A stretch of DNA of 62,979 nucleotides, counting the filler. It is 9 parts of 9 records of this genome, joined end to end, with 100 filler letters (N's around TTAATTAATTAA, not from the genome) between each part and the next. Parts side by side here need not be neighbours in the genome. Positions count along the whole stretch, not along the records: positions 13,060 to 19,724 come from SRR31156797_52780; 8 more parts are not named here. One strand, 5' to 3'. The notes beneath the pieces were generated by a model, which was not told the origin of the DNA, searched no databases, and was given only the letters and a program-made list of their open reading frames with translations. The position numbers were made by a program, and so were the translations under genes. Shown in pieces: positions 1-62,979 of the stretch. Numbering within the stretch: the first letter of the stretch is position 1; each line of letters starts with the position of its first letter.

Positions 1-23
1 CTCTCACAATCTATCCTTATTCG

Positions 24-334
24 TTATGTGATATTTTTACCAAAATAGCTAACTGCCTCAGCTTTACGACCCGACATGGTTTTGACTTGAACAATCTCAA
101 ATTTTAACTCTTTCGTAAATTCCATCAAAAGATCCCTAAGCTCCGAAGGTTCTTGATGGTTCATTTTGACTCCGAACTCTGTCTCAAAAGTTTTTTCATG
201 ATCGCTGCAAAATTCAACTACATGGATAACTCCTGTGGGTTTTAAAAGACGTTGTGCCTCTTTAATAATACTGACTTTTTCTTTATATTCTGGAACACAG
301 GTTAAGACCGCACATAAAATAATAGCTCCAAAAT
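24..334 (-). pseudogene. 3' half of a class I SAM-dependent methyltransferase cassette gene interrupted by an IS
   Basis: Minus strand reads FGAIILCAVLTCVPEYKEKVSIIKEAQRLLKPTGVIHVVEF...GKNIT*; it joins in frame to 2752-3040 once the IS and one target duplication are removed. Confidence 0.88.
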
Positions 335-516
335 CAGAACACCGGGCCTCGACAGTTTGTAATATGATGCCCCGCTGTACGTTTAACTGCGAATTCTCAT
401 TGTTTTTACGGTGGCCTCAATAGATTGCCCGGGTATGCTTGTTCTTTGGCACGGATTTAGATAAGGTACCAAGTTGTTCCAGAACATCACAGCACCTACA
501 AGCCGGAGCCCTATCC

Positions 517-996
517 ATGCCACAGATGCAGCTACCTATTTTCCCAGAAGGAGTAACCCAGATAAACAGTAACCTCGGCGTCATTAGAAAGGACGACACG
601 GTCACATACATTTATGGGAGCCTGCCGGTTTTTACTCACCATGCTGAGGACAAAAAAACCTTCAAGATGTTTACCAGCCAGTTGTATGTTAATGGCAGTA
701 CCAAACAGGCTGAGATTTGCAGAGCTTTCGGCATCAGTAAAATAAGCATGAAGCGCTGGGTGAAAATCTATCGCGAGAAAGGCGCAGCCGCCTTTTTTGA
801 GGAACCCAAACGACGGGGCCCTGCAGTTCTGACCCCACCGGTCGTCCAGGAAGTTCAAAAACTCCTGGATAGTGGCCAGAGCACTCCAGACATTGCACGT
901 ACGTTAGGCCTGAAGGCCGACACACTACGCAAAGCTGTACTGGCCGGGAAGTTGCACCAACCTGAAAAAAAAAGCGCATCTTCCGGTAGCAATTGA
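517..996 (+). CDS. IS ORF1, helix-turn-helix protein (N-terminal part of the transposase)
   Basis: Two HTH-like segments (QAEICRAFGISKISMKRWVK; TPDIARTLGLKADTLRK); likely start MPQMQLPIFP at 517; lies inside the IRs. Confidence 0.8.
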   Translation: MPQMQLPIFPEGVTQINSNLGVIRKDDTVTYIYGSLPVFTHHAEDKKTFKMFTSQLYVNGSTKQAEICRAFGISKISMKRWVKIYREKGAAAFFEEPKRRGPAVLTPPVVQEVQKLLDSGQSTPDIARTLGLKADTLRKAVLAGKLHQPEKKSASSGSN

Positions 997-1051
997 AAAT
1001 GACCTCACTAAAAGTAGCAGGAGTATAGAGGATTCCGCGTCTCCTATTGGC

Positions 1052-2722
1052 ATGGGAGCTACTGACATTGTCGGCCGTGTTGTTTCGAGCCTGTACAAAG
1101 GCGGCCCACGTGACCCGGTCTTTGAAAAGCAACTCGACGTCCCTAATGGTGGGATTTTACTGGCCTTGCCTTTTCTGTTAAGCCTGGGCTTACTGAAGCA
1201 TGGCCAGCGATTTTTTTCTCTACCCCGAGGGTTTTACCGGCTGGACAGTATCTTTTTATTGCTTGCTTTCATGGCCCTGGGGCGGATTAAGACAATAGAG
1301 TCGCTGCGGTATAATTCACCTGGAGAATGGGGTAATCTCCTGGGGCTGGACCGTATTCCCGACGTTAAGACACTCCGGCAAAAGATCAAAAAGCTCTCTG
1401 AAAACAGCATACAGTGGGCTTCAGAGCTTGCCCAGGACTGGATGGGGATGTTTTCTCAATCCGCAGGCGAATTGTATGTGGATGGACACGTCCGGGTCTA
1501 CAACGGTCACCAGACAGAATTGCCCAGGCACCACGTTGCACGACAAAAATTGTGCTTGCGAGCGACTGTGGATTATTGGGTAAATGCCATGGACGGACAA
1601 CCCTTTTTCAAGGTGAACAAAGCAGTCGATCCAGGAATGTTGCAGGTGCTGAAGGATGACATTGTACCTCAGCTTGAACGGTACCTCCCGAGTCAATCCG
1701 AGTTATTTACCAGGGAGGATGCACCCCGCTTTACCCTGGTATTTGATCGTGAAGGCTACAGTCCTCAGTTCATCCGCCAGATGCTGAAAAAGGGCATAGC
1801 CTGTCTGAGCTACCACAAGTATCCCGACGAAGCGTGGAATCAAAGTGAATTCAGCGAGTACAAGTTCAACCTGGCAACTGGGCAGGAAGTTACCATCCAA
1901 CTGGCAGAAAGGGGTGCCCTTCTTGGTAAGGTTCTTTGGGTCAGGGAAATACGTAAGCTGAATAAATCAGGGCACCAGACATCTATCATCGCCACTGATT
2001 TTATCAAATCGCCACCGGAACTTGCCCGAGCCATGTTCGCCAGATGGTCTCAAGAAGACTTTTTCAAGTATATGCGCGAACACTATGGGCTGGATAGGCT
2101 CGTGGACTATACACTTGCCGAAATTCCTGAGTCCACGAAGGTGGTTAATCCTCAGTACCGGGAGGTGGACGGTGAGGCCCGCAAGGCGATAAGTCAACTC
2201 AGCAGAAAACAGTGTGAGAGTATTGAGGTCCTTTTAAAAGAAGACATCAGCCCGGAAACTGTCGAAGAGTATGCAGCCAAAAAGGTGACTTTACTTGAGG
2301 AGGTCGACGGTCTGCAAAAAACGGTAGATGACTTGAAGGCACTGCGCAAAGCCACGCCAAAGCATGTTCAAATAGGCGACCTACCCGAAGAGGACAGGTT
2401 TAAGCAGCTTGCTACAGAGAGCAAGCACCTGATTGATGCCGTCAAAATGATCGCCTACAGGGCAGAAACCGCCATGGTGAACACTCTCCGGCCAGGTGTA
2501 CGGCGAAAAGATGACATCAGGAGTTTAGTGCGAAGCATCTATGCCACAGAGGCTGACTTTATTCCTGATCATGAGGCTAACACCTTAACCGTACGGCTGC
2601 ATCAACTTGCAAATCGGAGAAGCGTTGAGTCGGTCATGCGTCTCTGCCGAGAACTTAACGACACCAGAACCATATTTCCGGGCACTCAGCTGCGCCTGGT
2701 TTATGAGTTGGTATCTGCTTAA
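1052..2722 (+). CDS. IS ORF2, DDE-type transposase catalytic part
   Basis: Acidic motifs LYVDGH, LVFDREG and RWSQEDFFK; ends just inside the right IR. Confidence 0.85.
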   Translation: MGATDIVGRVVSSLYKGGPRDPVFEKQLDVPNGGILLALPFLLSLGLLKHGQRFFSLPRGFYRLDSIFLLLAFMALGRIKTIESLRYNSPGEWGNLLGLDRIPDVKTLRQKIKKLSENSIQWASELAQDWMGMFSQSAGELYVDGHVRVYNGHQTELPRHHVARQKLCLRATVDYWVNAMDGQPFFKVNKAVDPGMLQVLKDDIVPQLERYLPSQSELFTREDAPRFTLVFDREGYSPQFIRQMLKKGIACLSYHKYPDEAWNQSEFSEYKFNLATGQEVTIQLAERGALLGKVLWVREIRKLNKSGHQTSIIATDFIKSPPELARAMFARWSQEDFFKYMREHYGLDRLVDYTLAEIPESTKVVNPQYREVDGEARKAISQLSRKQCESIEVLLKEDISPETVEEYAAKKVTLLEEVDGLQKTVDDLKALRKATPKHVQIGDLPEEDRFKQLATESKHLIDAVKMIAYRAETAMVNTLRPGVRRKDDIRSLVRSIYATEADFIPDHEANTLTVRLHQLANRRSVESVMRLCRELNDTRTIFPGTQLRLVYELVSA

Positions 2723-2751
2723 TTTCTGCTGAGGACCGGTGTTCTGAAAAT

Positions 2752-3040
2752 GATTTGGTGGAAATTCAAGTCGGATATTAGCATTTTGGAACAGAGGCAT
2801 GTTTGGATATTCGTGGTTACCTCTGCTAATCATTGACGATGAAGAATCACAACCTGTAACATTCAAAAAACCATTAGATTTTAGGATATTGCAAGTTCGT
2901 CCATAACCACAGCCATAATCTAGGATATGGGTATCGGTTGGCACCAGTTTTTTGAATTCAGCAAGATCAATTTCAAGGTTGAAATCAACATTTTGTGCTA
3001 CCGAATTCCATGCTTCTGTTTGCATATGGCTTTGACACAT
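2752..3040 (-). pseudogene. 5' half of the IS-interrupted SAM-dependent methyltransferase
   Basis: Motif I ILDYGCGYG and VTGCDSS; ATG directly follows the attC GTT; the ORF-track tail after NHF is read-through into the IS. Confidence 0.88.
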
Positions 3041-3108
3041 AACGACTAAACTCCCCTGACGCTTTGGAGCGCAGCGGAAAAGTGGTCAGGTGCAGCGCCT
3101 TGTTAGCT
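3037..3108 (-). repeat. Integron attC site (72 bp)
   Basis: Minus strand AGCTAAC-aaggcgctgcacCTGAC...GTCAGgggagtttagtc-GTTATGT; imperfect palindrome with R'' and R' boxes, overlapping the upstream stop codon. Confidence 0.88.
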
Positions 3109-3519
3109 TTTTGATTCAACGGCATCCCTCAACCCTTGCATAGTTGCCGGTAAACCTTTTCTTATACCGCTTCCAATAAGGCGACCAAATAAGGGAGAAA
3201 GCAAGCCTGAAAATAGGACATTATGTGAGACTTCTGTTCCTTCACTTGATGGAACTAGCTCATGCACAAAGCTCATTGTGCACAACGGTAACTTACTTGT
3301 TGTTGTGAATGATTTGTTCTTCGTTACTTCAGTAAGCTCAATCTTTGCTTCTGGGCCTTTTGCTGGCTTTAGTCTTCCTTTGGTTTTCGCCTTAAACTCA
3401 CCATCAATTGATGATGATTGAACATCTGGATCCCAAGATGACCACTCAGAAACATTTTCATAATAGTGGAATATCTGTTCAGGAGTCGCCTTAATTCTTA
3501 TTCTCTCTTCAATTTGCAT
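3103..3519 (-). CDS. SRPBCC/polyketide cyclase-like (START-fold) protein, integron cassette
   Basis: IKATPEQIFHYYENVSEWSSWDP signature; AGGAG RBS; flanked by attC sites. Confidence 0.85.
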   Translation of the reverse strand: MQIEERIRIKATPEQIFHYYENVSEWSSWDPDVQSSSIDGEFKAKTKGRLKPAKGPEAKIELTEVTKNKSFTTTSKLPLCTMSFVHELVPSSEGTEVSHNVLFSGLLSPLFGRLIGSGIRKGLPATMQGLRDAVESKS

Positions 3520-3535
3520 TATGTCTCCTTTTGAA

Positions 3536-3624
3536 AGCTAACGTTTCGCATGACCAGCGGGTCACCGAACTAGCCCGTCAGGCCGCCACCGTTCTTCCCG
3601 TCTGCGTTAATGCGCGTGTTCGGT
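3536..3624 (-). repeat. Integron attC site (89 bp)
   Basis: Minus strand ACCGAAC-acgcgcattaacgcagac...gctggtcatgcgaaac-GTTAGCT; R''/R' boxes and pairing L boxes. Confidence 0.82.
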
Positions 3625-3790
3625 GCCTCATTTATTTGTGATTTCGGAATATCCCTTAATTCCAACAAAACCAAAATTCAAGATATATGGGGACCAAGGA
3701 GACTTCTCCCTTTTTTCGTTGTGAGCTTCCTGAAAAGAAGTTTGTTAGGAAAAAGCTCAAGTCTAACTATTGTTTGTTCATATTATTTCT

Positions 3791-5374
3791 TTACAGTTTC
3801 TCAGAAAGTCTTTTTAGTATTTTAATGTTCCCTTCCGTAAAAGGATTGTTATATTCCTCAACTCTATTGATTGAATCAGGGTCTTTAAAAAGGTTAACAA
3901 TGATGTCCATTTGACTTGTAACTTTTACCTTTAAATCTTCGAGAGAATCTCTTAATTCGATATATTCTTTTCGATCTTGTTCACACTTTTCAATCTTATC
4001 TCCATATTCTTTAGCTAAGCTATCGCGCTGTTTTGCAAGCTCCTCTCTTGTTTCTTCGTTTTCAATAAACGATTCTGATAGACTCTTTAGAGGGCGATAC
4101 ATCCTATCACTTAGCCATTCAGCCTTAGGTGTTTCAAGGAACTCTTTTGAAGCATCTACCCCATGGGGGATATTCATGTTGTTTTCATTTGACTTGCCTA
4201 GAATCTTCTTTATCTTTTCTAATTTGCCATCTGATAGTAAATCTGTATCAATAACGTCTAAGAAGTCATTTTTGTCGATTATTTCACCGAACGAAGAACT
4301 AATATCATGCACAAGTAAGTAGTAGTAGTGTTCCTTTACATAGTTGGCGATACGCTCCCAATATTTTTCAGGCAACCATGTAGGCTTCTTGATATCTTTA
4401 ATTTTACTGTAATTACTTAGGTAATAACGGTCGTTTAGATTGTCTGAAAAACAGGTGACATATTGTTTAGAATAATCTTCGATTAACTCGTTCCACTTTT
4501 TATCATTGATATTTTGTGGTTTCTCAAAATCCATCACTTTTGCCAAGTAATCAACGTCACCCCAGCTCCTGCATAACTTTTCAATTGCAAGTAGAGAAAA
4601 CTGTTTATGTGCAGTTTGATAAAAATGTTCTATTTCATCTTCTAATAGAAAACCATCCAAGTCTCCATTTAGTGCTTTATAAAGCATCGTATCTTCAATA
4701 TTTATCTCATAACTGTCAGTTCTGAGAAGCTTTGCTTCAATATGGTACTTTCTGTCTGTTTTCCAATTTTTGGTTCTTTGTAATATTGGTTTTCTTTTTC
4801 TTAAATAACTATCCAATGAGAGATAAGATAAATTCGGTCTTAACACTAAGTCTACATATCCCAAATAAGTCATTAGTAAAATATATATAACCCATAGACT
4901 TACATATGCTCTATACTCATAATTTATTGAATTATCTGATAATGAAGGTATGCCTTGGCCGGTCTTGTGAAAAACAGCTAAATCAGAACCTAATATTGGT
5001 AATTCTGCCGTCATTAATATAGTCAGTTGGCTATCTTTTCTAAGTTCTGAATATTGTATCTCCAGATAAGAATCATTGTGGATTATATCCATTGTGTCAG
5101 ATTCTAATATTTTTGATACTTCGTATTTTTGTATTGGAGAATCAATCTTTATCTTGATGTCTTCTGCGGTATTGTTTCCTGTATTTTCAATTATAAGGAA
5201 CTGTATATAGTCCTTCTCTCCGCTTTTAACTATTGAAGTTGGAGTTGGTTTTGAAATGGCATAAGTAATCTCAGCATATTCTTTAGTGATATTATGATAA
5301 ACTAGAGGTATTAAAATTCCTGCTATGATTAGCCATCCAAATTGTTTAAGGAGTTCTTTCATTTTCGTTACCAA
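3791..5374 (-). CDS. Hypothetical membrane-anchored protein with C-terminal coiled coil, integron cassette
   Basis: 527-aa AT-rich ORF; two hydrophobic segments around a beta-rich region (FLIIENTGNNTAEDIKIKI); charged heptad-like C-terminus; lies between attC sites. Confidence 0.75.
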   Translation of the reverse strand: MVTKMKELLKQFGWLIIAGILIPLVYHNITKEYAEITYAISKPTPTSIVKSGEKDYIQFLIIENTGNNTAEDIKIKIDSPIQKYEVSKILESDTMDIIHNDSYLEIQYSELRKDSQLTILMTAELPILGSDLAVFHKTGQGIPSLSDNSINYEYRAYVSLWVIYILLMTYLGYVDLVLRPNLSYLSLDSYLRKRKPILQRTKNWKTDRKYHIEAKLLRTDSYEINIEDTMLYKALNGDLDGFLLEDEIEHFYQTAHKQFSLLAIEKLCRSWGDVDYLAKVMDFEKPQNINDKKWNELIEDYSKQYVTCFSDNLNDRYYLSNYSKIKDIKKPTWLPEKYWERIANYVKEHYYYLLVHDISSSFGEIIDKNDFLDVIDTDLLSDGKLEKIKKILGKSNENNMNIPHGVDASKEFLETPKAEWLSDRMYRPLKSLSESFIENEETREELAKQRDSLAKEYGDKIEKCEQDRKEYIELRDSLEDLKVKVTSQMDIIVNLFKDPDSINRVEEYNNPFTEGNIKILKRLSEKL

Positions 5375-5435
5375 TTATGAGATTGCGATTATTGACCCGA
5401 CATCGTTTTTTTAAACTTCTAAACAATATTTACTC

Positions 5436-5496
5436 ACCGAACTACGGATTTTTCACGCGCCCGGCTTTTTGGGTCGCGTGCAAAAATGGGTTATAA
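5436..5496 (-). repeat. Integron attC site (61 bp)
   Basis: Minus strand TTATAAC-ccATTTTTgCACGCGacc...gggCGCGTGAAAAAT-ccgta-GTTCGGT hairpin directly after the upstream stop codon. Confidence 0.8.
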
Positions 5497-5497
5497 A

Positions 5498-6175
5498 TTA
5501 TTCGATTATATTAAATCGTTTACGGGCTTCGTCCTTCGGAATTCCGTTAAAATGCCACCATTCGTAACTTAACGGAAAGAACCCAGCCTCCTTCATTACA
5601 GTAGCCAGCAACTCACGATTTTGTTTTTGGGTCTCGCTGAGTTTAAATACTTTTAGTTTTGCATAACCCCAGTAAATTGATAACGTGCTTTTATAAAAAG
5701 GCGTAAACCCCATATCTATTTCTTTGTTATTTCCATCTATTATTGTCACATCAACTGCGATTCCATAATTATGCATTGATCCTTTTTTGGGATTAGCCAC
5801 AAATTTCTCAAACTTGGTTCCCTTCATTTTATCGTACATAAACTGAGAGACACTTCTTGGACGTGCTGCATCCATAATTAGAATTGAATATTCAGGGAAC
5901 TTCGATTTTAAGTGTTTTTGTGCAGTTGATAATTTCTTTGCAACTTCCAGACGGAGATAGGCTTTGATTAGTCCATTGTAGTAGTCTTCGCGAAAATAGT
6001 TATTGTCAGGATCTGAATTTACAAGATTAACCTGTATGGATTTGTCAACGGAATGGACATCAATAAGCCCTGCCTCTATGAACTTCTTTTCAATTTCATT
6101 TGCATGGCAAGTGATGCATATAAAGAAACTAAAAAATACGATTATAAATTTGAAGTATGGTTTCGGATTTTTCAT
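5498..6175 (-). CDS. D-Ala-D-Ala dipeptidase (VanX/DdpX-like, M15 Zn peptidase) with signal peptide
   Basis: DAARP, SMHNYGIAVD (SxHxxGxAxD) and EWWHF motifs; N-terminal signal-like hydrophobic stretch. Confidence 0.9.
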   Translation of the reverse strand: MKNPKPYFKFIIVFFSFFICITCHANEIEKKFIEAGLIDVHSVDKSIQVNLVNSDPDNNYFREDYYNGLIKAYLRLEVAKKLSTAQKHLKSKFPEYSILIMDAARPRSVSQFMYDKMKGTKFEKFVANPKKGSMHNYGIAVDVTIIDGNNKEIDMGFTPFYKSTLSIYWGYAKLKVFKLSETQKQNRELLATVMKEAGFFPLSYEWWHFNGIPKDEARKRFNIIE

Positions 6176-6213
6176 TTTGATTTATCTCGTGGTAGGAACG
6201 TCGGTTACCCGAC

Positions 6214-6313
6214 NNNNNNNNNNNNNNNNNNNNNNNNNNNNNNNNNNNNNNNNNNNNTTAATTAATTAANNNNNNNNNNNNNNNNNNNNNNNNNNNNNNN
6301 NNNNNNNNNNNNN
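6214..6313. other. Artificial contig spacer. Identical spacers lie at 12960-13059, 19725-19824, 25629-25728, 30831-30930, 36927-37026, 49796-49895 and 55345-55444
   Basis: 44 N + TTAATTAATTAA (stops in all six frames) + 44 N, repeated eight times; genes are truncated and base composition changes at the junctions. Confidence 0.98.
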
Positions 6314-6558
6314 TGACCCGGCACGGTATAAAGTTGGATTCTGACATCATACCCCCCGATTTTCCCCATTTCGAACGGCAAAAAATCAAAAAAAAGCGTC
6401 CTGTCGCCGTGAGTTTTTATACTTACCATTTCCGATTTAAAGCTGTTGTTAAATTTCTTATATATGAATTCCAGGTTTGTGGTCTTGCCGCCGCGCCCCG
6501 GCCCGTAGTAAACGATCTTGGCCTGGATTGACCTGTTTTTCATGTTTATGACAGCCAA
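6314..6558 (-). CDS. mglA: MglA-family small GTPase (3'-truncated)
   Basis: AKIVYYGPGRGGKTTNL, DRTLFFDFLP and QLYTVPG; likely TTG start at 6558. Confidence 0.92.
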
Positions 6559-6571
6559 AACAAACCCCCGC

Positions 6572-6979
6572 CTAAACCTGTTCAACGCCCGGGTTTAAAA
6601 CCTTTTTCAACTTTTCGATAGCCGCGGCCGTTTTCAGGCGGACATAGCCCAGGGATAGCCGGTTGCCGAAAATCGTAATCAAAAGAAAATCGGCGTCTAC
6701 CTTGCTAAAGTGAATATGTTCCTTTTTCCCCTTGTGAAAAAAAAGGCTGAATTCTTCTTCCCCCAGTATATTTGCCATGCTGGCTACAGCGCCGTAGTTG
6801 CCTGCGGCCAGCGCCGCCAATGAATAAACATCGTGGGTGCAAACGCCGTCGTCCAGCGTAGCGATTATATTACCGGCCATATCTATCAGCAGCACCGTAT
6901 GGACGCCGATATCTATCAACTCATCAGCCAGTATTGCCTGCATGATATCCAACTCGTTCATGCCGAATGCATAATCCAT
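6572..6979 (-). CDS. mglB: MglB-like roadblock/LC7 protein
   Basis: LLIDMAGNII, SLAALAAGNYGA and SLGYVRL; directly upstream of mglA; GAGGGA RBS before the ATG at 6979. Confidence 0.85.
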   Translation of the reverse strand: MDYAFGMNELDIMQAILADELIDIGVHTVLLIDMAGNIIATLDDGVCTHDVYSLAALAAGNYGAVASMANILGEEEFSLFFHKGKKEHIHFSKVDADFLLITIFGNRLSLGYVRLKTAAAIEKLKKVLNPGVEQV

Positions 6980-7079
6980 ATTTCCCTCAATTCCGGGGGC
7001 CCCATGACCAGACCTTAAAAAAACACCGGGAATTATCAATTCCCGGAAAAAACATGAAAGCGCCCCGATCGCCTGAAAA

Positions 7080-7448
7080 TTATATTTGCAGATAATCAAT
7101 AACTTCCGCGTATTCTTTCATCAGCATTCTGGTCCGTCCCAGCCATTCATCTTTTTTGGTCATGATAAACAGGAAATAGGGCTTTCCACTTATGGGCCTG
7201 ATCAGGTAATAATGAGATTCCGTTGTTATCAGAATATCCTCCGGCTCCTCACCGCCGTCCAGTCGTTTAAGGGCCTTTAAATTGGACTTGACCACGCCGG
7301 CCAGATGCGCTGCCGCGGCCCCGGCTTCAATGCTGTCCACAGTGTTATATTCGGCAATGGGAAGACCTTCCTCCACCAAAACCAGGGCCGCGGCCACGAT
7401 ACCGGGAAGCTCTCCGGCAAATTCAGCTAGTTTTTTATTCAGTTCCAT
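7080..7448 (-). CDS. Roadblock/LC7-domain protein
   Basis: GIVAAALVLVEEGLPIA, EDILITTESHYYLIRPI and WLGRTR pattern. Confidence 0.8.
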   Translation of the reverse strand: MELNKKLAEFAGELPGIVAAALVLVEEGLPIAEYNTVDSIEAGAAAAHLAGVVKSNLKALKRLDGGEEPEDILITTESHYYLIRPISGKPYFLFIMTKKDEWLGRTRMLMKEYAEVIDYLQI

Positions 7449-7494
7449 AAATCATCGCTATCATTGCTTCATGTAATTTTGTATCGGCGGCGTC

Positions 7495-8817
7495 TTATCT
7501 TAAAAAAACCATGCTTCCCATGCTTTCATTCCATGTCGGCGCCCGGTTTTTATAGCTGTCAATTCTGGATTTGAGCATATCAAGCGAAGCGCCGGACATA
7601 ACCGCGGCCATGCGCAGCCAGTCCAATGGAGACCTGCTTCCCTCCACCAAGCCCAGTTCGATGATTTTGGTTATCTTCAAATCCAGATCGTCCTTGATCA
7701 TGGATGGAGGGATAAGCCTGGTCAAATCCTCGTCAATCTTTTCCCAGCCGTCACCTTCTATACGGCGGAGGGAAACCGGCCTTTCCGCCAGGCTTTGCAT
7801 GATAAGCTCGGCCGGCGTATCCAGAATCAGAAAAATGCTCTTAAGCTCCTTAAGTAACAGTCTTACATTAGCCCGGTATTCTTCGAGAACGTCATTGGTG
7901 ACGGCCGAGGTATCGCTACAGGCCAATGGGCCGTCATTGTTACTTATCAGGTCCATCAACTCTTTTTTACGCTTCCATTCCCCTACCCGGCCCACGTGCA
8001 ACAGGCCGAACTTGGATATTTCCACGGCCTTTAAAAGAATAATAAAAAAAAGAAAAGTTTTGGCCGCAATGGAAACCGGCGACAAATCCCCGTCGGGAAA
8101 ACGGAACTCAAGATGAAAGTCCGCTATCATTCCGTCATCTCCCGGGGCCAGATGTTCCAAATTTAAAAAATTTTGATGCTCCGGAACCACCCGGCTGCGT
8201 TTCAACGTTTCCTTTATCTGCCACATGGAATTGTTTGCCGGCGACAGGCCCATGATTTCCTGGTGAGCATTATGCTGACGCCTTCTCGTCAGGGTCCGGC
8301 GACTGTCTCCCCCGCTGGTCAGAAACTTCAAGCCCGGAGAATATTTGCGCACCAGGTTCCACAAGTTCGCCGCAATTATCTCCGGTATCCCTTCGGATAT
8401 TCCTATGCCGAGCATGTGAAAATGAAGTCCGCAAGTCGGACGGATGCGAACCCCCGCCTCCAGGAGAATATTCACTATTTGCCTGTACTGGCCAACCAGG
8501 GCGTCCCAGTTGGGATGCCGCCCGATCACCTGTATTTCAATCCCGCTGTGTTCCTTGATTACGTTGAATATCCCCAACCGGCCAAGGTTGTTCATGTCGC
8601 GTGACGGCTGCAGCCTTTGTTCCAACACCGGTTGGAAATCCCGACGCATTACGCCCTTGGGCAATGCAAATTCAATCTCCGTTCCAATCCTTATATCCCG
8701 ATACAACAGGTCCTGGTAATAAGCGGCTTCATCAAGGCTTAAAGCGTCCGGCCTGCGGAAAAACACAGGCGCCCCGGCTGCAGCCGTCGCGTCTTTTTGA
8801 TTATTCAACGAATTCAA
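7495..8817 (-). CDS. Putative amidoligase (COOH-NH2 ligase, glutamate-cysteine ligase/glutamine synthetase fold)
   Basis: IGTEIEF, GIEIQ, TCGLHFH and LEFRFPDG motifs in the family order; start codon uncertain. Confidence 0.72.
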   Translation of the reverse strand: MNSLNNQKDATAAAGAPVFFRRPDALSLDEAAYYQDLLYRDIRIGTEIEFALPKGVMRRDFQPVLEQRLQPSRDMNNLGRLGIFNVIKEHSGIEIQVIGRHPNWDALVGQYRQIVNILLEAGVRIRPTCGLHFHMLGIGISEGIPEIIAANLWNLVRKYSPGLKFLTSGGDSRRTLTRRRQHNAHQEIMGLSPANNSMWQIKETLKRSRVVPEHQNFLNLEHLAPGDDGMIADFHLEFRFPDGDLSPVSIAAKTFLFFIILLKAVEISKFGLLHVGRVGEWKRKKELMDLISNNDGPLACSDTSAVTNDVLEEYRANVRLLLKELKSIFLILDTPAELIMQSLAERPVSLRRIEGDGWEKIDEDLTRLIPPSMIKDDLDLKITKIIELGLVEGSRSPLDWLRMAAVMSGASLDMLKSRIDSYKNRAPTWNESMGSMVFLR

Positions 8818-9277
8818 AATTAATCCGGCAGCCCTTTACATCAGGTACGGGAGTTACGCTCCTGCGCGCCAAATGACCCATTCGAAGAAAAGCCGCATGG
8901 GTCACGTTCATCAAGGGACATATATAAGGATACTCAACAACCCCTGATTCCATGATCCTTGTCGCCAGAGCCCAGCCCATGCAGTTATGAGGCATTATGC
9001 TCAGGCCCCCCTCATATTCATCTATTTCAAAAGACTCCATGAGTCCTGTTTCATCTTCAAAAATACGGCCGATTTCCATCAATATCGTTTTAGAATCCTC
9101 GCCCGCCGTTTCCAGGCCCATTTCGTTTTCCATTATCTGGAGAATGTTTTTTCCGACATCCTGCATGGCGGCCAAAGCCGTATCCCCAAAAAGATCCCAC
9201 AAGGTAGTGGACATGCCGGTTATCATAAACCCCATCACACGCATCAATTTATATTTCTTTTCTTCCTCTGTGGCCAT
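8801..9277 (-). CDS. V4R/H-NOX-like small ligand-binding-fold protein
   Basis: Helical N-terminus followed by HNC, YICPL and a terminal GCRINF cysteine pattern; GGAG RBS. Confidence 0.55.
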   Translation of the reverse strand: MATEEEKKYKLMRVMGFMITGMSTTLWDLFGDTALAAMQDVGKNILQIMENEMGLETAGEDSKTILMEIGRIFEDETGLMESFEIDEYEGGLSIMPHNCMGWALATRIMESGVVEYPYICPLMNVTHAAFLRMGHLARRSVTPVPDVKGCRINFEFVE

Positions 9278-9321
9278 TTCAGTCTCCTTGATTCAATTCA
9301 ATATATCCGGCAAGCCGGCCG

Positions 9322-10524
9322 TCAGGACAACGCACGTACGCATTTATCAACGTATTTGTTGCTTACAAGCCTCACATTTCCAAGCGTGGATTCCCGACTG
9401 ACGGCAATGCCCAGAAAATAATCCTTGGTCAGATAATGGGTCAGCACCCATGCGTTTTTTGTTTGCACCAGGTTTTCCTCAAATTCGCCCAATCCTTTCA
9501 TATCCTTTATTGATCTTTCCACGAGCTTCATGATCATGGAAAACTTGGCGTCAAAAGCCTCTACATCCGTGCCGCTTGGATTGTAATGGGCCACGCCAAT
9601 GCCATCCATACCGACTATGCCGATAGCTATCAAGCCATCGAGCTGATCCGCCATCTCCTTCAAGATCTCCTTTAAGTCAGCCATTTGGCTCCTCCCTTCC
9701 TCTTTAACCATTTTAAGGGGCCTTTCGTTCCTCACCCCTGATTCGTCGTCTTTCAAAACAAGTTCGCCGTCATAATTGTTCGAATCTTTATCCGTCCGCC
9801 CGCCTGTGTTATCGTCGTCCAAATTTGCCATCTCATCCGCCAAAGCCTCATCCTTGAACCGGGCCGCTTCAAGTATCAAAGACATCAAGCCGCTGTTTAT
9901 ACGACGTTTGTATTTCGCGTTGGCGGGAATCTGCTTTATGTTCAGCCTGACCTGGTCCCATGTCAGCATTAACAGGGCCGCTTCTTCAGCCCTCTTCTCC
10001 CCGCAAACCGCATCGTACAGCACGCCTTCATAAAGATAAAAAATCCCATTTCTTCCCCCCTGGTCCCTCACCTCCAAAAGACATGTCTTTTGTTCCATTT
10101 CTATCATTTGCAAAAAGCCGCCCACCGATACCCCCACCAGCGACCCGACTTCCGGCCCCCTTTTTAATCCTTCCTCAAAACATGTCCTTATGTCTTCGAT
10201 GTTCAACGGCTTGTGCAATATCCGCATAACCCCCATTTTCATAAGCCGCTCTTCATTTTCGGGATCATTTCCACAAATGGATGCAATACATGGCAGGGCC
10301 GGGTGTTGCTCCGAGACCTTGGTTAAAAGTTCAAACCCGTCCATATCCGGAAGGTTCAAATCGGTCAAAATCAAATCTACCGGCTTGGATGAAAGGACGG
10401 CCAAAGCCTTTTCTCCGCTCGAAGCAGTCAGCAGGCTGAAACTCTCCTCGTACGGTTTCAACCCTTGAACAACCGCATCAAGCAAGCCGGCATCGCGATC
10501 GACCAATAATACGCTTTTTGCCAT
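9322..10524 (-). CDS. Response regulator receiver + PATAN/DUF4388 + C-terminal roadblock fusion
   Basis: REC (LILTDLNLPDMDG, HKPL), DUF4388-like (FLQMIEMEQKTCLL, GVLYDA, LMSLILEAARFKDE), acidic linker, roadblock (GIVGMDGI, STLGNVRL); GGGAGG RBS before the ATG at 10524. Confidence 0.82.
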   Translation of the reverse strand: MAKSVLLVDRDAGLLDAVVQGLKPYEESFSLLTASSGEKALAVLSSKPVDLILTDLNLPDMDGFELLTKVSEQHPALPCIASICGNDPENEERLMKMGVMRILHKPLNIEDIRTCFEEGLKRGPEVGSLVGVSVGGFLQMIEMEQKTCLLEVRDQGGRNGIFYLYEGVLYDAVCGEKRAEEAALLMLTWDQVRLNIKQIPANAKYKRRINSGLMSLILEAARFKDEALADEMANLDDDNTGGRTDKDSNNYDGELVLKDDESGVRNERPLKMVKEEGRSQMADLKEILKEMADQLDGLIAIGIVGMDGIGVAHYNPSGTDVEAFDAKFSMIMKLVERSIKDMKGLGEFEENLVQTKNAWVLTHYLTKDYFLGIAVSRESTLGNVRLVSNKYVDKCVRALS

Positions 10525-10550
10525 GCACCGCCTCCCAAAGCGGCTTTTAG

Positions 10551-10567
10551 AGCAATATGAATACCAA
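10551..10567 (-). promoter_or_regulatory. Sigma54 -24/-12 promoter of the Mgl-like operon
   Basis: Minus strand TTGGTATTCATATTGCT, GG-N10-GC spacing, just upstream of the RBS and next to a sigma54 activator gene. Confidence 0.7.
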
Positions 10568-10781
10568 AAGAAAGAATAAGTTAAATTTAGTTTAATTAAA
10601 CCCTGTTTCAACTTGAGGCCCCAACAGGCCTATCACAATAACTATTTGAAACATCACCATAATTTCGACAAATGACCGAATGATGCCAACAGTGTCAAGC
10701 TGGATTTAGAAGTGCGGAATGTGGTAAGGGGGAGAATAAGAAATGGTTGGATTAATCATTTATTCTAATAGATTTACGAAC

Positions 10782-10830
10782 TGTACCATTTTGAGCGACC
10801 TAAAAAGAACTGCTGTATCATTTCAGGTCA
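10782..10830. promoter_or_regulatory. Candidate tandem enhancer (UAS) sites for the adjacent sigma54 activator
   Basis: TGTACCATTTTGAGCGA (10782) and TGTATCATTTCAGGTCA (10814), 32 bp apart, about 220 bp upstream of the sigma54 site. Confidence 0.4.
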
Positions 10831-12234
10831 CTTAAGGCCGTATTCCTTCATTTTGCGAATGAGGGTGGACCTGGATATTTCCAGGGCGGAAGCAGCCCGG
10901 GTATGATTATTATTCAGCAGATCCAAAACATTGAGAATATGCTCTTTTTCCATATCCTTAAGCGATGGAATAATTTGCGGATTATCGTCGGGCAAAACCG
11001 TTTTTTGCTGTTCCGGGTTTGATATCAACATTTTTGAAGGATAAATGGTTTCGCCCCTGTTGAGAATAATGGACCGTTCCAATACATTGCACAATTCTCT
11101 TACATTTCCGGGCCAATCGTACCGCATCAGCCTGAATATTTCTTCATCCGGCACGGTAATTTCCCGGTTAGGGGCCAGTTTTTCCATCAAATGCCGACAT
11201 AATTCCGGAATATCATCTTTTCTTTCGCGCAACGGCGGCATGTGGACAGGCAGGACGCTGAGACGGTAAAAAAGATCCCTGCGAAAATCTCCGCTGCCGA
11301 CCGCTTTTTCCAGGTCGACATTTGTCGTGGCGATTAATCGGACTTTTACTTCTCGAAACGATTCTCCACCCAACCGCATTATTTTCTTTTCATCCAAAAC
11401 AACCAAAAGTTTTGATTGAAGCCCAACCGGAAGAATGCCGATCTCCTCCAAGGCCAGCGTGCCGCCTTCCGACATTTCAAAAATGCCTTTTTTGGTTGTA
11501 ACAGCACCGGAAAAAGCTCCTTTTTCATACCCGAAAAGCTCTGATTCTATTAGGGTTTCCGGCAATGCCGCGCAATTAATCCTGATAAACGGCTTGGCCC
11601 TGTTTACACCCTTGTAATGAATCGCCTTGGCGGCCATACTTTTTCCAGTGCCTGTTTCGCCGGTTATAAGAACGTGGGCGTTAGTATGAGCGGCCATATC
11701 GATAAGCCGGTCTATCTCGGCCAGTCCGCCCTGCGCTCCAACCATATGGGATTCTTCGCGTTTCTTTTCATTGATGTAATACTGGACCTGCTCCAGGCGT
11801 TCAAGATCCATAGCCCTGAGGGCTTTGTCAACAGCCAGTTTCAATTCCTCGAATTTTACCGGCTTGGAAAGGTAATCAAACGCCCCATGCCGGATGGCCT
11901 CTACCGCGTTTTCAAAATTAGGATACCCGGTGACAAATATTATCTTGGTCTGATCGTTATGGTACAAAATAGCCGGGCATAGGTTTTTGCCCTCTATGTC
12001 AGGCAGGTTCTGATCCAAAAGAATGACATCAACCCGGTGTTGTGAACACAAATCCACGCCCTCAATGCCGGTATGGGCGAAAAGAACCCTGGTGTTTTCT
12101 CCCTTCAGCCAGGTTGAAGCCGTGCGGCAGAAGAATTCATCATCGTCAATGATCAAAACCGTCTTATTAAAATTTTCACCCGATCCGCTTTTTTGAACGG
12201 AAGCACTGTTCATTTGATCATCCGACATTTTCAA
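10828..12234 (-). CDS. NtrC-family sigma54-dependent response regulator (REC-AAA+-HTH)
   Basis: GETGTGKS, ELFGYEKGAFSGA, FRRDLFYRL, WPGNVREL and a C-terminal Fis HTH. Confidence 0.95.
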   Translation of the reverse strand: MKMSDDQMNSASVQKSGSGENFNKTVLIIDDDEFFCRTASTWLKGENTRVLFAHTGIEGVDLCSQHRVDVILLDQNLPDIEGKNLCPAILYHNDQTKIIFVTGYPNFENAVEAIRHGAFDYLSKPVKFEELKLAVDKALRAMDLERLEQVQYYINEKKREESHMVGAQGGLAEIDRLIDMAAHTNAHVLITGETGTGKSMAAKAIHYKGVNRAKPFIRINCAALPETLIESELFGYEKGAFSGAVTTKKGIFEMSEGGTLALEEIGILPVGLQSKLLVVLDEKKIMRLGGESFREVKVRLIATTNVDLEKAVGSGDFRRDLFYRLSVLPVHMPPLRERKDDIPELCRHLMEKLAPNREITVPDEEIFRLMRYDWPGNVRELCNVLERSIILNRGETIYPSKMLISNPEQQKTVLPDDNPQIIPSLKDMEKEHILNVLDLLNNNHTRAASALEISRSTLIRKMKEYGLK

Positions 12235-12295
12235 CTCCGATTTTTCCTGGTCAGGACCTTAAGAAATTGGAAAAAGCGCTATGGACAGACACAAA

Positions 12296-12959
12296 TCAGG
12301 TATTTTTTGAACTTTTCTCCAACCTGCGGACCAATGCGCTAGCAAAATTCTGGTAAAACAACAATTGCACTCTCTCCGACGATCTGTTCAGCAAAATGGA
12401 ACTGATCTTAAGCAACGTGCAGTCAGTTTCCGCCGCGACCGTGGCATGTCTCGGCTTGTTGCTTATCAGGGACATCTCGCCGAAACACTCACCGCTGTTT
12501 ATTATAGCAAGCGTGCGGCCTTCATTGGACACATTCACCCGACCGCTCAATAATATGTAAAAGACATCCTCAATATCGCCTTTCCTGATTATGGCCCGCC
12601 CCTGCCGAATCCTGACTACATTGCTCGCGGTGACCAACTCCCTCACCTGCTCTTTTGTAAAATTATGAAAAAAACTCAAATTTCGAACATTATCAAAAAA
12701 ATCCCTTGGATGGGGTGAGGTCTCGTTTACCCCCCGCAGCGCAGCCCTTAATGAAAACGCGAATTCATTGCAGTCGGGAAATCTGTTATCAGGCGACTTT
12801 TCCAACGCCTGCCTTATAATTGGACCAAAAGCAGCAGGCAGATCCGGCATCAACTCGGCAATGGGTCTCGGCGCCCTGTTCAAGACGCCGTCCTTGATTT
12901 CTTCCAGTGATTCACCTGGAAAAGCTTTTTCACCGGTCAACAGTTCGTATAAAACGCAT
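12296..12959 (-). CDS. Ser/Thr protein kinase with C-terminal cNMP-binding domain (5'-truncated)
   Basis: Kinase tail VLYELLTGEKAF...ALEKSPDNRF; cNMP domain GECFGEMSL...PRHATV. Confidence 0.85.
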
Positions 12960-13059
12960 NNNNNNNNNNNNNNNNNNNNNNNNNNNNNNNNNNNNNNNNN
13001 NNNTTAATTAATTAANNNNNNNNNNNNNNNNNNNNNNNNNNNNNNNNNNNNNNNNNNNN

Positions 13060-13079
13060 AATAACTGGAAATTATGAAT
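13060..13079 (+). repeat. Left copy of a 20-bp perfect inverted repeat bounding fragment 3
   Basis: AATAACTGGAAATTATGAAT; exact reverse complement at 19705-19724. Confidence 0.95.
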
Positions 13080-16000
13080 AACAGTGTGTTGAACAAATCT
13101 GTCTGGTCTCATTTTAAAAAAGCAGACGGACGATTTGACGGTCTTCTATTCGAAAAGCTCAGTAGCCACCTTTTATCGCGTGTTTATAAAGGAACATGGC
13201 AACAAACCAAACGCTCACATGACCGGGGACATGATTTTGAATTTTTGGGAGATTGCCCCCCCTCTAAAGTCTGGGCCGAATGTAAAATACATGATCGCAA
13301 GCTGCCGTTGACTGTGATCGGTAATACATTGGTTATGGCCCTAGTTGATTGCATAAACAAACTAATATTGATCTCTCATTCAGATCTTAGTCACGACTGC
13401 TCTTTACAGATTGCACATTTCGCTCGTCGAACCGGATGTGAAGTTGATGTTATTACCGGAGCAGGGCTTGACAATATCATCATTCAGTATCCTGAAATAA
13501 TAGAAAGAACCCTTGATTGTTTTGATAAAAGCACCCTGCCTGAAAAATGTATTACCTTACCTCCTGATGTAAAAATAGTCCCGGATTTCCAGCCGGATCT
13601 AGTTGTTCTCAGTGAACAAAATCAGCGCAGAGAGTTTGAATCGAAGGAAGCAGGTAGCCTTCCGGTGCTGCATCCCGGCAATGATTTTGTTGTGAATGTG
13701 CACGTACAAAATCTCATGAACAACCAAAGCGTAACGACTAAGGTTCGGGTAAGAACAAGCAGAGCTTTCGTTTGTTATCGTCATGAAGCGGATGAAAACG
13801 GTTATATTGAACAAGTTGTCGTTTCGGGACCTAATCAATTTTCAACAATCCCACTCCGTTTTCGAGTCGGTGACTATCCTGGAGAGTCGACACTCCCTCA
13901 AATTGAAGTCTTTGACCAACAGGGAAAATTGGTTGAAAGTTCAAAAGTTCAAGAAGTAGAGATCAGTGCGGTCCATTGGATTTCAAATCTGATAGGGAAG
14001 GCCGCAAATGATCTTGAGAAGTTAGTTGAAACATGTCGCGAACCAGATAAAATAAACTGTCTGATTGTTGACGGGCATAGTGGCGTCGGTAAAACACGTT
14101 TTCTTGCTGAAGTTGGTAGTAGATTATGGGATGAAGGGTATGATCTTTTACGTATTGACATGGAGGAGCTGTCAGGGAATGACGATGAAAATGGACTGCT
14201 ACTGAGACATATTTTAGCTCAAATTCATTCGCTTCCTCTTTTGGAGGCACCTGACTTTGAGGGCACCACTCTGCGCTTGGAAACTTTGCATGACAATGAT
14301 GCAAAATGGGTTGAACAGCTTCTGTATGATGGCGTTCGGTTGAAGGAAAAGGCTGATTTTGATCGTTGTGCCAGTATCTTAGCCAAGGGTCTTTCAAGCA
14401 AACATACAGCATTTCTGATTGATAATGCTCAGAATGTCTCCTCGACTGAACAGCAGGTATTTGAGAGACTGGGGAGTCTGGTTCAAGGAAAGGGCTCTGC
14501 GGTACTTCTATTTTCATTTAACGTGGACAAAATATACAGCGGCAGCCCGGGGAGTTCTTTATACGAATACTGCCAACTGCAATGTACTGTAAATACGAAC
14601 CAATGGGGAAAGTTTACACTAAATGATTTCAGACCCGAAGACGTTAGAACATTTTTGAATTCTGCGTTGCGGCCTCGCGATATACGTAAAACTCAATTCA
14701 CGGACGGGTTCCCACTCACCACTGCTGAGATAGAAAAGCACTGCGCACCTCGGCCACTTTATTTGTGGCATATGCTTCTTGAGCTACAAACTTCTGGAAT
14801 TCTTAAGCGAGAAGGATCTGCCTTTGTCCCCCGTAAAGCGAATGAATTTGTAGAAAGTATCAGGCGCCTTCCCGAGTTTACCCGGAACCTGCTTGAATAC
14901 CGATGGAGCTCAACTCTCGCCGAGGCCAAGGCTCCGGAAAGCCTCGAAACAATACGAACCCTTATAGGGTTATTTTTCAACGTCCCTTTTTGGGTGTTAG
15001 ATGGTTTGTCTATTCCCCTCGAACACATCAAGAAACTTGAGGATGCCGGATTCGTCCGCAGGGGTAATAACGATGATCTTTTGCCCAGCCATCAAGAAAT
15101 TTTTAGTTTATTTGAAGAGCAAAGGGTCTCAAAGATTAATGCCGGTAAAATCGCACAGGTTTTAGAGCTGCGTGGACAACAGAACCGGTATCTATATCAA
15201 TATTTTTCTTGCAGAGATATTCTAAACGATGTCGGGGACGAGCTTTTACGGCAATGTCTGTTACATCTTAAACATAGACGCGTTAAATCCGGAAAAGCTC
15301 AGGGAAGTCACTTCTTATATCGGCTTATTGTTATATTGGATGGCGGAATTGCAGCCGTTAATGATAAGGAGCGGTTGCAGTTATTGCACGGAGCCATAGA
15401 AAATCTGGCCCAGATAACGTCCAATAGCAGATTGTCTGATCCTCTTCATATTTGTTTTGAGCATGCCCGCAATTCAATTTCAGATTATAGTGATTCCGGA
15501 CAGGAATTTATACTGTTTGTCCACTTAATTTCAAATATTTGCTTTGCTCGTAATAAATACAACGATCCTTATGCACTGATGAAGGAAATTGTCACCGGTC
15601 CATACCGTTTTTCTTTTCCATCTGAAATAGAGAGAGAGCTTTGTTTCGGATCACTTCTCAATCGTTTAGGTGTTGCCGCAATGTGGGGAGCAAATCCCGA
15701 AGAAGCGTTGATGTTTGGCATGGATTGTCGAAATATTGCCCAAAACCTTATTAAACAGGAAGGATTAACTGCAGAGCACAGAGAAAGGGCTGTGGGGTTG
15801 TGCATTGAAACAGCGATAGATCTAGGTAATATCGGTGATATTATCCCAGGTAGCTGTGACATAAAAGAGATACTGGCCTATTGGCAGGAAGCCGCCGATT
15901 TATATGATACATTGCCGATATTGTCAGAGAAAAGGGATATGCTTGCTCCAATGGTTTCATTCTATAAAGCACGGGTTCTGATGGCCGAAAGCAACTGGGA

Positions 16001-16586
16001 TCAGTCACGAAATTTGCTTAAAAAGGCTATAGGGCTGGCCCGGAAAAACCGAAACGCATATCACGGCATAAGATGCACTATACTGCTTGTGATACTCAGC
16101 ATGCTTGAACAAACTGAGGATAAATCTCATAGTTTATCTTCCGGCATAAATCGTTTGCTTGACTCCGCTCTTGACTGGGCCGTGGCTTCCGGAATTTCAC
16201 ACGCAGAATGGGGAGGACTCCTGATCAGAGCACAAATTGCTTTTATTGGTGGTAATCATCATATAGCCGGAGAAATCGCACTGGATAGTTTAAAAGCTTT
16301 TTGTGCTACCTTGCCGGACGAAGCAATTATAGAACTGAGAGCCCCTTATCTTGCTGGTATCATGGCTATTTTGCAAATAGTTGAAATGGATTATGGCATA
16401 GTTACAACAGACCGTCATGGAGCTGGCTACCGTCAAATTTTTAGCACGCTCACAGCAGGTATTTTTGACCCGCCATGGGTTGAATTTGACTTCTGCGAAA
16501 CAACCTCTTCAATTCTTGAACATCTGCAGTCCATTGTTAAGGATGTTCCATATGTTCAGGGTGGACACCCGCTGCTAAGCCAATAA
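13074..16586 (+). CDS. Mrr-like PD-(D/E)xK nuclease - beta-rich domain - STAND-type NTPase - TPR-like protein
   Basis: FEKL...TKRSHDRGHDF...VWAECK nuclease motif; Walker A GHSGVGKT; Walker B FLIDNAQN; PRPLYL and PSHQEI helical/winged-helix motifs; helical-repeat C-terminus. Confidence 0.8.
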   Translation: MNNSVLNKSVWSHFKKADGRFDGLLFEKLSSHLLSRVYKGTWQQTKRSHDRGHDFEFLGDCPPSKVWAECKIHDRKLPLTVIGNTLVMALVDCINKLILISHSDLSHDCSLQIAHFARRTGCEVDVITGAGLDNIIIQYPEIIERTLDCFDKSTLPEKCITLPPDVKIVPDFQPDLVVLSEQNQRREFESKEAGSLPVLHPGNDFVVNVHVQNLMNNQSVTTKVRVRTSRAFVCYRHEADENGYIEQVVVSGPNQFSTIPLRFRVGDYPGESTLPQIEVFDQQGKLVESSKVQEVEISAVHWISNLIGKAANDLEKLVETCREPDKINCLIVDGHSGVGKTRFLAEVGSRLWDEGYDLLRIDMEELSGNDDENGLLLRHILAQIHSLPLLEAPDFEGTTLRLETLHDNDAKWVEQLLYDGVRLKEKADFDRCASILAKGLSSKHTAFLIDNAQNVSSTEQQVFERLGSLVQGKGSAVLLFSFNVDKIYSGSPGSSLYEYCQLQCTVNTNQWGKFTLNDFRPEDVRTFLNSALRPRDIRKTQFTDGFPLTTAEIEKHCAPRPLYLWHMLLELQTSGILKREGSAFVPRKANEFVESIRRLPEFTRNLLEYRWSSTLAEAKAPESLETIRTLIGLFFNVPFWVLDGLSIPLEHIKKLEDAGFVRRGNNDDLLPSHQEIFSLFEEQRVSKINAGKIAQVLELRGQQNRYLYQYFSCRDILNDVGDELLRQCLLHLKHRRVKSGKAQGSHFLYRLIVILDGGIAAVNDKERLQLLHGAIENLAQITSNSRLSDPLHICFEHARNSISDYSDSGQEFILFVHLISNICFARNKYNDPYALMKEIVTGPYRFSFPSEIERELCFGSLLNRLGVAAMWGANPEEALMFGMDCRNIAQNLIKQEGLTAEHRERAVGLCIETAIDLGNIGDIIPGSCDIKEILAYWQEAADLYDTLPILSEKRDMLAPMVSFYKARVLMAESNWDQSRNLLKKAIGLARKNRNAYHGIRCTILLVILSMLEQTEDKSHSLSSGINRLLDSALDWAVASGISHAEWGGLLIRAQIAFIGGNHHIAGEIALDSLKAFCATLPDEAIIELRAPYLAGIMAILQIVEMDYGIVTTDRHGAGYRQIFSTLTAGIFDPPWVEFDFCETTSSILEHLQSIVKDVPYVQGGHPLLSQ

Positions 16587-16590
16587 GCTG

Positions 16591-18567
16591 TTATTCTCTC
16601 CTTTCCACTTTGAACGGACCGAGAAATAATATATCCGAAAGCCCTTGGGTAAAAACATCAAGGACATCCTCCGCTGTTTCAACTATGGGTTGCCCTCGAC
16701 CATTAAGTGAAGTGTTAAGAACAACCGGAACTCCGGTTATTTTTTGAAATGATTTCAGTAATTTCGCAAAATGAGTATCTTCATCGCTAACAGTCTGTAT
16801 ACGGGAAGTCCCGTCGACATGAGTCACTCCGGGGAGTTGATCTCCTATGACTTTACCTGTGAACAGCATATATGGAGACGGCAGAGGAAGATCCTTAAAC
16901 CATTTGCCTGCTTCACTTTCCAAAACAGCAGGAGCAAAAGGGCGCCATAACTCTCTGTTTTTTGCCAGATTTACTTTCTGCCAAGTCTCAGACTTTCTTG
17001 CATCTGCAAGTAGTGACCTACGGCCCAGAGCCCGTGGACCCACCTCAGATGGACCCTGATACCAAGCTACGAGCTTGCCTTGCGCAATTGCTCTTGCAGC
17101 CTCACCGGAGACATCTGCGACCTGCGTCCATTCAATTAGCCCGGCACGTTTTTTCAGCTCAGACTTCATATCTTTAACAGAAGGACTTGCTGTGCTTAAA
17201 AACGGATGCTGTTCATGTTCTTTTCCTTCAGGCAAGTGTGCGCAGTTTTTGTATTCAGGACGAGGCACATTAAGTAAATGATGGGTTAAATAAAGAGCAG
17301 CCCCAACAGCCAATCCTCCATCATCACAGTTTGGTTCAATGAAAATCTGGTCGAAAGCACTTTCTTGCGCTATGCGTGTATTTGCCGGACAATTCAGAGA
17401 AACACCGCCGCTCAGACAAAGTCCTTCAGCTTCAAGCTCCAATCGTTGGATAATTTTAGACAGACATTCAACAGCAGCAAGTCTGTTCTCTTCAAAAATC
17501 AATTGTGCGCTTGCTGCCAAGTCCGCGTTTACAGGACTTATATATTTTTCAGGTTGCCCCAGTTTTGCAAGGTCTGCGCCATCAGAAACCATTGCGCGTA
17601 ATGCATTAACCAGAAAGCTGTGTCCTGCAGAAGGAAGCCCTCTGCTTTGAAGGTCTATATCATTACCGATGAAACGTTTATGGAAAAATCTGGGGGTCCC
17701 ATATGGAGCCAACCCCATAAGTTTTCCAGGAGTTCCAAGAACACTCAGACGCAGGAATTGTCCTGTCTCTTCATAAAAATAACCCAACGGGGCATAGTGA
17801 GGAGTTAGAGGCAGAATGCTGTTGCCATTTCCCCAAAAAAAACCTCCAACATTCAAAGGATGGGAGCTGTAATGCCCATCCTGAGTGAAAATTGCCGCTT
17901 GAGTGAATGGGCTGCGATAAAAGCTTGAAGCAGCATGGCTCACATGGTGATGAATAAAAGCTCCAGGGACAACCCGCCCTTCAAAGTTGATTTCAAGGGG
18001 CAGATGGAAGCCGTGTTTTCTTAATTGTTCTCCTTCAAGATTTGTATTTTCCGCTAGCGAGTTTAAGCCTTGAGCTGTCGGCCATAGCTGTTCGCCTGGA
18101 AAACTTTGAGGGACACCGAAATAGCAAAGCTCTTCTTTTGATAAATGACTGAATTCTTCAGTGAGAACCTTGTCTACAGGGTGCAAGGTGAATTCTTTCC
18201 CGTCAGTCTTCATCGCGTCAATGTAGTTGGCAGCAAGAGGGATCTCAGGGTCGAACCCGGGAATCCCCTTGGACAATTCAGCTGAAACTTTGGGTAAATA
18301 TTTGCATTTATAGTCGGGCTTAATTTGCATGCCTGGAACCAAAGCACATATTAAATCAGTGCCTTGCGTGCTGGTAATAGCTATGAAGTCTATGTCTGAA
18401 GAGTGCAGGCCTGCATTTTTTAAAGCTATTTTTATGCACTCCGAAGAAATAGCCATGGCATGTTTGTGCCTGACTTGGCGTTCGCGCAGGACATTAGCGG
18501 AAATTTTACCATCCTTAACAACACAAACAGAGCCGTCATGCCCAAAATGGATACCTAAAATATTCAT
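16591..18567 (-). CDS. O-carbamoyltransferase, NodU/CmcH/TobZ family
   Basis: GHDGSVC, HHVSHAASSF, GKLMGLAPYG, SGGVSLNC, EVGPRALGRRS, RELWRPFAP, HVDGTSRIQTV and LNTSLN motifs. Confidence 0.93.
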   Translation of the reverse strand: MNILGIHFGHDGSVCVVKDGKISANVLRERQVRHKHAMAISSECIKIALKNAGLHSSDIDFIAITSTQGTDLICALVPGMQIKPDYKCKYLPKVSAELSKGIPGFDPEIPLAANYIDAMKTDGKEFTLHPVDKVLTEEFSHLSKEELCYFGVPQSFPGEQLWPTAQGLNSLAENTNLEGEQLRKHGFHLPLEINFEGRVVPGAFIHHHVSHAASSFYRSPFTQAAIFTQDGHYSSHPLNVGGFFWGNGNSILPLTPHYAPLGYFYEETGQFLRLSVLGTPGKLMGLAPYGTPRFFHKRFIGNDIDLQSRGLPSAGHSFLVNALRAMVSDGADLAKLGQPEKYISPVNADLAASAQLIFEENRLAAVECLSKIIQRLELEAEGLCLSGGVSLNCPANTRIAQESAFDQIFIEPNCDDGGLAVGAALYLTHHLLNVPRPEYKNCAHLPEGKEHEQHPFLSTASPSVKDMKSELKKRAGLIEWTQVADVSGEAARAIAQGKLVAWYQGPSEVGPRALGRRSLLADARKSETWQKVNLAKNRELWRPFAPAVLESEAGKWFKDLPLPSPYMLFTGKVIGDQLPGVTHVDGTSRIQTVSDEDTHFAKLLKSFQKITGVPVVLNTSLNGRGQPIVETAEDVLDVFTQGLSDILFLGPFKVERRE

Positions 18568-19706
18568 TGTGCTTCCCCCTGACTTCCGGAGTAAAGCCCG
18601 GACATAGAATCAAGAGAAACAACATTGCAATGCCGGTCTATAACAATATCATGCTGGTCATGCCGCTGTTTGATCCAGTATTGGTTCGGCTGAAGCGAGC
18701 TGAGCATATCGACAAAGTAAATGACAGGTAGACTGGATTGAAGGCAGTCGTATCCGAGAACCGAGAACAAGTTGAGCTCCCCGGAGTCACGCGTCTTGGA
18801 TTTTCTGCACGGGTATTGTTGCAGCTTGGTTCGGCGGTCAATTGTCTGCGTGAATTCTCCCGGATCAGCAAGGCTGCTTAGATTTGCCCATACGGCATCT
18901 TTGGGGAAGGATCTATTTATTTTAAAGAAATCAAGCTGGGTGTCCAGCCAGCTTTCCACTCCAGACAACCATCTTTTGCCGTGACGGGAAAAATGATGCG
19001 CAGTCATTTCGGTATATCCCGTTGGAGTATGCACACCGGATGATCGCCCGTTGTGGTATGCCGAAGAACTTGTCAGGACTCCACAGTTGAAACCTGCCTT
19101 TCCGGCTCTAAGGCAAAAATCAACATCTTGAAAAAAATCAATATATGACTCGTCCATTCCCCCGAGGAAATGAAAATCATCTTTGCGAAATGCCAGTACA
19201 GCTGAGCAGACAGCAGGCCAGTAGTCTACGGATTTGTTCTTCGATGACATGTAGTTTTGTAAATCGAGGAATGAACGTCCTAGCCATGGGTGAAAATGGC
19301 CATGTTTACGTAGCCCGATTCCGCAATCGAGAACCAAATCAGTACGCGGATCAAGCAGAGTTGGTCCGACCAGATGTAATTCCGGGTTGTCGGCAAGAGA
19401 TTTAACAAGATCTTCGACACATTCTCTGGTCAGAAAAGAATCGGCATCGCAGAGACAAATGTATGATGTTTGTGCTGCATCAATGCCTGCGTTTATGGCC
19501 TTGGCATAGCCAGCAGGTCCATTGAGATCTATAATCTTAATCTGCCTTGCAATTTCGTTTGGGATAGGCGGATGATCATGAGGCGAATTGCGGACTATAA
19601 TTATAGATGAATCTTCTATGCCGGAGGTCCTCAGCGAATGAACACATGCGGATAGATGGCTTAAGCCATCATAAAACGGAATTACAATTGTGAAATCTAA
19701 AGGCAT
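18564..19706 (-). CDS. GT2-family glycosyltransferase with an extra C-terminal domain
   Basis: IVIPFYD, GYAKAINAG, CDAD (DxD) and QDVDFC motifs; ATGA overlap with the carbamoyltransferase. Confidence 0.88.
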   Translation of the reverse strand: MPLDFTIVIPFYDGLSHLSACVHSLRTSGIEDSSIIIVRNSPHDHPPIPNEIARQIKIIDLNGPAGYAKAINAGIDAAQTSYICLCDADSFLTRECVEDLVKSLADNPELHLVGPTLLDPRTDLVLDCGIGLRKHGHFHPWLGRSFLDLQNYMSSKNKSVDYWPAVCSAVLAFRKDDFHFLGGMDESYIDFFQDVDFCLRAGKAGFNCGVLTSSSAYHNGRSSGVHTPTGYTEMTAHHFSRHGKRWLSGVESWLDTQLDFFKINRSFPKDAVWANLSSLADPGEFTQTIDRRTKLQQYPCRKSKTRDSGELNLFSVLGYDCLQSSLPVIYFVDMLSSLQPNQYWIKQRHDQHDIVIDRHCNVVSLDSMSGLYSGSQGEAQ

Positions 19707-19724
19707 TCATAATTTCCAGTTATT
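19705..19724 (-). repeat. Right copy of the 20-bp inverted repeat bounding fragment 3
   Basis: Reverse complement AATAACTGGAAATTATGAAT is identical to 13060-13079. Confidence 0.95.
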
Positions 19725-19941
19725 NNNNNNNNNNNNNNNNNNNNNNNNNNNNNNNNNNNNNNNNNNNNTTAATTAATTAANNNNNNNNNNNNNNNNNNNN
19801 NNNNNNNNNNNNNNNNNNNNNNNNACTTCATGAACTTCATGTCCTTCATGGTGGTTAAAAAAGTTTGATCATGAAAGACGATGTACGACTCCTGCCCTGC
19901 CGGGCAGTTGTTTAATTTATACCATGAAGAAGGGGAGGTAA

Positions 19942-19964
19942 TGCCCCGGGTCATCCCCGGGGCA
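19942..19964. terminator. GC-rich hairpin downstream of the FadL-like gene
   Basis: TGCCCCGGG-tcatc-CCCGGGGCA; no strong U tract. Confidence 0.45.
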
Positions 19965-19989
19965 GTCCGATTGAAAACAATGCTTCGAA

Positions 19990-21279
19990 TTAGAAACCGA
20001 GGTTGAAACCGATGCCGATGGTTGTGGTGAAATTTTCGGTCTCGACCGCAACGCCTGCGGGCGGAATGGCGACCAAGAGATCCCTGTCATCCCAGATGGT
20101 CCAACCCACAGCCAGGTTCACCTTCATATTCTTCCTGAATTCCCAGGCCGCCCCGCATCCAAGATGCCAGTTGTCGGTGTACAGAACCTCATAGGATCCC
20201 AGGCAGGCCTGGTAGTAACCGTCGATATCGTCCCACATGAAATCGGTGTAGGTGGTTCCCACGCTTGCCAGGATAGCGGGGGTAAGCTTGTAGGAAACCG
20301 TAACACCGAAGGATTGGGCATCCCCTGCCATGCCGGAGATATCCCTTCCGGCAGTGTCCCTGCCCCAATCGGCCTCCTCCTGGAACCAGTAGGAATAATT
20401 GATTTCGCCGTAGAGCTTGTCTGAGAAGTCATATCCCAATCCGAAGCCGAGCATGCCCGGAAAATCCCGGGGGCTTTCACTGCCATCCACAAACCTGCCC
20501 AGATCGTCCCGGTCGACATCGGTCTCAAGGTCCAGGGCCACCCTGGACAAATACTGAATACCCAGGTTCATGGCCGGCGTGAGGTTGACGTTGACCCCGG
20601 CGATAAACCCGAAGCCATCGGCCTCCTCGTCAATGTCCACCTTAATGGGCGTTCGCACGAAATTTCCGCCGCCAAGATCGTTGATGCCGGTCAGCCCGGC
20701 CTTGATATTATTTTCCACGAACATGTACCGGAGCCCCAGGGCAACGGAAACTTTCTCGTTTATCTGGCAGGCGCCGCCAAATGTTAGGGTGTTGTAGACC
20801 GATTCCGCCTCCAGGGAAGCGTTTTCAAAGCCCTGGATCGCCCCCAGACCCATCATTTCCATACCGATCATATCCGTGGTGATGGAACCGTCGGGGTAGT
20901 CCACCACCGCCCCGCCGCCGGGGATGTAATATCCCCCGAAAAGGGCCCAGTTATCCTTATTGTAGGTGACATAGACATTGGGAAGCAACCAGTCGATATC
21001 GTCCTGTTCATGACTTTGGGTCCCCATTCCCAGATCGTAGGTGTGCTCGGGTTTTCGAATCAGGGTCTGGTTGCCGATGTTCACCTGCAGCCCGTCAGGC
21101 AGCTGGGTGATGCCGCCGGGATTGTAGATCACGATATCGGCGGCATCCGTGGCGGCGTTCCGGTTACCGGTACGAATCCACTCCACACTCATGTTGGACA
21201 AATTGTCAATGTTGGCAAAAAGATCTCCGGCTCCCAGAAAGGAAAGAATCACAGCAACGAGTACGACTTTCTTCATCAA
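19990..21279 (-). CDS. FadL/OmpP1-family outer membrane transporter
   Basis: Signal peptide, RNAATDAADIVIYNPGG hatch motif, amphipathic beta strands and a terminal Phe. Confidence 0.85.
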   Translation of the reverse strand: MMKKVVLVAVILSFLGAGDLFANIDNLSNMSVEWIRTGNRNAATDAADIVIYNPGGITQLPDGLQVNIGNQTLIRKPEHTYDLGMGTQSHEQDDIDWLLPNVYVTYNKDNWALFGGYYIPGGGAVVDYPDGSITTDMIGMEMMGLGAIQGFENASLEAESVYNTLTFGGACQINEKVSVALGLRYMFVENNIKAGLTGINDLGGGNFVRTPIKVDIDEEADGFGFIAGVNVNLTPAMNLGIQYLSRVALDLETDVDRDDLGRFVDGSESPRDFPGMLGFGLGYDFSDKLYGEINYSYWFQEEADWGRDTAGRDISGMAGDAQSFGVTVSYKLTPAILASVGTTYTDFMWDDIDGYYQACLGSYEVLYTDNWHLGCGAAWEFRKNMKVNLAVGWTIWDDRDLLVAIPPAGVAVETENFTTTIGIGFNLGF

Positions 21280-21407
21280 GGCCTCCTCATGGCAGAAATC
21301 AGGTGGTGCATTGTTGATCGCATCCGGCAGCTCACCTGCCGGAATTCGTATGCAGAAACAGTAAACAGAACAGCAATCTTTCTAAGGAATGAAAACACAC
21401 ACGGTAA

Positions 21408-21481
21408 ACAATATTCAAATTCGCGACGACTTGTCAACCAGAAACTGAAAGTTGACAGGTAAGGCGTATCCTGGTTAGACT
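21408..21481. promoter_or_regulatory. Back-to-back divergent sigma70-like promoters
   Basis: Plus strand TTGACA(21452)-N18-TAGACT; minus strand TTGACA(21437)-N18-TATTGT; located between divergent genes. Confidence 0.5.
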
Positions 21482-21509
21482 GGTTGTTACAGGAAACCCG
21501 AACCTGAGG

Positions 21510-22274
21510 ATGGAAACCATGAGACATGTGATCCCCATGGCGATTTCATTGACGATCATCGTCTCCTGTGCCTTTGCACCGGCACTGTTTGCCCAGCCAA
21601 AGGCCATCACCCTGGCGACCGACCCCTTTGAGCCCTATTACGGGGACAAGGTACTCAACCAGGGGTTTGTCACGGAAATCGCACGGGAATCCCTGAAACG
21701 ATCCGGCTATGACCTTACCATAGCGTTCATGACCTGGAAGCGGGCCATGGAATTGAGCCGGCAGGGGAAATATGCCGGTGTTCTGGGCGCCTACTACTCG
21801 GAGGAGCGGAACAGGGATTTTGCCTATTCAATGCCCATCGCCAGGGTGGAGGTTGTGCTCATGTCCCGTAAGGGAGCCAACATCGCCTACACGACCCTGG
21901 AGGCGCTCAAGCCCTATCGAATCGGCATCATCCGGGGGTATGCCAACACAAAGGCCTTTGATTCGGCAGATTTTTTAATTAAGGATGCGGTTGAAAAAAA
22001 CGAACAGAACCTTAGAAAACTGATAAACAATCGTGTGGACCTTCTTATCAATTCGAGGGCCGTGCTCCAACATGTGATCAACACGGCAATGCCCCATGCG
22101 GCACTGCTGGTTGAGTTTGTGGAACCGCCTCTCCAGGTCAACGACCTTCACATCATGTTCACGCGAAAAGATCCCGACCACGATACCTATGTAAACGCCC
22201 TGAACAGGGGCTATGGAATGATCAAAACAGACGGGACCCTGGAAAGAATCCTCACCCGCCACGGCTTTGACTAG
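21510..22274 (+). CDS. Periplasmic solute-binding protein, family 3 (polar amino acid type)
   Basis: Signal peptide, WKRAMEL, IGIIRGY, LINNRVDL and DGTLERIL motifs. Confidence 0.85.
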   Translation: METMRHVIPMAISLTIIVSCAFAPALFAQPKAITLATDPFEPYYGDKVLNQGFVTEIARESLKRSGYDLTIAFMTWKRAMELSRQGKYAGVLGAYYSEERNRDFAYSMPIARVEVVLMSRKGANIAYTTLEALKPYRIGIIRGYANTKAFDSADFLIKDAVEKNEQNLRKLINNRVDLLINSRAVLQHVINTAMPHAALLVEFVEPPLQVNDLHIMFTRKDPDHDTYVNALNRGYGMIKTDGTLERILTRHGFD

Positions 22275-22287
22275 GATGAACAAACGC

Positions 22288-23223
22288 CTACTGGAGAAGG
22301 GAGTCGTTCATGGCGACCCGCCTTACTAGTTCCCGGTAATCCACGGCACCGGAGCAGCCCGGGGCAAACTCAAAAATGGTCTTGCCAAAGGAAGGCGCCT
22401 CACTGAAATTCTCATTGTAGCGGATGGGTTTGCAGATCTGCTCCCTGTAGAGTTTTTTGAGCCTGGCAAAGATGAGCTGGGGATTCCTGATCCGCGTGTC
22501 CATGAAGGTGGGGACCACATATTTCAGCGAGACCTCCTGCCTGTATTTCTGGATGGAGCTCAGGCTCTTCATGAACTCGGAAAGCCCGTGCAGGGGCATG
22601 GCCTCCAGGGCCACCGGGATCAGGATCTCCGTTGAGTAAAACAGGACGTTGACCGTGAGCTGGTCCCAGCCCGGAGAGGTGTCGATGATGATGAAATCAA
22701 ATTTCGTGTCCAGGGGCTTGAGTGACTCTGACAGGGTATACTCCGCCCCGAAACTCTTTCGGTCGATGATCCTTTTCACCCCGGCAAGGGACTTGCCCCC
22801 CCCAAGGAGCCAGAGATTCTTTCGTGCCTGGATGATCGCCTCGTCAGCGGACAGTTCCCCGGTCAGCAATTCGGTGAGCCCGGCCTCAGGCTTTTTGCCC
22901 AAAATATAACCTGACTGTCCCTGGGTGTCGGTATCCACGAGCAGGACCTTGTAACCGGCCAAGGCCAGCCCCGCACTCAGGTTCACCGAGGTGGTGGTCT
23001 TACCCACCCCTCCCTTGCTGAGGGTAACGCAGATTTTCCTTGCCACCGTCGCCGTCTTTGGCGTATCGGCTGTTGCCGCATCCCGGGCCCGGAGTTCGTC
23101 CACCTTAACGGGAAATTTGTGGCTGCAGGCCTTGCATCGCGCAACAATCGTCTTGCCCTTGGGAATATTATCAATGCTTACCCGGTGCTTTTTAGAACAC
23201 TTGGGACAAACAAGAATGCTCAC
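22288..23223 (-). CDS. ParA/Soj-family ATPase with N-terminal Zn ribbon
   Basis: CPKC...CKAC; deviant Walker A KGGVGKTT; DTDTQG; IIDTSP; GTG start at 23223 with GGAGGA RBS, overlapping the upstream stop. Confidence 0.88.
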   Translation of the reverse strand: MSILVCPKCSKKHRVSIDNIPKGKTIVARCKACSHKFPVKVDELRARDAATADTPKTATVARKICVTLSKGGVGKTTTSVNLSAGLALAGYKVLLVDTDTQGQSGYILGKKPEAGLTELLTGELSADEAIIQARKNLWLLGGGKSLAGVKRIIDRKSFGAEYTLSESLKPLDTKFDFIIIDTSPGWDQLTVNVLFYSTEILIPVALEAMPLHGLSEFMKSLSSIQKYRQEVSLKYVVPTFMDTRIRNPQLIFARLKKLYREQICKPIRYNENFSEAPSFGKTIFEFAPGCSGAVDYRELVRRVAMNDSLLQ

Positions 23224-23543
23224 GATTCCTCCTTTTTCAACTCTTCCACAATGGCGTCCATGGCGATGTTGGCAATGCGATCGATGGAGATGCTTCCCTT
23301 GGTCTCCCTGGAAACCTTGATCCGTATCTTCGCCTTTGACTCCCACACCTGGATGGTGACATTGTCCCGTGACAATTCCCAGGATCTGTCAATCTCAGGT
23401 TCCGGGAGACCGGCTTCGGCATCATCGTCGGTACTTCTGTAAATCAGGCAGTTGAGTTCGTCCATTTCGGCGAACTCTTCACCTTCATCCTTGCCGCTTA
23501 AGAGGTCGTCCATCACGTCTTTTTTCTTTTTTTCACCCATCAT
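23220..23543 (-). CDS. Small acidic hypothetical protein
   Basis: 107-aa ORF overlapping both neighbours; GGAG RBS. Confidence 0.7.
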   Translation of the reverse strand: MMGEKKKKDVMDDLLSGKDEGEEFAEMDELNCLIYRSTDDDAEAGLPEPEIDRSWELSRDNVTIQVWESKAKIRIKVSRETKGSISIDRIANIAMDAIVEELKKEES

Positions 23544-23985
23544 TCTCTATTGCTCCACTCCCCTCTTCTGTTGAAGCGCGATTTTTGTCAAGCAGCTCTT
23601 TTCGCAGTGCCCGGACAGTGGACTCGAGAGCCTGAACGGCACTCGCCCCGGGTTCCAGCCAACGTATCCCGCAAATGCGGCGCAGTTCCCGGCCCGGGGA
23701 AATGTGAACCACCGCCCCCTTCAGATCTTCCACGGTCTCGTCCCCAAGGACGAGTGTGCACCCGGAAAGCGTATCGCCCACCATCAAGCTCATCTCCCGG
23801 GTCAGCTCAAGGGCGATGCCCGTTTCGCTGATATCCATAATAGGATGGGAAACGTTGCCAATGGTGACGGAATATTTTACCTTTGTGGTTAAAGGTATGC
23901 GAAAGGAATTACGCACGATGTCGTTCACTTGCGAATCATTGCTTATCTCGTAAAACTCTATGGACTCTCCATGATTGTCATCCAT
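23533..23985 (-). CDS. Stand-alone PilZ-domain protein
   Basis: RxxxR (RNSFR) and DxSxxG (DISETG) c-di-GMP-binding motifs. Confidence 0.82.
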   Translation of the reverse strand: MDDNHGESIEFYEISNDSQVNDIVRNSFRIPLTTKVKYSVTIGNVSHPIMDISETGIALELTREMSLMVGDTLSGCTLVLGDETVEDLKGAVVHISPGRELRRICGIRWLEPGASAVQALESTVRALRKELLDKNRASTEEGSGAIENDG

Positions 23986-24110
23986 GGCCCCACCTTATGA
24001 TATAGCTTGTTTCATTCACTTAACAACCCATTGCCATTCACTATATAACAGCATAATATTACAGGCAAGGGAAATCCGCGGTCACAGCCCTGGCCGGCAA
24101 CACCGGCGAT

Positions 24111-25628
24111 TTACCCGCCCCGGCCGGGAGGGGTGCCCAGGGGCGCAAGGACCAATGCCGTACGGGTGGGAAGATAGAGGCTCAACCTGTCTTCAGTCGC
24201 CCCTTTCAGCGGTTCCCTGCGGGTGAAGTGGGCCTGGCCCGCAACCAGGCGCCCCTGCCCGCCGAACCGTTTTTCGTCGGTATCCAGCACCATTCCATAC
24301 TTTCCCGGAGGTGCATTGACGAAATAATCGCTGAACGAACGGGCCGGATGGAAATTAAAAATAAAAACAAGCCCTGCCCTCTCAAACGCCAGTATCCTGT
24401 CCGATTCATGGAGAAAAAGCAGGGTCGCCCCCCGGGCGTCGACGATTTCCCGTTTTTTTGCCATATCCACCATGGCCCTGTCAAATTCGGCAAGGCGCGA
24501 AAACATCAGATCCGGGTTGTCCTTCAGGGACCACTGGCGCCGGGCGTAGTGATAGGACCAGTTGTTGGCCGCGCTTGGAAAATCGATCCATTCGGGATGG
24601 CCGAACTCATTGCCCATGAAGTTCAGATACCCGTTTCCGGCCGTGGCAAGGGTGATGAGCCGGATCATCTTGTGAAGGGCCACGGCCCGGACGGTGGTGA
24701 CGGAACCGTTGACCCTTTCCATGCCGTGGTAAATCTTTTCTCCCATGAGATGCATCATCAAGGTCTTGTCCCCCACCAGGGCCTGGTCATGGGATTCGGC
24801 ATAGGAAATGGTCTTTTCCTCCTCCCTCCGGGAATTGAGCTCATGCCACAGGGTCTCCAGGGGCCAAGCCTCGTCCCGGAACTCTTTCAGGAGGCGAATC
24901 CAGAAATCCGGGATGCCCATGGCAAAGCGAAAATCAAATCCGGTTCCTCCCATGGCCTGGGGAGCGGCCATGCCGGGGTAGCCGCTGACATCCTCGGCAA
25001 TGGTCACGCAAGGGGGAAAATATTCGTGGACAAGGCGATTGGCAAGATAAAGATAGGCCAGGGCATCCAGGTCCACCGAATCGCCATAGTAATCGTCATA
25101 ACAGGTAAAGGCCCGATTCAGCCCGTGGTCATGGAACAGCATGCTGGTGACCCCGTCAAACCTGAAGCCGTCCATGTGAAACGCCTCGATCCAGTACCGG
25201 ATATTGGAGAGCAGGAACCGCACAACCATGGGCTTGCCGTAATCAAAGCACCGGGAGTCCCAGAGCCTGTGATGCCCCCGTTCCCCGGAATGGAAAAACT
25301 GGTCCCGGGTGCCGTCGAAACGGCTCAGCCCCTCCACCTCGTTGCCGGCGGCATGGGAGTGAACAAGGTCCATGAAGACCCGGAGCCCGAGGCCATGGGC
25401 CGTATCCACCAGGTGCTTCAGCTCCTCCGGGGTGCCGAAGCGTGATGAGGGAGCGAAAAAATTCGTGACATGGTATCCGAATGAGCCGTAATAGGGGTGT
25501 TCCTGAACCGCCATGAGCTGAATGGCGGTGTAGCCCGCGGCCTTGATCCTGGGAAGCACCCGGGTCTCAAACTCCTTGAAGGTGCCCACCCTCCCCTGTT
25601 CCTGGGCCATGCCCACATGGGCTTCATA
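24111..25628 (-). CDS. glgB: 1,4-alpha-glucan branching enzyme, GH13 (5'-truncated)
   Basis: QEHPYYGSFGYHV, DGFRFDGVTSM, IAEDVSG, YAESHDQ and NFMGNEFGHPEWIDFP motifs. Confidence 0.93.
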   Translation of the reverse strand, partial: YEAHVGMAQEQGRVGTFKEFETRVLPRIKAAGYTAIQLMAVQEHPYYGSFGYHVTNFFAPSSRFGTPEELKHLVDTAHGLGLRVFMDLVHSHAAGNEVEGLSRFDGTRDQFFHSGERGHHRLWDSRCFDYGKPMVVRFLLSNIRYWIEAFHMDGFRFDGVTSMLFHDHGLNRAFTCYDDYYGDSVDLDALAYLYLANRLVHEYFPPCVTIAEDVSGYPGMAAPQAMGGTGFDFRFAMGIPDFWIRLLKEFRDEAWPLETLWHELNSRREEEKTISYAESHDQALVGDKTLMMHLMGEKIYHGMERVNGSVTTVRAVALHKMIRLITLATAGNGYLNFMGNEFGHPEWIDFPSAANNWSYHYARRQWSLKDNPDLMFSRLAEFDRAMVDMAKKREIVDARGATLLFLHESDRILAFERAGLVFIFNFHPARSFSDYFVNAPPGKYGMVLDTDEKRFGGQGRLVAGQAHFTRREPLKGATEDRLSLYLPTRTALVLAPLGTPPGRGG

Positions 25629-25728
25629 NNNNNNNNNNNNNNNNNNNNNNNNNNNNNNNNNNNNNNNNNNNNTTAATTAATTAANNNNNNNNNNNNNNNN
25701 NNNNNNNNNNNNNNNNNNNNNNNNNNNN

Positions 25729-25896
25729 GGATTGATGTTCGGGTTCCTCGAAGGTTGGCCGACCGACGAATCGCTCAAGCTTGCGGTCGCCAATGCGGCG
25801 GTCAGTCTGCTCAGCGAAATCACGACCGGATCCATCATGCCCTGGCGGGAGGCGCTGGATTTCGCCGCGGAACACGGTTTCCGCGATATTGAATAA
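25729..25896 (+). CDS. C-terminal fragment of a PfkB-family carbohydrate kinase
   Basis: Reads GLMFGFLEGWPTDESLKLAVANAAVSL...DIE*; not in the ORF track. Confidence 0.6.
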   Translation, partial: GLMFGFLEGWPTDESLKLAVANAAVSLLSEITTGSIMPWREALDFAAEHGFRDIE

Positions 25897-25989
25897 TTGA
25901 GTGAGCGGGGCGGCCGCTTCGTCGCGTCCGTACCTTGTTTCAAAGTTGCTTTGCGGCTCATAAGGTTTGTCTGAACGGGACATTTCAAG

Positions 25990-26649
25990 ATGACCCTGCG
26001 TTTCTTCGTTGACAGTGCCGATCCGAAAAACTGGGAATGCTTTCTGCGCCGGGGCTGGGCGTTCGGGGCGACGACCAATCCCGTCATCCTTCGGCGCGAA
26101 GGCAGGGCCATCGATGGCAACACCTGCCGGTCCCTGGCCGCCGATGCGCAAAACCTGGGCCTCAAGGAGGTCCACATCCAGGCGACCGGCGCGACGGCCG
26201 AAGAACTGTTCGCGTCCGGCAGTTTCATTGCGGAATTGGGCGACCACGTGCGGGTCAAGATGCCGCTGGTGCCGGCCGGTCTCGAGGCGGCCAACCGTCT
26301 CGCCGCCGACAACGTGCCGTTGACGCTGACGGCGGCCTATGCCGCCCATCAGATGGTCGCGGCATTGGTGCTCGGCGCCGCCTATATCGCGCCCTATTAC
26401 GGACGGCTGATCGAGGCCGAAATCGACGGCGACGCGATGCTTTCACGGATGCGGACCATTCGCGACCATAACGACGGCACCACCCGAATCCTGATCGCCG
26501 CCCTGCGCTCGGTCGAACAGGTCGAAAACCTGCTGGCCCAGGGGCACGACACCTTCACCCTGAGCCCGGTCGTCGCCGGGAGCCTGGCGGCCGACCGCAT
26601 GAGCGAGGCGGCGTTCGCCGAATTCGTCAACGTCGATTCGGCGGCCTGA
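25990..26649 (+). CDS. Transaldolase-family protein, fructose-6-phosphate aldolase-like
   Basis: FFVDSAD, GATTNP, Schiff-base Lys in VRVKMP and YIAPYYGR. Confidence 0.88.
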   Translation: MTLRFFVDSADPKNWECFLRRGWAFGATTNPVILRREGRAIDGNTCRSLAADAQNLGLKEVHIQATGATAEELFASGSFIAELGDHVRVKMPLVPAGLEAANRLAADNVPLTLTAAYAAHQMVAALVLGAAYIAPYYGRLIEAEIDGDAMLSRMRTIRDHNDGTTRILIAALRSVEQVENLLAQGHDTFTLSPVVAGSLAADRMSEAAFAEFVNVDSAA

Positions 26650-26754
26650 TCGCGGCTCGCCCGGTTCGACCCGGTGAAAGATTGACGAAAGCGCCCGCCG
26701 CTATTGTCTGCACGATAAGCGAAAAAAATACGGCAGATACCGGGAGCCTTCTCG

Positions 26755-27957
26755 ATGCGGCACAGACCCCTGTCCCATGTCCGGGTCCTGGACATGACGA
26801 ACGTCCTGGCCGGCCCCTTCTGTTGCCATCAACTGGCCCATATGGGTGCCGACGTGATCAAGGTCGAGGTGCCCGGTTCGGGCGATCTGGCCCGCCAGCT
26901 GGGGGCCGATAGCGACCTCAACAAAAAGCGCATGGGGGTTTCGTTCCTGGCCCAGAACCCGGGAAAGCGGTCGATCACGATCAACCTCAAAACCGAGGCC
27001 GGGAAGACCGTCCTGCGCAAGCTCGTCCGGTCCGCCGATGTCGTCGTCGAGAATTTCCGCCCCGGCGTCATGGATCGCCTCGGCGTCGGCTACGACAATT
27101 TGATCGCGGAAAATCCGAAGCTCGTCTACTGCGCGATTTCCGGCTTCGGCCAGGACGGCCCGATGCGCAACCTGCCGGCCTACGACCAGATCATCCAGGG
27201 CATGGCCGGGGTCATGAGCATCACCGGTGACGCGCAGTCGGCGCCCCTGCGGGTCGGCTATCCGATGGCGGACACCATCGGCGGCATGACGGCGGCTTTT
27301 GCCATCGCCGCCCAGCTGGCGCAGCCGGACCGCACCGGACCCAGTTTTATCGACGTTTCCATGCTGGAATCGGTCCTGGCGACGATGGGCTGGGTGGTTT
27401 CCAACTATCTGATCGCCGGCAAGGTGCCCGAACCGATGGGAAACAACAATTTCACCGCCAGCCCATCGGGCACGTTTGCGACCGGACAGGGATTGATCAA
27501 TATCGCCGCCAACAAGCAGGAGCAGTTCGAGGCGGTGTGCCGGGTCATCGGCCGCGAAGACCTGATCGACGATCCGCGTTTTTCGGATCGGCAGGCGCGT
27601 CTGGACAATCGGGCCGCCCTGACCGAACGGATCGAAGACGCCATGGCCGCCGCTAGCGCTTCCGATTGGCGGGCGCGCCTGAACGAAGCGGGCGTTCCCG
27701 CCGGCGAGGTCATGACGCTGCCCGAGGCGCTGCAACATCCGCAGATCGCCGAGCGCGGCATGGTCGGCGGGTTCACGAACGTACCCGGAATCGATCGGGA
27801 TATCCGGCTGGTGCGGTCCGGTTTCAAGGTCGATGGCGCCGCTCCGACGGTCGACAGCCCGCCGCCGACACTGGGCCAGCACACGCAGGAGATCCTCTCG
27901 GAGATCGGATATTCGCCGGAGGAAATCGATGCGTTGAAGAAGGAAAAAGCCATATGA
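26755..27957 (+). CDS. CaiB/BaiF family III CoA-transferase
   Basis: VLAGPFC, GADVIKVE, VVENFRPG, AYDQIIQG and PPPTLGQHT motifs. Confidence 0.93.
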   Translation: MRHRPLSHVRVLDMTNVLAGPFCCHQLAHMGADVIKVEVPGSGDLARQLGADSDLNKKRMGVSFLAQNPGKRSITINLKTEAGKTVLRKLVRSADVVVENFRPGVMDRLGVGYDNLIAENPKLVYCAISGFGQDGPMRNLPAYDQIIQGMAGVMSITGDAQSAPLRVGYPMADTIGGMTAAFAIAAQLAQPDRTGPSFIDVSMLESVLATMGWVVSNYLIAGKVPEPMGNNNFTASPSGTFATGQGLINIAANKQEQFEAVCRVIGREDLIDDPRFSDRQARLDNRAALTERIEDAMAAASASDWRARLNEAGVPAGEVMTLPEALQHPQIAERGMVGGFTNVPGIDRDIRLVRSGFKVDGAAPTVDSPPPTLGQHTQEILSEIGYSPEEIDALKKEKAI

Positions 27958-28778
27958 GCGATCCCGTGACCGAAATGCAGGACTGGTGGCGGACCGACAT
28001 TATCCGCATGGAGCCCGGCGCCATCGAATACCGCGGCTACCCGATAGAGGAATTGATCGGCAATGTCTCCTTCGCCCAGATGATCTGGCTGATGACGCGG
28101 GGCGAACTGCCGAGCCGGGGGCAGGCCGATCTGCTCGACCTGGCCCTGATGTCGGCCGTCGATCACGGACCGCAGGCACCGTCCATCGCCATCGCCCGCA
28201 TGGCCGCGACCTGCGGCGTCGGCCTTAACAACGCCATGGCGTCGGCGCTCAATGTCCTGGGCGACGTCCATGGCGGCGCCGGCGAACAGGCCGTCGACAT
28301 CTACCAATCCATTGCCGCGCGCATGGATGACGGGGCCGATGTGGTAAAGGCGATCGCCGATGAAATCGACGACTTCACCCGGACCCGGGGCAAATACCTG
28401 CCCGGTTTCGGACATCGCTTCCACCCGATCGATCCGCGTGCCCCGCGCCTGATGGAAATGGTCCGGCAGGCCGCCGATGCCGGTATCGTGTCCGGCCGCT
28501 TCGCCGACATCGGATGCGGCATCGAGGCGGAACTGGAACGCCGCAAGGGGCGCCGCATCCCGATGAACATCGATGGCGCGACGGCGGTCATCTATGCCGA
28601 ATTGGGGTTTCCGGCGCCGCTGGCGCGCGGCCTGTTCTGCCTGTCGCGTTCGGTCGGCATCCTCGCCCACGCCTGGGAACAGACCAACCAGGGCGGCCGC
28701 AACAAGGGGCCGATCCCGCGCCAATATACCTGGACCTACGACGGCCCGGAGAAGCGGCCCGTACCGGAACAGGATTAG
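27954..28778 (+). CDS. Citryl-CoA lyase / citrate synthase-like protein
   Basis: DHGPQAPS, GDVHGGAG, PGFGHRFH, DPRAPRL and NIDG motifs; ATGA overlap with the CoA-transferase fixes the start at 27954. Confidence 0.87.
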   Translation: MSDPVTEMQDWWRTDIIRMEPGAIEYRGYPIEELIGNVSFAQMIWLMTRGELPSRGQADLLDLALMSAVDHGPQAPSIAIARMAATCGVGLNNAMASALNVLGDVHGGAGEQAVDIYQSIAARMDDGADVVKAIADEIDDFTRTRGKYLPGFGHRFHPIDPRAPRLMEMVRQAADAGIVSGRFADIGCGIEAELERRKGRRIPMNIDGATAVIYAELGFPAPLARGLFCLSRSVGILAHAWEQTNQGGRNKGPIPRQYTWTYDGPEKRPVPEQD

Positions 28779-29840
28779 CTATTCGCGTGCCATCGCCCGG
28801 CGCCAGCGATCGAGGAAAAACCGGCGCTTCAGGCGGTCCAGATAGACCAGCAGCCCCGGTCCCAGACGGATCGGGATCAACGGGCCCCGCGCCTGGCGGC
28901 GAAGGCTGGCGGCGGTCGATTCGCCCCGGATGTCGGTGCGAAGCGAATACAGGGACGCCGGGCCGGCGATCAGTTGCTGGCCTTCTCGGGACAGCAGAAA
29001 ATCGATGAACCGGCCGGCCGCGTGCGGATTGCGGGCGGTGCGCGCGATCAGGGCAATGCGCGACAGGACCAGGCAGTAATCCCTGGGGATGGTGATCGCA
29101 AGATCGGGATTGTCGCGCACCCGGGCCTTGGCGTAGGACCCGAGAACATTGTACGCGATCAGCGCATCGCCGGACGCCACCTTGTCGATCATCGCCGCCG
29201 AACTGGTCTCGAGGTCGACTCCCATGTCGCCGAGGCTGCGGGCCAGATACCAGAAGTCCTGGGATTGAATGGCGTCGTGGGTAACGAACATGAACCCCAG
29301 GCCGCTTTGCTCCGGATCGTAGGTGACGACCCGATTCCGCAGATAGCCGACGTCGAACGACAGCTGGCGGGCCAGCTCGAAGCGGGTCGTCACGTCGGCC
29401 AGTTCCGGGGCCAATGCCTTGTTGTAGATCATCACCGCCGGTTCATAGGTAAACGCGAAGGCCTCGTTGCGCCATTTCGCCCAGGCCGGCAGGGCATCGA
29501 TTTCCGTTGAATTGTGGGGCGCCGTATAGCCGTCGTTGACCAGCTTGAACTGCAGGTCCATGGCCGAACTGAGCAAAAGGTCGGCGGTCGGCGTGCCGCC
29601 GTCGATTTCGGCAATCGCTCGGCGATGGATATCGGCCGTATCGAGAAGAAAATAGTCCACCGTCACGCCGGGGTTCTGGCGCTGGAAACCGTCGATGATG
29701 CCGATCATGCGTTCGGTATCGGCCGAACTGTAGATGGTCAGGGTCTGACTGACCGGTTCCTTGGCCGGGAATGTGATCTTTTCGGCCCGGGCCGACGAGA
29801 TCAGGGCGATGCCGATCAGAAGGCAGAAAAGCAGGCGCAT
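28779..29840 (-). CDS. ABC-type solute-binding protein coupled to a two-component sensor
   Basis: Signal peptide MRLLFCLL; ADLLLSSAMDLQ, AYNVLGSYA and FLLSREGQ motifs. Confidence 0.82.
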   Translation of the reverse strand: MRLLFCLLIGIALISSARAEKITFPAKEPVSQTLTIYSSADTERMIGIIDGFQRQNPGVTVDYFLLDTADIHRRAIAEIDGGTPTADLLLSSAMDLQFKLVNDGYTAPHNSTEIDALPAWAKWRNEAFAFTYEPAVMIYNKALAPELADVTTRFELARQLSFDVGYLRNRVVTYDPEQSGLGFMFVTHDAIQSQDFWYLARSLGDMGVDLETSSAAMIDKVASGDALIAYNVLGSYAKARVRDNPDLAITIPRDYCLVLSRIALIARTARNPHAAGRFIDFLLSREGQQLIAGPASLYSLRTDIRGESTAASLRRQARGPLIPIRLGPGLLVYLDRLKRRFFLDRWRRAMARE

Positions 29841-29841
29841 G

Positions 29842-30830
29842 TCAGGCCCCCGTCGGCGTCGGCAGGGGGAAGTCGACCCGGACCCGCAAGCCGCCGCCTT
29901 CGGTATCCTCGAGCGCGACCTGGGCGCCGTGGTTGGTGGCGATCTCGCGGACGATGGCAAGTCCCAGTCCGCACCCTTCGGTTTCCGAACTGGGCAGGCG
30001 GACAAACCGTTCGAAGACAGCATCCCGTTTGTCGACGGGGATGCCCGGCCCTTCGTCGTCGATGGTCAGAAACGCCGATGCGCCGCCGTTCCGGGCCGAC
30101 AGGGTGATCATGGTGTGGGGCGGTGAATAACGAAGTGCGTTGTCGGCCAGGTTCATCACCATCTCGCCCAGCAAGGTCGGATCGCCGTGCACCGGCACGC
30201 GATCGTCCCCTTCGTAACCGAGGTCGATGTCCTTGGTCCGGGCTTGCGGGTTCAGGATCGTCACGATCTCGCGGGCAATCTGGGCCAGGTCCGATTCCTT
30301 GAAATCGCCGGCCGCTTCGGTGGCGCGGGCGTGGCTGAGCAGTTGCTGGGCCAGGCGGCTGGTCCGCCGGACGCTGATGTCGACCTTGGCCAACGATTCC
30401 CGAATGGCCGCCGGGTCGGTCTCGCGCATGGCGATTTCGGTCTGTGCCTGCAGGCCGGCCAGCGGCGTTTTCAACTGATGCGACGCGTCGCTGATGAACC
30501 GCCGCATGGCGCTGAGACCGGAATCGATCCGCAGCAGCATGCCGTTGACGGCGCCGACCAGCGGCGTGAATTCGGCCGGGACCTCGTGCAGCACCGGCCT
30601 GACGTCCTCGGGCGACCGCCGGCCGAGGGCCTCGCGCAGCCGGTCGAGGGGCCGCAGCCCGATGCTGATCCCCAACCAGGCGGCGATCGCCCCGGAAATG
30701 GCGATGACCAGGGTCCAGGCGGCACTCTGGCGCAACAGGCGCATGGTCAGGGCCTCGCGCTCGCCGCGGGTTAGGGCGACATGGACGGTCGCGAAACCCG
30801 ACAGGTTGCTGCCGCTGGTAAACGAACTCA
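29842..30830 (-). CDS. Sensor histidine kinase, TctE/QseC-like (5'-truncated)
   Basis: H box ASHQLKTPL, N box NLADNALRY, DEGPGIP and GCGLGLAIV; preceded by TM and HAMP regions. Confidence 0.9.
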
Positions 30831-30930
30831 NNNNNNNNNNNNNNNNNNNNNNNNNNNNNNNNNNNNNNNNNNNNTTAATTAATTAANNNNNNNNNNNNNN
30901 NNNNNNNNNNNNNNNNNNNNNNNNNNNNNN

Positions 30931-31651
30931 GGATTACACCGTTTGCACCTTCGCTACCATAAAGTACCGAAGCCTTGGCTCCTTTAAGAATTTCAAACGA
31001 CTCAATGTCATCGGGATTGATATCGTTGATACCTGTACCATTGTCCCTGCTGGTTGTGCTATATCCCATCGATGTATTCTCATCGTGAATTGGAATACCA
31101 TCTACAACAATTAAAGGACGAGTTGTTGAGCTCTCATCAAAAGAAACTGCATTACGGATATTAATTTTCATACCCCCAGAAGGACCTGAAGCCGTTGCAG
31201 CAACCTGAACCCCTGCAGCACTACCATATAAAGATTGTAAAGCATTGGTAGGTGCACCACTGGCCAGAATCCTTTCGGTTCCAACCTTTGATACGGCGTA
31301 ACCTAATGCTTTTGCTTCTTTACGAATACCCAAAGCTGTAACTACAACCTCATCAATACCTACTGCATCTGTTTGCAATGTAACATCAATAGAAGAACGT
31401 GAATCAACCAGCTCTTCAATGGTTTTCATACCAACAAATGAGTATTCAATAATAGCGTCAGACGGAACAGTTATGGAATATTTACCATCAAGATCGGTAA
31501 CCGTACCATTGTTAGTTCCCTTTTGAATTACAGAAGCACCTGGAATACCAAGTCCCTCTTCATCGGTAACCGTACCGGTTACCTTTTGCTGAGCGTATGC
31601 ACTGCTTATGAGAAACATACACATGCATAAAATCAGAAAAACCCTTTGCAT
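30931..31651 (-). CDS. SusC/RagA TonB-dependent receptor (3'-truncated)
   Basis: GTVTDLDGKY, DEVVVTALG, PLIVVDG and INPDDIESFEILKGAKASVLYG motifs. Confidence 0.93.
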
Positions 31652-31691
31652 AGAATTTTAATTTAAATGATTTTTAATAGAAATTAATTGA

Positions 31692-32918
31692 TTAATTATA
31701 AGTGTCGCTAAATAGCCTTTGAAATAAATTGGCTGTTATCCCTAACAATCCCGAATGCCTCCATTTGCTGGAAATGACAATTTTGGTATTGCTGGAAATT
31801 TGTTCAAGACAAAACTGATTTACGGCTTGTTGTATTGGCGTTAAAACGTACTGGTTTGCCTCGGAAACAACGCCTCCCAGAACAATAATATCCGGATTTA
31901 ATAATTGTATGGTATTTGACAAAGCCTTACCCAGTGCCAATCCAACCTCATTCAGCAATGAGATAGAAAACTCATCACCCAGTTTCGCCGCTTCAATAAT
32001 GTCTTTTACTCCAATTTCGTCAGGATTTTTTTTAAACTTTTCGGTTAACTGAGAAATCTTTTGTGTCTTTACAGCCTCTTTAGCCCTGTTTATTAAAACA
32101 TAAGCCGAAATCTCAGTTTCCAAACAGCCGCGTTTGCCACAGATACACAAATTACCCTCATCTACAAATTTAATGTGCGACAATTCTCCGGCAAACCCTG
32201 TTCCTCCGTTGTACAATTCTCCGTTTAAGATCATCCCCAAACCGACCCCCCAGTTCCAGTTGATGATCAGGGCATTTTTATGTCCCTGTGCTTCGCCAAA
32301 AACAAACTCACCATAGGCCTCCATTCGTGCATCATTGTTGATGTACACCAACTTACCGAACTTTTTCTCAAGACGTTCACCAATGTTTTGGTGGGTTTGT
32401 TCTTTTATGGTATAGTTTATCCCTTTTTCTGTATCTACCAAACCTGGCATCGCAATCCCGATTCCAAATACCCTGTCATTATGAATGTTATTCTTTTTAA
32501 TAATACCCTGAGCCGTTGAATAAATCTTATCAACAAGCTGATCATCGTCGATATTGGTGTCGATAATTGTAACAGGTTCTACTAGTTGGTTGTGCGAATC
32601 GTAGACTCCAACCTTTCCTTTAAAACGGCCCAATTCGCAGGAAATAACAAAAATACTATCGTTTTTCAGGCCAAACAGAGTTGGACGACGACCTCCTTTC
32701 GACTTGCCGCTGCCCCTTACTTCTACCAAATTTAGAGTTCCAAGTTCTTTCAGCAGCGCCAGGGCTGTGGGTAAACTTACTCCTATTTGTTTTGCAATAA
32801 AAGAAGCAGAAAGTGTTTCGGAATGATATAAAAGAGTTAGGATCTTTTTCTTGCGACGGTAATTCTTTAATTCGTTACCTGCAAGTTGGGTTTTGTCAAT
32901 GTTATCAATTAGGATCAT
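31692..32918 (-). CDS. ROK-family transcriptional regulator
   Basis: N-terminal HTH with GGRRP; NNDA; GFAGELSH; CICGKRGCLET. Confidence 0.92.
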   Translation of the reverse strand: MILIDNIDKTQLAGNELKNYRRKKKILTLLYHSETLSASFIAKQIGVSLPTALALLKELGTLNLVEVRGSGKSKGGRRPTLFGLKNDSIFVISCELGRFKGKVGVYDSHNQLVEPVTIIDTNIDDDQLVDKIYSTAQGIIKKNNIHNDRVFGIGIAMPGLVDTEKGINYTIKEQTHQNIGERLEKKFGKLVYINNDARMEAYGEFVFGEAQGHKNALIINWNWGVGLGMILNGELYNGGTGFAGELSHIKFVDEGNLCICGKRGCLETEISAYVLINRAKEAVKTQKISQLTEKFKKNPDEIGVKDIIEAAKLGDEFSISLLNEVGLALGKALSNTIQLLNPDIIVLGGVVSEANQYVLTPIQQAVNQFCLEQISSNTKIVISSKWRHSGLLGITANLFQRLFSDTYN

Positions 32919-33206
32919 AAAATACAGCTAGGTTAATACGGCAGTACAATTTTAACAATATTTTACCAATAAGAAAACAATTCGTTAATTTTTTTATTAA
33001 GTATTCCTTCTATGTTTTATTTTTCTCTTTCATAATCGTTTTATTAATTTATTTAATCTACTAATGCTTTCTTATTCACACTCAATAGTGGCAAAATGGA
33101 ATTAAAAGCAATATTTTTGGGACAATTTGAATTTTAGCTCCCGTGCAATGCCCGTATTTTTTGCTAACATTGTAAAACCAATATAAACCATGCTAAATTT
33201 TTTGTT

Positions 33207-34805
33207 ATGAATTTTAAACTGATACAACTGGCAACTTGTCTCCTTTTAACAGCTCTTTTATTTTCATGTAACAAACCTCCACAAAAACCCAACATTCTTT
33301 TTATCATGAGCGATGATCATGCCTACCAGGCAATAAGCGCTTATGGTTACGGTTTAAACCAAACGCCTAACATTGACAGATTAGCTGAAGAAGGAGCTAT
33401 TTTTACGCGCGCCTGTGTTACGAATTCGATCTGTGCTCCCAGCCGTGCAGTATTACTTACCGGTAAGCATAGTTTTATCAACGGAAAAGTTGACAATGTT
33501 CAATCCTTTAATTGGGATCAGCCCAATTTCCCAAAATTAATGCAAGCCAATGGTTATCAAACTGCCATGATTGGCAAGATTCATCTTGACGGGGAACCTC
33601 AGGGTTTTGATTACTCAATGGTTTTGCGTGGGCAGGGGCATTATTACAATCCTGAATTTATGACTAACGGTAGCGGAAAATGGGAACGAATTGAAGGCTA
33701 TTGCACCGATATTATTACCAATAGCATGATGGACTGGTTAAAGAACAAACGAGATCCGAAAAAACCATTTTGTGCGCTTTATCATCAAAAAGCACCGCAC
33801 CGTAACTGGCAACCTTCACCAGAGTACCTCACATTATACGATGATAAAACCTTTGACCCTCCGGCCAACTATTTTGATGATTACCAGGGACGAGGTAACG
33901 CTGCCAAAGAACAGGAAATGCAAATTGATGGGCATGCCATGTGGGGACACGATTTTAAAATGTTAGTTGATCCGGATGGTAATCCAACAAATTTCGACAG
34001 GGAGCTAAAACGATTTAACGAGCAACAAAAGGCTGAATGGCTGGCTGCTTATACCCCAAAAAATGATGCAATGAAAGCTGCCCAACTGGAAGGCAAAGAA
34101 CTGGGCAAATGGAAATTTAACCGATACATTAAAGACTACTTGCGAACCATTAAATCGGTAGATGATGGTGTTGGTGAGGTACTGAATTATCTGGAAGAAG
34201 CCGGATTGGCAGAAAATACTATTGTTATTTACACTTCCGACCAGGGATTTTATCTGGGAGAACATGGCTGGTTTGATAAACGATTTATGTACGAAGAGTC
34301 TTTTCGCACCCCGCTGTTGGTTCGATTTCCAAAAGAGATTAAACCGGGAACAAAAATCAACAAACTGATTCAGAACCTTGATTTCGCTCCAACTTTCCTC
34401 GATTATGCCGGAATTGAAGTTCCTGAGGAAATGCAGGGCGAATCATTCCGAAAACTGGTAGGTGGAAAAAGTTCAACATGGAGAGATGCGGTATATTACA
34501 CTTACTATGAATACCCTTCTGTTCATATGGTTAAACGACATTATGGTATTGCTACCGACCGGTACAAACTCATGCATTTTTATTACGATATTGATGAGTG
34601 GGAAATGTACGATTTGGAAACCGATCCCAGTGAAATGAAAAACATTTATAATGATCCATCCTATGCCCAGGTGCAAAAAGAATTGCATAATAAACTTGAT
34701 GAGTTACGAGACTATTATGGCGACAGCGATGAAAACAACCAAAGATTTCTAAAAGATTACCTTGACCATCAGGAAGCAGTAAGAATAAAACAAAACAGTC
34801 ATTAA
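33207..34805 (+). CDS. Formylglycine-dependent sulfatase, lipoprotein
   Basis: Lipobox LFSC; NILFIMSDDH; SICAPSRAVLLTG (CxPxR); GKIHL; SDQG. Confidence 0.95.
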   Translation: MNFKLIQLATCLLLTALLFSCNKPPQKPNILFIMSDDHAYQAISAYGYGLNQTPNIDRLAEEGAIFTRACVTNSICAPSRAVLLTGKHSFINGKVDNVQSFNWDQPNFPKLMQANGYQTAMIGKIHLDGEPQGFDYSMVLRGQGHYYNPEFMTNGSGKWERIEGYCTDIITNSMMDWLKNKRDPKKPFCALYHQKAPHRNWQPSPEYLTLYDDKTFDPPANYFDDYQGRGNAAKEQEMQIDGHAMWGHDFKMLVDPDGNPTNFDRELKRFNEQQKAEWLAAYTPKNDAMKAAQLEGKELGKWKFNRYIKDYLRTIKSVDDGVGEVLNYLEEAGLAENTIVIYTSDQGFYLGEHGWFDKRFMYEESFRTPLLVRFPKEIKPGTKINKLIQNLDFAPTFLDYAGIEVPEEMQGESFRKLVGGKSSTWRDAVYYTYYEYPSVHMVKRHYGIATDRYKLMHFYYDIDEWEMYDLETDPSEMKNIYNDPSYAQVQKELHNKLDELRDYYGDSDENNQRFLKDYLDHQEAVRIKQNSH

Positions 34806-34838
34806 GTATACAATAAAGACTGAAAGCCAAATAAATGG

Positions 34839-34870
34839 AGCCATCTCGTTGTACAAGAGATGGCTTTTTT
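34839..34870 (+). terminator. Rho-independent terminator
   Basis: AGCCATCTC...GAGATGGCT followed by a T run, after the sulfatase. Confidence 0.85.
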
Positions 34871-34992
34871 ATGGTATTAAGAACCTTTGTTTAACCTAAA
34901 TTAACAGTCTATTTTAAAAATTATACGTAATAAAATTATTACATTCAAATATCTAAATCATTCTAATCTTTGTAGCTGTTAAAATAAAAGAT

Positions 34993-36831
34993 GTGACAAA
35001 ATGGATGAAAATATCTGTGATATTGCTATCGGTTATTTTTCGGTACGAAGCGGTTATGTCGCAAAACCAGCCCGACACACTAAAGATTAAAGAATCAATT
35101 TATAAACAAGAGCATTTTTACGACAGCTTAAAACAACGTGCTAACCAAAAGAAGTTAACTGGCTGGTTATACGATGCCCTGATTTCGCCACCACGCCCAT
35201 ATGTCGATAAAAAGGCTTTGGCCCTGGATTATTTTAACAAATACGAAGGTAAGGTAATAGCCAAAATTCAAATTTATCCGCTTGATGTTTTTGGCCCTTC
35301 AGTTAATGATACAACAAAAAAAGCTGACAGTTGGATTGAACGTTCAGCCAACACCATTCACACCAAATCTAATTTAAAATCAATTGAGAAACTATTGCTT
35401 TTTAAAATTGGAGACTTTCTTGAACCCGAAATAATGTATGAAAACGAAAGGATTATAAGAAACTTGCCGTATATAAAAGACGTTAAAATTGTGGTTGAGC
35501 AAGATAGTTTTTATGCTGGCCTGATAAACGTTAAAGTGATCACAAAAGACCGGTTTTCTTTTGGAGTATCAGGAGGAGTTAACGGTACCAGCTCGGGCGA
35601 TTTGGAATTATATAACCAGAATATATTTGGTGTTGGGCACGAACTATCGGTAAAATTTGTTGGCCACGTAGAAAAAGAACCATACCTGGGCGTTGAATCC
35701 TATTATACAATCAATAATATTGGTGGACGATTTCTGGATATTCAGCTTGGTTATTTAAACTCTTACCGAAGGGAAGGGTTTTTGCTTCGTGCTTCCAAAC
35801 CCTTTATTACCAAAAATGTAAAATGGGGTTATGGCGTTACTTCGGCAAGAATGTACCGAACCGACCGGATTACAGATAATGATCCGGTAAAAGTTACTGA
35901 ACCACTCAATCTTCTATTCAATAATATTTGGGCCGGAAGAAGTTTTAATATCAGTCCCCGGCATGAAAACATTACCGAGCTAATCTTATCAGGGGGAGTA
36001 AACAACTGGAACTATTACGAAGAACCACAGGTGTCGCCTGAAAATGCACACTTTTTTGCAAACCACACCCTATACATGCTTGGAATTACTGTTTCGCAAC
36101 GACGTTACATTCAGGACCAACTGATTTATAGCTACGGAATTACCGAAGACATTCCTGAAGGATTTAAAAATGAGATCATTTATGGTTACGATGCCAATGA
36201 GTTTGGCGACAGACATTACTTCCATTTCTTCTCTTCAAACGGGAATTTGTTATTAAGCCGAAAAGGGTATCTTTTTACCACCCTTGGAGCAAGTGGTTTT
36301 CTTAAAAACAAACGATTTGAAGAAGGAATTATTCAAAGCGATTTGAATTTTATTACAAAACTTCGAAGTGCCGGAAGAAAAAGAGTAAGGACTTTTGTCG
36401 ACTTAAACTACACCTTAGGCATCAGACGATTCGAGATTGAAAAATTAACACTTGGAGCCAACGATCACATCAGAGGGTTTGGCAGCAATATTGCAGTGGG
36501 CAAACAACGCTTATACTTAAAACTTGAACATGTTGTTTTTCTCCCCATGCAGTTTTATAAATTCAACATGGCTATTTTTGGATTTCTCGACATGGGTATA
36601 ATCGGAACAAACCATGCCCTAATCTTTCAACAGGATTACTATAGCGGAGTTGGTTTGGGGCTGCGGCTTCACAACGAAAACCTTGTATTTGAAACCTTCC
36701 GGTTACGCCTGGCTTTTTACCCATATCCCCCCAGCGACATGCACTTTTTTGGTTTTTCACTTGATGAACAGTCAAAACAACGGTTTATCTCTTTCGAACC
36801 AGTTGCTCCAATGCCCATGCGTTTTGAATAA
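34993..36831 (+). CDS. Omp85/BamA-TamA-like outer membrane protein
   Basis: POTRA-like ENERIIRNLPYIKDV; NIFGVGH; IRGF loop motif; GVGLGLR near the C-terminus. Confidence 0.7.
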   Translation: MTKWMKISVILLSVIFRYEAVMSQNQPDTLKIKESIYKQEHFYDSLKQRANQKKLTGWLYDALISPPRPYVDKKALALDYFNKYEGKVIAKIQIYPLDVFGPSVNDTTKKADSWIERSANTIHTKSNLKSIEKLLLFKIGDFLEPEIMYENERIIRNLPYIKDVKIVVEQDSFYAGLINVKVITKDRFSFGVSGGVNGTSSGDLELYNQNIFGVGHELSVKFVGHVEKEPYLGVESYYTINNIGGRFLDIQLGYLNSYRREGFLLRASKPFITKNVKWGYGVTSARMYRTDRITDNDPVKVTEPLNLLFNNIWAGRSFNISPRHENITELILSGGVNNWNYYEEPQVSPENAHFFANHTLYMLGITVSQRRYIQDQLIYSYGITEDIPEGFKNEIIYGYDANEFGDRHYFHFFSSNGNLLLSRKGYLFTTLGASGFLKNKRFEEGIIQSDLNFITKLRSAGRKRVRTFVDLNYTLGIRRFEIEKLTLGANDHIRGFGSNIAVGKQRLYLKLEHVVFLPMQFYKFNMAIFGFLDMGIIGTNHALIFQQDYYSGVGLGLRLHNENLVFETFRLRLAFYPYPPSDMHFFGFSLDEQSKQRFISFEPVAPMPMRFE

Positions 36832-37028
36832 AATGCCCCTGAGAGAACCAAGACTTTTCCCCAAAAACAAGAATTTAGCCCATAACACCTTTACATTTTT
36901 CCAAACTTTAAACCTTAAATCCTCATNNNNNNNNNNNNNNNNNNNNNNNNNNNNNNNNNNNNNNNNNNNNTTAATTAATTAANNNNNNNNNNNNNNNNNN
37001 NNNNNNNNNNNNNNNNNNNNNNNNNNAT

Positions 37029-37328
37029 CAGCTGCTGGGAATAGTAAGGGAAATAAAAGGCGCACGCGGCAAGCTGAATATGCGCACCGGTTATTGGAGA
37101 GCGATTAACTATATGTGGGCTGTATATTCTTTTGTTTCAGCCAAAAGGGCCGCCACAAATTCAGCCTTTTGGAAGCTGGTGGATTTTCCTTATTCCATAA
37201 GGCGATTGTTGCTGCCCAAGGATTATCCTGTAAAACTCTATTTTACCAAAGCTTTTATTGGATTCGGAAAAGTTGGGGTAAAATTAAAGCAGGCGATGAA
37301 CCAGAGAAAGGGGAAAGGTCATGGATAA
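37029..37328 (+). CDS. C-terminal fragment of a probable S24/S26 peptidase-like protein
   Basis: Open from the fragment edge: QLLGIVREIKGARGKLNM...; overlaps the PqqD gene; catalytic region not visible. Confidence 0.4.
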   Translation, partial: QLLGIVREIKGARGKLNMRTGYWRAINYMWAVYSFVSAKRAATNSAFWKLVDFPYSIRRLLLPKDYPVKLYFTKAFIGFGKVGVKLKQAMNQRKGKGHG

Positions 37329-37587
37329 AGCAAAACCTGTCCGTAGAGAAGGCGTTCTGTCACGCAAGGTCGGCGAAGAATGGATGTTGTACGACACTAA
37401 TAACGAATCCGTGCATATAATTAATCAAGTGGCTGTATTTGTCTGGCAAATGTGCGATGGGGAACACTCTCTGGAAGACATGGAAGCCAAGGTGACTGAT
37501 GAATATGATGTTCCGGAAGGCCAGGAAGTAAAAAAAGATGTTGAGGGCATAATAATCAGTTTTAATGAATTAGGCGTTTTGGAATAA
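37321..37587 (+). CDS. PqqD-family protein / RiPP recognition element (RRE)
   Basis: INQVAVFVWQMCDG...EYDV...KKDV...LGVLE pattern, 88 aa. Confidence 0.88.
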   Translation: MDKAKPVRREGVLSRKVGEEWMLYDTNNESVHIINQVAVFVWQMCDGEHSLEDMEAKVTDEYDVPEGQEVKKDVEGIIISFNELGVLE

Positions 37588-37603
37588 TTACAACTTGATG
37601 TAA

Positions 37604-38839
37604 TTGATGAATATGTCGAAATCAAATGAAAAGGATTTTGTTCTCAACTGTATCAGGAGCAGTTTTTTCTCCGGCGATACAAGAGTGATAAACGCCTTTT
37701 TTGATAGCAGCCCGGATTGGAACAGAGTTAAAACGTTTGTGGACACGCACAACCTGGGTCCGCTTGTTTTTTACAGTTTGAAAAATAATTCTTTACTGGA
37801 CGGAATACCGCAGTCTTTCAGGGAATACCTGCTTAAAAAATACAGGGCGACCGGCCTGAAAAACACCATCCTTTTTGAGGAACTTGAGTGGGTCCTTAAA
37901 TCCCTTTCGCCATTGGGCATCGATGTCATATTGTTAAAAGGAACGGTTCTGGCGGAATACATATGGGGAAATGCTTCATTGAGACCCATGGCCGATATAG
38001 ATCTTTTGGCCCGGGAGGAGCATTGTGAAGCCATTGAAAAACTGTTGCTTGCCTCGGGTTACGTCAGCATACCCCTGGGACACTCCATGGAGACCTATAA
38101 GGAAGAGCACAGGCATATTGCACCGTTGTACCATCCAAAAAAGAAAATTTTCATAGAAATCCATAAAGATCTTTTGTCAGGTAAGACTGAACTTGAACTT
38201 GACGTCCAGGGATTATGGAAGAGGTCGGTTGTAACCGACTTTCGCGGGTCTGAAGTAAGATTGTTATCACCGGAAGACTTCCTGATCCATCTTTGCCTTC
38301 ATCATCTGGCAATCCATGACTCGGGATTGGGTGAAATCAGGGATCTGGCGGATATTGCCAAAACTGTTTCATTTTATAATCACAGTCTGGATTGGAACAG
38401 GATATTTGAAGCTGCTTTATCCGGCCATTTCATAAGGTACATTTACTTCCCGCTGCTTTTCTCCATGACATTGCTTGGAGCGCCTGTCGACGATAAAGTG
38501 ATTGCGGAATTGAGAAACAGGGCCGAACTGGCCTGGCTGAACGAAAGAATTATAAGGGGCGCCCTGAGAAACAATATTCTGCAAGCTGAAACGGTTAATA
38601 TAGTTCCATCGTGGTTTTATAAGATACTCGCCAGGGAATTGCTTCGAAATGCATCTATAAAAGAAAAATTCAGTTCCTTTTTGAAAAGCGTTGCAGTTAA
38701 AACAAGCGCGCCTACCGATGCCGGCCACAATGGTGTAGATAGTAGACAGGTCAGTCTTAATCCTGTTAGAATACTATCGATGTTTCTTTATAAGCTAAGT
38801 AGAAACTTTTTCCTTATCTTAAACAGAAAAATAAGGTAA
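37604..38839 (+). CDS. Nucleotidyltransferase-family protein (NTP_transf_5-like)
   Basis: VILLKG, LRPMADIDLL, IEIH, LIHLCLH and LADI motifs. Confidence 0.85.
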   Translation: MMNMSKSNEKDFVLNCIRSSFFSGDTRVINAFFDSSPDWNRVKTFVDTHNLGPLVFYSLKNNSLLDGIPQSFREYLLKKYRATGLKNTILFEELEWVLKSLSPLGIDVILLKGTVLAEYIWGNASLRPMADIDLLAREEHCEAIEKLLLASGYVSIPLGHSMETYKEEHRHIAPLYHPKKKIFIEIHKDLLSGKTELELDVQGLWKRSVVTDFRGSEVRLLSPEDFLIHLCLHHLAIHDSGLGEIRDLADIAKTVSFYNHSLDWNRIFEAALSGHFIRYIYFPLLFSMTLLGAPVDDKVIAELRNRAELAWLNERIIRGALRNNILQAETVNIVPSWFYKILARELLRNASIKEKFSSFLKSVAVKTSAPTDAGHNGVDSRQVSLNPVRILSMFLYKLSRNFFLILNRKIR

Positions 38840-38876
38840 ACGGCCGAAACAGAGCATTTCCCCGGAGATAAACCTC

Positions 38877-39878
38877 TTGTCACATGATATTGTCATTTCA
38901 AATTTGACCAAGAAATTCCCAAAAATAAAAAGATACCGGGAAATGCTGCTTCATCCGTTCAGACGCGAGGATGTAACAGTCCTTGATGATATTAATTTGC
39001 AGGTGAAAAAGGGGGAATTGTTCGGTCTTTTAGGGCCAAACGGCGCTGGTAAAACAACCTTGTTGAAAATACTGGCGACCCTTGTTTTACCCACAACCGG
39101 CCAGGTTTCAGTCATGGGGCGCGATGTGCGAACCAGACATGCGGAAGTGAAAAAAGACATCGGGTACGTTTTGTCTGAAGAAAGGAGCTTCTACTGGCGG
39201 TTGACGGTCAGGCAGAACCTGAAATTTTTTGCAACACTGAACAATATGTCCGGTTCGCAGGCCGCCAGGCGCATAGATGAACTGATCGAAATAGTCGGTC
39301 TGCACAAAGAAATTGATAAAGTCTTTCAGACGCTTTCTTCCGGAATGAAGCAAAAGGCGGCAATAGCCCGCGGATTGTTAACAAATCCGAATATTTTACT
39401 GCTTGATGAACCGACAAGAACTCTTGACCCCATTGTGACCCTGAATCTGAGAACCTTTTTTAAATCGGTAATCGTGGAAAAACTCGGAAAGACGGTTGTT
39501 CTCGCTACCAATAATATGCATGAAGCGGAAGAACTCTGTGAGCGTATTGCTATCATCAATAACGGTAAAGTGATTCTATGCGAATATACGGATGAAGTCA
39601 GGCGCAGGCTTAAAGGCAAGGAAACAATCAGAGTAGAATTCAAGGGGAACGATCATGGATTCAAAATGTCGGATTGCTACTCCTTGTTAAAAGAAAAAAT
39701 CGTGGATATCCAGCCTCTGGCATCGGAAAACGGCAAGTGCAGCGTCATGCTGGAGATAGACCCGGATACGGATGAGACTTCCGAAATAATAAAAATATTT
39801 ATAAATAATAACATCAGGGTGACGTCAGTTGTTCGTGAAGAAATATCGCTGACCGAGGTCTTTAAAAGGGTGATCTGA
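38877..39878 (+). CDS. ABC-2 exporter ATP-binding protein
   Basis: GPNGAGKTT, LSSGMKQK and LLLDEPT motifs. Confidence 0.93.
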   Translation: MSHDIVISNLTKKFPKIKRYREMLLHPFRREDVTVLDDINLQVKKGELFGLLGPNGAGKTTLLKILATLVLPTTGQVSVMGRDVRTRHAEVKKDIGYVLSEERSFYWRLTVRQNLKFFATLNNMSGSQAARRIDELIEIVGLHKEIDKVFQTLSSGMKQKAAIARGLLTNPNILLLDEPTRTLDPIVTLNLRTFFKSVIVEKLGKTVVLATNNMHEAEELCERIAIINNGKVILCEYTDEVRRRLKGKETIRVEFKGNDHGFKMSDCYSLLKEKIVDIQPLASENGKCSVMLEIDPDTDETSEIIKIFINNNIRVTSVVREEISLTEVFKRVI

Positions 39879-39883
39879 CAGAT

Positions 39884-40699
39884 ATGCTTGTGTCTTTTAA
39901 AAAACCTTTGGCATTCCTTTACAAGGATTTCATAAATGAAACAAGCTACAAGTTTGCATTTGTCACGCAGATATTCGGCATATTTTTATCCGTTTTGTCC
40001 TTCTTTTTTCTGTCCAAGCTGATCGGCGGCGCAGCCGCTTCATACCTCGAGTCCTATGGCGGCGATTATTTCTCGTTTGTTCTGGTTGGGATAGCTCTTG
40101 GCGGCTATTTACAGGTGTCCCTTCGCGGATTTTCAACTATTATCAGGAGCGCACAGACGCTCGGCACACTTGAGGCATTGTTGGTCACTCAGACGAGCAT
40201 TCCAACAATAATCCTGTCTTCAACAATCTATAGCTTTCTTCTGACTTCATTCAGAATAGTTATCTACTTATTATTCGGGATTCTTTTTTTGGGCTTCAAC
40301 ATATCAAAAGCAAATTACCCGGGGGCTTTAATAATCCTTGGGTTGACGATAATCTGTTTCAGCAGTTTCGGCGTCTTGTCCGCCAGTTTTATCATGGTTT
40401 TCAAAAGGGGCAACCCTATGAACTGGGCTTTTACCGGAGTATCATGGCTTTTGGGAGGCGTTTATTATCCCATATCGGTATTACCTGAATGGGTGCAAAA
40501 AATATCTTTTTTCTTACCGATTACCCATTCTCTGGAAGGTATGAGACAAGCCTTGATCAACGGCGCCGATCTGATGCAACTGGCGCCAAGCATAATCGCT
40601 CTGATTCTTTTTTCGGTAGTCATGATTCCTGTCAGTCTCTGGGCTTTCAATTATGCGGTCATTAAAGCCAAGGAGTATGGTTCGTTAATACAATACTGA
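39884..40699 (+). CDS. ABC-2 exporter permease
   Basis: About six TM segments; GTLEALLVT and GVYYPISVLP motifs. Confidence 0.9.
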   Translation: MLVSFKKPLAFLYKDFINETSYKFAFVTQIFGIFLSVLSFFFLSKLIGGAAASYLESYGGDYFSFVLVGIALGGYLQVSLRGFSTIIRSAQTLGTLEALLVTQTSIPTIILSSTIYSFLLTSFRIVIYLLFGILFLGFNISKANYPGALIILGLTIICFSSFGVLSASFIMVFKRGNPMNWAFTGVSWLLGGVYYPISVLPEWVQKISFFLPITHSLEGMRQALINGADLMQLAPSIIALILFSVVMIPVSLWAFNYAVIKAKEYGSLIQY

Positions 40700-40758
40700 T
40701 TTTTGCTCCGTTGCAAATGCTTATTTTTGAGATAAAAGTTTAATTAAGGGACGTTGAT

Positions 40759-41772
40759 ATGCTGAATAGCAAAGGGCAGGGAGGAAGCGGGAACAAACGC
40801 CTTGAAAAAATCGCCCAGGGTTTTATGGTTTCACGCATATTTTTGTCCGCAGTTGAGTTGGGCGTTTTCAATAAAATCAATGATGCTGAACTGTCTTCCA
40901 ATCAGGTTGCGGAGAGCCTTGGCTATGATGAAAGGGCAGTGGAAATCCTTCTTAATGCCTTGGCGGCTTTCGGGCTGCTTATCAAAAAAGAAAACCTGTT
41001 TAATAACACTGACGAGATAAAAGCATTCGTCGGTCAGGGAGAGACGGATAATTTAGGCGGGTTTTTTAAGCATATGATTCATCAGTGGGACTGCTGGTCA
41101 GATCTGACTGATGTTGTTAAATCAGGGGAAATAAAGCCGGGAAAACGATCCGGTGAAAAAAGCCGCGGTCTTGCCGATGCAATGAGGCTTTCCAGGGGAG
41201 GATTCTGCAATCGCCTGGCTGAAATCCTCGATTTTCGCAATATCGGGCGCCTGTTGGATCTTGGCGGCGGGTCCGGAGATTGTGCTATTACCCTGTTGCG
41301 AAGCCGCCCTCAATTAAGCGCCGTTGTTTTTGATCGGGACCCGGAAGTATTAAGTATGGCTGCTGAAGAAATAGCGGGGGCGGAACTTAAAAACAGGATT
41401 GAACTTGTCCAGGGGGACTTTCTGCATGATGACATTGGAAACCCTTACGATCTTGTTTTAATGTCTCATGTCGTCAGCGTTTTAGGGAAGAATGAGAATA
41501 TCAGGCTATTGCATAGAGCCGCGGCCTCTCTCGATAACGGCGGCAGGATCGTTATTTGGGAGCCTTTATTGGATGAGTCCGGAACAAAACCGGTTCATAC
41601 AGCCCTTTTTGCCGTAAAGTTATTAGTAAACACTATCTCGGGTAGGGCCTATTCTCTCAATGAACTTATTGATATGCTCAAGGAAGCAGGATTTGCCAAT
41701 ATTAACCATTTTCCATATTCGGGCTCCCATATTGTTATAGGACGCTTAGATCGAAATGGGTCTGCAGAATGA
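40759..41772 (+). CDS. O-methyltransferase (dimerisation domain + SAM domain)
   Basis: SAVELGVF dimerisation motif; LLDLGGGSG; GDFL. Confidence 0.88.
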   Translation: MLNSKGQGGSGNKRLEKIAQGFMVSRIFLSAVELGVFNKINDAELSSNQVAESLGYDERAVEILLNALAAFGLLIKKENLFNNTDEIKAFVGQGETDNLGGFFKHMIHQWDCWSDLTDVVKSGEIKPGKRSGEKSRGLADAMRLSRGGFCNRLAEILDFRNIGRLLDLGGGSGDCAITLLRSRPQLSAVVFDRDPEVLSMAAEEIAGAELKNRIELVQGDFLHDDIGNPYDLVLMSHVVSVLGKNENIRLLHRAAASLDNGGRIVIWEPLLDESGTKPVHTALFAVKLLVNTISGRAYSLNELIDMLKEAGFANINHFPYSGSHIVIGRLDRNGSAE

Positions 41773-42554
41773 CCGGCGAAAAAACCGAGGATATTGACCG
41801 CCTGGCTGATTCATCTTTTTTTAAGATGAAAATGAATGAGTTGAGATTCGTCCGCAAATATAACCCCAGGGGGCAAAATAAAAAAGTAACAGTAATATTG
41901 CCGACTTGGAATAGAGACTATATCGTCGGCCGGGCGGTTGAATCCGTCTTGAAACAATCCTATTTAAATTATGAACTCATTATATCTGATGACGGCAGCA
42001 CGGATAAAACAGAACAAGTCTTAAAATCATACCTCAAGTCCGATCAAAGAATTAAATACATCAAGCTGGAACACGGCGGCGTCAGTCGCGCCAGAAACGC
42101 CGCCCTGGATATAGCGACTGGAGACTATGTCGCCTATTTGGATTCAGACAATGTCTGGTCCCCTGAGTATCTACTTTTGATGGTCAATACGCTGATCGAT
42201 TATCCTGGCAAAAATGCCGTCTATTGCGGTATCAGGATAATAGACAATATTAACACGCGCAAGTTTATCAGGTTGAAGCCGTTCGACCGGGAAGCTCTAC
42301 TGAAAAGAAATTTCATCGATCTGAATGTTTATATGCATACTTTCGGGTTGTTTGAAATGTTCGGCGGATTTGATGAAAGTTTGACTTCATTGGAAGATTG
42401 GGAATTGATATTGAGGCAGACGGCAGATGAACCCCCATGCCTGTTGGACTGCTGTCTTGTGGATTATTATTATGAAAAAGATTTTAATCAACTGACATTT
42501 GAAAAAGGTGTTATGAAGAATTACCGGACCATAAGAGATGCATATCCGGAGTAA
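41769..42554 (+). CDS. GT2 glycosyltransferase
   Basis: VILPTWNR, DDGSTD, AYLDSD and EDWELILR motifs; ATGA overlap. Confidence 0.9.
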   Translation: MTGEKTEDIDRLADSSFFKMKMNELRFVRKYNPRGQNKKVTVILPTWNRDYIVGRAVESVLKQSYLNYELIISDDGSTDKTEQVLKSYLKSDQRIKYIKLEHGGVSRARNAALDIATGDYVAYLDSDNVWSPEYLLLMVNTLIDYPGKNAVYCGIRIIDNINTRKFIRLKPFDREALLKRNFIDLNVYMHTFGLFEMFGGFDESLTSLEDWELILRQTADEPPCLLDCCLVDYYYEKDFNQLTFEKGVMKNYRTIRDAYPE

Positions 42555-42582
42555 TGGATTAAGGCGCTTTGATAGAAGAACA

Positions 42583-43689
42583 TTAACCGCGTTGAAACAT
42601 TTCGACATGTTTTATAAACTCATCGACCTGGAACTCCGGATCAAATTCGGGCCTGAGACTGTTTTCCCTGGCTGCGTTTGAAATACTTGCATATAGTTCT
42701 TTATCAGATCGAAGCTTTCTCAGGGCGTCGACATATCCGTCCACATTATCCGCCGGCTCGATTAAGAAGCCTCCCCGACCTAGAGTGAAGGGGATGCCGC
42801 CGTTATTGGACGCAACCACGGGGATCCCGTTTATATTAGCTTCAATAATGACCCTCCCGAAAGTTTCAATAAATATTGACGGGACCAGCAGAATGTCCGT
42901 GATTGAATAAATCCGGCGCATATCATCTTTAAACCCTTCCACTTTCACATTAGGTAAATCATAATTCGATTCGAGCGTCGATGCTTGATTGTTTTTGTCC
43001 CGGTTATACCACCCGCCTTTCACAAAAAGAAATTGCTCCTCCGGCATAAGCCGTGCTGTTTCAAGGGCGGTTTCAACGCCTTTTTCAGCTATTGGATTGA
43101 TAAAAGTAATGTACCCGTTCTCCTTTTTCACGACCTTGTAAAGAGCGGGCTCTATCATCTCCAATACGGTTTCAACAGTTATGCCCGGATATTTTTCAGA
43201 TAGAACATTGGCCGTATATGGAGAGTTGGCAATTATTCCGATATTCTCGGGCATGGTAATATCCATATCCATTATGGCCAGGTTATGAGCCATAAATACG
43301 CCCGAATAGCCGAGTTCGGCTGAACGACCGAGAAGCGGGCATAAAGGATTGGGATAACCGATCACAGCATCCGGTTTAAATTCACGCAATTTTTCTTCAA
43401 ACCATTTCATAGGGCCGTCTTCAAATTCACCGATGTAGAATAACCGGTGGCAGGGGAAGCCCTGGTCTTCATCTGTCAGCATTAGCCAGTTTTTACCGGA
43501 TCGCTTTAATTCCAGTTTGCATGCATTGACCAATAATATGTTATTGGGCGATAATGAACACACGACCTCGATATCCCAACCTCTTCTCTTTAATGATTTT
43601 AGCAGGTGAATTGTTGACAGTTCCGCCCCGCCGGATAAGTCGGGATAAAACGGCGTCAAGGTCACATACAATAAACGGCTCATCAGCAC
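42583..43689 (-). CDS. GT4 glycosyltransferase
   Basis: GGAE motif; EKGV; ETFGRVIIEA and GIPVVASNNGG. Confidence 0.9.
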   Translation of the reverse strand: MLMSRLLYVTLTPFYPDLSGGAELSTIHLLKSLKRRGWDIEVVCSLSPNNILLVNACKLELKRSGKNWLMLTDEDQGFPCHRLFYIGEFEDGPMKWFEEKLREFKPDAVIGYPNPLCPLLGRSAELGYSGVFMAHNLAIMDMDITMPENIGIIANSPYTANVLSEKYPGITVETVLEMIEPALYKVVKKENGYITFINPIAEKGVETALETARLMPEEQFLFVKGGWYNRDKNNQASTLESNYDLPNVKVEGFKDDMRRIYSITDILLVPSIFIETFGRVIIEANINGIPVVASNNGGIPFTLGRGGFLIEPADNVDGYVDALRKLRSDKELYASISNAARENSLRPEFDPEFQVDEFIKHVEMFQRG

Positions 43690-43713
43690 TCCATCTCTAT
43701 TTAAAGGACGCTT

Positions 43714-44673
43714 TCACTCATTTCCTGGATGACTCATTTCGCTTGCTAAACCAAAATAGAGCTTTTTCCTGTCTATATGTTCATCTCTATTAATATTCAA
43801 AATAGCGGGATTTTTTACCATTTCCCCGGTGAGTTGATGCTGTTCCTGGTCTTTACCAAGGCTCCCAAGGCAGTATCGGCAGGCGTTCAATGGCTTGTTC
43901 GAAGTCAAATAATCCCGTAGGCTTTTCGCCCGGATGCTTGAACCGTGGATATCGAATCCATCAGCTGATGGGGCGTAGTCATTAATGCCTAATTTGCTTA
44001 AATATTGGGGCAAAAATGGAGGAACAGCGCATTTGTATAAATAACCTTCATGTATCATATGGCAATTGAATACATGTACATCCCGGCAGGTCTCGAAAAT
44101 CCTTTCTGTCAGCCAATCATTTGGATGAGGCTTTGTAACTGTACTTGTCCGGAATGTGTTAATTTCCTGCACCCATAATTCGGTATTGGATTCTTTGGTT
44201 TTGCTCTTGAACAATTCTATGCTGTTCAAAAGGTTAACTTGCGGATACAGACTGACCAGTAATATATCAACGTTTTCCAATAATTCTTCAGATATTTTAT
44301 GCAATAAAAGGCCGTTAGTCGTGATCATTATCTTGTCGCTTATTCCCGATTCCCTGGCCGTGATCAGGAAAGAAATCAAATCCGGATTCAGTAATGGCTC
44401 TCCGCCTAAAAGTCTCAATACAGGAGTGTGGATCTCTTCTGCCAGCCTGTGAATATCCTTGGAAAAATTTTCGAGGGACGGAAAGAATTCCTTTTGAAAC
44501 GGAGACAGGTGAGTGCAGGATGAACAGCGTAAATTGCAATGATAAGCAACAGAATACTCGAGGGACCTTGTATTGATCTTTCCATCCTTGAATGCATAGG
44601 GCATTTTGGCGTTACCCCTTTTAAACGGCATCGATTTAGAGTTTGGATTTAATAATCGAAGGTTATTATACAT
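43714..44673 (-). CDS. Radical SAM protein with C-terminal Cys-rich extension
   Basis: CNLRCSSC (CxxxCxxC), GGEPLL, TTNG, GYLYKC and CRYC; start may be a downstream Met. Confidence 0.88.
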   Translation of the reverse strand: MYNNLRLLNPNSKSMPFKRGNAKMPYAFKDGKINTRSLEYSVAYHCNLRCSSCTHLSPFQKEFFPSLENFSKDIHRLAEEIHTPVLRLLGGEPLLNPDLISFLITARESGISDKIMITTNGLLLHKISEELLENVDILLVSLYPQVNLLNSIELFKSKTKESNTELWVQEINTFRTSTVTKPHPNDWLTERIFETCRDVHVFNCHMIHEGYLYKCAVPPFLPQYLSKLGINDYAPSADGFDIHGSSIRAKSLRDYLTSNKPLNACRYCLGSLGKDQEQHQLTGEMVKNPAILNINRDEHIDRKKLYFGLASEMSHPGNE

Positions 44674-45189
44674 CCAAAAGACGTTGGGGGTAACAATTCA
44701 TTTTACACACAGGCAATAGTAATAAGTTGGGATTGGAGTTGAAGGAAGAAGGCCTTTCCGGGGAGGTAATTTAATTAACATTTAGTATTACACAAAGGCC
44801 GAAAGACGATGATAAAATTCCACATATTTTTGTTATTTTTCTCTTTCATAACAAATTGAAAAACACATCTGTCAAAAACTGTTGTAACAAACCTGGAAAA
44901 TTGCTAATAAAAAGGTATACTAAATCGGCAAACCTTAAGACCTGATAAAAATATCGGTTTTTTAGGGATATTTTTTAATCGCATTTTACTGGATGAATTG
45001 GCGTATTTTGGTGCTGTTAATTTAATATGATGAAATTACAGGTAATATTTAGCTGTTTGGCGGTTTGTGCTCACGGCCGGCAGTCATGTATAAAAAAAAC
45101 TGGCGGCTGAATACCGGGCGATCATGTGGTAATTATTTTTTTTAAGGATATATTATAAATAGGTGATGAAATACTGGGGTTAAAAATCA

Positions 45190-45206
45190 CTGGTATTTAT
45201 ATTGCT
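45190..45206 (+). promoter_or_regulatory. Candidate sigma54 -24/-12 promoter upstream of khpA
   Basis: CTGGTATTTATATTGCT, GG-N10-GC spacing. Confidence 0.55.
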
Positions 45207-45495
45207 GCCTGTATTTAAGGCGGACTGGGATAGAGACGAGGCGACGGCTTTTTCTAATTGAAGAATACGCCCGTAGAGGGACGGCTTTTGTAATTGGCCA
45301 AGTATTTTAGAAATACTGTTTTCTACTCATAGTAGGAGAATTTGTCCGCCGGAAACGGAAAGTGGCTTTAGGAAAAAATAAACTGATGGAAGGAAGCTGA
45401 ATAACAGCCGGGACTTATAATGAACGGAACACAACCGGTAAGTGGAAAGCGGCTTTTGGAAAGCTGAAGTTGGTGTAAATATTGGAGGTGAACAG

Positions 45496-45726
45496 ATGAA
45501 GGAATTGATTAAGTGCATTGCGCAATCATTGGTGGATCAACCGGACCAAGTTGCAGTACATGAGATTGAAGGTGAGCAAACATCGGTAATCGAATTAAAG
45601 GTCGCCAAGGAGGATTTGGGTAAAATTATCGGCAAGCAGGGTAGGACGGCCGGCGCTATGAGAACTATCCTGTCCGCGGCTTCTACAAAGCTGAAAAAAA
45701 GGGCGGTATTGGAAATACTGGAATGA
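45496..45726 (+). CDS. khpA: KH-domain RNA-binding protein KhpA
   Basis: LVDQPDQV and [13 protein letters not shown] (GxxG loop); GGAGGT RBS before the ATG at 45496. Confidence 0.92.
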
Positions 45727-46238
45727 TGATGAAGCGTGACGATACCGTCATTTAGTTTGATTTGCTTTAAAATCACCTTTTAAAAAATGAATAAATGGAT
45801 CCCGAATCTTAAGGAAGCAGGTTCTTAAGGGACTGCTAAGCCTTCGGCGCCGGGGTCCATTCATTTTCGGTCAATAAGTTTGATCTACGTATACCTGCCA
45901 GTACAGTACTATCCTAATACTATCAATTAGATAATGTCTGTCCGGAAATGAGGCGTTTTGTCCGGGTTCAACAAAGAAATAAGGAAAAATGACCATTTAA
46001 GGACAGATACTTGATAATTTCCATGGCATTCCGGATACCGTTGTAAACAGGTTGGCCTTGCCCCGATCAAGGTTTTTAACGGAACCTTTTTTCTTTAATG
46101 GAAAATTTGGCTTGACGCCCCAAAGCGGTTTCCAAAAGAAAACTTGACTGTCCCTGGAGTCCAGTGGGATATATTTCGGGTTTGGCGACAAGAGCCAATA
46201 TGACTATTTGTTAGAAACTGGACATCGAACGGGAGGGT

Positions 46239-48701
46239 GTGGTGAATAAGTTAACTTCCCCTTTTTCAATTCTTTTAATGTGTTTTTTGTTTTACGCCTG
46301 TGCACCTTCAAACCTGGAGACGACAGGAAACTATACGGTTGAGCAAACTTCAAATCTGGACATGGCCAAAGAACTGGTTATTAATGGAGAATATAAAAAC
46401 GCCCTTGCGGAATATCGAAGAGTATATGCAGGGTTTCAACGTAACAGTAATGAAACCGGAATGCTTTTTTGTCTGGAAAAGATCGGTTGGTTATACAGGG
46501 AGACCGGCGCCTATGAAGAAGCGCTGAGAGCATTTAACGAAGCATATGAACTGGGTGCGCGTCTTAATGGGGATGCGGCTGAAATTGACGCTCATATCGG
46601 GGATGTTTACCAGTTTTCGGGAGATGTTGAAAAAGCTGAAGAACACTATCGCCGGGCCATTGAGACTCTGAAGGATTATGAGTTCCCAACATCCTATCTC
46701 TTTCCTCCGGGTAAAAAGGAACTTTCGGAATATTTCAGAAAAAATGCGGCCATTATTCATGCACGGGATTTACTTGGCGTTATGTACTATTTTAAAGGCG
46801 ACTATGAAGGAGCACTCGAAAATCTAGTGGTCGCGGAAGAACTTATTAAAAAGATAGACTCGGTTGTGAACCATGGCTTATATGGAAAATTCGTCAAACT
46901 GGACAGTGATTTTCAGGAAGGAATAGGATATTGCCGAACCACGCTGGGGGCTACTTACGGGCGCTTGGGGCGTTTTGATGAGGCCGGCGTCCTTTTTAAT
47001 CTGGGTAGGGAAGCATTTGAAAAAGGAGGGCGCAGATTCGGCCTGTTATTCAACAAGGCCTTGCAGTTAGACATTGAAATATATCGCCCTGGCGCTGTTA
47101 TCGATCAACAGGAGTTAAGCCGGTTTGAAGAAGTTCTCGAAGAAGCCCGGGGTATAGGGGCTCTGGATATTACCTGGCGGTTAAAAGCGGGCGTAGGGGA
47201 TTATTTTGTCCGGAGCAAGGATTATCGCAAGGCTAAAAAGTATTTGGCCGAAGCCATAGACCTGTTGGAAAATACAAGGGCAGGCATTCGTGAAGACGCC
47301 ATGAGGAAAATGTTCGCGGCTTCAACATCCGTGCAGCAGGTATATGGCCTGATGATCGAAACATGTTTTGCTCTTGGTGAATATTCCGCGGGATTTGATT
47401 ACATGGAAAGGGCTAAGGCCAGGAGCTTTCTGGATATTCTGGCGGGGCGTTCCGTAAAGGTCAAGAACGGAGTTAATCAGGAATTGGCGGCCAGGGAAAA
47501 GGACGTCAGGCAAAGAATCGAGGTTTTGCAGAGAAAACTTCGGGCACAGGGGGAACAGGGTAGAAGTGAGACAAACGAAAAACTGGAAAAGCTGTTGGCT
47601 GAATGGCAAGGGATAGTTGAGAAAATAAAAAAACAGGATCTGGAGTTTGCATCGACCAGGGCGACAGCTACAGCGCCGATCAAGGATATTATCTCCAATA
47701 TTAAGAAAAAAGAAGCGTTGATTTCGTATTTTACGTCGGAAGATAAAACCTTCATCTGGGTTGTGAAAGGCGCAAGAATAAGCGCGGCCGTATCAGAGGT
47801 CAAGGCGTTTGAAATAAGCGGTATGACCACCGAGTTCCGTAGGGCTATAACGTCTTTAAATAAAAGTAAAATAAAGGTGTTAGGAAACAGGTTGTCCGAA
47901 ATCCTGATCACTCCCGTCGAAAGTGAACTTGCAGATGTCGACAGCTTGTACATTGTGCCTTATCAACCGCTGCATTACCTTCCTTTTTCCTGCCTGCCCC
48001 TTAAAACCAAGGGCGCAATGATTGACAAATTTACTCTCAGCTTTTTACCCAACGCTTCAAGCCTGTTTTACCTGACCGGAAAAGCCTCGCAATCCGGAAG
48101 AGGAGCCGGCATACTCGGCAATCCCGAACGACCGGAGCCCGGCGCCTCTTTGAAATTTGCGGAAATCGAGGCGAAGGCAATTGCTGAGATTATTCCTTCG
48201 TCGAGGATTCTTGTCGGATCGGATGCCACTGAAACATCGGTCAAGGAAATCCGGGCGTCCGGTTTTTCAATTCTGCATATCGCGGCGCACGGGGTCTATG
48301 ATCGGAAAAAGCCGCTTGATTCAGCATTGCTATTGGCGGCGGACGACCGGAATGATGGTAATTTGAAAACCGGAGAAGTCTTCAACCTGGATTTCATACC
48401 AGGCCTGGTAGTGTTGTCCGCCTGCGAATCCGGTATCGGGAAAGTGCAGGGCGGCGGAGAAGTCCAGAGCATGAACAGGGCTTTTCTATATGCCGGCGCC
48501 GAAGGCGTAACGGCGAGCTTATGGAACGTGGCGGACAAAACCACGTACGAATTGATGAAGATATTCTATTTGAAGCTTAAAGACATGACGCCGGCGGAAG
48601 CGCTCCGTGAAGCCCAATTGAAAATCAGGCGGAAGTATCCGGATCCTTTTTATTGGGCGCCGTTTTATTTTACCGGCGGAGTTTATAAAAATGGTTATTG
48701 A
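46239..48701 (+). CDS. TPR-CHAT (caspase-like peptidase) lipoprotein
   Basis: Lipobox FYAC; TPR repeats; ERAKARSF; catalytic LHIAAHG and VLSACESG; ASLWNV; PFYWAPF. Confidence 0.9.
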   Translation: MVNKLTSPFSILLMCFLFYACAPSNLETTGNYTVEQTSNLDMAKELVINGEYKNALAEYRRVYAGFQRNSNETGMLFCLEKIGWLYRETGAYEEALRAFNEAYELGARLNGDAAEIDAHIGDVYQFSGDVEKAEEHYRRAIETLKDYEFPTSYLFPPGKKELSEYFRKNAAIIHARDLLGVMYYFKGDYEGALENLVVAEELIKKIDSVVNHGLYGKFVKLDSDFQEGIGYCRTTLGATYGRLGRFDEAGVLFNLGREAFEKGGRRFGLLFNKALQLDIEIYRPGAVIDQQELSRFEEVLEEARGIGALDITWRLKAGVGDYFVRSKDYRKAKKYLAEAIDLLENTRAGIREDAMRKMFAASTSVQQVYGLMIETCFALGEYSAGFDYMERAKARSFLDILAGRSVKVKNGVNQELAAREKDVRQRIEVLQRKLRAQGEQGRSETNEKLEKLLAEWQGIVEKIKKQDLEFASTRATATAPIKDIISNIKKKEALISYFTSEDKTFIWVVKGARISAAVSEVKAFEISGMTTEFRRAITSLNKSKIKVLGNRLSEILITPVESELADVDSLYIVPYQPLHYLPFSCLPLKTKGAMIDKFTLSFLPNASSLFYLTGKASQSGRGAGILGNPERPEPGASLKFAEIEAKAIAEIIPSSRILVGSDATETSVKEIRASGFSILHIAAHGVYDRKKPLDSALLLAADDRNDGNLKTGEVFNLDFIPGLVVLSACESGIGKVQGGGEVQSMNRAFLYAGAEGVTASLWNVADKTTYELMKIFYLKLKDMTPAEALREAQLKIRRKYPDPFYWAPFYFTGGVYKNGY

Positions 48702-48817
48702 TATATGACGCAGGGTCATAAAAATTATTATATATTGATTGCCCGTCGCGATGGGACTTCTTATAATCCTGTGCGGCTGAAAACATATGATTAAATTATC
48801 AGGCGGTATGTAGGTAA

Positions 48818-49795
48818 ATGAAAATTATTGAAGCTCGCACCTGGGTTGAAAACCTGGAACTGACCAGACCTTACACCATAGCCTACCAGACTTACGATTC
48901 CGTGGAAAACATCTTTGTGGAATTAAAGACTGATACAGGATTGACAGGAGTAGGTATTGCTTCTCCGGCAGAGGAAGTTACGGGAGAAGGAATCAGCCAA
49001 TGTAAAACTGCGCTTGAAACCAGGCTTGAGCAATTGGTTGTCGGAGAAGATATCCGTTGTATAAACAGGATATTAAGGAATATTGAAGCGGAGATGCCGG
49101 CCGCTCCTTCGGCTGCTGCCGCTATTGACATAGCCTTGCACGATCTATGGGGCCGGTATTTGGGCATGCCCTTGGCGGAATTATTTGGGCGTTATCATGA
49201 TTCCCTGCCGACATCCATCACCATTGGCATAAAATCTGTGGATGAGACGGTTGAAGAGGCCCTGGAATATAAAGGGCGGGGCTTTTCTATTTTAAAAGTT
49301 AAAATCGGGATCAGCCTGGATGAAGATATCGAGCGATTGTATAAAATCAGGGAAAAACTCGGGCGGGAAATATTAATCCGGGTGGACGCCAATCAGGGAT
49401 ATTCCCTGGATGAATACCGGAAATTTTTTGAGAAGACCGCGGCTGTGGATCTTGAGTTCATTGAGCAGCCCCTGGTCGCCGGCGATCTGGACGGTATGCG
49501 GTCTCTTCCGGAAAACATAAGGAAGATTACGGCCGCGGATGAAAGCCTGCTTGACGTATGCGACGCCCTGACCTGTCTTGAACATCCGAAGCCTTTCGGC
49601 ATTTTTAATATCAAGCTGATGAAATGCGGCGGCGTTGCCCCTGGTATGAAGATTGCCGAGATAGCACGTTATGCCGGCATCGACCTGATGTGGGGCTGCA
49701 TGGATGAAAGCATTGTCGGTATTGCCGCTGCTCTGCATGCGGCCCTGGCTTCTCCGGCCACTCGATACCTGGACCTGGACGGCAGCCTGGATCTG
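48818..49795 (+). CDS. Dipeptide epimerase, enolase superfamily (3'-truncated)
   Basis: LKVKIG, RVDANQG, FIEQP, AADES, NIKLMKCGG and DLDG motifs. Confidence 0.9.
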
Positions 49796-49895
49796 NNNNN
49801 NNNNNNNNNNNNNNNNNNNNNNNNNNNNNNNNNNNNNNNTTAATTAATTAANNNNNNNNNNNNNNNNNNNNNNNNNNNNNNNNNNNNNNNNNNNN

Positions 49896-50329
49896 TGGGC
49901 GTTCATGATGTCGTTGATGTCGCCGGTGAGTCCCAGGGAGAATTCGGTCATGGGGATCAAAAGTGAGTTGCCGCCGCCGGCAGCTGTCCCTTTCACGTTC
50001 ATGGTGGGGCCGCCGGAGGGTTGCCGGAGAGCGCCGCCCACGTTAACGCCGCGCATTCCCAGACCTTCCATGAGGCCGCAGGACGTGGTGCTTTTGCCTT
50101 CGCCCAGGGGCGTGGGGGTAATGGCCGTCACTTCAATGTACTTGCCATCGGGTTTATCCTGGAGACGATCGATGATTTTCAAAAAATCCAGCTTGGCCAG
50201 CCTTCCCATGGGAAGCATTTCTTCCGGCTCAAGGCCCAATTTATCCCGCCATTCATCAGGCGTCGGCATGTTTTTCTCGGCAGCTTCGGAAATCTGCCAA
50301 TCCGCCATTTCTACCGCATTGTAAGCCAT
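49896..50329 (-). CDS. fhs: Formate--tetrahydrofolate ligase (3'-truncated)
   Basis: [33 protein letters not shown] and LTGDI motifs; GGAGG RBS. Confidence 0.95.
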
Positions 50330-50690
50330 TCCTTTAATCCTCCTTAATGGTTATGGTGTTTTGTATTTAGGTTCGGAAACAAAATCCGCCCCAAGTGAAC
50401 GTTTAAACATTTAAAATGGATCAGAAACTTTCTTCAGAATCTCTGCCTATCACAAAAAAAAAAGGCCGTCAAGTGAGGTTTTTCACAAAGTCAACAATTC
50501 CTTGAAGGAAAATGAACCACCCATATATTGATGGGAAGGGGTTCTTTTTCTAGAGGATTCCCCTATGAAATAGGTCCACATTATAGAATTATGGTGTATG
50601 GAAACCCATTGACAGGTGCTTCCGCGAATGGTATCGGCTAATCCAATTTGTTTCAAAAATTTGAGAGAAAAGAAATTGAAGAAAACCAGC

Positions 50691-51227
50691 ATGTCACTAC
50701 GGGGCATGATTTATGCCTCCCTTTTCGGGGCCGGAACCGCAGCCGGCGCCTACATCATCATCCCCATCCCGCCGGTTCCCATTACCCTCCAGACCCTTTT
50801 TGCGGGCCTGGCAGGGGCACTTCTGGGGGCACGGCTGGGGGCTTTGAGCCAGGTCATATATCTATTGATCGGAATCATGGGTCTTCCCGTATTCGCGGGG
50901 GGAAAAGCGGGACTGGGGGTTTTGTTCGGCCCCACCGGCGGTTATCTGGTGGGTTTTGTGGCCGGCGCCTGGGTCATCGGCGCAATGATGAATATGAAAA
51001 AAGCCCCGGGATTTGCCTGGACTGCCGCCGCCCTTGTTGCGGGAACCGCTATGATTTATCTTTTCGGTGTGGCCCAACTTTGCCTGGTGGCCAAGATTTC
51101 AGTGAATAAAGCCATCTCCGTAGGGGTATTACCGTTTCTCATAGGGGATTTTGTCAAAATTCTGGCGGCGGCCTATGTGGTGAAGCGGGTCAGACCCAGC
51201 CTCACGATCCGGGGACCTGTCGCATGA
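50691..51227 (+). CDS. bioY: Biotin ECF S-component BioY
   Basis: PVPITLQT, GLPVFAGG, GPTGGYLVGF and PFLIGD motifs; start could be the TTG at 50676. Confidence 0.92.
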   Translation: MSLRGMIYASLFGAGTAAGAYIIIPIPPVPITLQTLFAGLAGALLGARLGALSQVIYLLIGIMGLPVFAGGKAGLGVLFGPTGGYLVGFVAGAWVIGAMMNMKKAPGFAWTAAALVAGTAMIYLFGVAQLCLVAKISVNKAISVGVLPFLIGDFVKILAAAYVVKRVRPSLTIRGPVA

Positions 51228-52072
51228 TCCGGGTTGAAAACCTTTTCTACACCTATGATGGTGAGGAAACACCGGCTCTCAAGGGAATTACCGTGGAAAT
51301 TCCCCGAGGAATTCACCTGGGCATCATCGGCCCAAACGGTTGTGGAAAGACCACCTTTGTGAGACACCTCAACGGTCTTCTGCCCACGACCCGTGGAGAC
51401 ATCCGGGTGGAAGGGATGAGTATCAAGGACCCGTCCGATCTTTATCGTATCCGGCAACTGGTGGGGATGGTGTTTCAAAACCCGGACAACCAGATTGTGG
51501 GAATGACCGTCGAGGAAGATGTTGCTTTCGGACCCGGGAACTTGAGATTGCCCGCCGAAGAAATAGTCCGGCGGGTTCGGGAAGCCCTTGCACAGGTAGG
51601 GCTTGAATCCTATGGGGATAAAGCTCCCCACGCCCTGTCAAATGGTGAAAAACAGCTGGTGTGCATCGCCGGCGTTCTGGCCATGAAACCCCGGTACATT
51701 ATCCTGGATGAACCCACCGCATACCTGGACCCTTCCGGACGGAAAATGGTCCTTGAGGTGGTGAAAAAACTTCACACCCGAGGCATCACCATTGTCCACA
51801 TTACCCACCATATGGATGAAATTGTCGGCGCCGACCGTATTCTGGTGATGGACCGGGGCTGCATGGTCATGAGCGAAAAACCAGGGGTTGTTTTTTCAAA
51901 AGTGGCCTTGCTCAAAGAAGTGGGTCTCGACGTACCGGAAATGACCGAACTCATGTGGCGACTTCAAAAGATGGGAAATCCGGTTCGCACGGATGTACTG
52001 ACATTGGAGGAGGCCTGCCGGGAATTGAATGCATGTTTGACTCACGCAAAGCCGCAAAATCCCAAAGGGTAG
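51224..52072 (+). CDS. ECF transporter ATPase (EcfA/BioM)
   Basis: GPNGCGKTT, VFQNPDNQ, LSNGEKQ and LDEPT motifs. Confidence 0.92.
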   Translation: MIRVENLFYTYDGEETPALKGITVEIPRGIHLGIIGPNGCGKTTFVRHLNGLLPTTRGDIRVEGMSIKDPSDLYRIRQLVGMVFQNPDNQIVGMTVEEDVAFGPGNLRLPAEEIVRRVREALAQVGLESYGDKAPHALSNGEKQLVCIAGVLAMKPRYIILDEPTAYLDPSGRKMVLEVVKKLHTRGITIVHITHHMDEIVGADRILVMDRGCMVMSEKPGVVFSKVALLKEVGLDVPEMTELMWRLQKMGNPVRTDVLTLEEACRELNACLTHAKPQNPKG

Positions 52073-52082
52073 GAAATGGTTT

Positions 52083-52889
52083 ATGGTGCATCTGGGTCAA
52101 TATATTCCGCGCTCATCCATCATCCACGGACTGGACCCCCGGGTGAAACTGGCCGCCGCCGTTATCCTGAGCATTGCGATTTTGAAAGGGGATATGGTGA
52201 CCCAGTGCTGGATCACCGCTTTCCTGGTGGTACTTGTCCCCACCAGCCGTCTGAACCCGGGTCACATTCGAGCAGCCTTTCGCCCCATGCTTTTTTTCCT
52301 GGCCCTCCTTTTTTTTCTTCATCTCCTGTTTACAAAAGGGACGCCCATTCCACCCTTTCCCCCGTGGCGGGTTACCATCACCTACGAGGGCCTCCATACC
52401 GGGGCTTTCGTCATCTGGCAGTTTTTACTGCTCATTTTGAGCGCTTCGATTCTGACCATGAGCACTTCTCCCGGCGAACTCATCAGCGGCATTGAAAGGC
52501 TCCTGCGACCCCTCAAGCGTTTAGGGGTGCCTTCCCACGATCTGGCCATGATGATATCCATGGCACTGCGGTTTGTACCCACCATACTGGATGAACTGGA
52601 GAGGATCAGGGAGGCCCAGACAGCCCGGGGAGCCCGCTTCAAAACCGGTCCCGTTTTACAACGGATGAAGGCCACTGCATCCTTGTTGATACCGCTGATC
52701 CAAAGCATTGTGAGGCGGGCTGACGCACTGGCAATGGCCATGGAGAGTCGTGGATACAACCGGGGGCCTCGAACCCATATGCGTGAACTGCGAATGGGTC
52801 GAAATGATTATCTGGCCATGCTCGTATTCGCCTGTGCCATGGGCATGGAAGTGGGCGGGCGTTATGTACTGAGCAATGGATTTGGATAG
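52083..52889 (+). CDS. ECF transporter T component (EcfT/BioN)
   Basis: LDPRVK, ALRFVP, AQTARG and AMESRGY motifs. Confidence 0.92.
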   Translation: MVHLGQYIPRSSIIHGLDPRVKLAAAVILSIAILKGDMVTQCWITAFLVVLVPTSRLNPGHIRAAFRPMLFFLALLFFLHLLFTKGTPIPPFPPWRVTITYEGLHTGAFVIWQFLLLILSASILTMSTSPGELISGIERLLRPLKRLGVPSHDLAMMISMALRFVPTILDELERIREAQTARGARFKTGPVLQRMKATASLLIPLIQSIVRRADALAMAMESRGYNRGPRTHMRELRMGRNDYLAMLVFACAMGMEVGGRYVLSNGFG

Positions 52890-52891
52890 AA

Positions 52892-53965
52892 TCAAACTTT
52901 TTTCTTGAAATAACGTTTTACTTTTTTCAGGGAAACAGGCTCCCAGCTCTTGAGGAATTTCTCCTTGGCGGCCATGATGCGATCGACCGATTCATGGAGC
53001 CTTGAAAGCAACGCTTCATTTCTAAGCAGCCGGTTTCTCACCCTGTCCATACTCTCCCGCACAACCCCCTGGTCTTCGCAGATGAGCAAGATATCATTGC
53101 CCGCTTCAAAAGCCCTTACCGCTCCCTCGGCCACACCCGGATCCTTCTTGATGGCCCCCATTTCCAGATCATCGGTTATGATCAATCCTTGAAACCCCAG
53201 CCGTTCCCGCAGCGATTCCGTGATGATCCCATAAGACAGGGTGGCCGGATGATGGGGATCCAACCCTCGGTAAACGGCATGGGACGTCATGATGGCGGAA
53301 ACCCCCTCCCCAATGGCATCCTGAAATGGCGGCAGGTTGATGGTTTCAATCTCCTGCTGATCCGCTTCGATGGTGGGAAGATGCTCATGGGGATCCAGGC
53401 TCGCCTTTCCCAGGCCGGGAAAGTGTTTGCCCACCGCCATGACGCCGTTTTCCTGAAGCGCGTTTACCACAATCCGTCCCAGACGTCCCACCAGGCCCGG
53501 ATCCTCCCCGAACATTCGACCTTGAAGGTGTTGATCCACCAGCCCTCCGGGAACATCCAGTACCGGCGCCATATTCATGTTCAGACCCACCAGGCGCATC
53601 TCCCTTGCCGTTACCCGGCCGAAACGGGCGGCCATGTCGTGGGAATCGGGTCCATGGCCGATGGCGCTGTTTCCGGGGAAACGGGTGAAAGGTTCCCGCA
53701 GGCGGGCCACGCGCCCCCCTTCCTGGTCCACGGCCAGAAAAAGGGGAACACCATGGTATTTTAAAGCGGTTTCCTGAAGATCGTTCGTAAGTGCCGCCAC
53801 TTGAAGGGGATCTTCGATATTCCGCTTAAACAGAATAACCCCGCCCAGGCCCCGCTCTCGAATCAGTGAGATGGTCCCCGCATCCAGACGGGGCCCTGGC
53901 ATACCGGCCATAAACAGTCGGCCCACATGGTCGTGAAGTTCTGAAAGCTCAAGGGTGGAATGCAT
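52892..53965 (-). CDS. nagZ: Beta-N-acetylhexosaminidase, GH3
   Basis: VDQEGGRVAR, KHFPGLG, DPH and ITDDLEM motifs; likely start MHSTLEL at 53965. Confidence 0.9.
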   Translation of the reverse strand: MHSTLELSELHDHVGRLFMAGMPGPRLDAGTISLIRERGLGGVILFKRNIEDPLQVAALTNDLQETALKYHGVPLFLAVDQEGGRVARLREPFTRFPGNSAIGHGPDSHDMAARFGRVTAREMRLVGLNMNMAPVLDVPGGLVDQHLQGRMFGEDPGLVGRLGRIVVNALQENGVMAVGKHFPGLGKASLDPHEHLPTIEADQQEIETINLPPFQDAIGEGVSAIMTSHAVYRGLDPHHPATLSYGIITESLRERLGFQGLIITDDLEMGAIKKDPGVAEGAVRAFEAGNDILLICEDQGVVRESMDRVRNRLLRNEALLSRLHESVDRIMAAKEKFLKSWEPVSLKKVKRYFKKKV

Positions 53966-53995
53966 GGACGGTCCTTTCTTTTCATGAAAACGGCA

Positions 53996-54022
53996 TTGAC
54001 ATGATCCTTCATCATGTATAAT
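53996..54022 (+). promoter_or_regulatory. Consensus -35/-10 with a short spacer containing an inverted repeat
   Basis: TTGACA-N15-TATAAT with ACATGAT-N5-ATCATGT inside it. Confidence 0.5.
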
Positions 54023-54056
54023 CAGTAACAAACAAATGCAATGGAAAAATAGGCCC

Positions 54057-54962
54057 ATGAAAGCAATGATTCTGGCAGCCGGTCTCGGCACCCGGCTTGA
54101 GCCCCTTACATCCAACAGGCCCAAACCCCTTGTCCCCGTGGGAAATCGGCCCATCATCCACCACACCATCACCTGGTTGAAGTCCCACGGGGTGGATGAG
54201 ATTGTGGTGAACGCCCACCATCATCGAAACCAGATTCGAGATTACCTGGACGGGGGACGCCCTTTTGGAATGAAGATTCATATCAGTGAGGAATCGGAGA
54301 TCCTGGGCACGGGTGGCGGCATCCGGAAAACCCGTTGGTTCTGGGACAACGAGCCTTTTGTTGTGGTCAACGGAGACATCCTGACGGACATCGATCTCTC
54401 CATGGTCTACCGGGCCCATCGGGAAAGGGGCGAATTGGTGACCCTGGTACTTCATGATTTTGCGCCGTTTAACCAGATCAAACTCAACCGCCAAATGGAC
54501 ATTCTAGATATCAATCCTAATCCGGCAGCGGGACGGCTGGCCTTTACGGGCATTCATATTATGAACCTTCCGGTGCTGGACCATATTCCACCGAATCGCT
54601 TTTTCTGTATTCTGGAATGTTACCGTGCCCTCATCGGGTTGGGCCGCCCCCTGCGGGGACATTTGGTGGAAAACCATTACTGGCGGGATGCGGGGACCAT
54701 TGAAAGCTATATTGAGGCCAACCGGGAAACATTGAACGGCAGCATCCCTTTCCTGATAGGCCAAAGATGCCGGATTCATGACAAGTCCCGGCTGAAAGAC
54801 TGGGCCGTTCTGGGCGATGGCGTCTCTCTGGAGAAAGGCGCACAAATTACCCGTTCAATTTTATGGGGGAATGTCGCGGTCAAAGAAAACGTCCGGGTCA
54901 TCGACAGTATCGTTACTACGAAAGGCGAGGTGACGGAAGACCGGGTGGGGGTCATGGGATAA
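54057..54962 (+). CDS. murU: MurNAc-alpha-1-phosphate uridylyltransferase-like nucleotidyltransferase
   Basis: MKAMILAAGLGTRL, PKPL, LGTGGG, NGD and WRDAGT motifs; lies between nagZ and an amgK-like gene. Confidence 0.75.
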   Translation: MKAMILAAGLGTRLEPLTSNRPKPLVPVGNRPIIHHTITWLKSHGVDEIVVNAHHHRNQIRDYLDGGRPFGMKIHISEESEILGTGGGIRKTRWFWDNEPFVVVNGDILTDIDLSMVYRAHRERGELVTLVLHDFAPFNQIKLNRQMDILDINPNPAAGRLAFTGIHIMNLPVLDHIPPNRFFCILECYRALIGLGRPLRGHLVENHYWRDAGTIESYIEANRETLNGSIPFLIGQRCRIHDKSRLKDWAVLGDGVSLEKGAQITRSILWGNVAVKENVRVIDSIVTTKGEVTEDRVGVMG

Positions 54963-54982
54963 CCGGCATTCGGAACAGACTT

Positions 54983-55344
54983 ATGGATCATCAATTCCAA
55001 CAAAAAATCAGGGGCTTTTTTAAGAAGGCATACCCCGGGGAAAAAGGGGCTTGTTTTGATCAGCTGCCCGGTGACGGTTCACACCGTGCTTTCTGGCGTA
55101 TCAGCTATCCGGAATCAAAGCGATCGTTCATTGCCATGGCCAATCCCCCGAAGACGGCAGCCCGGGAACGGGAAAACAGGGCTTACCTCATGATTGCCCG
55201 CCACCTTCAACAAAAAGGGATTCCCCTGCCCGTTATTCATCAATATGACCTTTCTGAGGGATGGTTTATTATGGAAGATCTGGGGTCCGCGAACCTTCAG
55301 GACGTGGTCCTGTCGGGCAAAGACCCTGTCCCCGTTTATCATGA
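54983..55344 (+). CDS. amgK: AmgK-like anomeric MurNAc/GlcNAc kinase (3'-truncated)
   Basis: LPGDGSHRAFWR and MEDLG motifs; peptidoglycan-recycling context. Confidence 0.75.
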
Positions 55345-55445
55345 NNNNNNNNNNNNNNNNNNNNNNNNNNNNNNNNNNNNNNNNNNNNTTAATTAATTAA
55401 NNNNNNNNNNNNNNNNNNNNNNNNNNNNNNNNNNNNNNNNNNNNG

Positions 55446-58400
55446 CCCAGGGAAAGCGACCCGGACATCACCATTCCCTATATCTTCGTACAAACGACCT
55501 TTGAAGGCGTCGCCCCGGAGGACATGGAAACATTGGTCACCATGCCCATTGAGCGCAAACTCACAGGGTTATCCGGCACCAAAGAGATCTCTTCCATTTC
55601 AGATGATGGAGTGTCCATCATCAAGGTCGAGTTCAACCCCGGCGTGGATATTGACGATGCCCTGCAAAAGGTTCGCGACAAGGTGGATCAGGCCAAGCCC
55701 GACCTGCCTCAGGATTTACCCGACGACCCCACCATCAACGAAGTCAATCTCTCGGAGATGCCCATCCTGAACGTGGTATTGTCCGGCCCGTTCACCCTGA
55801 AAAGACTCAAGGTCTTTGCCGAAGGATTGGAAGACCTCATTGAGGCTGTTCCGGGTGTACTGGAAGCAAAAATCATCGGTGGCCTTGAACGCGAAATCCA
55901 TGTGGAATTCGACATGGACCGCGTGGCTTTCTATAATATCCCATTGTCCAGCCTGCTCACATCCGTAAGCAACGCCAACGTCAACACCCCCGGCGGCTCC
56001 GTGGAGATTGGCCAGGCCAAATACCTTGTCCGAGTGCCTGCCGACTTCAAGACCCCGGATGAAATCGACCGTATTGTGGTCCATTCTCAAGACGGCAGGC
56101 CCGTCTATTTAAGAGACATCGCCACCATTCGTGATCATTACAAGGACCCGACATCCATCAGCCGTTTCAACGGCAAACAGTCCGTGACCATCGAAGTCAA
56201 AAAACGGGCGGGCGAAAACATCATCGAGATCAATGATGCAGTCAAACGCATCATTGATGGAGAACGGGAAATCCTGCCGCCGACCTTGGCTATCAACCTG
56301 ACCGCCGACAAATCAGATGATATCCGCAACATGGTTGCCGACCTCCAAAACAATATCATCACGGGCCTGCTGTTGGTGCTAATCGTTGTCTTCGCCTTTA
56401 TCGGCGGACGGTCTGCCCTGTTCGTGTCACTGGCGATCCCGTTATCGATGCTCATCACATTCAGCGTACTGGACATTGTTTCCATCACACTGAACATGGT
56501 TGTGTTGTTCTCACTCATCCTTAGCCTTGGCATGCTCGTGGACAACGGCATTGTGGTCGTGGAAAACATCTACCGACACATGCACATGGGCAAAACACGA
56601 ATTCAGGCAGCCCATGACGCCACAGACGAAGTGGCCTGGCCGGTCATCGCCTCCACCCTGACCACGGTAGGCGCATTTTTCCCCATGGTCTTTTGGCCCG
56701 GTATCATGGGCGAATTCATGAGCTACCTACCCATTACGGTTATCATAGCTTTATTCGCTTCCCTGTTCGTCGCTTTGGTCATCAACCCGGTCCTGTCTGC
56801 CAAGTTTCAAGGCATCCCCAAGTCCGATGAAAACGCGAAACCAAGTGCCATTGATCGCATGATGGAGCGTTTCAAAGACTTGTACCGCCCCATTCTGGAA
56901 TGGTCTCTGGATCACAGGCTCACGGTCCTCGGCCTGTCCTTCGGCTTCCTTGTGGTATCCATCATGGCCTTCGGCGCATTCGGCAAGGGCGTAGAATTCT
57001 TACCTACGACCGAACCCAAGCGTACAGACGTCAAAATCAAGGCACCCATCGGCACCAACCTTGATGCTTCAGACGCTATCGTCCGCGTGGTTGAAGATAT
57101 TACCAAAAATTACAAGGATATTGAATACATCATCGCCAACACGGGTGAATCCGGTTCATCCGATGAAATTGGCACACATTACAGCCTGGTCAAACTCGAC
57201 TTCCTGGATATTCAGGATCGCTCAAGACCTTCTTCGGAAATCACAAACGAGATTCGTGACAAGCTTCAGGCCGCCATCCGTGGCGTAGAAATTCAGGCTG
57301 AATCCGAAAAAATGGGACCGCCTACTGGCGACCCCGTGAATCTCGAAATATATGGTACAGACCTGCGCAAACTCGGCTCGTTAGCCGTGGCCATCAAACG
57401 CGCTATCAAGGATGTACCCGGCATGGTTGACCTCAAGGACAACTATGTTGCGGCCAAACCTGAAATCCGCGTAGATGTAGACAAGGAAAAAGCAGCCTTG
57501 CTCGGCGTGGACGCCTATACCATTTCGCGTGCCGTGAAGACCGCCATCAACGGATTCAAGGTCGGCGTCTACCGAGAAGGCAAGGATGAATACGATATAG
57601 TAGCCCGCCTGCCTAAAAAGGACCGGAATTCGCTTGAAGATATCAAGCGCATCACGATTTCCGGTCCCCACGGCGAGCCTATCCCCATCACCAGCTTATG
57701 CACGGTGACACTGGGCGGAGGTCTGGGAGGCATCAATCGTATCGACCAAAAACGCGTAGTCACTCTGTCCGCCGATGTGTCAGGCCGACTGGCTGAAGAG
57801 GTTATTGCGGATATCGAAACCCGATTGGCCGAGTTCGAATTCCCGCGCGGCTACAGTTATCAGTTCACCGGGGAGCAGGAAGAGCAGCGCAAGGCGTCTT
57901 CATTTCTTGAGACAGCGTTCACTGCCGCCCTGTTCCTTATCTTCATCGTATTGGTCACGCAGTTCAACTCCATCTCCACGCCGTTCATCATCCTGACCGC
58001 AGTTATCCTGTCATTGGGAGGCGTCATGGTCGGCCTCCTCATCACGGGAACGGCCTTCGGTGTCATCATGACCGGTGTGGGCGTACTCAGCCTCGCGGGC
58101 GTAGTTGTCAATAACGCCATCGTGCTCATCGACTACTATGAACAATTAAAACTGCGAGGAGTGGAAGCACGGGATGCCATCATCGAAGCGGGACTGACAC
58201 GGTTCCGCCCGGTACTGCTCACCGCCATCACCACGGTGTTAGGTCTGGTCCCCATGGCAACGGGTGTAAGCTTCGACTTCATCAACTTCCGTCTGGATAC
58301 AGGGAGTGAAAGTTCCCAATGGTGGGGCCCCATGGCCGTGGCCGTCATCTTCGGACTCGGCATCGCCACCATCCTGACTCTTGTAGTCGTGCCTTGCCTC

Positions 58401-58460
58401 TGCTCATTGCAAGAGTCCTTCAAAGAACGAAAAAGAAAACGGTCTGAGGCCAAAGCGTAG
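55446..58460 (+). CDS. RND efflux permease, AcrB/CzcA family (5'-truncated)
   Basis: PRESDPDI, GMLVDNGIVVVENI, GVVVNNAIV and RFRPVLLT motifs. Confidence 0.93.
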   Translation, partial: PRESDPDITIPYIFVQTTFEGVAPEDMETLVTMPIERKLTGLSGTKEISSISDDGVSIIKVEFNPGVDIDDALQKVRDKVDQAKPDLPQDLPDDPTINEVNLSEMPILNVVLSGPFTLKRLKVFAEGLEDLIEAVPGVLEAKIIGGLEREIHVEFDMDRVAFYNIPLSSLLTSVSNANVNTPGGSVEIGQAKYLVRVPADFKTPDEIDRIVVHSQDGRPVYLRDIATIRDHYKDPTSISRFNGKQSVTIEVKKRAGENIIEINDAVKRIIDGEREILPPTLAINLTADKSDDIRNMVADLQNNIITGLLLVLIVVFAFIGGRSALFVSLAIPLSMLITFSVLDIVSITLNMVVLFSLILSLGMLVDNGIVVVENIYRHMHMGKTRIQAAHDATDEVAWPVIASTLTTVGAFFPMVFWPGIMGEFMSYLPITVIIALFASLFVALVINPVLSAKFQGIPKSDENAKPSAIDRMMERFKDLYRPILEWSLDHRLTVLGLSFGFLVVSIMAFGAFGKGVEFLPTTEPKRTDVKIKAPIGTNLDASDAIVRVVEDITKNYKDIEYIIANTGESGSSDEIGTHYSLVKLDFLDIQDRSRPSSEITNEIRDKLQAAIRGVEIQAESEKMGPPTGDPVNLEIYGTDLRKLGSLAVAIKRAIKDVPGMVDLKDNYVAAKPEIRVDVDKEKAALLGVDAYTISRAVKTAINGFKVGVYREGKDEYDIVARLPKKDRNSLEDIKRITISGPHGEPIPITSLCTVTLGGGLGGINRIDQKRVVTLSADVSGRLAEEVIADIETRLAEFEFPRGYSYQFTGEQEEQRKASSFLETAFTAALFLIFIVLVTQFNSISTPFIILTAVILSLGGVMVGLLITGTAFGVIMTGVGVLSLAGVVVNNAIVLIDYYEQLKLRGVEARDAIIEAGLTRFRPVLLTAITTVLGLVPMATGVSFDFINFRLDTGSESSQWWGPMAVAVIFGLGIATILTLVVVPCLCSLQESFKERKRKRSEAKA

Positions 58461-58485
58461 CTTTAAAATTAACCTCGAAAACCTC

Positions 58486-58517
58486 AACGGGAGAAGGGCT
58501 TTCCTTCTCCCGTTTTT
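58486..58517 (+). terminator. Rho-independent terminator
   Basis: AACGGGAGAAGG-gcttt-CCTTCTCCCGTT followed by Ts. Confidence 0.85.
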
Positions 58518-58676
58518 CATTTTATCAATAAAACAAAAGATGTTACTACACACTCCTTCACATTTCCCAACCGCTTGCTTTCCTACCCCGCCCTTGCTAG
58601 TCATATCGGAATGCAATCCTACATTTGTCCCTTGAGGAAACGTCACTCGGCTTTTGGCCGTCTTACCCGTGTTTTG

Positions 58677-59123
58677 ATGCTTGCTTTTCTGGTGTGCATG
58701 GTGGTACCCGCTCCCGTGTCTTCAGAAACCATCGGCACGGTGGACACCGTATTCCACATGTTCTCCCGCGATGACGATATCGTGGTAGAGGCCTTTGACG
58801 ACCCGGATATTCCGGGCGTGACCTGCTACTTGAGCCGTGCGCGCAAGGGTGGGGTCAAGGGTATGATTGGTGTGGCCGAAGACCCGTCTGATGCCTCCAT
58901 CGAATGTATCTGTACCGGAGACATCACCGTGCCGGAGAAAATCCGAAACGGAAAAAAGGACGGAGAGAAGGTGTTCAAGAAGGGCACCTCGCTGGTATTC
59001 AAATCCATGCAGGTCGTTCGATTCTACGACAAGAAGCGGGACGTCATTATCTACATGGTATACAGCGACAGAATGGTGGAAGGATCGCCCAAAAACAGCT
59101 TAACCGTTGTCAAAGTGAAATAA
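58677..59123 (+). CDS. creA: CreA-family periplasmic protein
   Basis: [35 protein letters not shown] and GSPKNS motifs; start uncertain. Confidence 0.9.
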
Positions 59124-59141
59124 ATTGTTCGGAGGGAACAC

Positions 59142-59333
59142 GTGAGCGAAGATGAAGTAACACGCCTGGTTAATGACGTCATGTCCAACCCGGCTCTGGT
59201 CAATGAAGCAAAAGAGGTCAAGGATCAGGCTGGAATGGCGGAATTCGTTTCATCCAAAGGGTACTCCCTGACGGAAGACGAACTGAAACAGCTCTGGACC
59301 ATGGCAGTCAACTATATGGGAGTGCAGGGATAA
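59142..59333 (+). CDS. Nif11-like leader-peptide domain protein
   Basis: MSEDEVTRLV...NPAL...KGYSLTEDEL pattern; GGAGGG RBS, GTG start and a downstream terminator. Confidence 0.65.
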   Translation: MSEDEVTRLVNDVMSNPALVNEAKEVKDQAGMAEFVSSKGYSLTEDELKQLWTMAVNYMGVQG

Positions 59334-59360
59334 GCATCCTTCTGCAACACTCGGAATCTC

Positions 59361-59392
59361 AACGGACGGGCATATGCCTGTCCGTTTTTTTT
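59361..59392 (+). terminator. Rho-independent terminator
   Basis: AACGGACGGGCA-TA-TGCCTGTCCGTT followed by a T run. Confidence 0.8.
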
Positions 59393-59405
59393 CACCCTAT
59401 GAAAG

Positions 59406-60344
59406 TTAGAACTTCCACAGGACCCGAACATAACCACCAAAAGCATTATCCAGTTTATGTGATGATTGATATGATCCGGCTGAGTTGTACAACCGATATT
59501 CTCGTGAGTAATGATATTCCGGCCCGATGGACATAACGATGTCCTCATTGGGCGCATAATCCAGATATAAACCGGCCTTGGAACGAACAACACTGAGATA
59601 CCCGCTCTGATACAAGGAATTGTCGGAATCCAACCGATAGGTTTTCTCGGCTCGGGACAGGGCTAAACTGAAATTGATCGCATCCGAACCATCTAGTGCG
59701 TCGTCAAACAAACCAAAAGACTGCAACGTTCGACGCAAGGCTTTTTGTGACACAGCCACGGCCAACCCTATTTCCGCTTCACCAAAAAGGTCCTGATTGA
59801 GCGGCGACAGAGCCACGGTTCTGGCGGTCAGTCCGAGCATCCACCCCTGCCAGAAATCATAGGCAATGCCACCGTCAAAGCCGACACCCACGGCACCGGG
59901 AAAAGTGGTCTCAAAAGAGGAAGCCACCTCGCCGTTAACCCAATAACGCCAACGATCACCAATAGTGTCATTGAGTAATCGGACCTGCAATGTAAAATCA
60001 TGCAGGATATCCCACGGAGTCAAACTCCCCCCTACACTGAAGGTCTTGGCAACTCCTTCTGTGTGCGTCCAGGCAAAATCCGAAGCCATATAGGAAAGTT
60101 TGAAAATCGAATAATCGACCGACAACGAAGTACGAAACACTTCCACGCCGCCAAGCCCGTTACTGAAGTCTGCGCTTCCAACGTAATCAAAGGCCGTCTC
60201 CAGACGTAATTCCTTGCTCACATTGGTCGGTGCAGTCAGCAAAAAATCAGGCTGGGCCGTACTGAATTCGGTCTCGGCCAGCACGACTGGCGAACACGTG
60301 AGCAGAAAAACAAGGGCTATCAAAAAACGCGACATAACCGACAT
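59406..60344 (-). CDS. Hypothetical outer membrane beta-barrel protein
   Basis: Signal peptide; alternating hydrophobic strands; terminal YVRVLWKF. Confidence 0.7.
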   Translation of the reverse strand: MSVMSRFLIALVFLLTCSPVVLAETEFSTAQPDFLLTAPTNVSKELRLETAFDYVGSADFSNGLGGVEVFRTSLSVDYSIFKLSYMASDFAWTHTEGVAKTFSVGGSLTPWDILHDFTLQVRLLNDTIGDRWRYWVNGEVASSFETTFPGAVGVGFDGGIAYDFWQGWMLGLTARTVALSPLNQDLFGEAEIGLAVAVSQKALRRTLQSFGLFDDALDGSDAINFSLALSRAEKTYRLDSDNSLYQSGYLSVVRSKAGLYLDYAPNEDIVMSIGPEYHYSREYRLYNSAGSYQSSHKLDNAFGGYVRVLWKF

Positions 60345-60389
60345 GGGTACGCGTTTGCTCTGTTTCTGGCAAGAACGACAGGCCTTCTA

Positions 60390-61067
60390 TTACAAGGTCA
60401 ACGGCAGTTCGATGGCTTCCTGCGGACAGACACTGACGCAACTGCCGCACTCATCACACCGTTGGCCATTGATGGAATACGGTTCACCGGGAACAATTGC
60501 TTTAAAAGTGCAGACCTCAAGGCACTCTCCGCAACTCACACAATCATTGGTTATCCAGCAACCAGCCTCATTGTGCTTCTCACCACCAAAGGAAAAACGG
60601 GAGCGTAACAGTTTGTGATCACGGTGTTCCTCTTCAAAGTCATAATCGAAGATTTCGCCCTTGCCCTTGTAAAGACAAAACAGGCGCATGGCAGGATACC
60701 GCTCCTGTTCTTCAAAAACATACTGCATTGTCTCGTCACCGGCCTCGGCCTTGATTATGATACTACCTTGGGTCACTTCACGAGCTTCTCCCGTGATACG
60801 CAACGTAAAACCCGGAGCAAAATACGGCTGTCCCACCGAATTCTTTTTTTCCTTACGGCCATGAGGATAGATACCGCTCACTGAAATCCGTGGGTTGGCC
60901 TTGAGTTGATGATAAAACGGCTTGGAATCCATGGTCAGGAAATAGACGCCGTCATTGTCTCCACCACATACACTGATAATACGACTATGCATGATATCGC
61001 CGTCCAACGTCGTCATGGAAAGGCAACCTATTTTGGCAATGGCCTCGTGCACTTCACTCAATGTCAT
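60390..61067 (-). CDS. Pyridoxamine 5'-phosphate oxidase-like domain fused to a 2x[4Fe-4S] ferredoxin
   Basis: HSRII...YFLT..SKPFY; CVSCGECLEVC and CDECGSCVSVCP; GGAGGA RBS before the ATG at 61067. Confidence 0.85.
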   Translation of the reverse strand: MTLSEVHEAIAKIGCLSMTTLDGDIMHSRIISVCGGDNDGVYFLTMDSKPFYHQLKANPRISVSGIYPHGRKEKKNSVGQPYFAPGFTLRITGEAREVTQGSIIIKAEAGDETMQYVFEEQERYPAMRLFCLYKGKGEIFDYDFEEEHRDHKLLRSRFSFGGEKHNEAGCWITNDCVSCGECLEVCTFKAIVPGEPYSINGQRCDECGSCVSVCPQEAIELPLTL

Positions 61068-61133
61068 GATAAATCCTCCATACATTCATTTGATGGCTGT
61101 ATGGTAGGAAAACGCACTCAGTGCAACAAGGAA

Positions 61134-62027
61134 CTATCGTACAAAAGACTGGTACTTTTCTCGCATCTGTTCCCGAAACCCTGAAGGCGTGACCCCAGCC
61201 TCCCGTTTGAAAAATCGGCCAAAATAAGACGGATCATCAAAACTGAGTTCAAAACAGATTTCCGATACGTTCATATCGGAATGGGCAAGCATCCGCTTTG
61301 CGGCCATAACCATCTCGTTACGCACAATCTGGCCGGGCGTGGTCCGAGTAGCTTCCTTGACCGCAGAGTTCAATCTGGACACGCTCACCCCTAGGGCGTC
61401 GGCATAGTCCTGCACTGACATCTGCAAAAGGTATTTTTCAGCAACCATTTTCTTGAACCGACGGACAAGATCAGGTTCCCGCTCGAGGGAATCAAGACTC
61501 ACGCTTTCAACATACATGCGTTGCAAATTAACCATGAAGATATGGAAAAAGGCCCGCAGGACCGACACGAATCCCTCATTTCGTCCATCAAACTCTGTAC
61601 GCATCTTCTCCACCAAATCGAGCAAAGCCGCCGCCTGATCCGTTGAAGCATGATACAGAGGCAAATGGGCGGAACTGTAAAAGAACTCCAAATCCGCCAT
61701 GTTGACGACAGGCGATTCCGGCGAACGCAAAAAGTCTTCGGTAAAGGCCATGACATATCCTTTCAAATCTCCCTCGGGCCTCCACAAATGGAGTTGGTGG
61801 GGCGACACGAAGTACAAGGAATTCGGCGTAATGTCATAGGGTTGAAAGTCAATAACATGTACTCCTCTACCTTCAGTCACAAACTGGATGGCAAAATAGT
61901 CATGCAAATGTGGCTCAAGAATATCCGAAACAGGACATCCCGAACCTTCTGTAAACGGCCAAATTATAAAATTTGCCAAGGGATCAATCATCTCCTCGGC
62001 CTTATGAACTGTATGTGTTTCTGTCAT
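61134..62027 (-). CDS. AraC-family regulator with cupin sensor domain
   Basis: PHLHDYF; VQDYADAL; FDDPSYFGRFFKR..G.TP. Confidence 0.92.
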   Translation of the reverse strand: MTETHTVHKAEEMIDPLANFIIWPFTEGSGCPVSDILEPHLHDYFAIQFVTEGRGVHVIDFQPYDITPNSLYFVSPHQLHLWRPEGDLKGYVMAFTEDFLRSPESPVVNMADLEFFYSSAHLPLYHASTDQAAALLDLVEKMRTEFDGRNEGFVSVLRAFFHIFMVNLQRMYVESVSLDSLEREPDLVRRFKKMVAEKYLLQMSVQDYADALGVSVSRLNSAVKEATRTTPGQIVRNEMVMAAKRMLAHSDMNVSEICFELSFDDPSYFGRFFKREAGVTPSGFREQMREKYQSFVR

Positions 62028-62212
62028 TGGGCACCTGTACCTTCTGTACCGTTGCAATGGCAAGACTCTCTGCCGTGATTCCCTGCGTTGACATGACATT
62101 GTGACAAACCACCCTCCTTTTCCTCAAGTCGGAATATGTTGGTACCCAACATATCGCGCACGCATAAGGGCCTAAAGGGACTCATTCCTTCATAGCTGGC
62201 ACATTTCAGCAC

Positions 62213-62246
62213 AAAAAAAGCCAGTCCCACAAAGGGACCGGCTTTT
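62213..62246 (-). terminator. secA terminator
   Basis: Minus strand AAAAGCCGGTCCC-tttgt-GGGACTGGCTTTTTTT. Confidence 0.8.
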
Positions 62247-62270
62247 CACCAACATATTTCAGACTACGGG

Positions 62271-62979
62271 TTAGGAACCGCAGCACTTCTTGTATTTCTT
62301 ACCACTGCCGCACGGGCAGGGAGCATTGCGGGAAACCTTGGGGGCCTTCTTGACGGGCGAGACTTTCTTGTCCTGCTCGGATTCGTGGTCAGTGTACTCC
62401 AGTTCCTCGGAACCTTCGTGCTTAAACTCTTCGTCCTTGACTTCAGCCTCGATACGCAGATGAGAAAAAGCGCGCATGGCGTTTTCCTTGATGGTGTAGA
62501 CCAACTCGGCAAACAACTCGAAACCTTCACGCTTGTATTCCTGTTTAGGATCTTTCTGACCGTATCCACGCAGGCCGATGCCGTCGCGCAGATGGTCCAT
62601 ATTGAGCAGATGCTCCTTCCAGTTGCGGTCCAGGGAATCAAGCATAAAGTAGCGCAGGATTTCCTGATAATGCTCGCCGGTGGAGGTACGCAGGTACGCG
62701 AAAATATTGTCCACCCATTCTGCGGCCTGTTCCCGGCTCGGCAACTCGACATCATTCCATGTGTCAAACCGTTCAAAATTGAAGACCTCTTCCAAGCGGG
62801 CACGCACAGAATCAATGGTTTCCTGATCCGGGTCCTTCATATCCAATGCGGGTTCCAGAATCTCTTCGACGAGGTCAGTGGAGTATTCCAAAGCCAGCTC
62901 TTCCACTTCCTTGGCCTTCATCAAGTCATGACGCAAAGAGTAAATGGCTTCACGCTGCTGGTTCATGACATCGTCATAT
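62271..62979 (-). CDS. secA: Preprotein translocase SecA, C-terminal part
   Basis: DVMNQQR, WKEHLLNMDHLRDGIGLRGYGQKDP and SEC-C motif RNAPCPCGSGKKYKKCC. Confidence 0.97.
   Translation of the reverse strand, partial: YDDVMNQQREAIYSLRHDLMKAKEVEELALEYSTDLVEEILEPALDMKDPDQETIDSVRARLEEVFNFERFDTWNDVELPSREQAAEWVDNIFAYLRTSTGEHYQEILRYFMLDSLDRNWKEHLLNMDHLRDGIGLRGYGQKDPKQEYKREGFELFAELVYTIKENAMRAFSHLRIEAEVKDEEFKHEGSEELEYTDHESEQDKKVSPVKKAPKVSRNAPCPCGSGKKYKKCCGS

Follow-up and report, generated by a model that had tools for sequence, protein, structure and literature searches.

Genes and layout of the contig

The window, meaning the whole stretch of DNA that was analysed (62,979 nucleotides), consists of nine contigs joined by artificial N-linkers, and the contigs range from 38 to 65% G+C. 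One contig of 6,665 bp (13060-19724) is taken up entirely by three genes. A 1170-aa nuclease-STAND-helical repeat protein is encoded on the plus strand (13074..16586). On the minus strand lie GT2c (18564..19706), a soluble GT-A glycosyltransferase of 380 aa, and a 658-aa O-carbamoyltransferase of the TobZ/NovN/NodU family (16591..18567). The GT2c and carbamoyltransferase ORFs overlap by 4 nt, and the convergent STAND and carbamoyltransferase genes are separated, stop to stop, by 4 bp. The STAND gene is referred to here as arm A; arm B comprises GT2c as its core gene and the carbamoyltransferase as a variable accessory. The three ORFs are as the original prediction described them, and its 4-bp gap between the convergent genes is likewise correct. 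It missed that the segment is a separate contig, and that the contig ends form a perfect 20-nt inverted repeat.

The contig joints on either side (12960..13059, composed of N44, a 12-nt all-frame stop linker and N44, and 19725..19824) are artificial, not biological. Since 13060-19724 is a separate contig between such joints, genes outside it are not neighbours. A cNMP-binding protein, a sigma-54 activator and a FadL-like porin were rejected as gene context because they lie on other contigs, behind the linkers.

The nuclease-STAND protein resembles Avs4 in predicted fold

The N-terminal domain of the 1170-aa protein (aa 1-149; 13074..13520, plus strand) is predicted to adopt a PD-(D/E)xK nuclease fold of the Avs4/Mrr/MspJI type. 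For aa 5-148, the predicted structure matches the Avs4 nuclease (8dgf_B, residues 3-174) with a Z of 12.2 and an rmsd of 2.9 over 136 aligned residues, and the catalytic domains of AspBHI and MspJI with Z 11.6-11.9. D50, D54, E69 and K71 are invariant in two sets of diverse relatives (n=13 and n=18), in keeping with the intact D...ECK motif singled out by the original prediction. The predicted catalytic fold also matches type IV restriction enzymes (Mrr/MspJI), but no SRA-like or other modified-base reader domain was recognized in the nuclease-STAND protein.

The beta-rich insert that follows (aa 157-297; 13542..13964, plus strand) is a predicted macroglobulin/Ig-like beta-sandwich, resembling MG domains of complement C3/C4, HAP2 domain 3 and bacterial alpha-2-macroglobulin (Z ~10-11.5). 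The STAND-type P-loop NTPase suspected next to it (aa 313-480; 14010..14513, plus strand) exceeds the Pfam cut-offs for both AAA_16 (33.5 bits, cut-off 32.6) and AAA_22 (28.2 bits, cut-off 27), and its Walker A lysine K340 and Walker B D450 are invariant in the five closest relatives. The C-terminal helical region (14754..16583, plus strand), presumed to be the sensor, is conserved over its full length in the family; a TPR_12 match at aa 965-1016 remains below the Pfam threshold (17.2 bits, cut-off 30.1). A helix-turn-helix is absent from the protein according to Pfam.

Mrr-like nucleases are the N-terminal effectors of Avs2 and Avs4, and the TPR-like sensor of Avs proteins binds a phage terminase or portal. 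Like Avs4 (AVAST; PDB 8dgf), the protein unites an Mrr-like PD-(D/E)xK nuclease, a STAND NTPase and a long helical C-terminus in one polypeptide, and the Avs-type architecture proposed for it therefore holds by predicted fold. Unlike Avs4, it has a macroglobulin-like beta-sandwich between nuclease and NTPase, and its gene is always paired with GT2c in an invertible segment. A PADLOC search, suggested as a check by the original prediction, assigned the 1170-aa protein to 0 families; nine diverse STAND relatives gave only P-loop-level matches, at E 8e-5 or weaker, to unrelated candidate systems, and no Avs model matched any of the ten proteins. PADLOC lacks a model for every part of the cassette. 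A sequence profile of close STAND relatives matched no PDB chain, the solved Avs4 chain included; it gave only a weak P-loop match in genome contigs and nothing in metagenome contigs. STAND relatives were not found in viral contigs or in phage or plasmid collections (for phage and plasmids by tblastn of the 1170-aa protein), at that sensitivity.

GT2c is conserved and its accessory enzymes are variable

GT2c matches Glycos_transf_2 (PF00535) with E 7e-16. Its structural model (pLDDT 88.9) lacks a membrane segment, and Foldseek placed it nearest to polypeptide GalNAc-transferases and polysaccharide synthases (E ~1e-11 to ppGalNAcT2, GlfT2 and K4CP). In the DxD metal/nucleotide-sugar site of the GT-A fold, D89 is invariant and D87 nearly so in the subfamily alignment. 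The C-terminal motif that first drew attention to this protein is kept throughout the GT2c subfamily. The protein ends in a family-specific C-terminal alpha/beta domain (aa ~265-370), for which an ESM Atlas search returned no usable match.

The 658-aa protein contains both the Kae1-like N-terminal domain of its family, as Carbam_trans_N (PF02543, E 3e-36), and the YrdC-like C-terminal domain, as Carbam_trans_C (PF16861, E 1e-53). It was described originally as a NodU-type carbamoyltransferase; both domains bear out the carbamoyltransferase, while its score against the NodU equivalog is 148 bits, far from the cut-off of 1000. Its nearest solved relatives are the secondary-metabolite O-carbamoyltransferases NovN, TobZ and GdmN (E 7e-55 to 4e-49), which share both Pfam domains; grouping with secondary-metabolite enzymes had been named as an observation that would count against a defence or modification module, and to this extent it was made. 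Unlike those enzymes, the window protein lies outside any recognizable antibiotic gene cluster. The next relatives beyond the cassette clade are only 43% identical. In other loci the carbamoyltransferase is replaced by kinases, extra GT2s, ROK, SIS, DegT aminotransferase or TIR, or by nothing. The carbamoyltransferase is thus a variable accessory and not a core part of the module.

One arm B encodes a CBASS/Pycsar-type TIR protein. Among the accessory ORFs of the modules examined, a single one has a weak, sub-threshold membrane-domain match, and no arm examined encodes a flippase or polymerase. Likewise, no hydroxymethylase, thymidylate-synthase homologue or TET-like gene was found inside the modules examined. 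A sister GT2c clade (40 Paenibacillaceae-labelled genomes and the Eubacteriales MAG L099) is accompanied neither by STAND nor by repeats; in the one locus of this clade examined (L050), GT2c adjoins genes for an aminotransferase, a dehydrogenase, an MFS exporter and a HAD protein. Since the sister clade stands alone, the GT2c enzyme family is not defence-specific in itself.

STAND and GT2c form a conserved module

STAND and GT2c genes are convergent in all 49 non-redundant loci, from at least seven phyla, and GT2c adjoins a STAND gene in 48/48 cases outside one Paenibacillaceae-type clade. The two proteins co-diverge (Mantel r 0.93, 0/999 permutations). For all four of the closest STAND homologues there is a carbamoyltransferase homologue, and for three a GT2 homologue, with a longest contig of equal length, so that their genes probably lie together; for the 919,610-nt longest contig, no GT2 homologue was among the matches listed. 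The proposal that the three genes form one module is supported in that they are conserved together, but not in counting the carbamoyltransferase as core.

The cassette occurs in Bacillota, Bacteroidota, Pseudomonadota, Acidobacteriota and other phyla; the arrangement, recombination site included, is kept in at least seven phyla and 318 sequence clusters at E <= 1e-10. The GT2c tree departs from taxonomy, which fits horizontal transfer. Neighbours in relatives include a TOTE primase-helicase, a DUF3375 protein, an AbiEii-like ATPase, another STAND protein and a TrbI gene. Cultured isolates with the cassette are those behind L021, L023, L034 and L036. Sequencing runs X2, X3 and X5 hold only low-depth fragments of relatives. 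No description of the cassette was found in the available text of the open-access literature searched, PMC9881135 included.

The segment is bounded by an inverted repeat and inverts

The 20-nt repeat is perfect, with its left arm at 13060..13079 and its right arm at 19705..19724. It has two matches in the window against 0.00 expected, and it covers the translation starts of both STAND and GT2c. The contig stops exactly at the right arm, with the GT2c start codon at the inner edge of that arm. The module is enclosed by perfect inverted repeats of 14 nt or more in 43/49 loci, and in 43 of the 44 with both ends present. Five of the six loci without such a repeat are cut by a contig end; the other, L090, has both flanks and a repeat of only 12 nt. 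The core of the recombination site, described directly from the arm sequences, is common to loci from Bacillota to Acidobacteriota. In 14 of the 43 loci, the isolate assembly L036 included, the contig breaks off at a repeat arm. The module was not taken for a composite transposon or an IS-flanked segment, because loci in which both flanks are present have repeats of just 16-29 nt and flanks that are unlike each other.

Both orientations of the segment exist. Two metagenome contigs, L015 and L017, share 98.8% identity over 4,556 nt, but the 537-nt flank that they have in common (98.5%) is joined to the STAND start of one contig and to the GT2c start of its counterpart. In L015, L006, L019 and others, the same flank is re-entered at both ends. 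In run X1, which contains the window whole and may be its source, a 6,665-nt Logan contig at depth 239 equals the module, and four 40-nt unitigs cross its ends, two per end; 40 nt is the length calculated for a junction-specific unitig with a 20-nt repeat and k = 31, which we take to be Logan's value. The junction unitigs have depths of 95 and 142.5 at the left arm and 140 and 98.5 at the right, pairing crosswise (142.5 with 140, 95 with 98.5) in a ratio of ~59:41, although these junctions were read by depth, and the same values would be expected of two strains that carry an identical module between different flanks.

In relatives, a tyrosine recombinase usually adjoins the module and reads into it

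An orthologous tyrosine recombinase adjoins the module in 25 loci, and its catalytic R, K, HxxR, H and Y are invariant in six aligned sequences. It reads into the neighbouring arm in 18 loci (13 into GT2c, 5 into STAND), at a gap of -67 to +101 nt, and points away from the module in five. In the close pairs L033/L037 and L022/L026, the recombinase lies on opposite arms. The other eight contigs of the window gave no recombinase match. Contigs of the closest homologues, 7,582 and 7,592 nt in length, are long enough to accommodate one.

The repeat core is followed by a start codon within 0-10 nt, so that neither arm is likely to have a promoter of its own and transcription would have to come from outside. 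Since the 3' ends of the convergent arms abut or overlap, reading one arm would generate RNA antisense to its partner. Nineteen loci were examined on the side that does not adjoin the recombinase, 18 of them with a listed ORF; the nearest ORF of at least 90 aa faces the module in 13/18, in some cases from within 8-75 nt. Read-through into the distal arm is therefore conceivable as well. Far-side flanks are unrelated between loci, and a dependable second promoter is thus not part of the conserved unit.

Discussion

The contig is proposed to represent the segment of a small mobile cassette that inverts, with two convergent arms between inverted copies of a short dyad-symmetric site. It would be flipped by a tyrosine recombinase encoded just outside, as seen in relatives though not in the window. 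The recombinase gene, which ends in or next to the site, would in most relatives supply the transcription that enters the adjacent arm. Individual cells would then make the sensor-nuclease or the glycosylation pathway but not both, while the two states would coexist in a population. The best interpretation, to which we give a probability of roughly 0.55, is a phase-variable cassette whose two states are an Avs4-like nuclease-STAND sensor and a cytoplasmic glycosylation pathway. In state A, an intracellular pattern-recognition nuclease would be made. In state B, a lineage-specific sugar, tailored by the accessory enzyme, would be put on an acceptor in the cytoplasm; that this acceptor is broadly conserved is conjecture. 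A role in defence is conjectural as well, and takes its flavour from the Avs4-like nuclease fold, the defence-type neighbours and the TIR protein in one arm B. The cassette may thus represent phase-variable bet-hedging between two ways of handling phages or other invaders.

Gene anatomy suggests that the arms are expressed alternately rather than jointly, since they are convergent parts of an invertible segment with start codons directly after the site. This arrangement argues against the original prediction that nuclease and transferases act as one coupled pathway. Marking of DNA by the transferases, also part of that prediction, lacks its precondition, as no module examined contains a hydroxymethylase or a TET-like gene.

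Invertible alternatives of comparable design are known. In the G segment of phage Mu and the C segment of P1, short inverted repeats enclose convergent alternative gene sets, and the set facing the promoter is expressed; these are flipped by the serine invertases Gin and Cin, and the alternatives are homologous tail-fibre genes with a shared constant 5' coding part. The cassette has the same convergent alternatives inside short inverted repeats, but it would use a tyrosine recombinase, and its alternatives are not homologous tail-fibre genes. The vpma/vsp/vsa loci of Mycoplasma, as the available text of PMC2268961 describes them, have recombination sites in the 5' untranslated region before the start codons, a unique outside promoter and an adjacent Xer-like tyrosine recombinase, and inversion puts a silent gene behind the promoter. 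The cassette resembles these loci in the position of its sites, the adjacent tyrosine recombinase of its relatives and the proposed outside promoter. However, the alternatives at the Mycoplasma loci, in the same text, are paralogous surface lipoproteins of one genus, whereas those of the cassette are two unrelated enzymatic programmes in at least seven phyla, and transcription into the cassette appears to come from the recombinase gene itself.

An alternative is a switch of surface or physiology with no part in immunity, in which an envelope glycan or glycoprotein is the target of the GT2c arm and STAND is a MalT/AfsR-like, ATP-dependent regulator whose nuclease-fold domain only binds DNA. Phase-variable glycosyltransferases and invertible surface-structure switches are well known, and regulators that combine STAND with TPRs also exist. 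The structural matches of GT2c are of the kind expected, and ROK, SIS, DegT, kinases and additional GT2s are reminiscent of sugar activation and glycan elaboration. Still, such a switch is unlikely. Invariant catalytic D, D, E and K would not be expected in a mere DNA-binding module, and the STAND protein has no helix-turn-helix. The GT2c model has no membrane segment, the arms have neither flippase nor polymerase, and the accessory ORFs offer a single weak membrane-domain match. Moreover, the cassette is found in phyla with unrelated envelopes, which indicates that the acceptor should be universal.

It is also conceivable that the arms act together as a modification-restriction pair. The GT2c arm would mark self DNA, another polymer or a nucleotide, the nuclease-STAND protein would spare or need the mark, and inversion would merely swap outside promoters between the arms or tune their ratio. 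Restriction-modification systems often have convergent R and M genes. The nuclease fold is like that of the modification-dependent AspBHI and MspJI, far-side genes often face inward, and STAND and GT2c strictly co-diverge. In addition, phage GT-A enzymes glycosylate 5hmC in DNA, according to the available text of 10.1101/2023.12.21.572611, and a TobZ-family enzyme carbamoylates 5hmC in DNA and RNA, according to that of PMC8670742. The cassette shares these enzyme classes and a lineage-specific decoration with phage DNA hypermodification as there described. It differs in its cellular context, in the absence of a hydroxymethyl-forming enzyme and in the replacement of the carbamoyltransferase by kinases, ROK, SIS or DegT in other loci. 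In the same portion of PMC8670742, the phage carbamoyltransferase co-occurs with a thymidylate-synthase homologue, which is not the case here, and no module examined would make an acceptor hydroxyl on DNA. The unrelated far-side flanks leave no dependable second promoter, abutting convergent 3' ends without a terminator oppose joint expression, and the nuclease fold is equally like Avs4, which is not modification-dependent. A co-acting pair therefore appears quite improbable.

A bolder version of the two-state reading, 'mark or kill', is a long shot. The arms would be antagonists that are never on together, and the nuclease-STAND protein would recognize foreign or sibling sugar marks. Arm B would mark nucleic acid or another universal polymer, the mark being carbamoylated here and phosphorylated or extended elsewhere. 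Flipping would give a clonal population two incompatible epigenetic or immune types, such that a phage or plasmid replicated in one type would be marked for destruction in the other, and the fast turnover of tailoring enzymes would reflect an arms race over the mark. If true, population-level immunity would have a new logic here, and a cellular GT2 would possibly be seen for the first time to modify bacterial DNA or RNA with a sugar.

Finally, that no inversion occurs, the terminal repeat and double junctions being assembly effects or two strains or copies of an identical module, could draw on the depth-based reading of X1, which did not use flank letters, and on the G+C spread of a sample that is not obviously clonal, but is highly improbable given the identically placed repeat in 43 loci, which come from independent assemblies and different assemblers, the single flank at opposite ends in L015/L017, the flanks re-entered at both ends elsewhere, the crosswise depths and a dedicated recombinase with an intact catalytic set at the site in relatives.

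Invertible switches are known for surface antigens, promoters and the specificity subunits of restriction systems. What would be new in the phase-variable cassette is that a whole Avs-like immune sensor is one alternative and a glycosylation pathway the other. It would point to a cytoplasmic glycosylation reaction that cells handle either as the alternative to a nuclease sensor or as incompatible with one. If the two-state reading is true, it would explain why such loci break metagenome assemblies, and the cassette would enlarge the STAND immune repertoire by a widespread phase-variable member that escapes current defence finders.

Gene organization in the window

The original prediction of three adjacent genes was confirmed in both coordinates and sizes. 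The nuclease-STAND ORF lies on the plus strand at 13074-16586 (1170 aa), and the minus strand carries a carbamoyltransferase ORF at 16591-18567 (658 aa) and the GT2 ORF at 18564-19706 (380 aa). Only 4 bp separate the convergent stop codons, and an overlap of 4 nt joins the minus-strand pair. Pfam places AAA_16/AAA_22 at residues 313-480 of the STAND protein, with TPR_12 sub-threshold, both carbamoyltransferase domains in the 658-aa protein and Glycos_transf_2 in the 380-aa protein. NCBIfam gave no specific match, the NodU equivalog scoring 148 bits against a cut-off of 1000, and PADLOC gave no match.

These genes fill one contig (13060-19724; 6,665 bp). The window comprises nine contigs of 5.1-12.8 kb with a G+C content of 38-65%, a spread that suggests a mixed bin. 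A script located eight artificial joints, each consisting of 44 N, a 12-nt all-frame stop linker and 44 N, at 6214-6313, 12960-13059, 19725-19824, 25629-25728, 30831-30930, 36927-37026, 49796-49895 and 55345-55444. Because such joints lie on both sides, the three genes have no true neighbors outside 13060-19724, and gene-neighborhood arguments across the joints need re-checking. Genes cut at contig ends include a TonB receptor reduced to its plug (30875-31651) and an amylase fragment (24111-25616). The second contig (6572-12940) encodes a Roadblock/LC7 protein, a response regulator with DUF4388 and Roadblock/LC7 domains, two unassigned ORFs, a sigma-54 activator and a cNMP-binding protein; its signaling genes look like an MglB-like set for polarity or motility control. 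A full-length transposase of the Transposase_29 family lies at 1052-2722 (E 3e-171).

Linkage of the STAND and glycosyltransferase genes

A search of 5.8 billion clustered proteins gave just four close relatives of the STAND protein (42-55% identity). The four best matches to the carbamoyltransferase are 56-64% identical, the next being 43%, and their longest contigs have the same sizes as those of the STAND relatives (9,586; 919,610; 7,592; 7,582). The three best matches to the window GT2 (52-57% identical; next match 25%) share three of those sizes, and none has the 919,610 size. The three genes thus appear to travel together in close relatives, as had been suggested, for four carbamoyltransferase and three GT2 matches, co-location being judged from equal longest-contig sizes.

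The STAND family is much wider. A profile of the five close proteins retrieved 381 proteins from 1.84 billion cluster representatives at E <= 1e-3 (318 at E <= 1e-10; 133 at E <= 1e-30), mostly 1,100-1,160 aa in length and aligned over their full length. Scans with distant members yielded six related loci in genomes (L002-L007) and 12 in metagenomes (L008-L019). In every uncut locus of this set, a GT2 of about 370 aa lies convergently just past the STAND gene. These enzymes are orthologues of the window's GT2, with the same C-terminal domain and motif (the subfamily GT2c), which is the co-occurrence that the original prediction had proposed as a check. In the reverse direction, genomes scanned with the GT2 alignment gave 80 loci, in which home-made profiles called an adjoining STAND gene in 39 and none in 41. 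The STAND-less loci comprise 40 labelled Paenibacillaceae (one as Priestia) and a Eubacteriales MAG (L099). A GT2c tree of 89 rows, obtained by a quick search and with the window's row on a long branch, groups the STAND-less genes in one clade (SH-aLRT 100), so all 48 of the 48 GT2c genes outside that clade are STAND-linked. Its branching departs from taxonomy, consistent with horizontal transfer. Across 46 loci, identities between STAND proteins vary in step with those between GT2c proteins (Mantel r 0.93, 0/999 permutations). Carriers of the cassette include isolates of Azospirillum lipoferum (L021), Undibacterium hunanense (L034), Poritiphilus flavus (L023) and Lachnoclostridium sp. (L036).

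P0009, a distant relative of 1354 aa, combines a CHAT protease, an Mrr_cat nuclease and AAA_16 according to Pfam and has a PADLOC chat match, showing effector swapping on this NTPase scaffold. In an Allosphingosinicella MAG (L007:7944-8072, on a contig shared with L043) the STAND ORF is in two pieces with the nuclease part in another frame, and the gene seems to be frameshifted near its 5' end.

The proposed three-gene module stands in part: STAND and GT2c are linked across the family, but the carbamoyltransferase is confined, among the loci examined, to the window clade and L018. It is an accessory of the GT2c-containing arm (arm B). The other contents of arm B are an APH-type kinase (L004, L005, L006, L011, L012, L028 and L029), further GT2s (L002, L010, L019, L032, L042, L054, L077, L085, L089 and L091), ROK (L077, L085 and L091), SIS (L060), a DegT aminotransferase (L098), a CBASS/Pycsar-type TIR protein (L032), an ORF with a weak, sub-threshold membrane-domain match (L002) and unassigned ORFs (L009, L013 and L086). 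GT2c stands alone in at least 17 loci. The TIR gene (L032:6258-7034) is the first of its glycosyltransferase arm, immediately behind the recombination site, and its product of 258 aa has a TIR effector domain of the CBASS/Pycsar type (Pfam E 1e-22; PADLOC TIR effector E 4e-27).

Inverted repeats and an adjoining recombinase

The first and last 20 nt of the contig are perfect reverse complements; they match twice in the window, where shuffles predict 0.00 matches. The repeat includes the STAND start codon and reaches 2-3 nt into the GT2 gene. In 43 of 49 non-redundant loci holding both genes, the module is bracketed by a perfect inverted repeat that is 14 nt or longer. Five of the remaining six end at a contig edge on one side; the sixth, L090, has both flanks and a 12-nt repeat. 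Repeat-arm sequences of individual loci share a core of about 15-17 nt, in which two short reverse-complementary half-sites enclose an asymmetric, mostly purine-rich spacer. Judged from its sequence, the core has the layout of a tyrosine-recombinase core site. The start codons of STAND and of the first arm B gene lie 0-10 nt past the core, and overlap it in several loci, leaving room only for a ribosome-binding stretch between site and gene.

A gene for a tyrosine recombinase (Phage_integrase with a SAM-like N domain) adjoins the module in 25 loci; none was found in the window's other contigs. Six aligned recombinases share 30-39% mutual identity, and all retain the catalytic residues R, K, HxxR, H and Y. 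The gene points inward in 18 loci, ending -67 to +101 nt from the repeat and often with its stop codon within the outer half-site; the arm read into is arm B in 13 of these loci and the STAND gene in five. It is inward from 568 and 1,082 nt in two more loci and outward in five. Two closely related pairs, L033/L037 (96% identity between modules) and L022/L026 (81%), differ in the arm beside which the recombinase lies. The far-side genes of different loci are unrelated to one another, indicating that the conserved unit consists of recombinase, site, two arms and second site. Both flanks of the unit in L033 (6197-6778 and 12753-13337) encode choline-binding-repeat fragments of about 193 aa with the same layout, as might arise from insertion of the element into a gene for a cell-wall-binding protein or from duplication of such a gene by the element.

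Inversion of the cassette

Inversion of the cassette is observed, beyond inference. Loci L015 and L017 come from two metagenomes and share 98.8% identity over 4,556 nt; in reverse complement, the 537-nt flank at the STAND start of L015 matches (98.5%) the flank at the GT2c start of L017. The remaining flank of L017 differs. At its far end, L015 runs back into the flank that adjoins its STAND start. Long terminal inverted duplications end L006 (121 nt), L019 (55 nt) and others, and 14 of the 43 loci, including the isolate assembly L036, have a repeat arm at the end of a contig. Both features are what an assembler outputs when reads carry both junctions.

Depths in a single sequencing run point the same way. 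Run X1, which contains all sampled window words and may be the window's source, has a Logan contig of exactly 6,665 nt that equals the module, at depth 239. With a 20-nt repeat and Logan's k, which we take to be 31, a junction-specific unitig is calculated to be 10 + 20 + 10 = 40 nt. Four 40-nt unitigs span the module ends, with depths of 95 and 142.5 at the STAND end and 140 and 98.5 at the GT2c end. These depths pair crosswise and sum to the module depth, indicating two orientations at roughly 59:41, as judged by depth. Less probably, the junction pairs in X1 may come from two strains with identical modules.

A proposed two-state switch

The 3' ends of the two arms abut, with 4 bp between them in the window and an overlap or a gap of up to about 20 nt elsewhere. 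As both arms also start right behind a site, transcription would have to enter from outside. The recombinase gene is the only conserved outside element and would read into the adjoining arm, and a transcript of one arm would run antisense into the other. From this arrangement, the cassette is most likely a two-state switch, with either the sensor-nuclease or the glycosylation pathway on. The Mu G segment has a comparable switch logic. The logic is also that of the Mycoplasma vpma, vsp and vsa loci, where sites lie in 5' untranslated regions and a neighboring Xer-like recombinase moves silent genes so that they follow a unique promoter (PMC2268961). Of the 18 loci with a listed far-side ORF (19 examined), 13 have the nearest one directed inward; these ORFs and the five outward recombinases count against strict exclusivity.

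Predicted folds, role and acceptor

The nuclease motif had been described as intact, and D50, D54, E69 and K71 are invariant in aligned STAND relatives; the Walker A lysine of the protein is K340. In a model of residues 1-330 (mean pLDDT 67.7; nuclease domain mostly 85-92), the predicted fold of residues 5-148 matches the Avs4 N-terminal nuclease (Z 12.2), the catalytic domains of AspBHI and MspJI (Z 11.6-11.9) and AF1548 (Z 11.4). The domain spanning residues 157-297 resembles beta-sandwiches of the macroglobulin/Ig-like kind (Z about 10-11.5). GT2c is predicted to be a soluble GT-A enzyme (pLDDT 88.9), with polypeptide GalNAc-transferases, GlfT2, chondroitin polymerase and the nucleoside-glycosylating AvpGT as nearest structures. 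Its C-terminal domain (residues ~265-370) had no sequence relative among solved structures and no Atlas lead. The nearest solved relatives of the carbamoyltransferase are NovN, TobZ and GdmN.

The Avs4-like architecture, invariant nuclease residues, horizontal spread and neighboring genes suggest that the cassette may take part in conflicts with phages or other mobile DNA, as does the TIR protein in one arm. The neighbors include genes for a TOTE primase-helicase, a DUF3375 protein, an AbiEii-like ATPase and another STAND protein, as well as conjugation genes. Genes of conflict systems adjoin the cassette at L013:1318-3771, L089:12958-14436, L023:5575-7092 and L011:8555-13125; between them, these regions encode a TOTE AEP primase-helicase, a DUF3375 protein, which we take to be the Wadjet component JetA, an AbiEii-like AAA_21 ATPase and two AAA_35 STAND proteins, of which one has WD40 repeats.

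Marking of DNA by the transferases, one of the options originally proposed, is less likely. It has precedents in phages (10.1101/2023.12.21.572611; PMC8670742), but phage-like marking needs a hydroxymethylase, and none was found in any cassette examined. A universal, cytoplasmic acceptor for GT2c is favored, since the hosts have unrelated envelopes and GT2c often stands alone.

The original prediction knew of no named system with this composition, and none was matched here, PADLOC models covering neither the STAND protein nor GT2c nor the recombinase. No description of the cassette was found in the open-access literature searched, including a systematic survey of programmed inversions. As far as that search extends, the mechanism is of a known kind, and the cargo, pairing and breadth are new.

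The 40 Paenibacillaceae-labelled genomes (within L046-L096) carry the sister GT2c clade without STAND gene, repeats or recombinase. In the one such locus examined (L050:7995-14223), the genes after GT2c encode a class-III aminotransferase, a zinc dehydrogenase, an MFS transporter, DUF1349 and a HAD hydrolase. This gene set looks like a pathway for a small aminosugar or cyclitol glycoside, and the aminotransferase, dehydrogenase, MFS exporter and HAD genes hint at a small-molecule acceptor. The Paenibacillaceae sister clade may be the best route to the chemistry of GT2c.

Follow-up and report, generated by a model that had tools for sequence, protein, structure and literature searches.

A three-gene metagenome contig bounded by a perfect 20-bp inverted repeat, a candidate invertible promoterless cassette

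Three convergent genes and their relatives

The stretch of DNA analysed here (the window, 62,979 nucleotides) consists of nine unrelated contigs with GC contents of 0.38 to 0.65, joined by runs of N and TTAATTAATTAA linkers. Its third fragment (positions 13060-19724) is one whole metagenome contig of 6665 bp, which is 99.4% coding, has a flat composition profile and gave no matches to Rfam. The contig carries three genes and ends in inverted repeats, which a preliminary description of the sequence had read as the borders of a possible invertible switch. That description also had both gene units pointing inward, and this was confirmed, with ORF1 on the plus strand and ORF2 and ORF3 on the minus strand (Table 1).

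Table 1. Features of the contig, in positions of the window.
Feature	Position	Strand	Remarks
Left repeat arm	13060..13079	+	Perfect 20-bp terminal inverted repeat
ORF1, 1170 aa	13074..16586	+	Mrr-like PD-(D/E)xK, beta-sandwich, STAND P-loop NTPase (AAA_16/AAA_22), C-terminal helical/TPR array
Putative Mrr-like nuclease domain, ORF1 residues ~1-140	13074..13493	+	D54, E69, K71
STAND NTPase core, ORF1 residues ~303-530	13980..14663	+	Walker A GVGKT, Walker B LIDN
Helical repeat/TPR-like array, presumed sensor, ORF1 residues ~680-1160	15111..16553	+	Domain search, model, Foldseek
Stop-to-stop junction of the two convergent units	16584..16593		Stops 4 nt apart
ORF2, 658 aa, NodU/CmcH/TobZ-type O-carbamoyltransferase	16591..18567	-	Start overlaps ORF3 stop (ATGA)
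ORF3, 380 aa, GT2 (family-2 glycosyltransferase)	18564..19706	-	Conserved C-terminal extension of unknown fold
Right repeat arm	19705..19724	-	Exact reverse complement of left arm

A domain search of ORF1 recovered AAA_16 and AAA_22 above cutoff and a weak match to TPR_12. The label of nuclease that this gene had been given is supported indirectly. The Mrr_cat match of ORF1 itself fails the cutoff (E = 0.18) and the structure model is poor in the nuclease domain (pLDDT below 50 at residues 39-131), but Mrr_cat is found at or above cutoff, at the same N-terminal position, in 10 of the 30 more distant family members scanned, and residues D50, D54, E69 and K71 are kept in all four full-length ORF1 relatives. 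Foldseek matches to the ORF1 model include the STAND-TPR protein 6mfv (E = 4.5e-10), Avs3 (8dgc, E = 2e-7) and Avs4 (8dgf, E = 7.5e-5), and the Atlas look-alike clusters of ORF1 carry Mrr_cat, AAA_22 and TPR_12. Based on sequence and structure modelling, the architecture of ORF1 (effector, STAND NTPase and repeat sensor) is putatively Avs-like. Avs3 and Avs4 share with it an N-terminal nuclease-like effector, a STAND NTPase and a C-terminal TPR-like array. ORF1 differs from the Avs proteins in its low Foldseek TM-scores (0.14-0.18), in that its profile retrieved nothing meaningful among PDB sequences, and in having no PADLOC family. PADLOC likewise gave no family for ORF2 or ORF3, and none for 27 of 30 ORF1 family members, the other three having weak matches to the P-loop only.

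ORF2 contains the domains Carbam_trans_N (E = 3e-36) and Carbam_trans_C (E = 1e-53) and matches the solved NovN, TobZ and GdmN chains in the PDB (E = 1e-55 to 1e-49); against the NodU equivalog model it scored 148 bits, where the cutoff is 1000 bits. TobZ, NovN and GdmN also have both NodU/CmcH family domains, but they belong to antibiotic or Nod-factor gene clusters, whereas ORF2 lies beside a STAND nuclease-like gene. The N-terminal GT-A domain of ORF3 matches PF00535 (E = 7e-16; 59 bits, cutoff 23.3), and ORF3 matches GT2 chains in the PDB; its structure model, with a mean pLDDT of 54.9, is too poor for structure searches. The words "glycosyltransferase" and "carbamoyl", searched for as signs of a carbamoyltransferase/GT2 partnership, had zero occurrences in one STAND survey.

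The three genes were found together in three of four relatives, and two of the genes in the fourth, as judged from contigs of equal size. The closest relatives of all three genes are on same-size contigs and diverge in parallel, and the interior of the contig is therefore not chimeric. Two of these contigs are almost equally long (7592 and 7582 bp, a difference of 10 bp), yet the proteins they encode are only 48-66% identical to each other. On a 919,610-bp contig, the ORF1 relative is shorter by approximately 160 residues at its N terminus, and a GT2 was looked for and not found. The relatives' contigs exceed the module by 0.9-3 kb, so those assemblies are unbroken at the module ends, an observation that speaks against inversion. 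The co-inheritance of the three genes, as seen from sequence comparison, suggests a joint function; it fits poorly with mutually exclusive expression, which also speaks against inversion.

A scan of genome contigs with the ORF1 family alignment gave 149 pattern stretches, among which a single weak P-loop match (Actinomadura, L001) was confirmed and no real relative was found. In tblastn searches, ORF1 matched nothing in either the plasmid or the phage collection. Among the plasmid matches listed, the carbamoyltransferase was 29% and the GT2 22-27% identical, against 51-64% for the module relatives. Literature searches on the gene trio, and on invertons together with defence systems, returned no title or abstract describing this arrangement. 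Whether or not a switch exists, the conserved set formed by the Mrr-STAND-TPR protein, the carbamoyltransferase and the GT2 deserves testing as a gene module that is not yet catalogued.

A terminal inverted repeat at two start codons

The arms of the repeat are the physical ends of the contig and lie 6625 bp apart. Their exact reverse complementarity, which the preliminary description reported, is borne out by their coordinates (Table 1). Even allowing up to three mismatches, the 20-mer has only these two matches in the window. It is the sole repeated 20-mer in the whole window, in which no 21-mer is repeated and the longest internal repeat is 19 bp. The number of such terminal repeats expected by chance is zero, and none appeared in 100 shuffles. 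Identity between the arms ends abruptly: base 21 differs (A on the left, G on the right), and 13 of the following 40 nt are the same. Compared with its own reverse complement, the 20-mer agrees at 6 of 20 positions and so has no dyad symmetry, an observation that speaks against inversion. A chance coincidence of the contig ends with the repeat was rejected, since both ends fall exactly on the arms. Recurrences of AATAAC and GAATAACAG were considered as signals and rejected; AATAAC occurs 10 times in this contig.

No terminal inverted or direct repeat was found on any of the other eight fragments (8/8 checked), in line with the earlier remark that the other internal fragments have no matching ends. 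The ends of those fragments lie mostly within genes, unlike those of the present contig, which are 14 and 18 nt away from the starts of two complete genes. This indicates that its break is tied to the repeat and not to coverage.

The repeat could also be a technical artefact, with a chimeric or fold-back library product, or trimming or merging after assembly, creating the matching ends. Fold-back chimeras join nearby repeats, unlike the arms seen here, which are 6.6 kb apart. Assembly artefacts are known to occur at repeats on contig ends, and the excerpted text of PMC12807716 treats terminal repeats as a topology call and mentions assembly artefacts for concatemers. We consider an artefact quite improbable for this contig, where the interior synteny is confirmed by relatives, where nothing similar is seen on the other eight contigs, and where the repeat coincides with two start codons, in a stop/start geometry that is proper for each of two different genes.

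The position of the repeat relative to these starts was as previously described. The ORF1 ATG (13074-13076) occupies repeat positions 15-17, while the GT2 ATG (19706-19704) occupies positions 19-21, so that two of its nucleotides are inside the arm. In frame 1 the repeat reads NNWKL*, the stop of which gives an ATGA overlap on the left (TGA at 13075-13077) and TGA-ATG on the right, with the TGA immediately preceding the GT2 ATG; this reading had likewise been proposed and is correct. The left arm also contains a TAA at 13062-13064 in the frame of ORF1, and a GGA that is a possible weak ribosome-binding site. Both end genes are complete and each has an in-frame stop inside the repeat. A constant N-terminal part cannot be swapped because of these stops, and a shufflon-type exchange of N-terminal parts was rejected on the same grounds.

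The 14 nt (ORF1) and 18 nt (GT2) between the starts and the contig ends leave no room for a promoter. A promoter/terminator scan found no promoter-like site upstream of either start within the contig and no terminator-like site between the convergent stops. All of the sequence statements in the preliminary description were correct, and its interpretation overall is partly supported.

Explanations for the contig ends

We simulated de Bruijn assembly of several arrangements, with three replicates at each of k = 21, 22, 31, 55 and 127 (15 runs per scenario). With both orientations of the segment in the mixture, a unitig identical to the contig was obtained in 15/15 runs, and the same segment placed in two contexts also reproduced the contig in 15/15 runs. 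A fixed 20-bp repeat reproduced it in 3/15 runs, all at k = 21, and caused no break at other values of k. An 820-bp inverted duplication also reproduced it in 3/15 runs, all at k = 21, and elsewhere gave a terminal repeat of length k-1. An inversion and a longer collapsed inverted duplication had been put forward as equally possible. These were the right alternatives to consider, but one is harder to arrive at than the other: the duplication yields this contig only at k = 21.

Our preferred explanation, which we hold tentatively and rate somewhat short of probable, is that the contig represents a cassette that lacks promoters, has 20-bp repeats as its borders and occurs in both orientations. 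The inverted repeat would then be a real feature that bounds a two-ended gene cassette without promoters of its own, and the sampled population would contain the cassette in both orientations relative to its flanks. We propose that the assembly graph was broken exactly at the outer edges of the repeats because both orientations coexisted. A site-specific recombinase encoded outside the contig would invert the 6.6-kb segment at the repeats. Input from one flank, in the form of either a promoter or an upstream gene stopping at the TGA of the repeat, would be coupled either to ORF1, through the ATGA overlap, or, through TGA-ATG, to the pair of GT2 and carbamoyltransferase. Read-through from whichever unit is active would run antisense over the silent one, given that 4 nt separate the stops and there is no terminator between them. 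The partner of the cassette could be chromosomal flanks, or a short segment closing a small circle. The preliminary description advised looking for a nearby site-specific recombinase, and this search gave a negative result, which speaks against inversion: none is encoded among the three genes of the contig, nor among 50 ORFs of the other, unlinked fragments, where the first fragment carries a transposase only.

The simulation also bears on a fixed orientation without any switch, which we regard as rather unlikely but a substantial contender. An inverted repeat of at least 20 bp (perhaps from an upstream gene or promoter present as a long inverted duplication, or from an IS present as two inverted copies) would be cut at k = 21, or by an assembler that leaves 20 nt of the collapsed repeat on each neighbour. 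The simulated contig was exact at k = 21 for both the 20-bp repeat and the 820-bp duplication (3/3 replicates each), and an assembler using k = 21 needs no heterogeneity, a point against inversion. The repeat length is k-1 for k = 21, a value that stays compatible with the window because the window holds no repeated 21-mer, and the NNWKL* reading in frame 1 could come from the last codons of an upstream gene that was duplicated. In contrast, k = 22, 31, 55 and 127 gave either no break or a repeat of k-1 in 12/12 runs per variant, and the multi-k assemblers now used for metagenomes end on k values far larger than 21. The boundary of a duplication or IS would moreover have to fall by chance within a few nucleotides of both start codons, supplying the ORF1 ATG and part of the GT2 ATG.

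A mobile cassette with 20-bp terminal inverted repeats, for example a non-autonomous transposon-like unit, could be present in at least two contexts (copies or strains) such that the graph branches at its ends. The two-context simulation was exact at all k, and terminal inverted repeats of about 20 bp are typical of DDE transposons. The divergent relatives of 7592 and 7582 bp suggest a discrete unit that is approximately 1 kb larger than the module, and the relative on the 919,610-bp contig looks eroded at both ends of the unit. However, there is no transposase or integrase among the three genes, the promoterless end genes starting in the repeats would depend on the insertion context for expression, and the plasmid and phage collections yielded no match. 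Taken together, we judge this explanation unlikely.

The same two relatives would fit whole circles made up of the module and approximately 1 kb. In a small circular replicon of approximately 7.5 kb, the ends of the 6.6-kb contig would join one segment of approximately 0.9 kb with the same repeats, too small to appear in the window, and this segment would be an inverton between the divergent ORF1 and GT2. Invertible promoters are usually found between divergent genes, and ORF1 and GT2 diverge from the missing segment in this manner. The arrangement seems improbable, given that there is no replication gene and no plasmid match, that approximately 1 kb is scant for an origin plus promoters or a recombinase, and that the relative on the 919,610-bp contig is therefore chromosomal. 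A genuine linear element with the 20-bp inverted terminal repeats as its physical ends should assemble to such a contig at any k. This we consider extremely improbable: the three genes include no polymerase, terminal protein or other replication gene, coding begins 14-18 nt from the ends, and no phage or plasmid match was found.

If the invertible cassette is real, two whole, unrelated genes would be swapped behind one expression site, with a 20-bp joint serving two different start codons, as opposed to a promoter flip or an exchange of protein tails. Phase variation would then be tied to an Avs-like immune sensor. A more ambitious version is distinctly unlikely in our view. It holds that the cassette is a toggle, in which one flip gives either the Mrr-type nuclease/STAND sensor or the glycosyl-/carbamoyl-transferring pair and never both, and that the three-gene module, which is conserved across five lineages of deep divergence and has no entry in PADLOC, represents a new defence unit regulated by the inversion itself. 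The two products could be alternative anti-phage states, or the pair could make the type of modification that the nuclease attacks. If the repeat is merely a break at k = 21, the finding is ordinary. A short inverted repeat capping a contig can mark structural heterogeneity without mapped reads, provided that k is known.

Comparison with known inversion systems

In the Mu G segment and P1 C segment (Gin/Cin) and in the Moraxella pilin locus (Piv), the repeat is inside the coding sequence, and paralogous genes supply alternative C-terminal parts that are joined to one constant N-terminal part. The layout of the present contig is the same as in these systems, namely a kilobase-scale segment with short inverted repeats and two inward-facing, alternative promoterless gene sets that would be expressed from one outside flank. 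Its genes differ in being complete and functionally unrelated, with in-frame stops in the repeat, and no invertase gene is on the contig. The earlier analogy with the Mu G segment and shufflons is thus a loose fit: there is no constant N-terminal part to swap, and at most an outside promoter or upstream gene would be re-coupled. Crossover sites of the Hin/Gin type have internal dyad symmetry, and the 20-mer differs from the sites of the serine invertases Hin, Gin and Cin in being symmetric at so few positions.

In the Campylobacter fetus sap locus (approximately 6 kb) and the Salmonella Hin H-segment (approximately 1 kb), the promoter is inside the inverting piece, and the sap repeats consist of several hundred bp of conserved 5' coding sequence. 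Inversion in these systems picks which of two opposed genes follows a single promoter, at a scale similar to that proposed here. In the present case, by contrast, the repeat measures 20 bp and the promoter has to be located beyond the contig.

The excerpted text of PMC9881135 (Milman, Yelin and Kishony 2023) describes programmed inversions flanked by inverted repeats, some of which have no nearby recombinase gene. It links inverted repeats to opposite-strand coding sequences, including overlaps with start codons, and reports defence genes as frequent targets; neighbours annotated "glycosyltransferase" are listed with an odds ratio of 0.684, a point against inversion here. According to the same excerpt, gene-altering inversions were searched for with a minimum repeat length of 22 bp, one repeat or more lying strictly within a coding sequence, and the enrichment concerns repeats of at least 44 bp, spacings of at most 2588 bp and gene/pseudogene asymmetry. 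The repeat studied here falls outside these ranges, which speaks against inversion, as it is 20 bp long with a spacing of 6625 bp, flanks two intact genes and has arms that each extend upstream of the start, neither being strictly within a coding sequence. It resembles the inversions covered by that excerpt in that its inverted arms are on opposite-strand coding sequences and overlap start codons. A parallel for the effect on assembly comes from the excerpted text of PMC6927303, according to which a Bacteroides assembly was difficult to resolve because of invertible regions flanked by inverted repeats.

The terminal inverted repeat of fragment 3

The window of 62,979 bases is not a single locus but nine fragments of 5.1 to 12.8 kb each, with GC contents of 0.38 to 0.65, separated by runs of N around a TTAATTAATTAA linker (at 6214-6313, 12960-13059, 19725-19824 and onward) and carrying ordinary genes of unrelated bacteria. 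This indicates that fragment 3 (13060-19724, 6665 bp, GC 0.44) is one whole contig from a metagenome-type assembly and that adjacency in the window does not reflect adjacency in a genome. Several features were recorded in the other fragments. Fragment 1 contains an IS-like pair (439-2722) consisting of an HTH ORF (439-996) and a Transposase_29 ORF (1052-2722, E = 3e-171). In fragment 2 (6572-12234), two Roadblock/LC7 ORFs lie beside a sigma-54 activator and a DUF4388-containing response regulator. Fragment 7 has clustered NTP_transf_5, ABC transporter, O-methyltransferase, GT2, GT1 and radical-SAM genes (37604-48701) with a TPR-CHAT protein farther on (46239-48701). The same AT-rich 19 bp occurs in intergenic DNA of the unrelated fragments 6 (33017-33035) and 7 (44833-44851), which may reflect chance or a shared regulatory motif.

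The preliminary description had reported a perfect 20-bp inverted repeat at the two ends of fragment 3, lying on the start codons of inward-pointing gene units, with no matching ends on the other internal fragments, and each of these observations held. We confirmed that the repeat is real and not a chance occurrence. Apart from its two arms, the 20-mer does not recur in the window, even when three mismatches are allowed, and it was absent from 100 shuffled sequences. Identity between the arms stops abruptly (A against G at base 21, followed by agreement at 13 of 40 nt). Terminal inverted or direct repeats are absent from all eight other fragments, whose ends fall mostly inside genes.

Features of fragment 3, with positions in the window
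Feature	Position	Strand	Details
Left arm of repeat	13060-13079	+	AATAACTGGAAATTATGAAT; sequence read directly
Right arm of repeat	19705-19724	-	Exact reverse complement of AATAACTGGAAATTATGAAT; sequence read directly
ORF1	13074-16586	+	1170 aa
ORF2	16591-18567	-	658 aa; start overlaps ORF3 stop as ATGA
ORF3	18564-19706	-	380 aa
Relatives of the module	13074-19706		Proteins P0004-P0007, P0010-P0012, P0023-P0026; protein searches

Fragment 3 is 99.4% coding and contains three complete genes in two convergent units, the stops of which are 4 nt apart with no terminator-like site between them in a promoter/terminator scan. The ATG of ORF1 (a predicted Mrr-like nuclease/STAND NTPase/TPR protein) occupies positions 15-17 of the repeat and that of ORF3 (the GT2 glycosyltransferase) positions 19-21. 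Both are preceded by in-frame stops (a TAA at repeat positions 3-5 for ORF1 and a TGA abutting the ATG for GT2), so that both genes are complete and no upstream part can be fused to them. Relatives of both proteins start at the same residues. As the contig holds only 14 nt upstream of ORF1 and 18 nt upstream of GT2, both promoters must lie beyond it. The position of the contig ends, just ahead of two complete genes, indicates that they were set by the repeat. The 9-mer GAATAACAG, located at the first codons of ORF1 (13076-13084), recurs inverted at the stop-to-stop junction (16588-16596), probably by chance since AATAAC is present 10 times in fragment 3.

The three genes and their relatives

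ORF1 is predicted to be Avs-like in plan without belonging to a catalogued Avs family, as judged by its domain matches, its structural matches and a blank PADLOC result. Its AAA_16 and AAA_22 matches are above cutoff, its TPR and nSTAND matches are weak, and its own Mrr_cat match is also weak (E = 0.18). A profile search returned 381 representative relatives at E ≤ 0.001. We scanned the domains of 30 of the 150 listed relatives (the best with one long match), and 10 of these 30 have Mrr_cat at or above cutoff in the same N-terminal place. Residues D50, D54, E69 and K71 are kept in all four full-length close relatives, and the lysine of Walker A and the aspartate of Walker B in five out of five. 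Look-alikes in the Atlas are Mrr_cat/AAA_22/TPR proteins of ~1100 aa. The structure model (mean pLDDT 70.3, poor at residues 39-131) comprises a beta-sandwich, a P-loop domain and an extended array of helices. Foldseek ranked a STAND-TPR protein, Avs3, a MalT-related chain and Avs4 as its closest structures, each with a low TM-score. PADLOC had no model for ORF1 or for 27 of the 30 scanned relatives, and gave weak P-loop-only matches for the other three.

By sequence similarity, ORF2 is a predicted O-carbamoyltransferase close to NovN, TobZ and GdmN, and ORF3 a predicted GT2 with a conserved C-terminal extension that resisted structure modelling. No strongly hydrophobic run of 19 residues occurs in either protein (maxima 1.31 and 1.19, respectively).

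A word-indexed search with ORF1 found only six matches at E ≤ 0.001, the best four being 55, 51, 45 and 42% identical. The best relatives of the carbamoyltransferase are 64, 61, 56 and 56% identical and those of GT2 57, 53 and 52%. The closest relatives of all three genes are located on contigs of 9586, 7592 and 7582 bp. Pairwise identities of the three proteins vary in parallel among relatives, which indicates that the trio is inherited as a unit and that the assembly of fragment 3 is correct internally. The proteins on the 7592- and 7582-bp contigs are 48, 66 and 55% identical, yet the contigs differ in size by 10 bp, suggesting a discrete unit of ~7.55 kb that exceeds the three genes by ~1 kb. 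A chromosomal-size contig of 919,610 bp has relatives of ORF1 and the carbamoyltransferase only (P0005 and P0024). This ORF1 relative is ~160 residues shorter N-terminally and lacks the putative nuclease domain, and a GT2 relative was not found within the length range searched, so both outer ends of the module seem to be absent. The discrete contig sizes (7592/7582 bp) and this eroded copy would also fit a mobile cassette with terminal repeats that sits in several contexts, an explanation that we regard as unlikely.

Plasmid and phage collections contained no relatives of the module (ORF1 was searched against both, ORF2 and GT2 against plasmids), and a scan of genome contigs with the ORF1 family gave a P-loop match only. 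The combination of an Mrr-STAND-TPR protein, an O-carbamoyltransferase and a GT2, conserved across five lineages, matched no PADLOC model and may represent an uncatalogued functional module.

Assembly simulations and the inversion reading

Compacted de Bruijn graphs were built from fragment 3 with 3 kb of random sequence added on either side, in three replicates at k = 21, 22, 31, 55 and 127; bubble popping and read pairs, which real assemblers use, are left out of this simulation. With a fixed orientation and the 20-bp repeat, the graph broke at k = 21 only, and at other k a 12,665-bp unitig ran straight through. When the fixed arrangement instead contained an inverted duplication of 820 bp with the 20-mer at its end, the terminal repeat had a length of k-1, equal to fragment 3 only at k = 21. 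The collapsed inverted duplication, put forward in the preliminary description as equally possible, thus matches fragment 3 at that k and at no other k tested. A unitig identical to fragment 3 was recovered in 15 of 15 runs when both orientations were present, and likewise (15/15) when one segment lay between two different flank pairs.

These results suggest that either the assembler was effectively at k = 21 or the segment was in two contexts among the reads, in which case 20 bp is the true repeat length. The window fits either case, as no 21-mer is repeated in it and its longest internal repeat is 19 bp; the terminal repeat is the only 20-mer to recur. Current multi-k metagenome assemblers generally end well above k = 21, which tilts our view toward real heterogeneity. 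We consider it rather improbable that the contig simply broke at k = 21, whether on a fixed repeat or on a longer inverted duplication. That a short inverton closes a small circle is very unlikely, an artefact even less likely, and a linear element extremely improbable.

Among the heterogeneity readings we prefer an invertible segment, because it best accounts for a repeat built into both translation starts; such a switch is plausible and somewhat favoured, albeit unproven. The repeat would act as a joint that couples an outside promoter to ORF1 or to GT2, depending on orientation. Alternatively, an upstream gene stopping at the TGA of the repeat would be coupled to ORF1 (as ATGA) or to GT2 (as TGA-ATG). 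The segment itself would need no promoter, and read-through over the 4-nt stop gap would run antisense across the silent unit.

The proposal of a switch by 6.6-kb inversion agrees with the both-orientation simulation. Counting against it, none of the genes on fragment 3 encodes a recombinase. The lack of dyad symmetry in the 20-mer also counts against inversion. Set beside the gene-altering inversions as delimited in PMC9881135, fragment 3 lies outside their criteria, with a short repeat, a long span and no gene/pseudogene asymmetry. Co-inheritance of the trio, moreover, hints at joint rather than alternate action.

The functionally nearest systems to the proposed invertible segment are the Mu G and P1 C inversions, the Moraxella pilin inversion and the C. 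fetus sap switch. In contrast to these, fragment 3 would exchange a pair of complete, unrelated genes instead of protein tails, its crossover would sit on the start codons, and it would use a 20-bp repeat over 6.6 kb.
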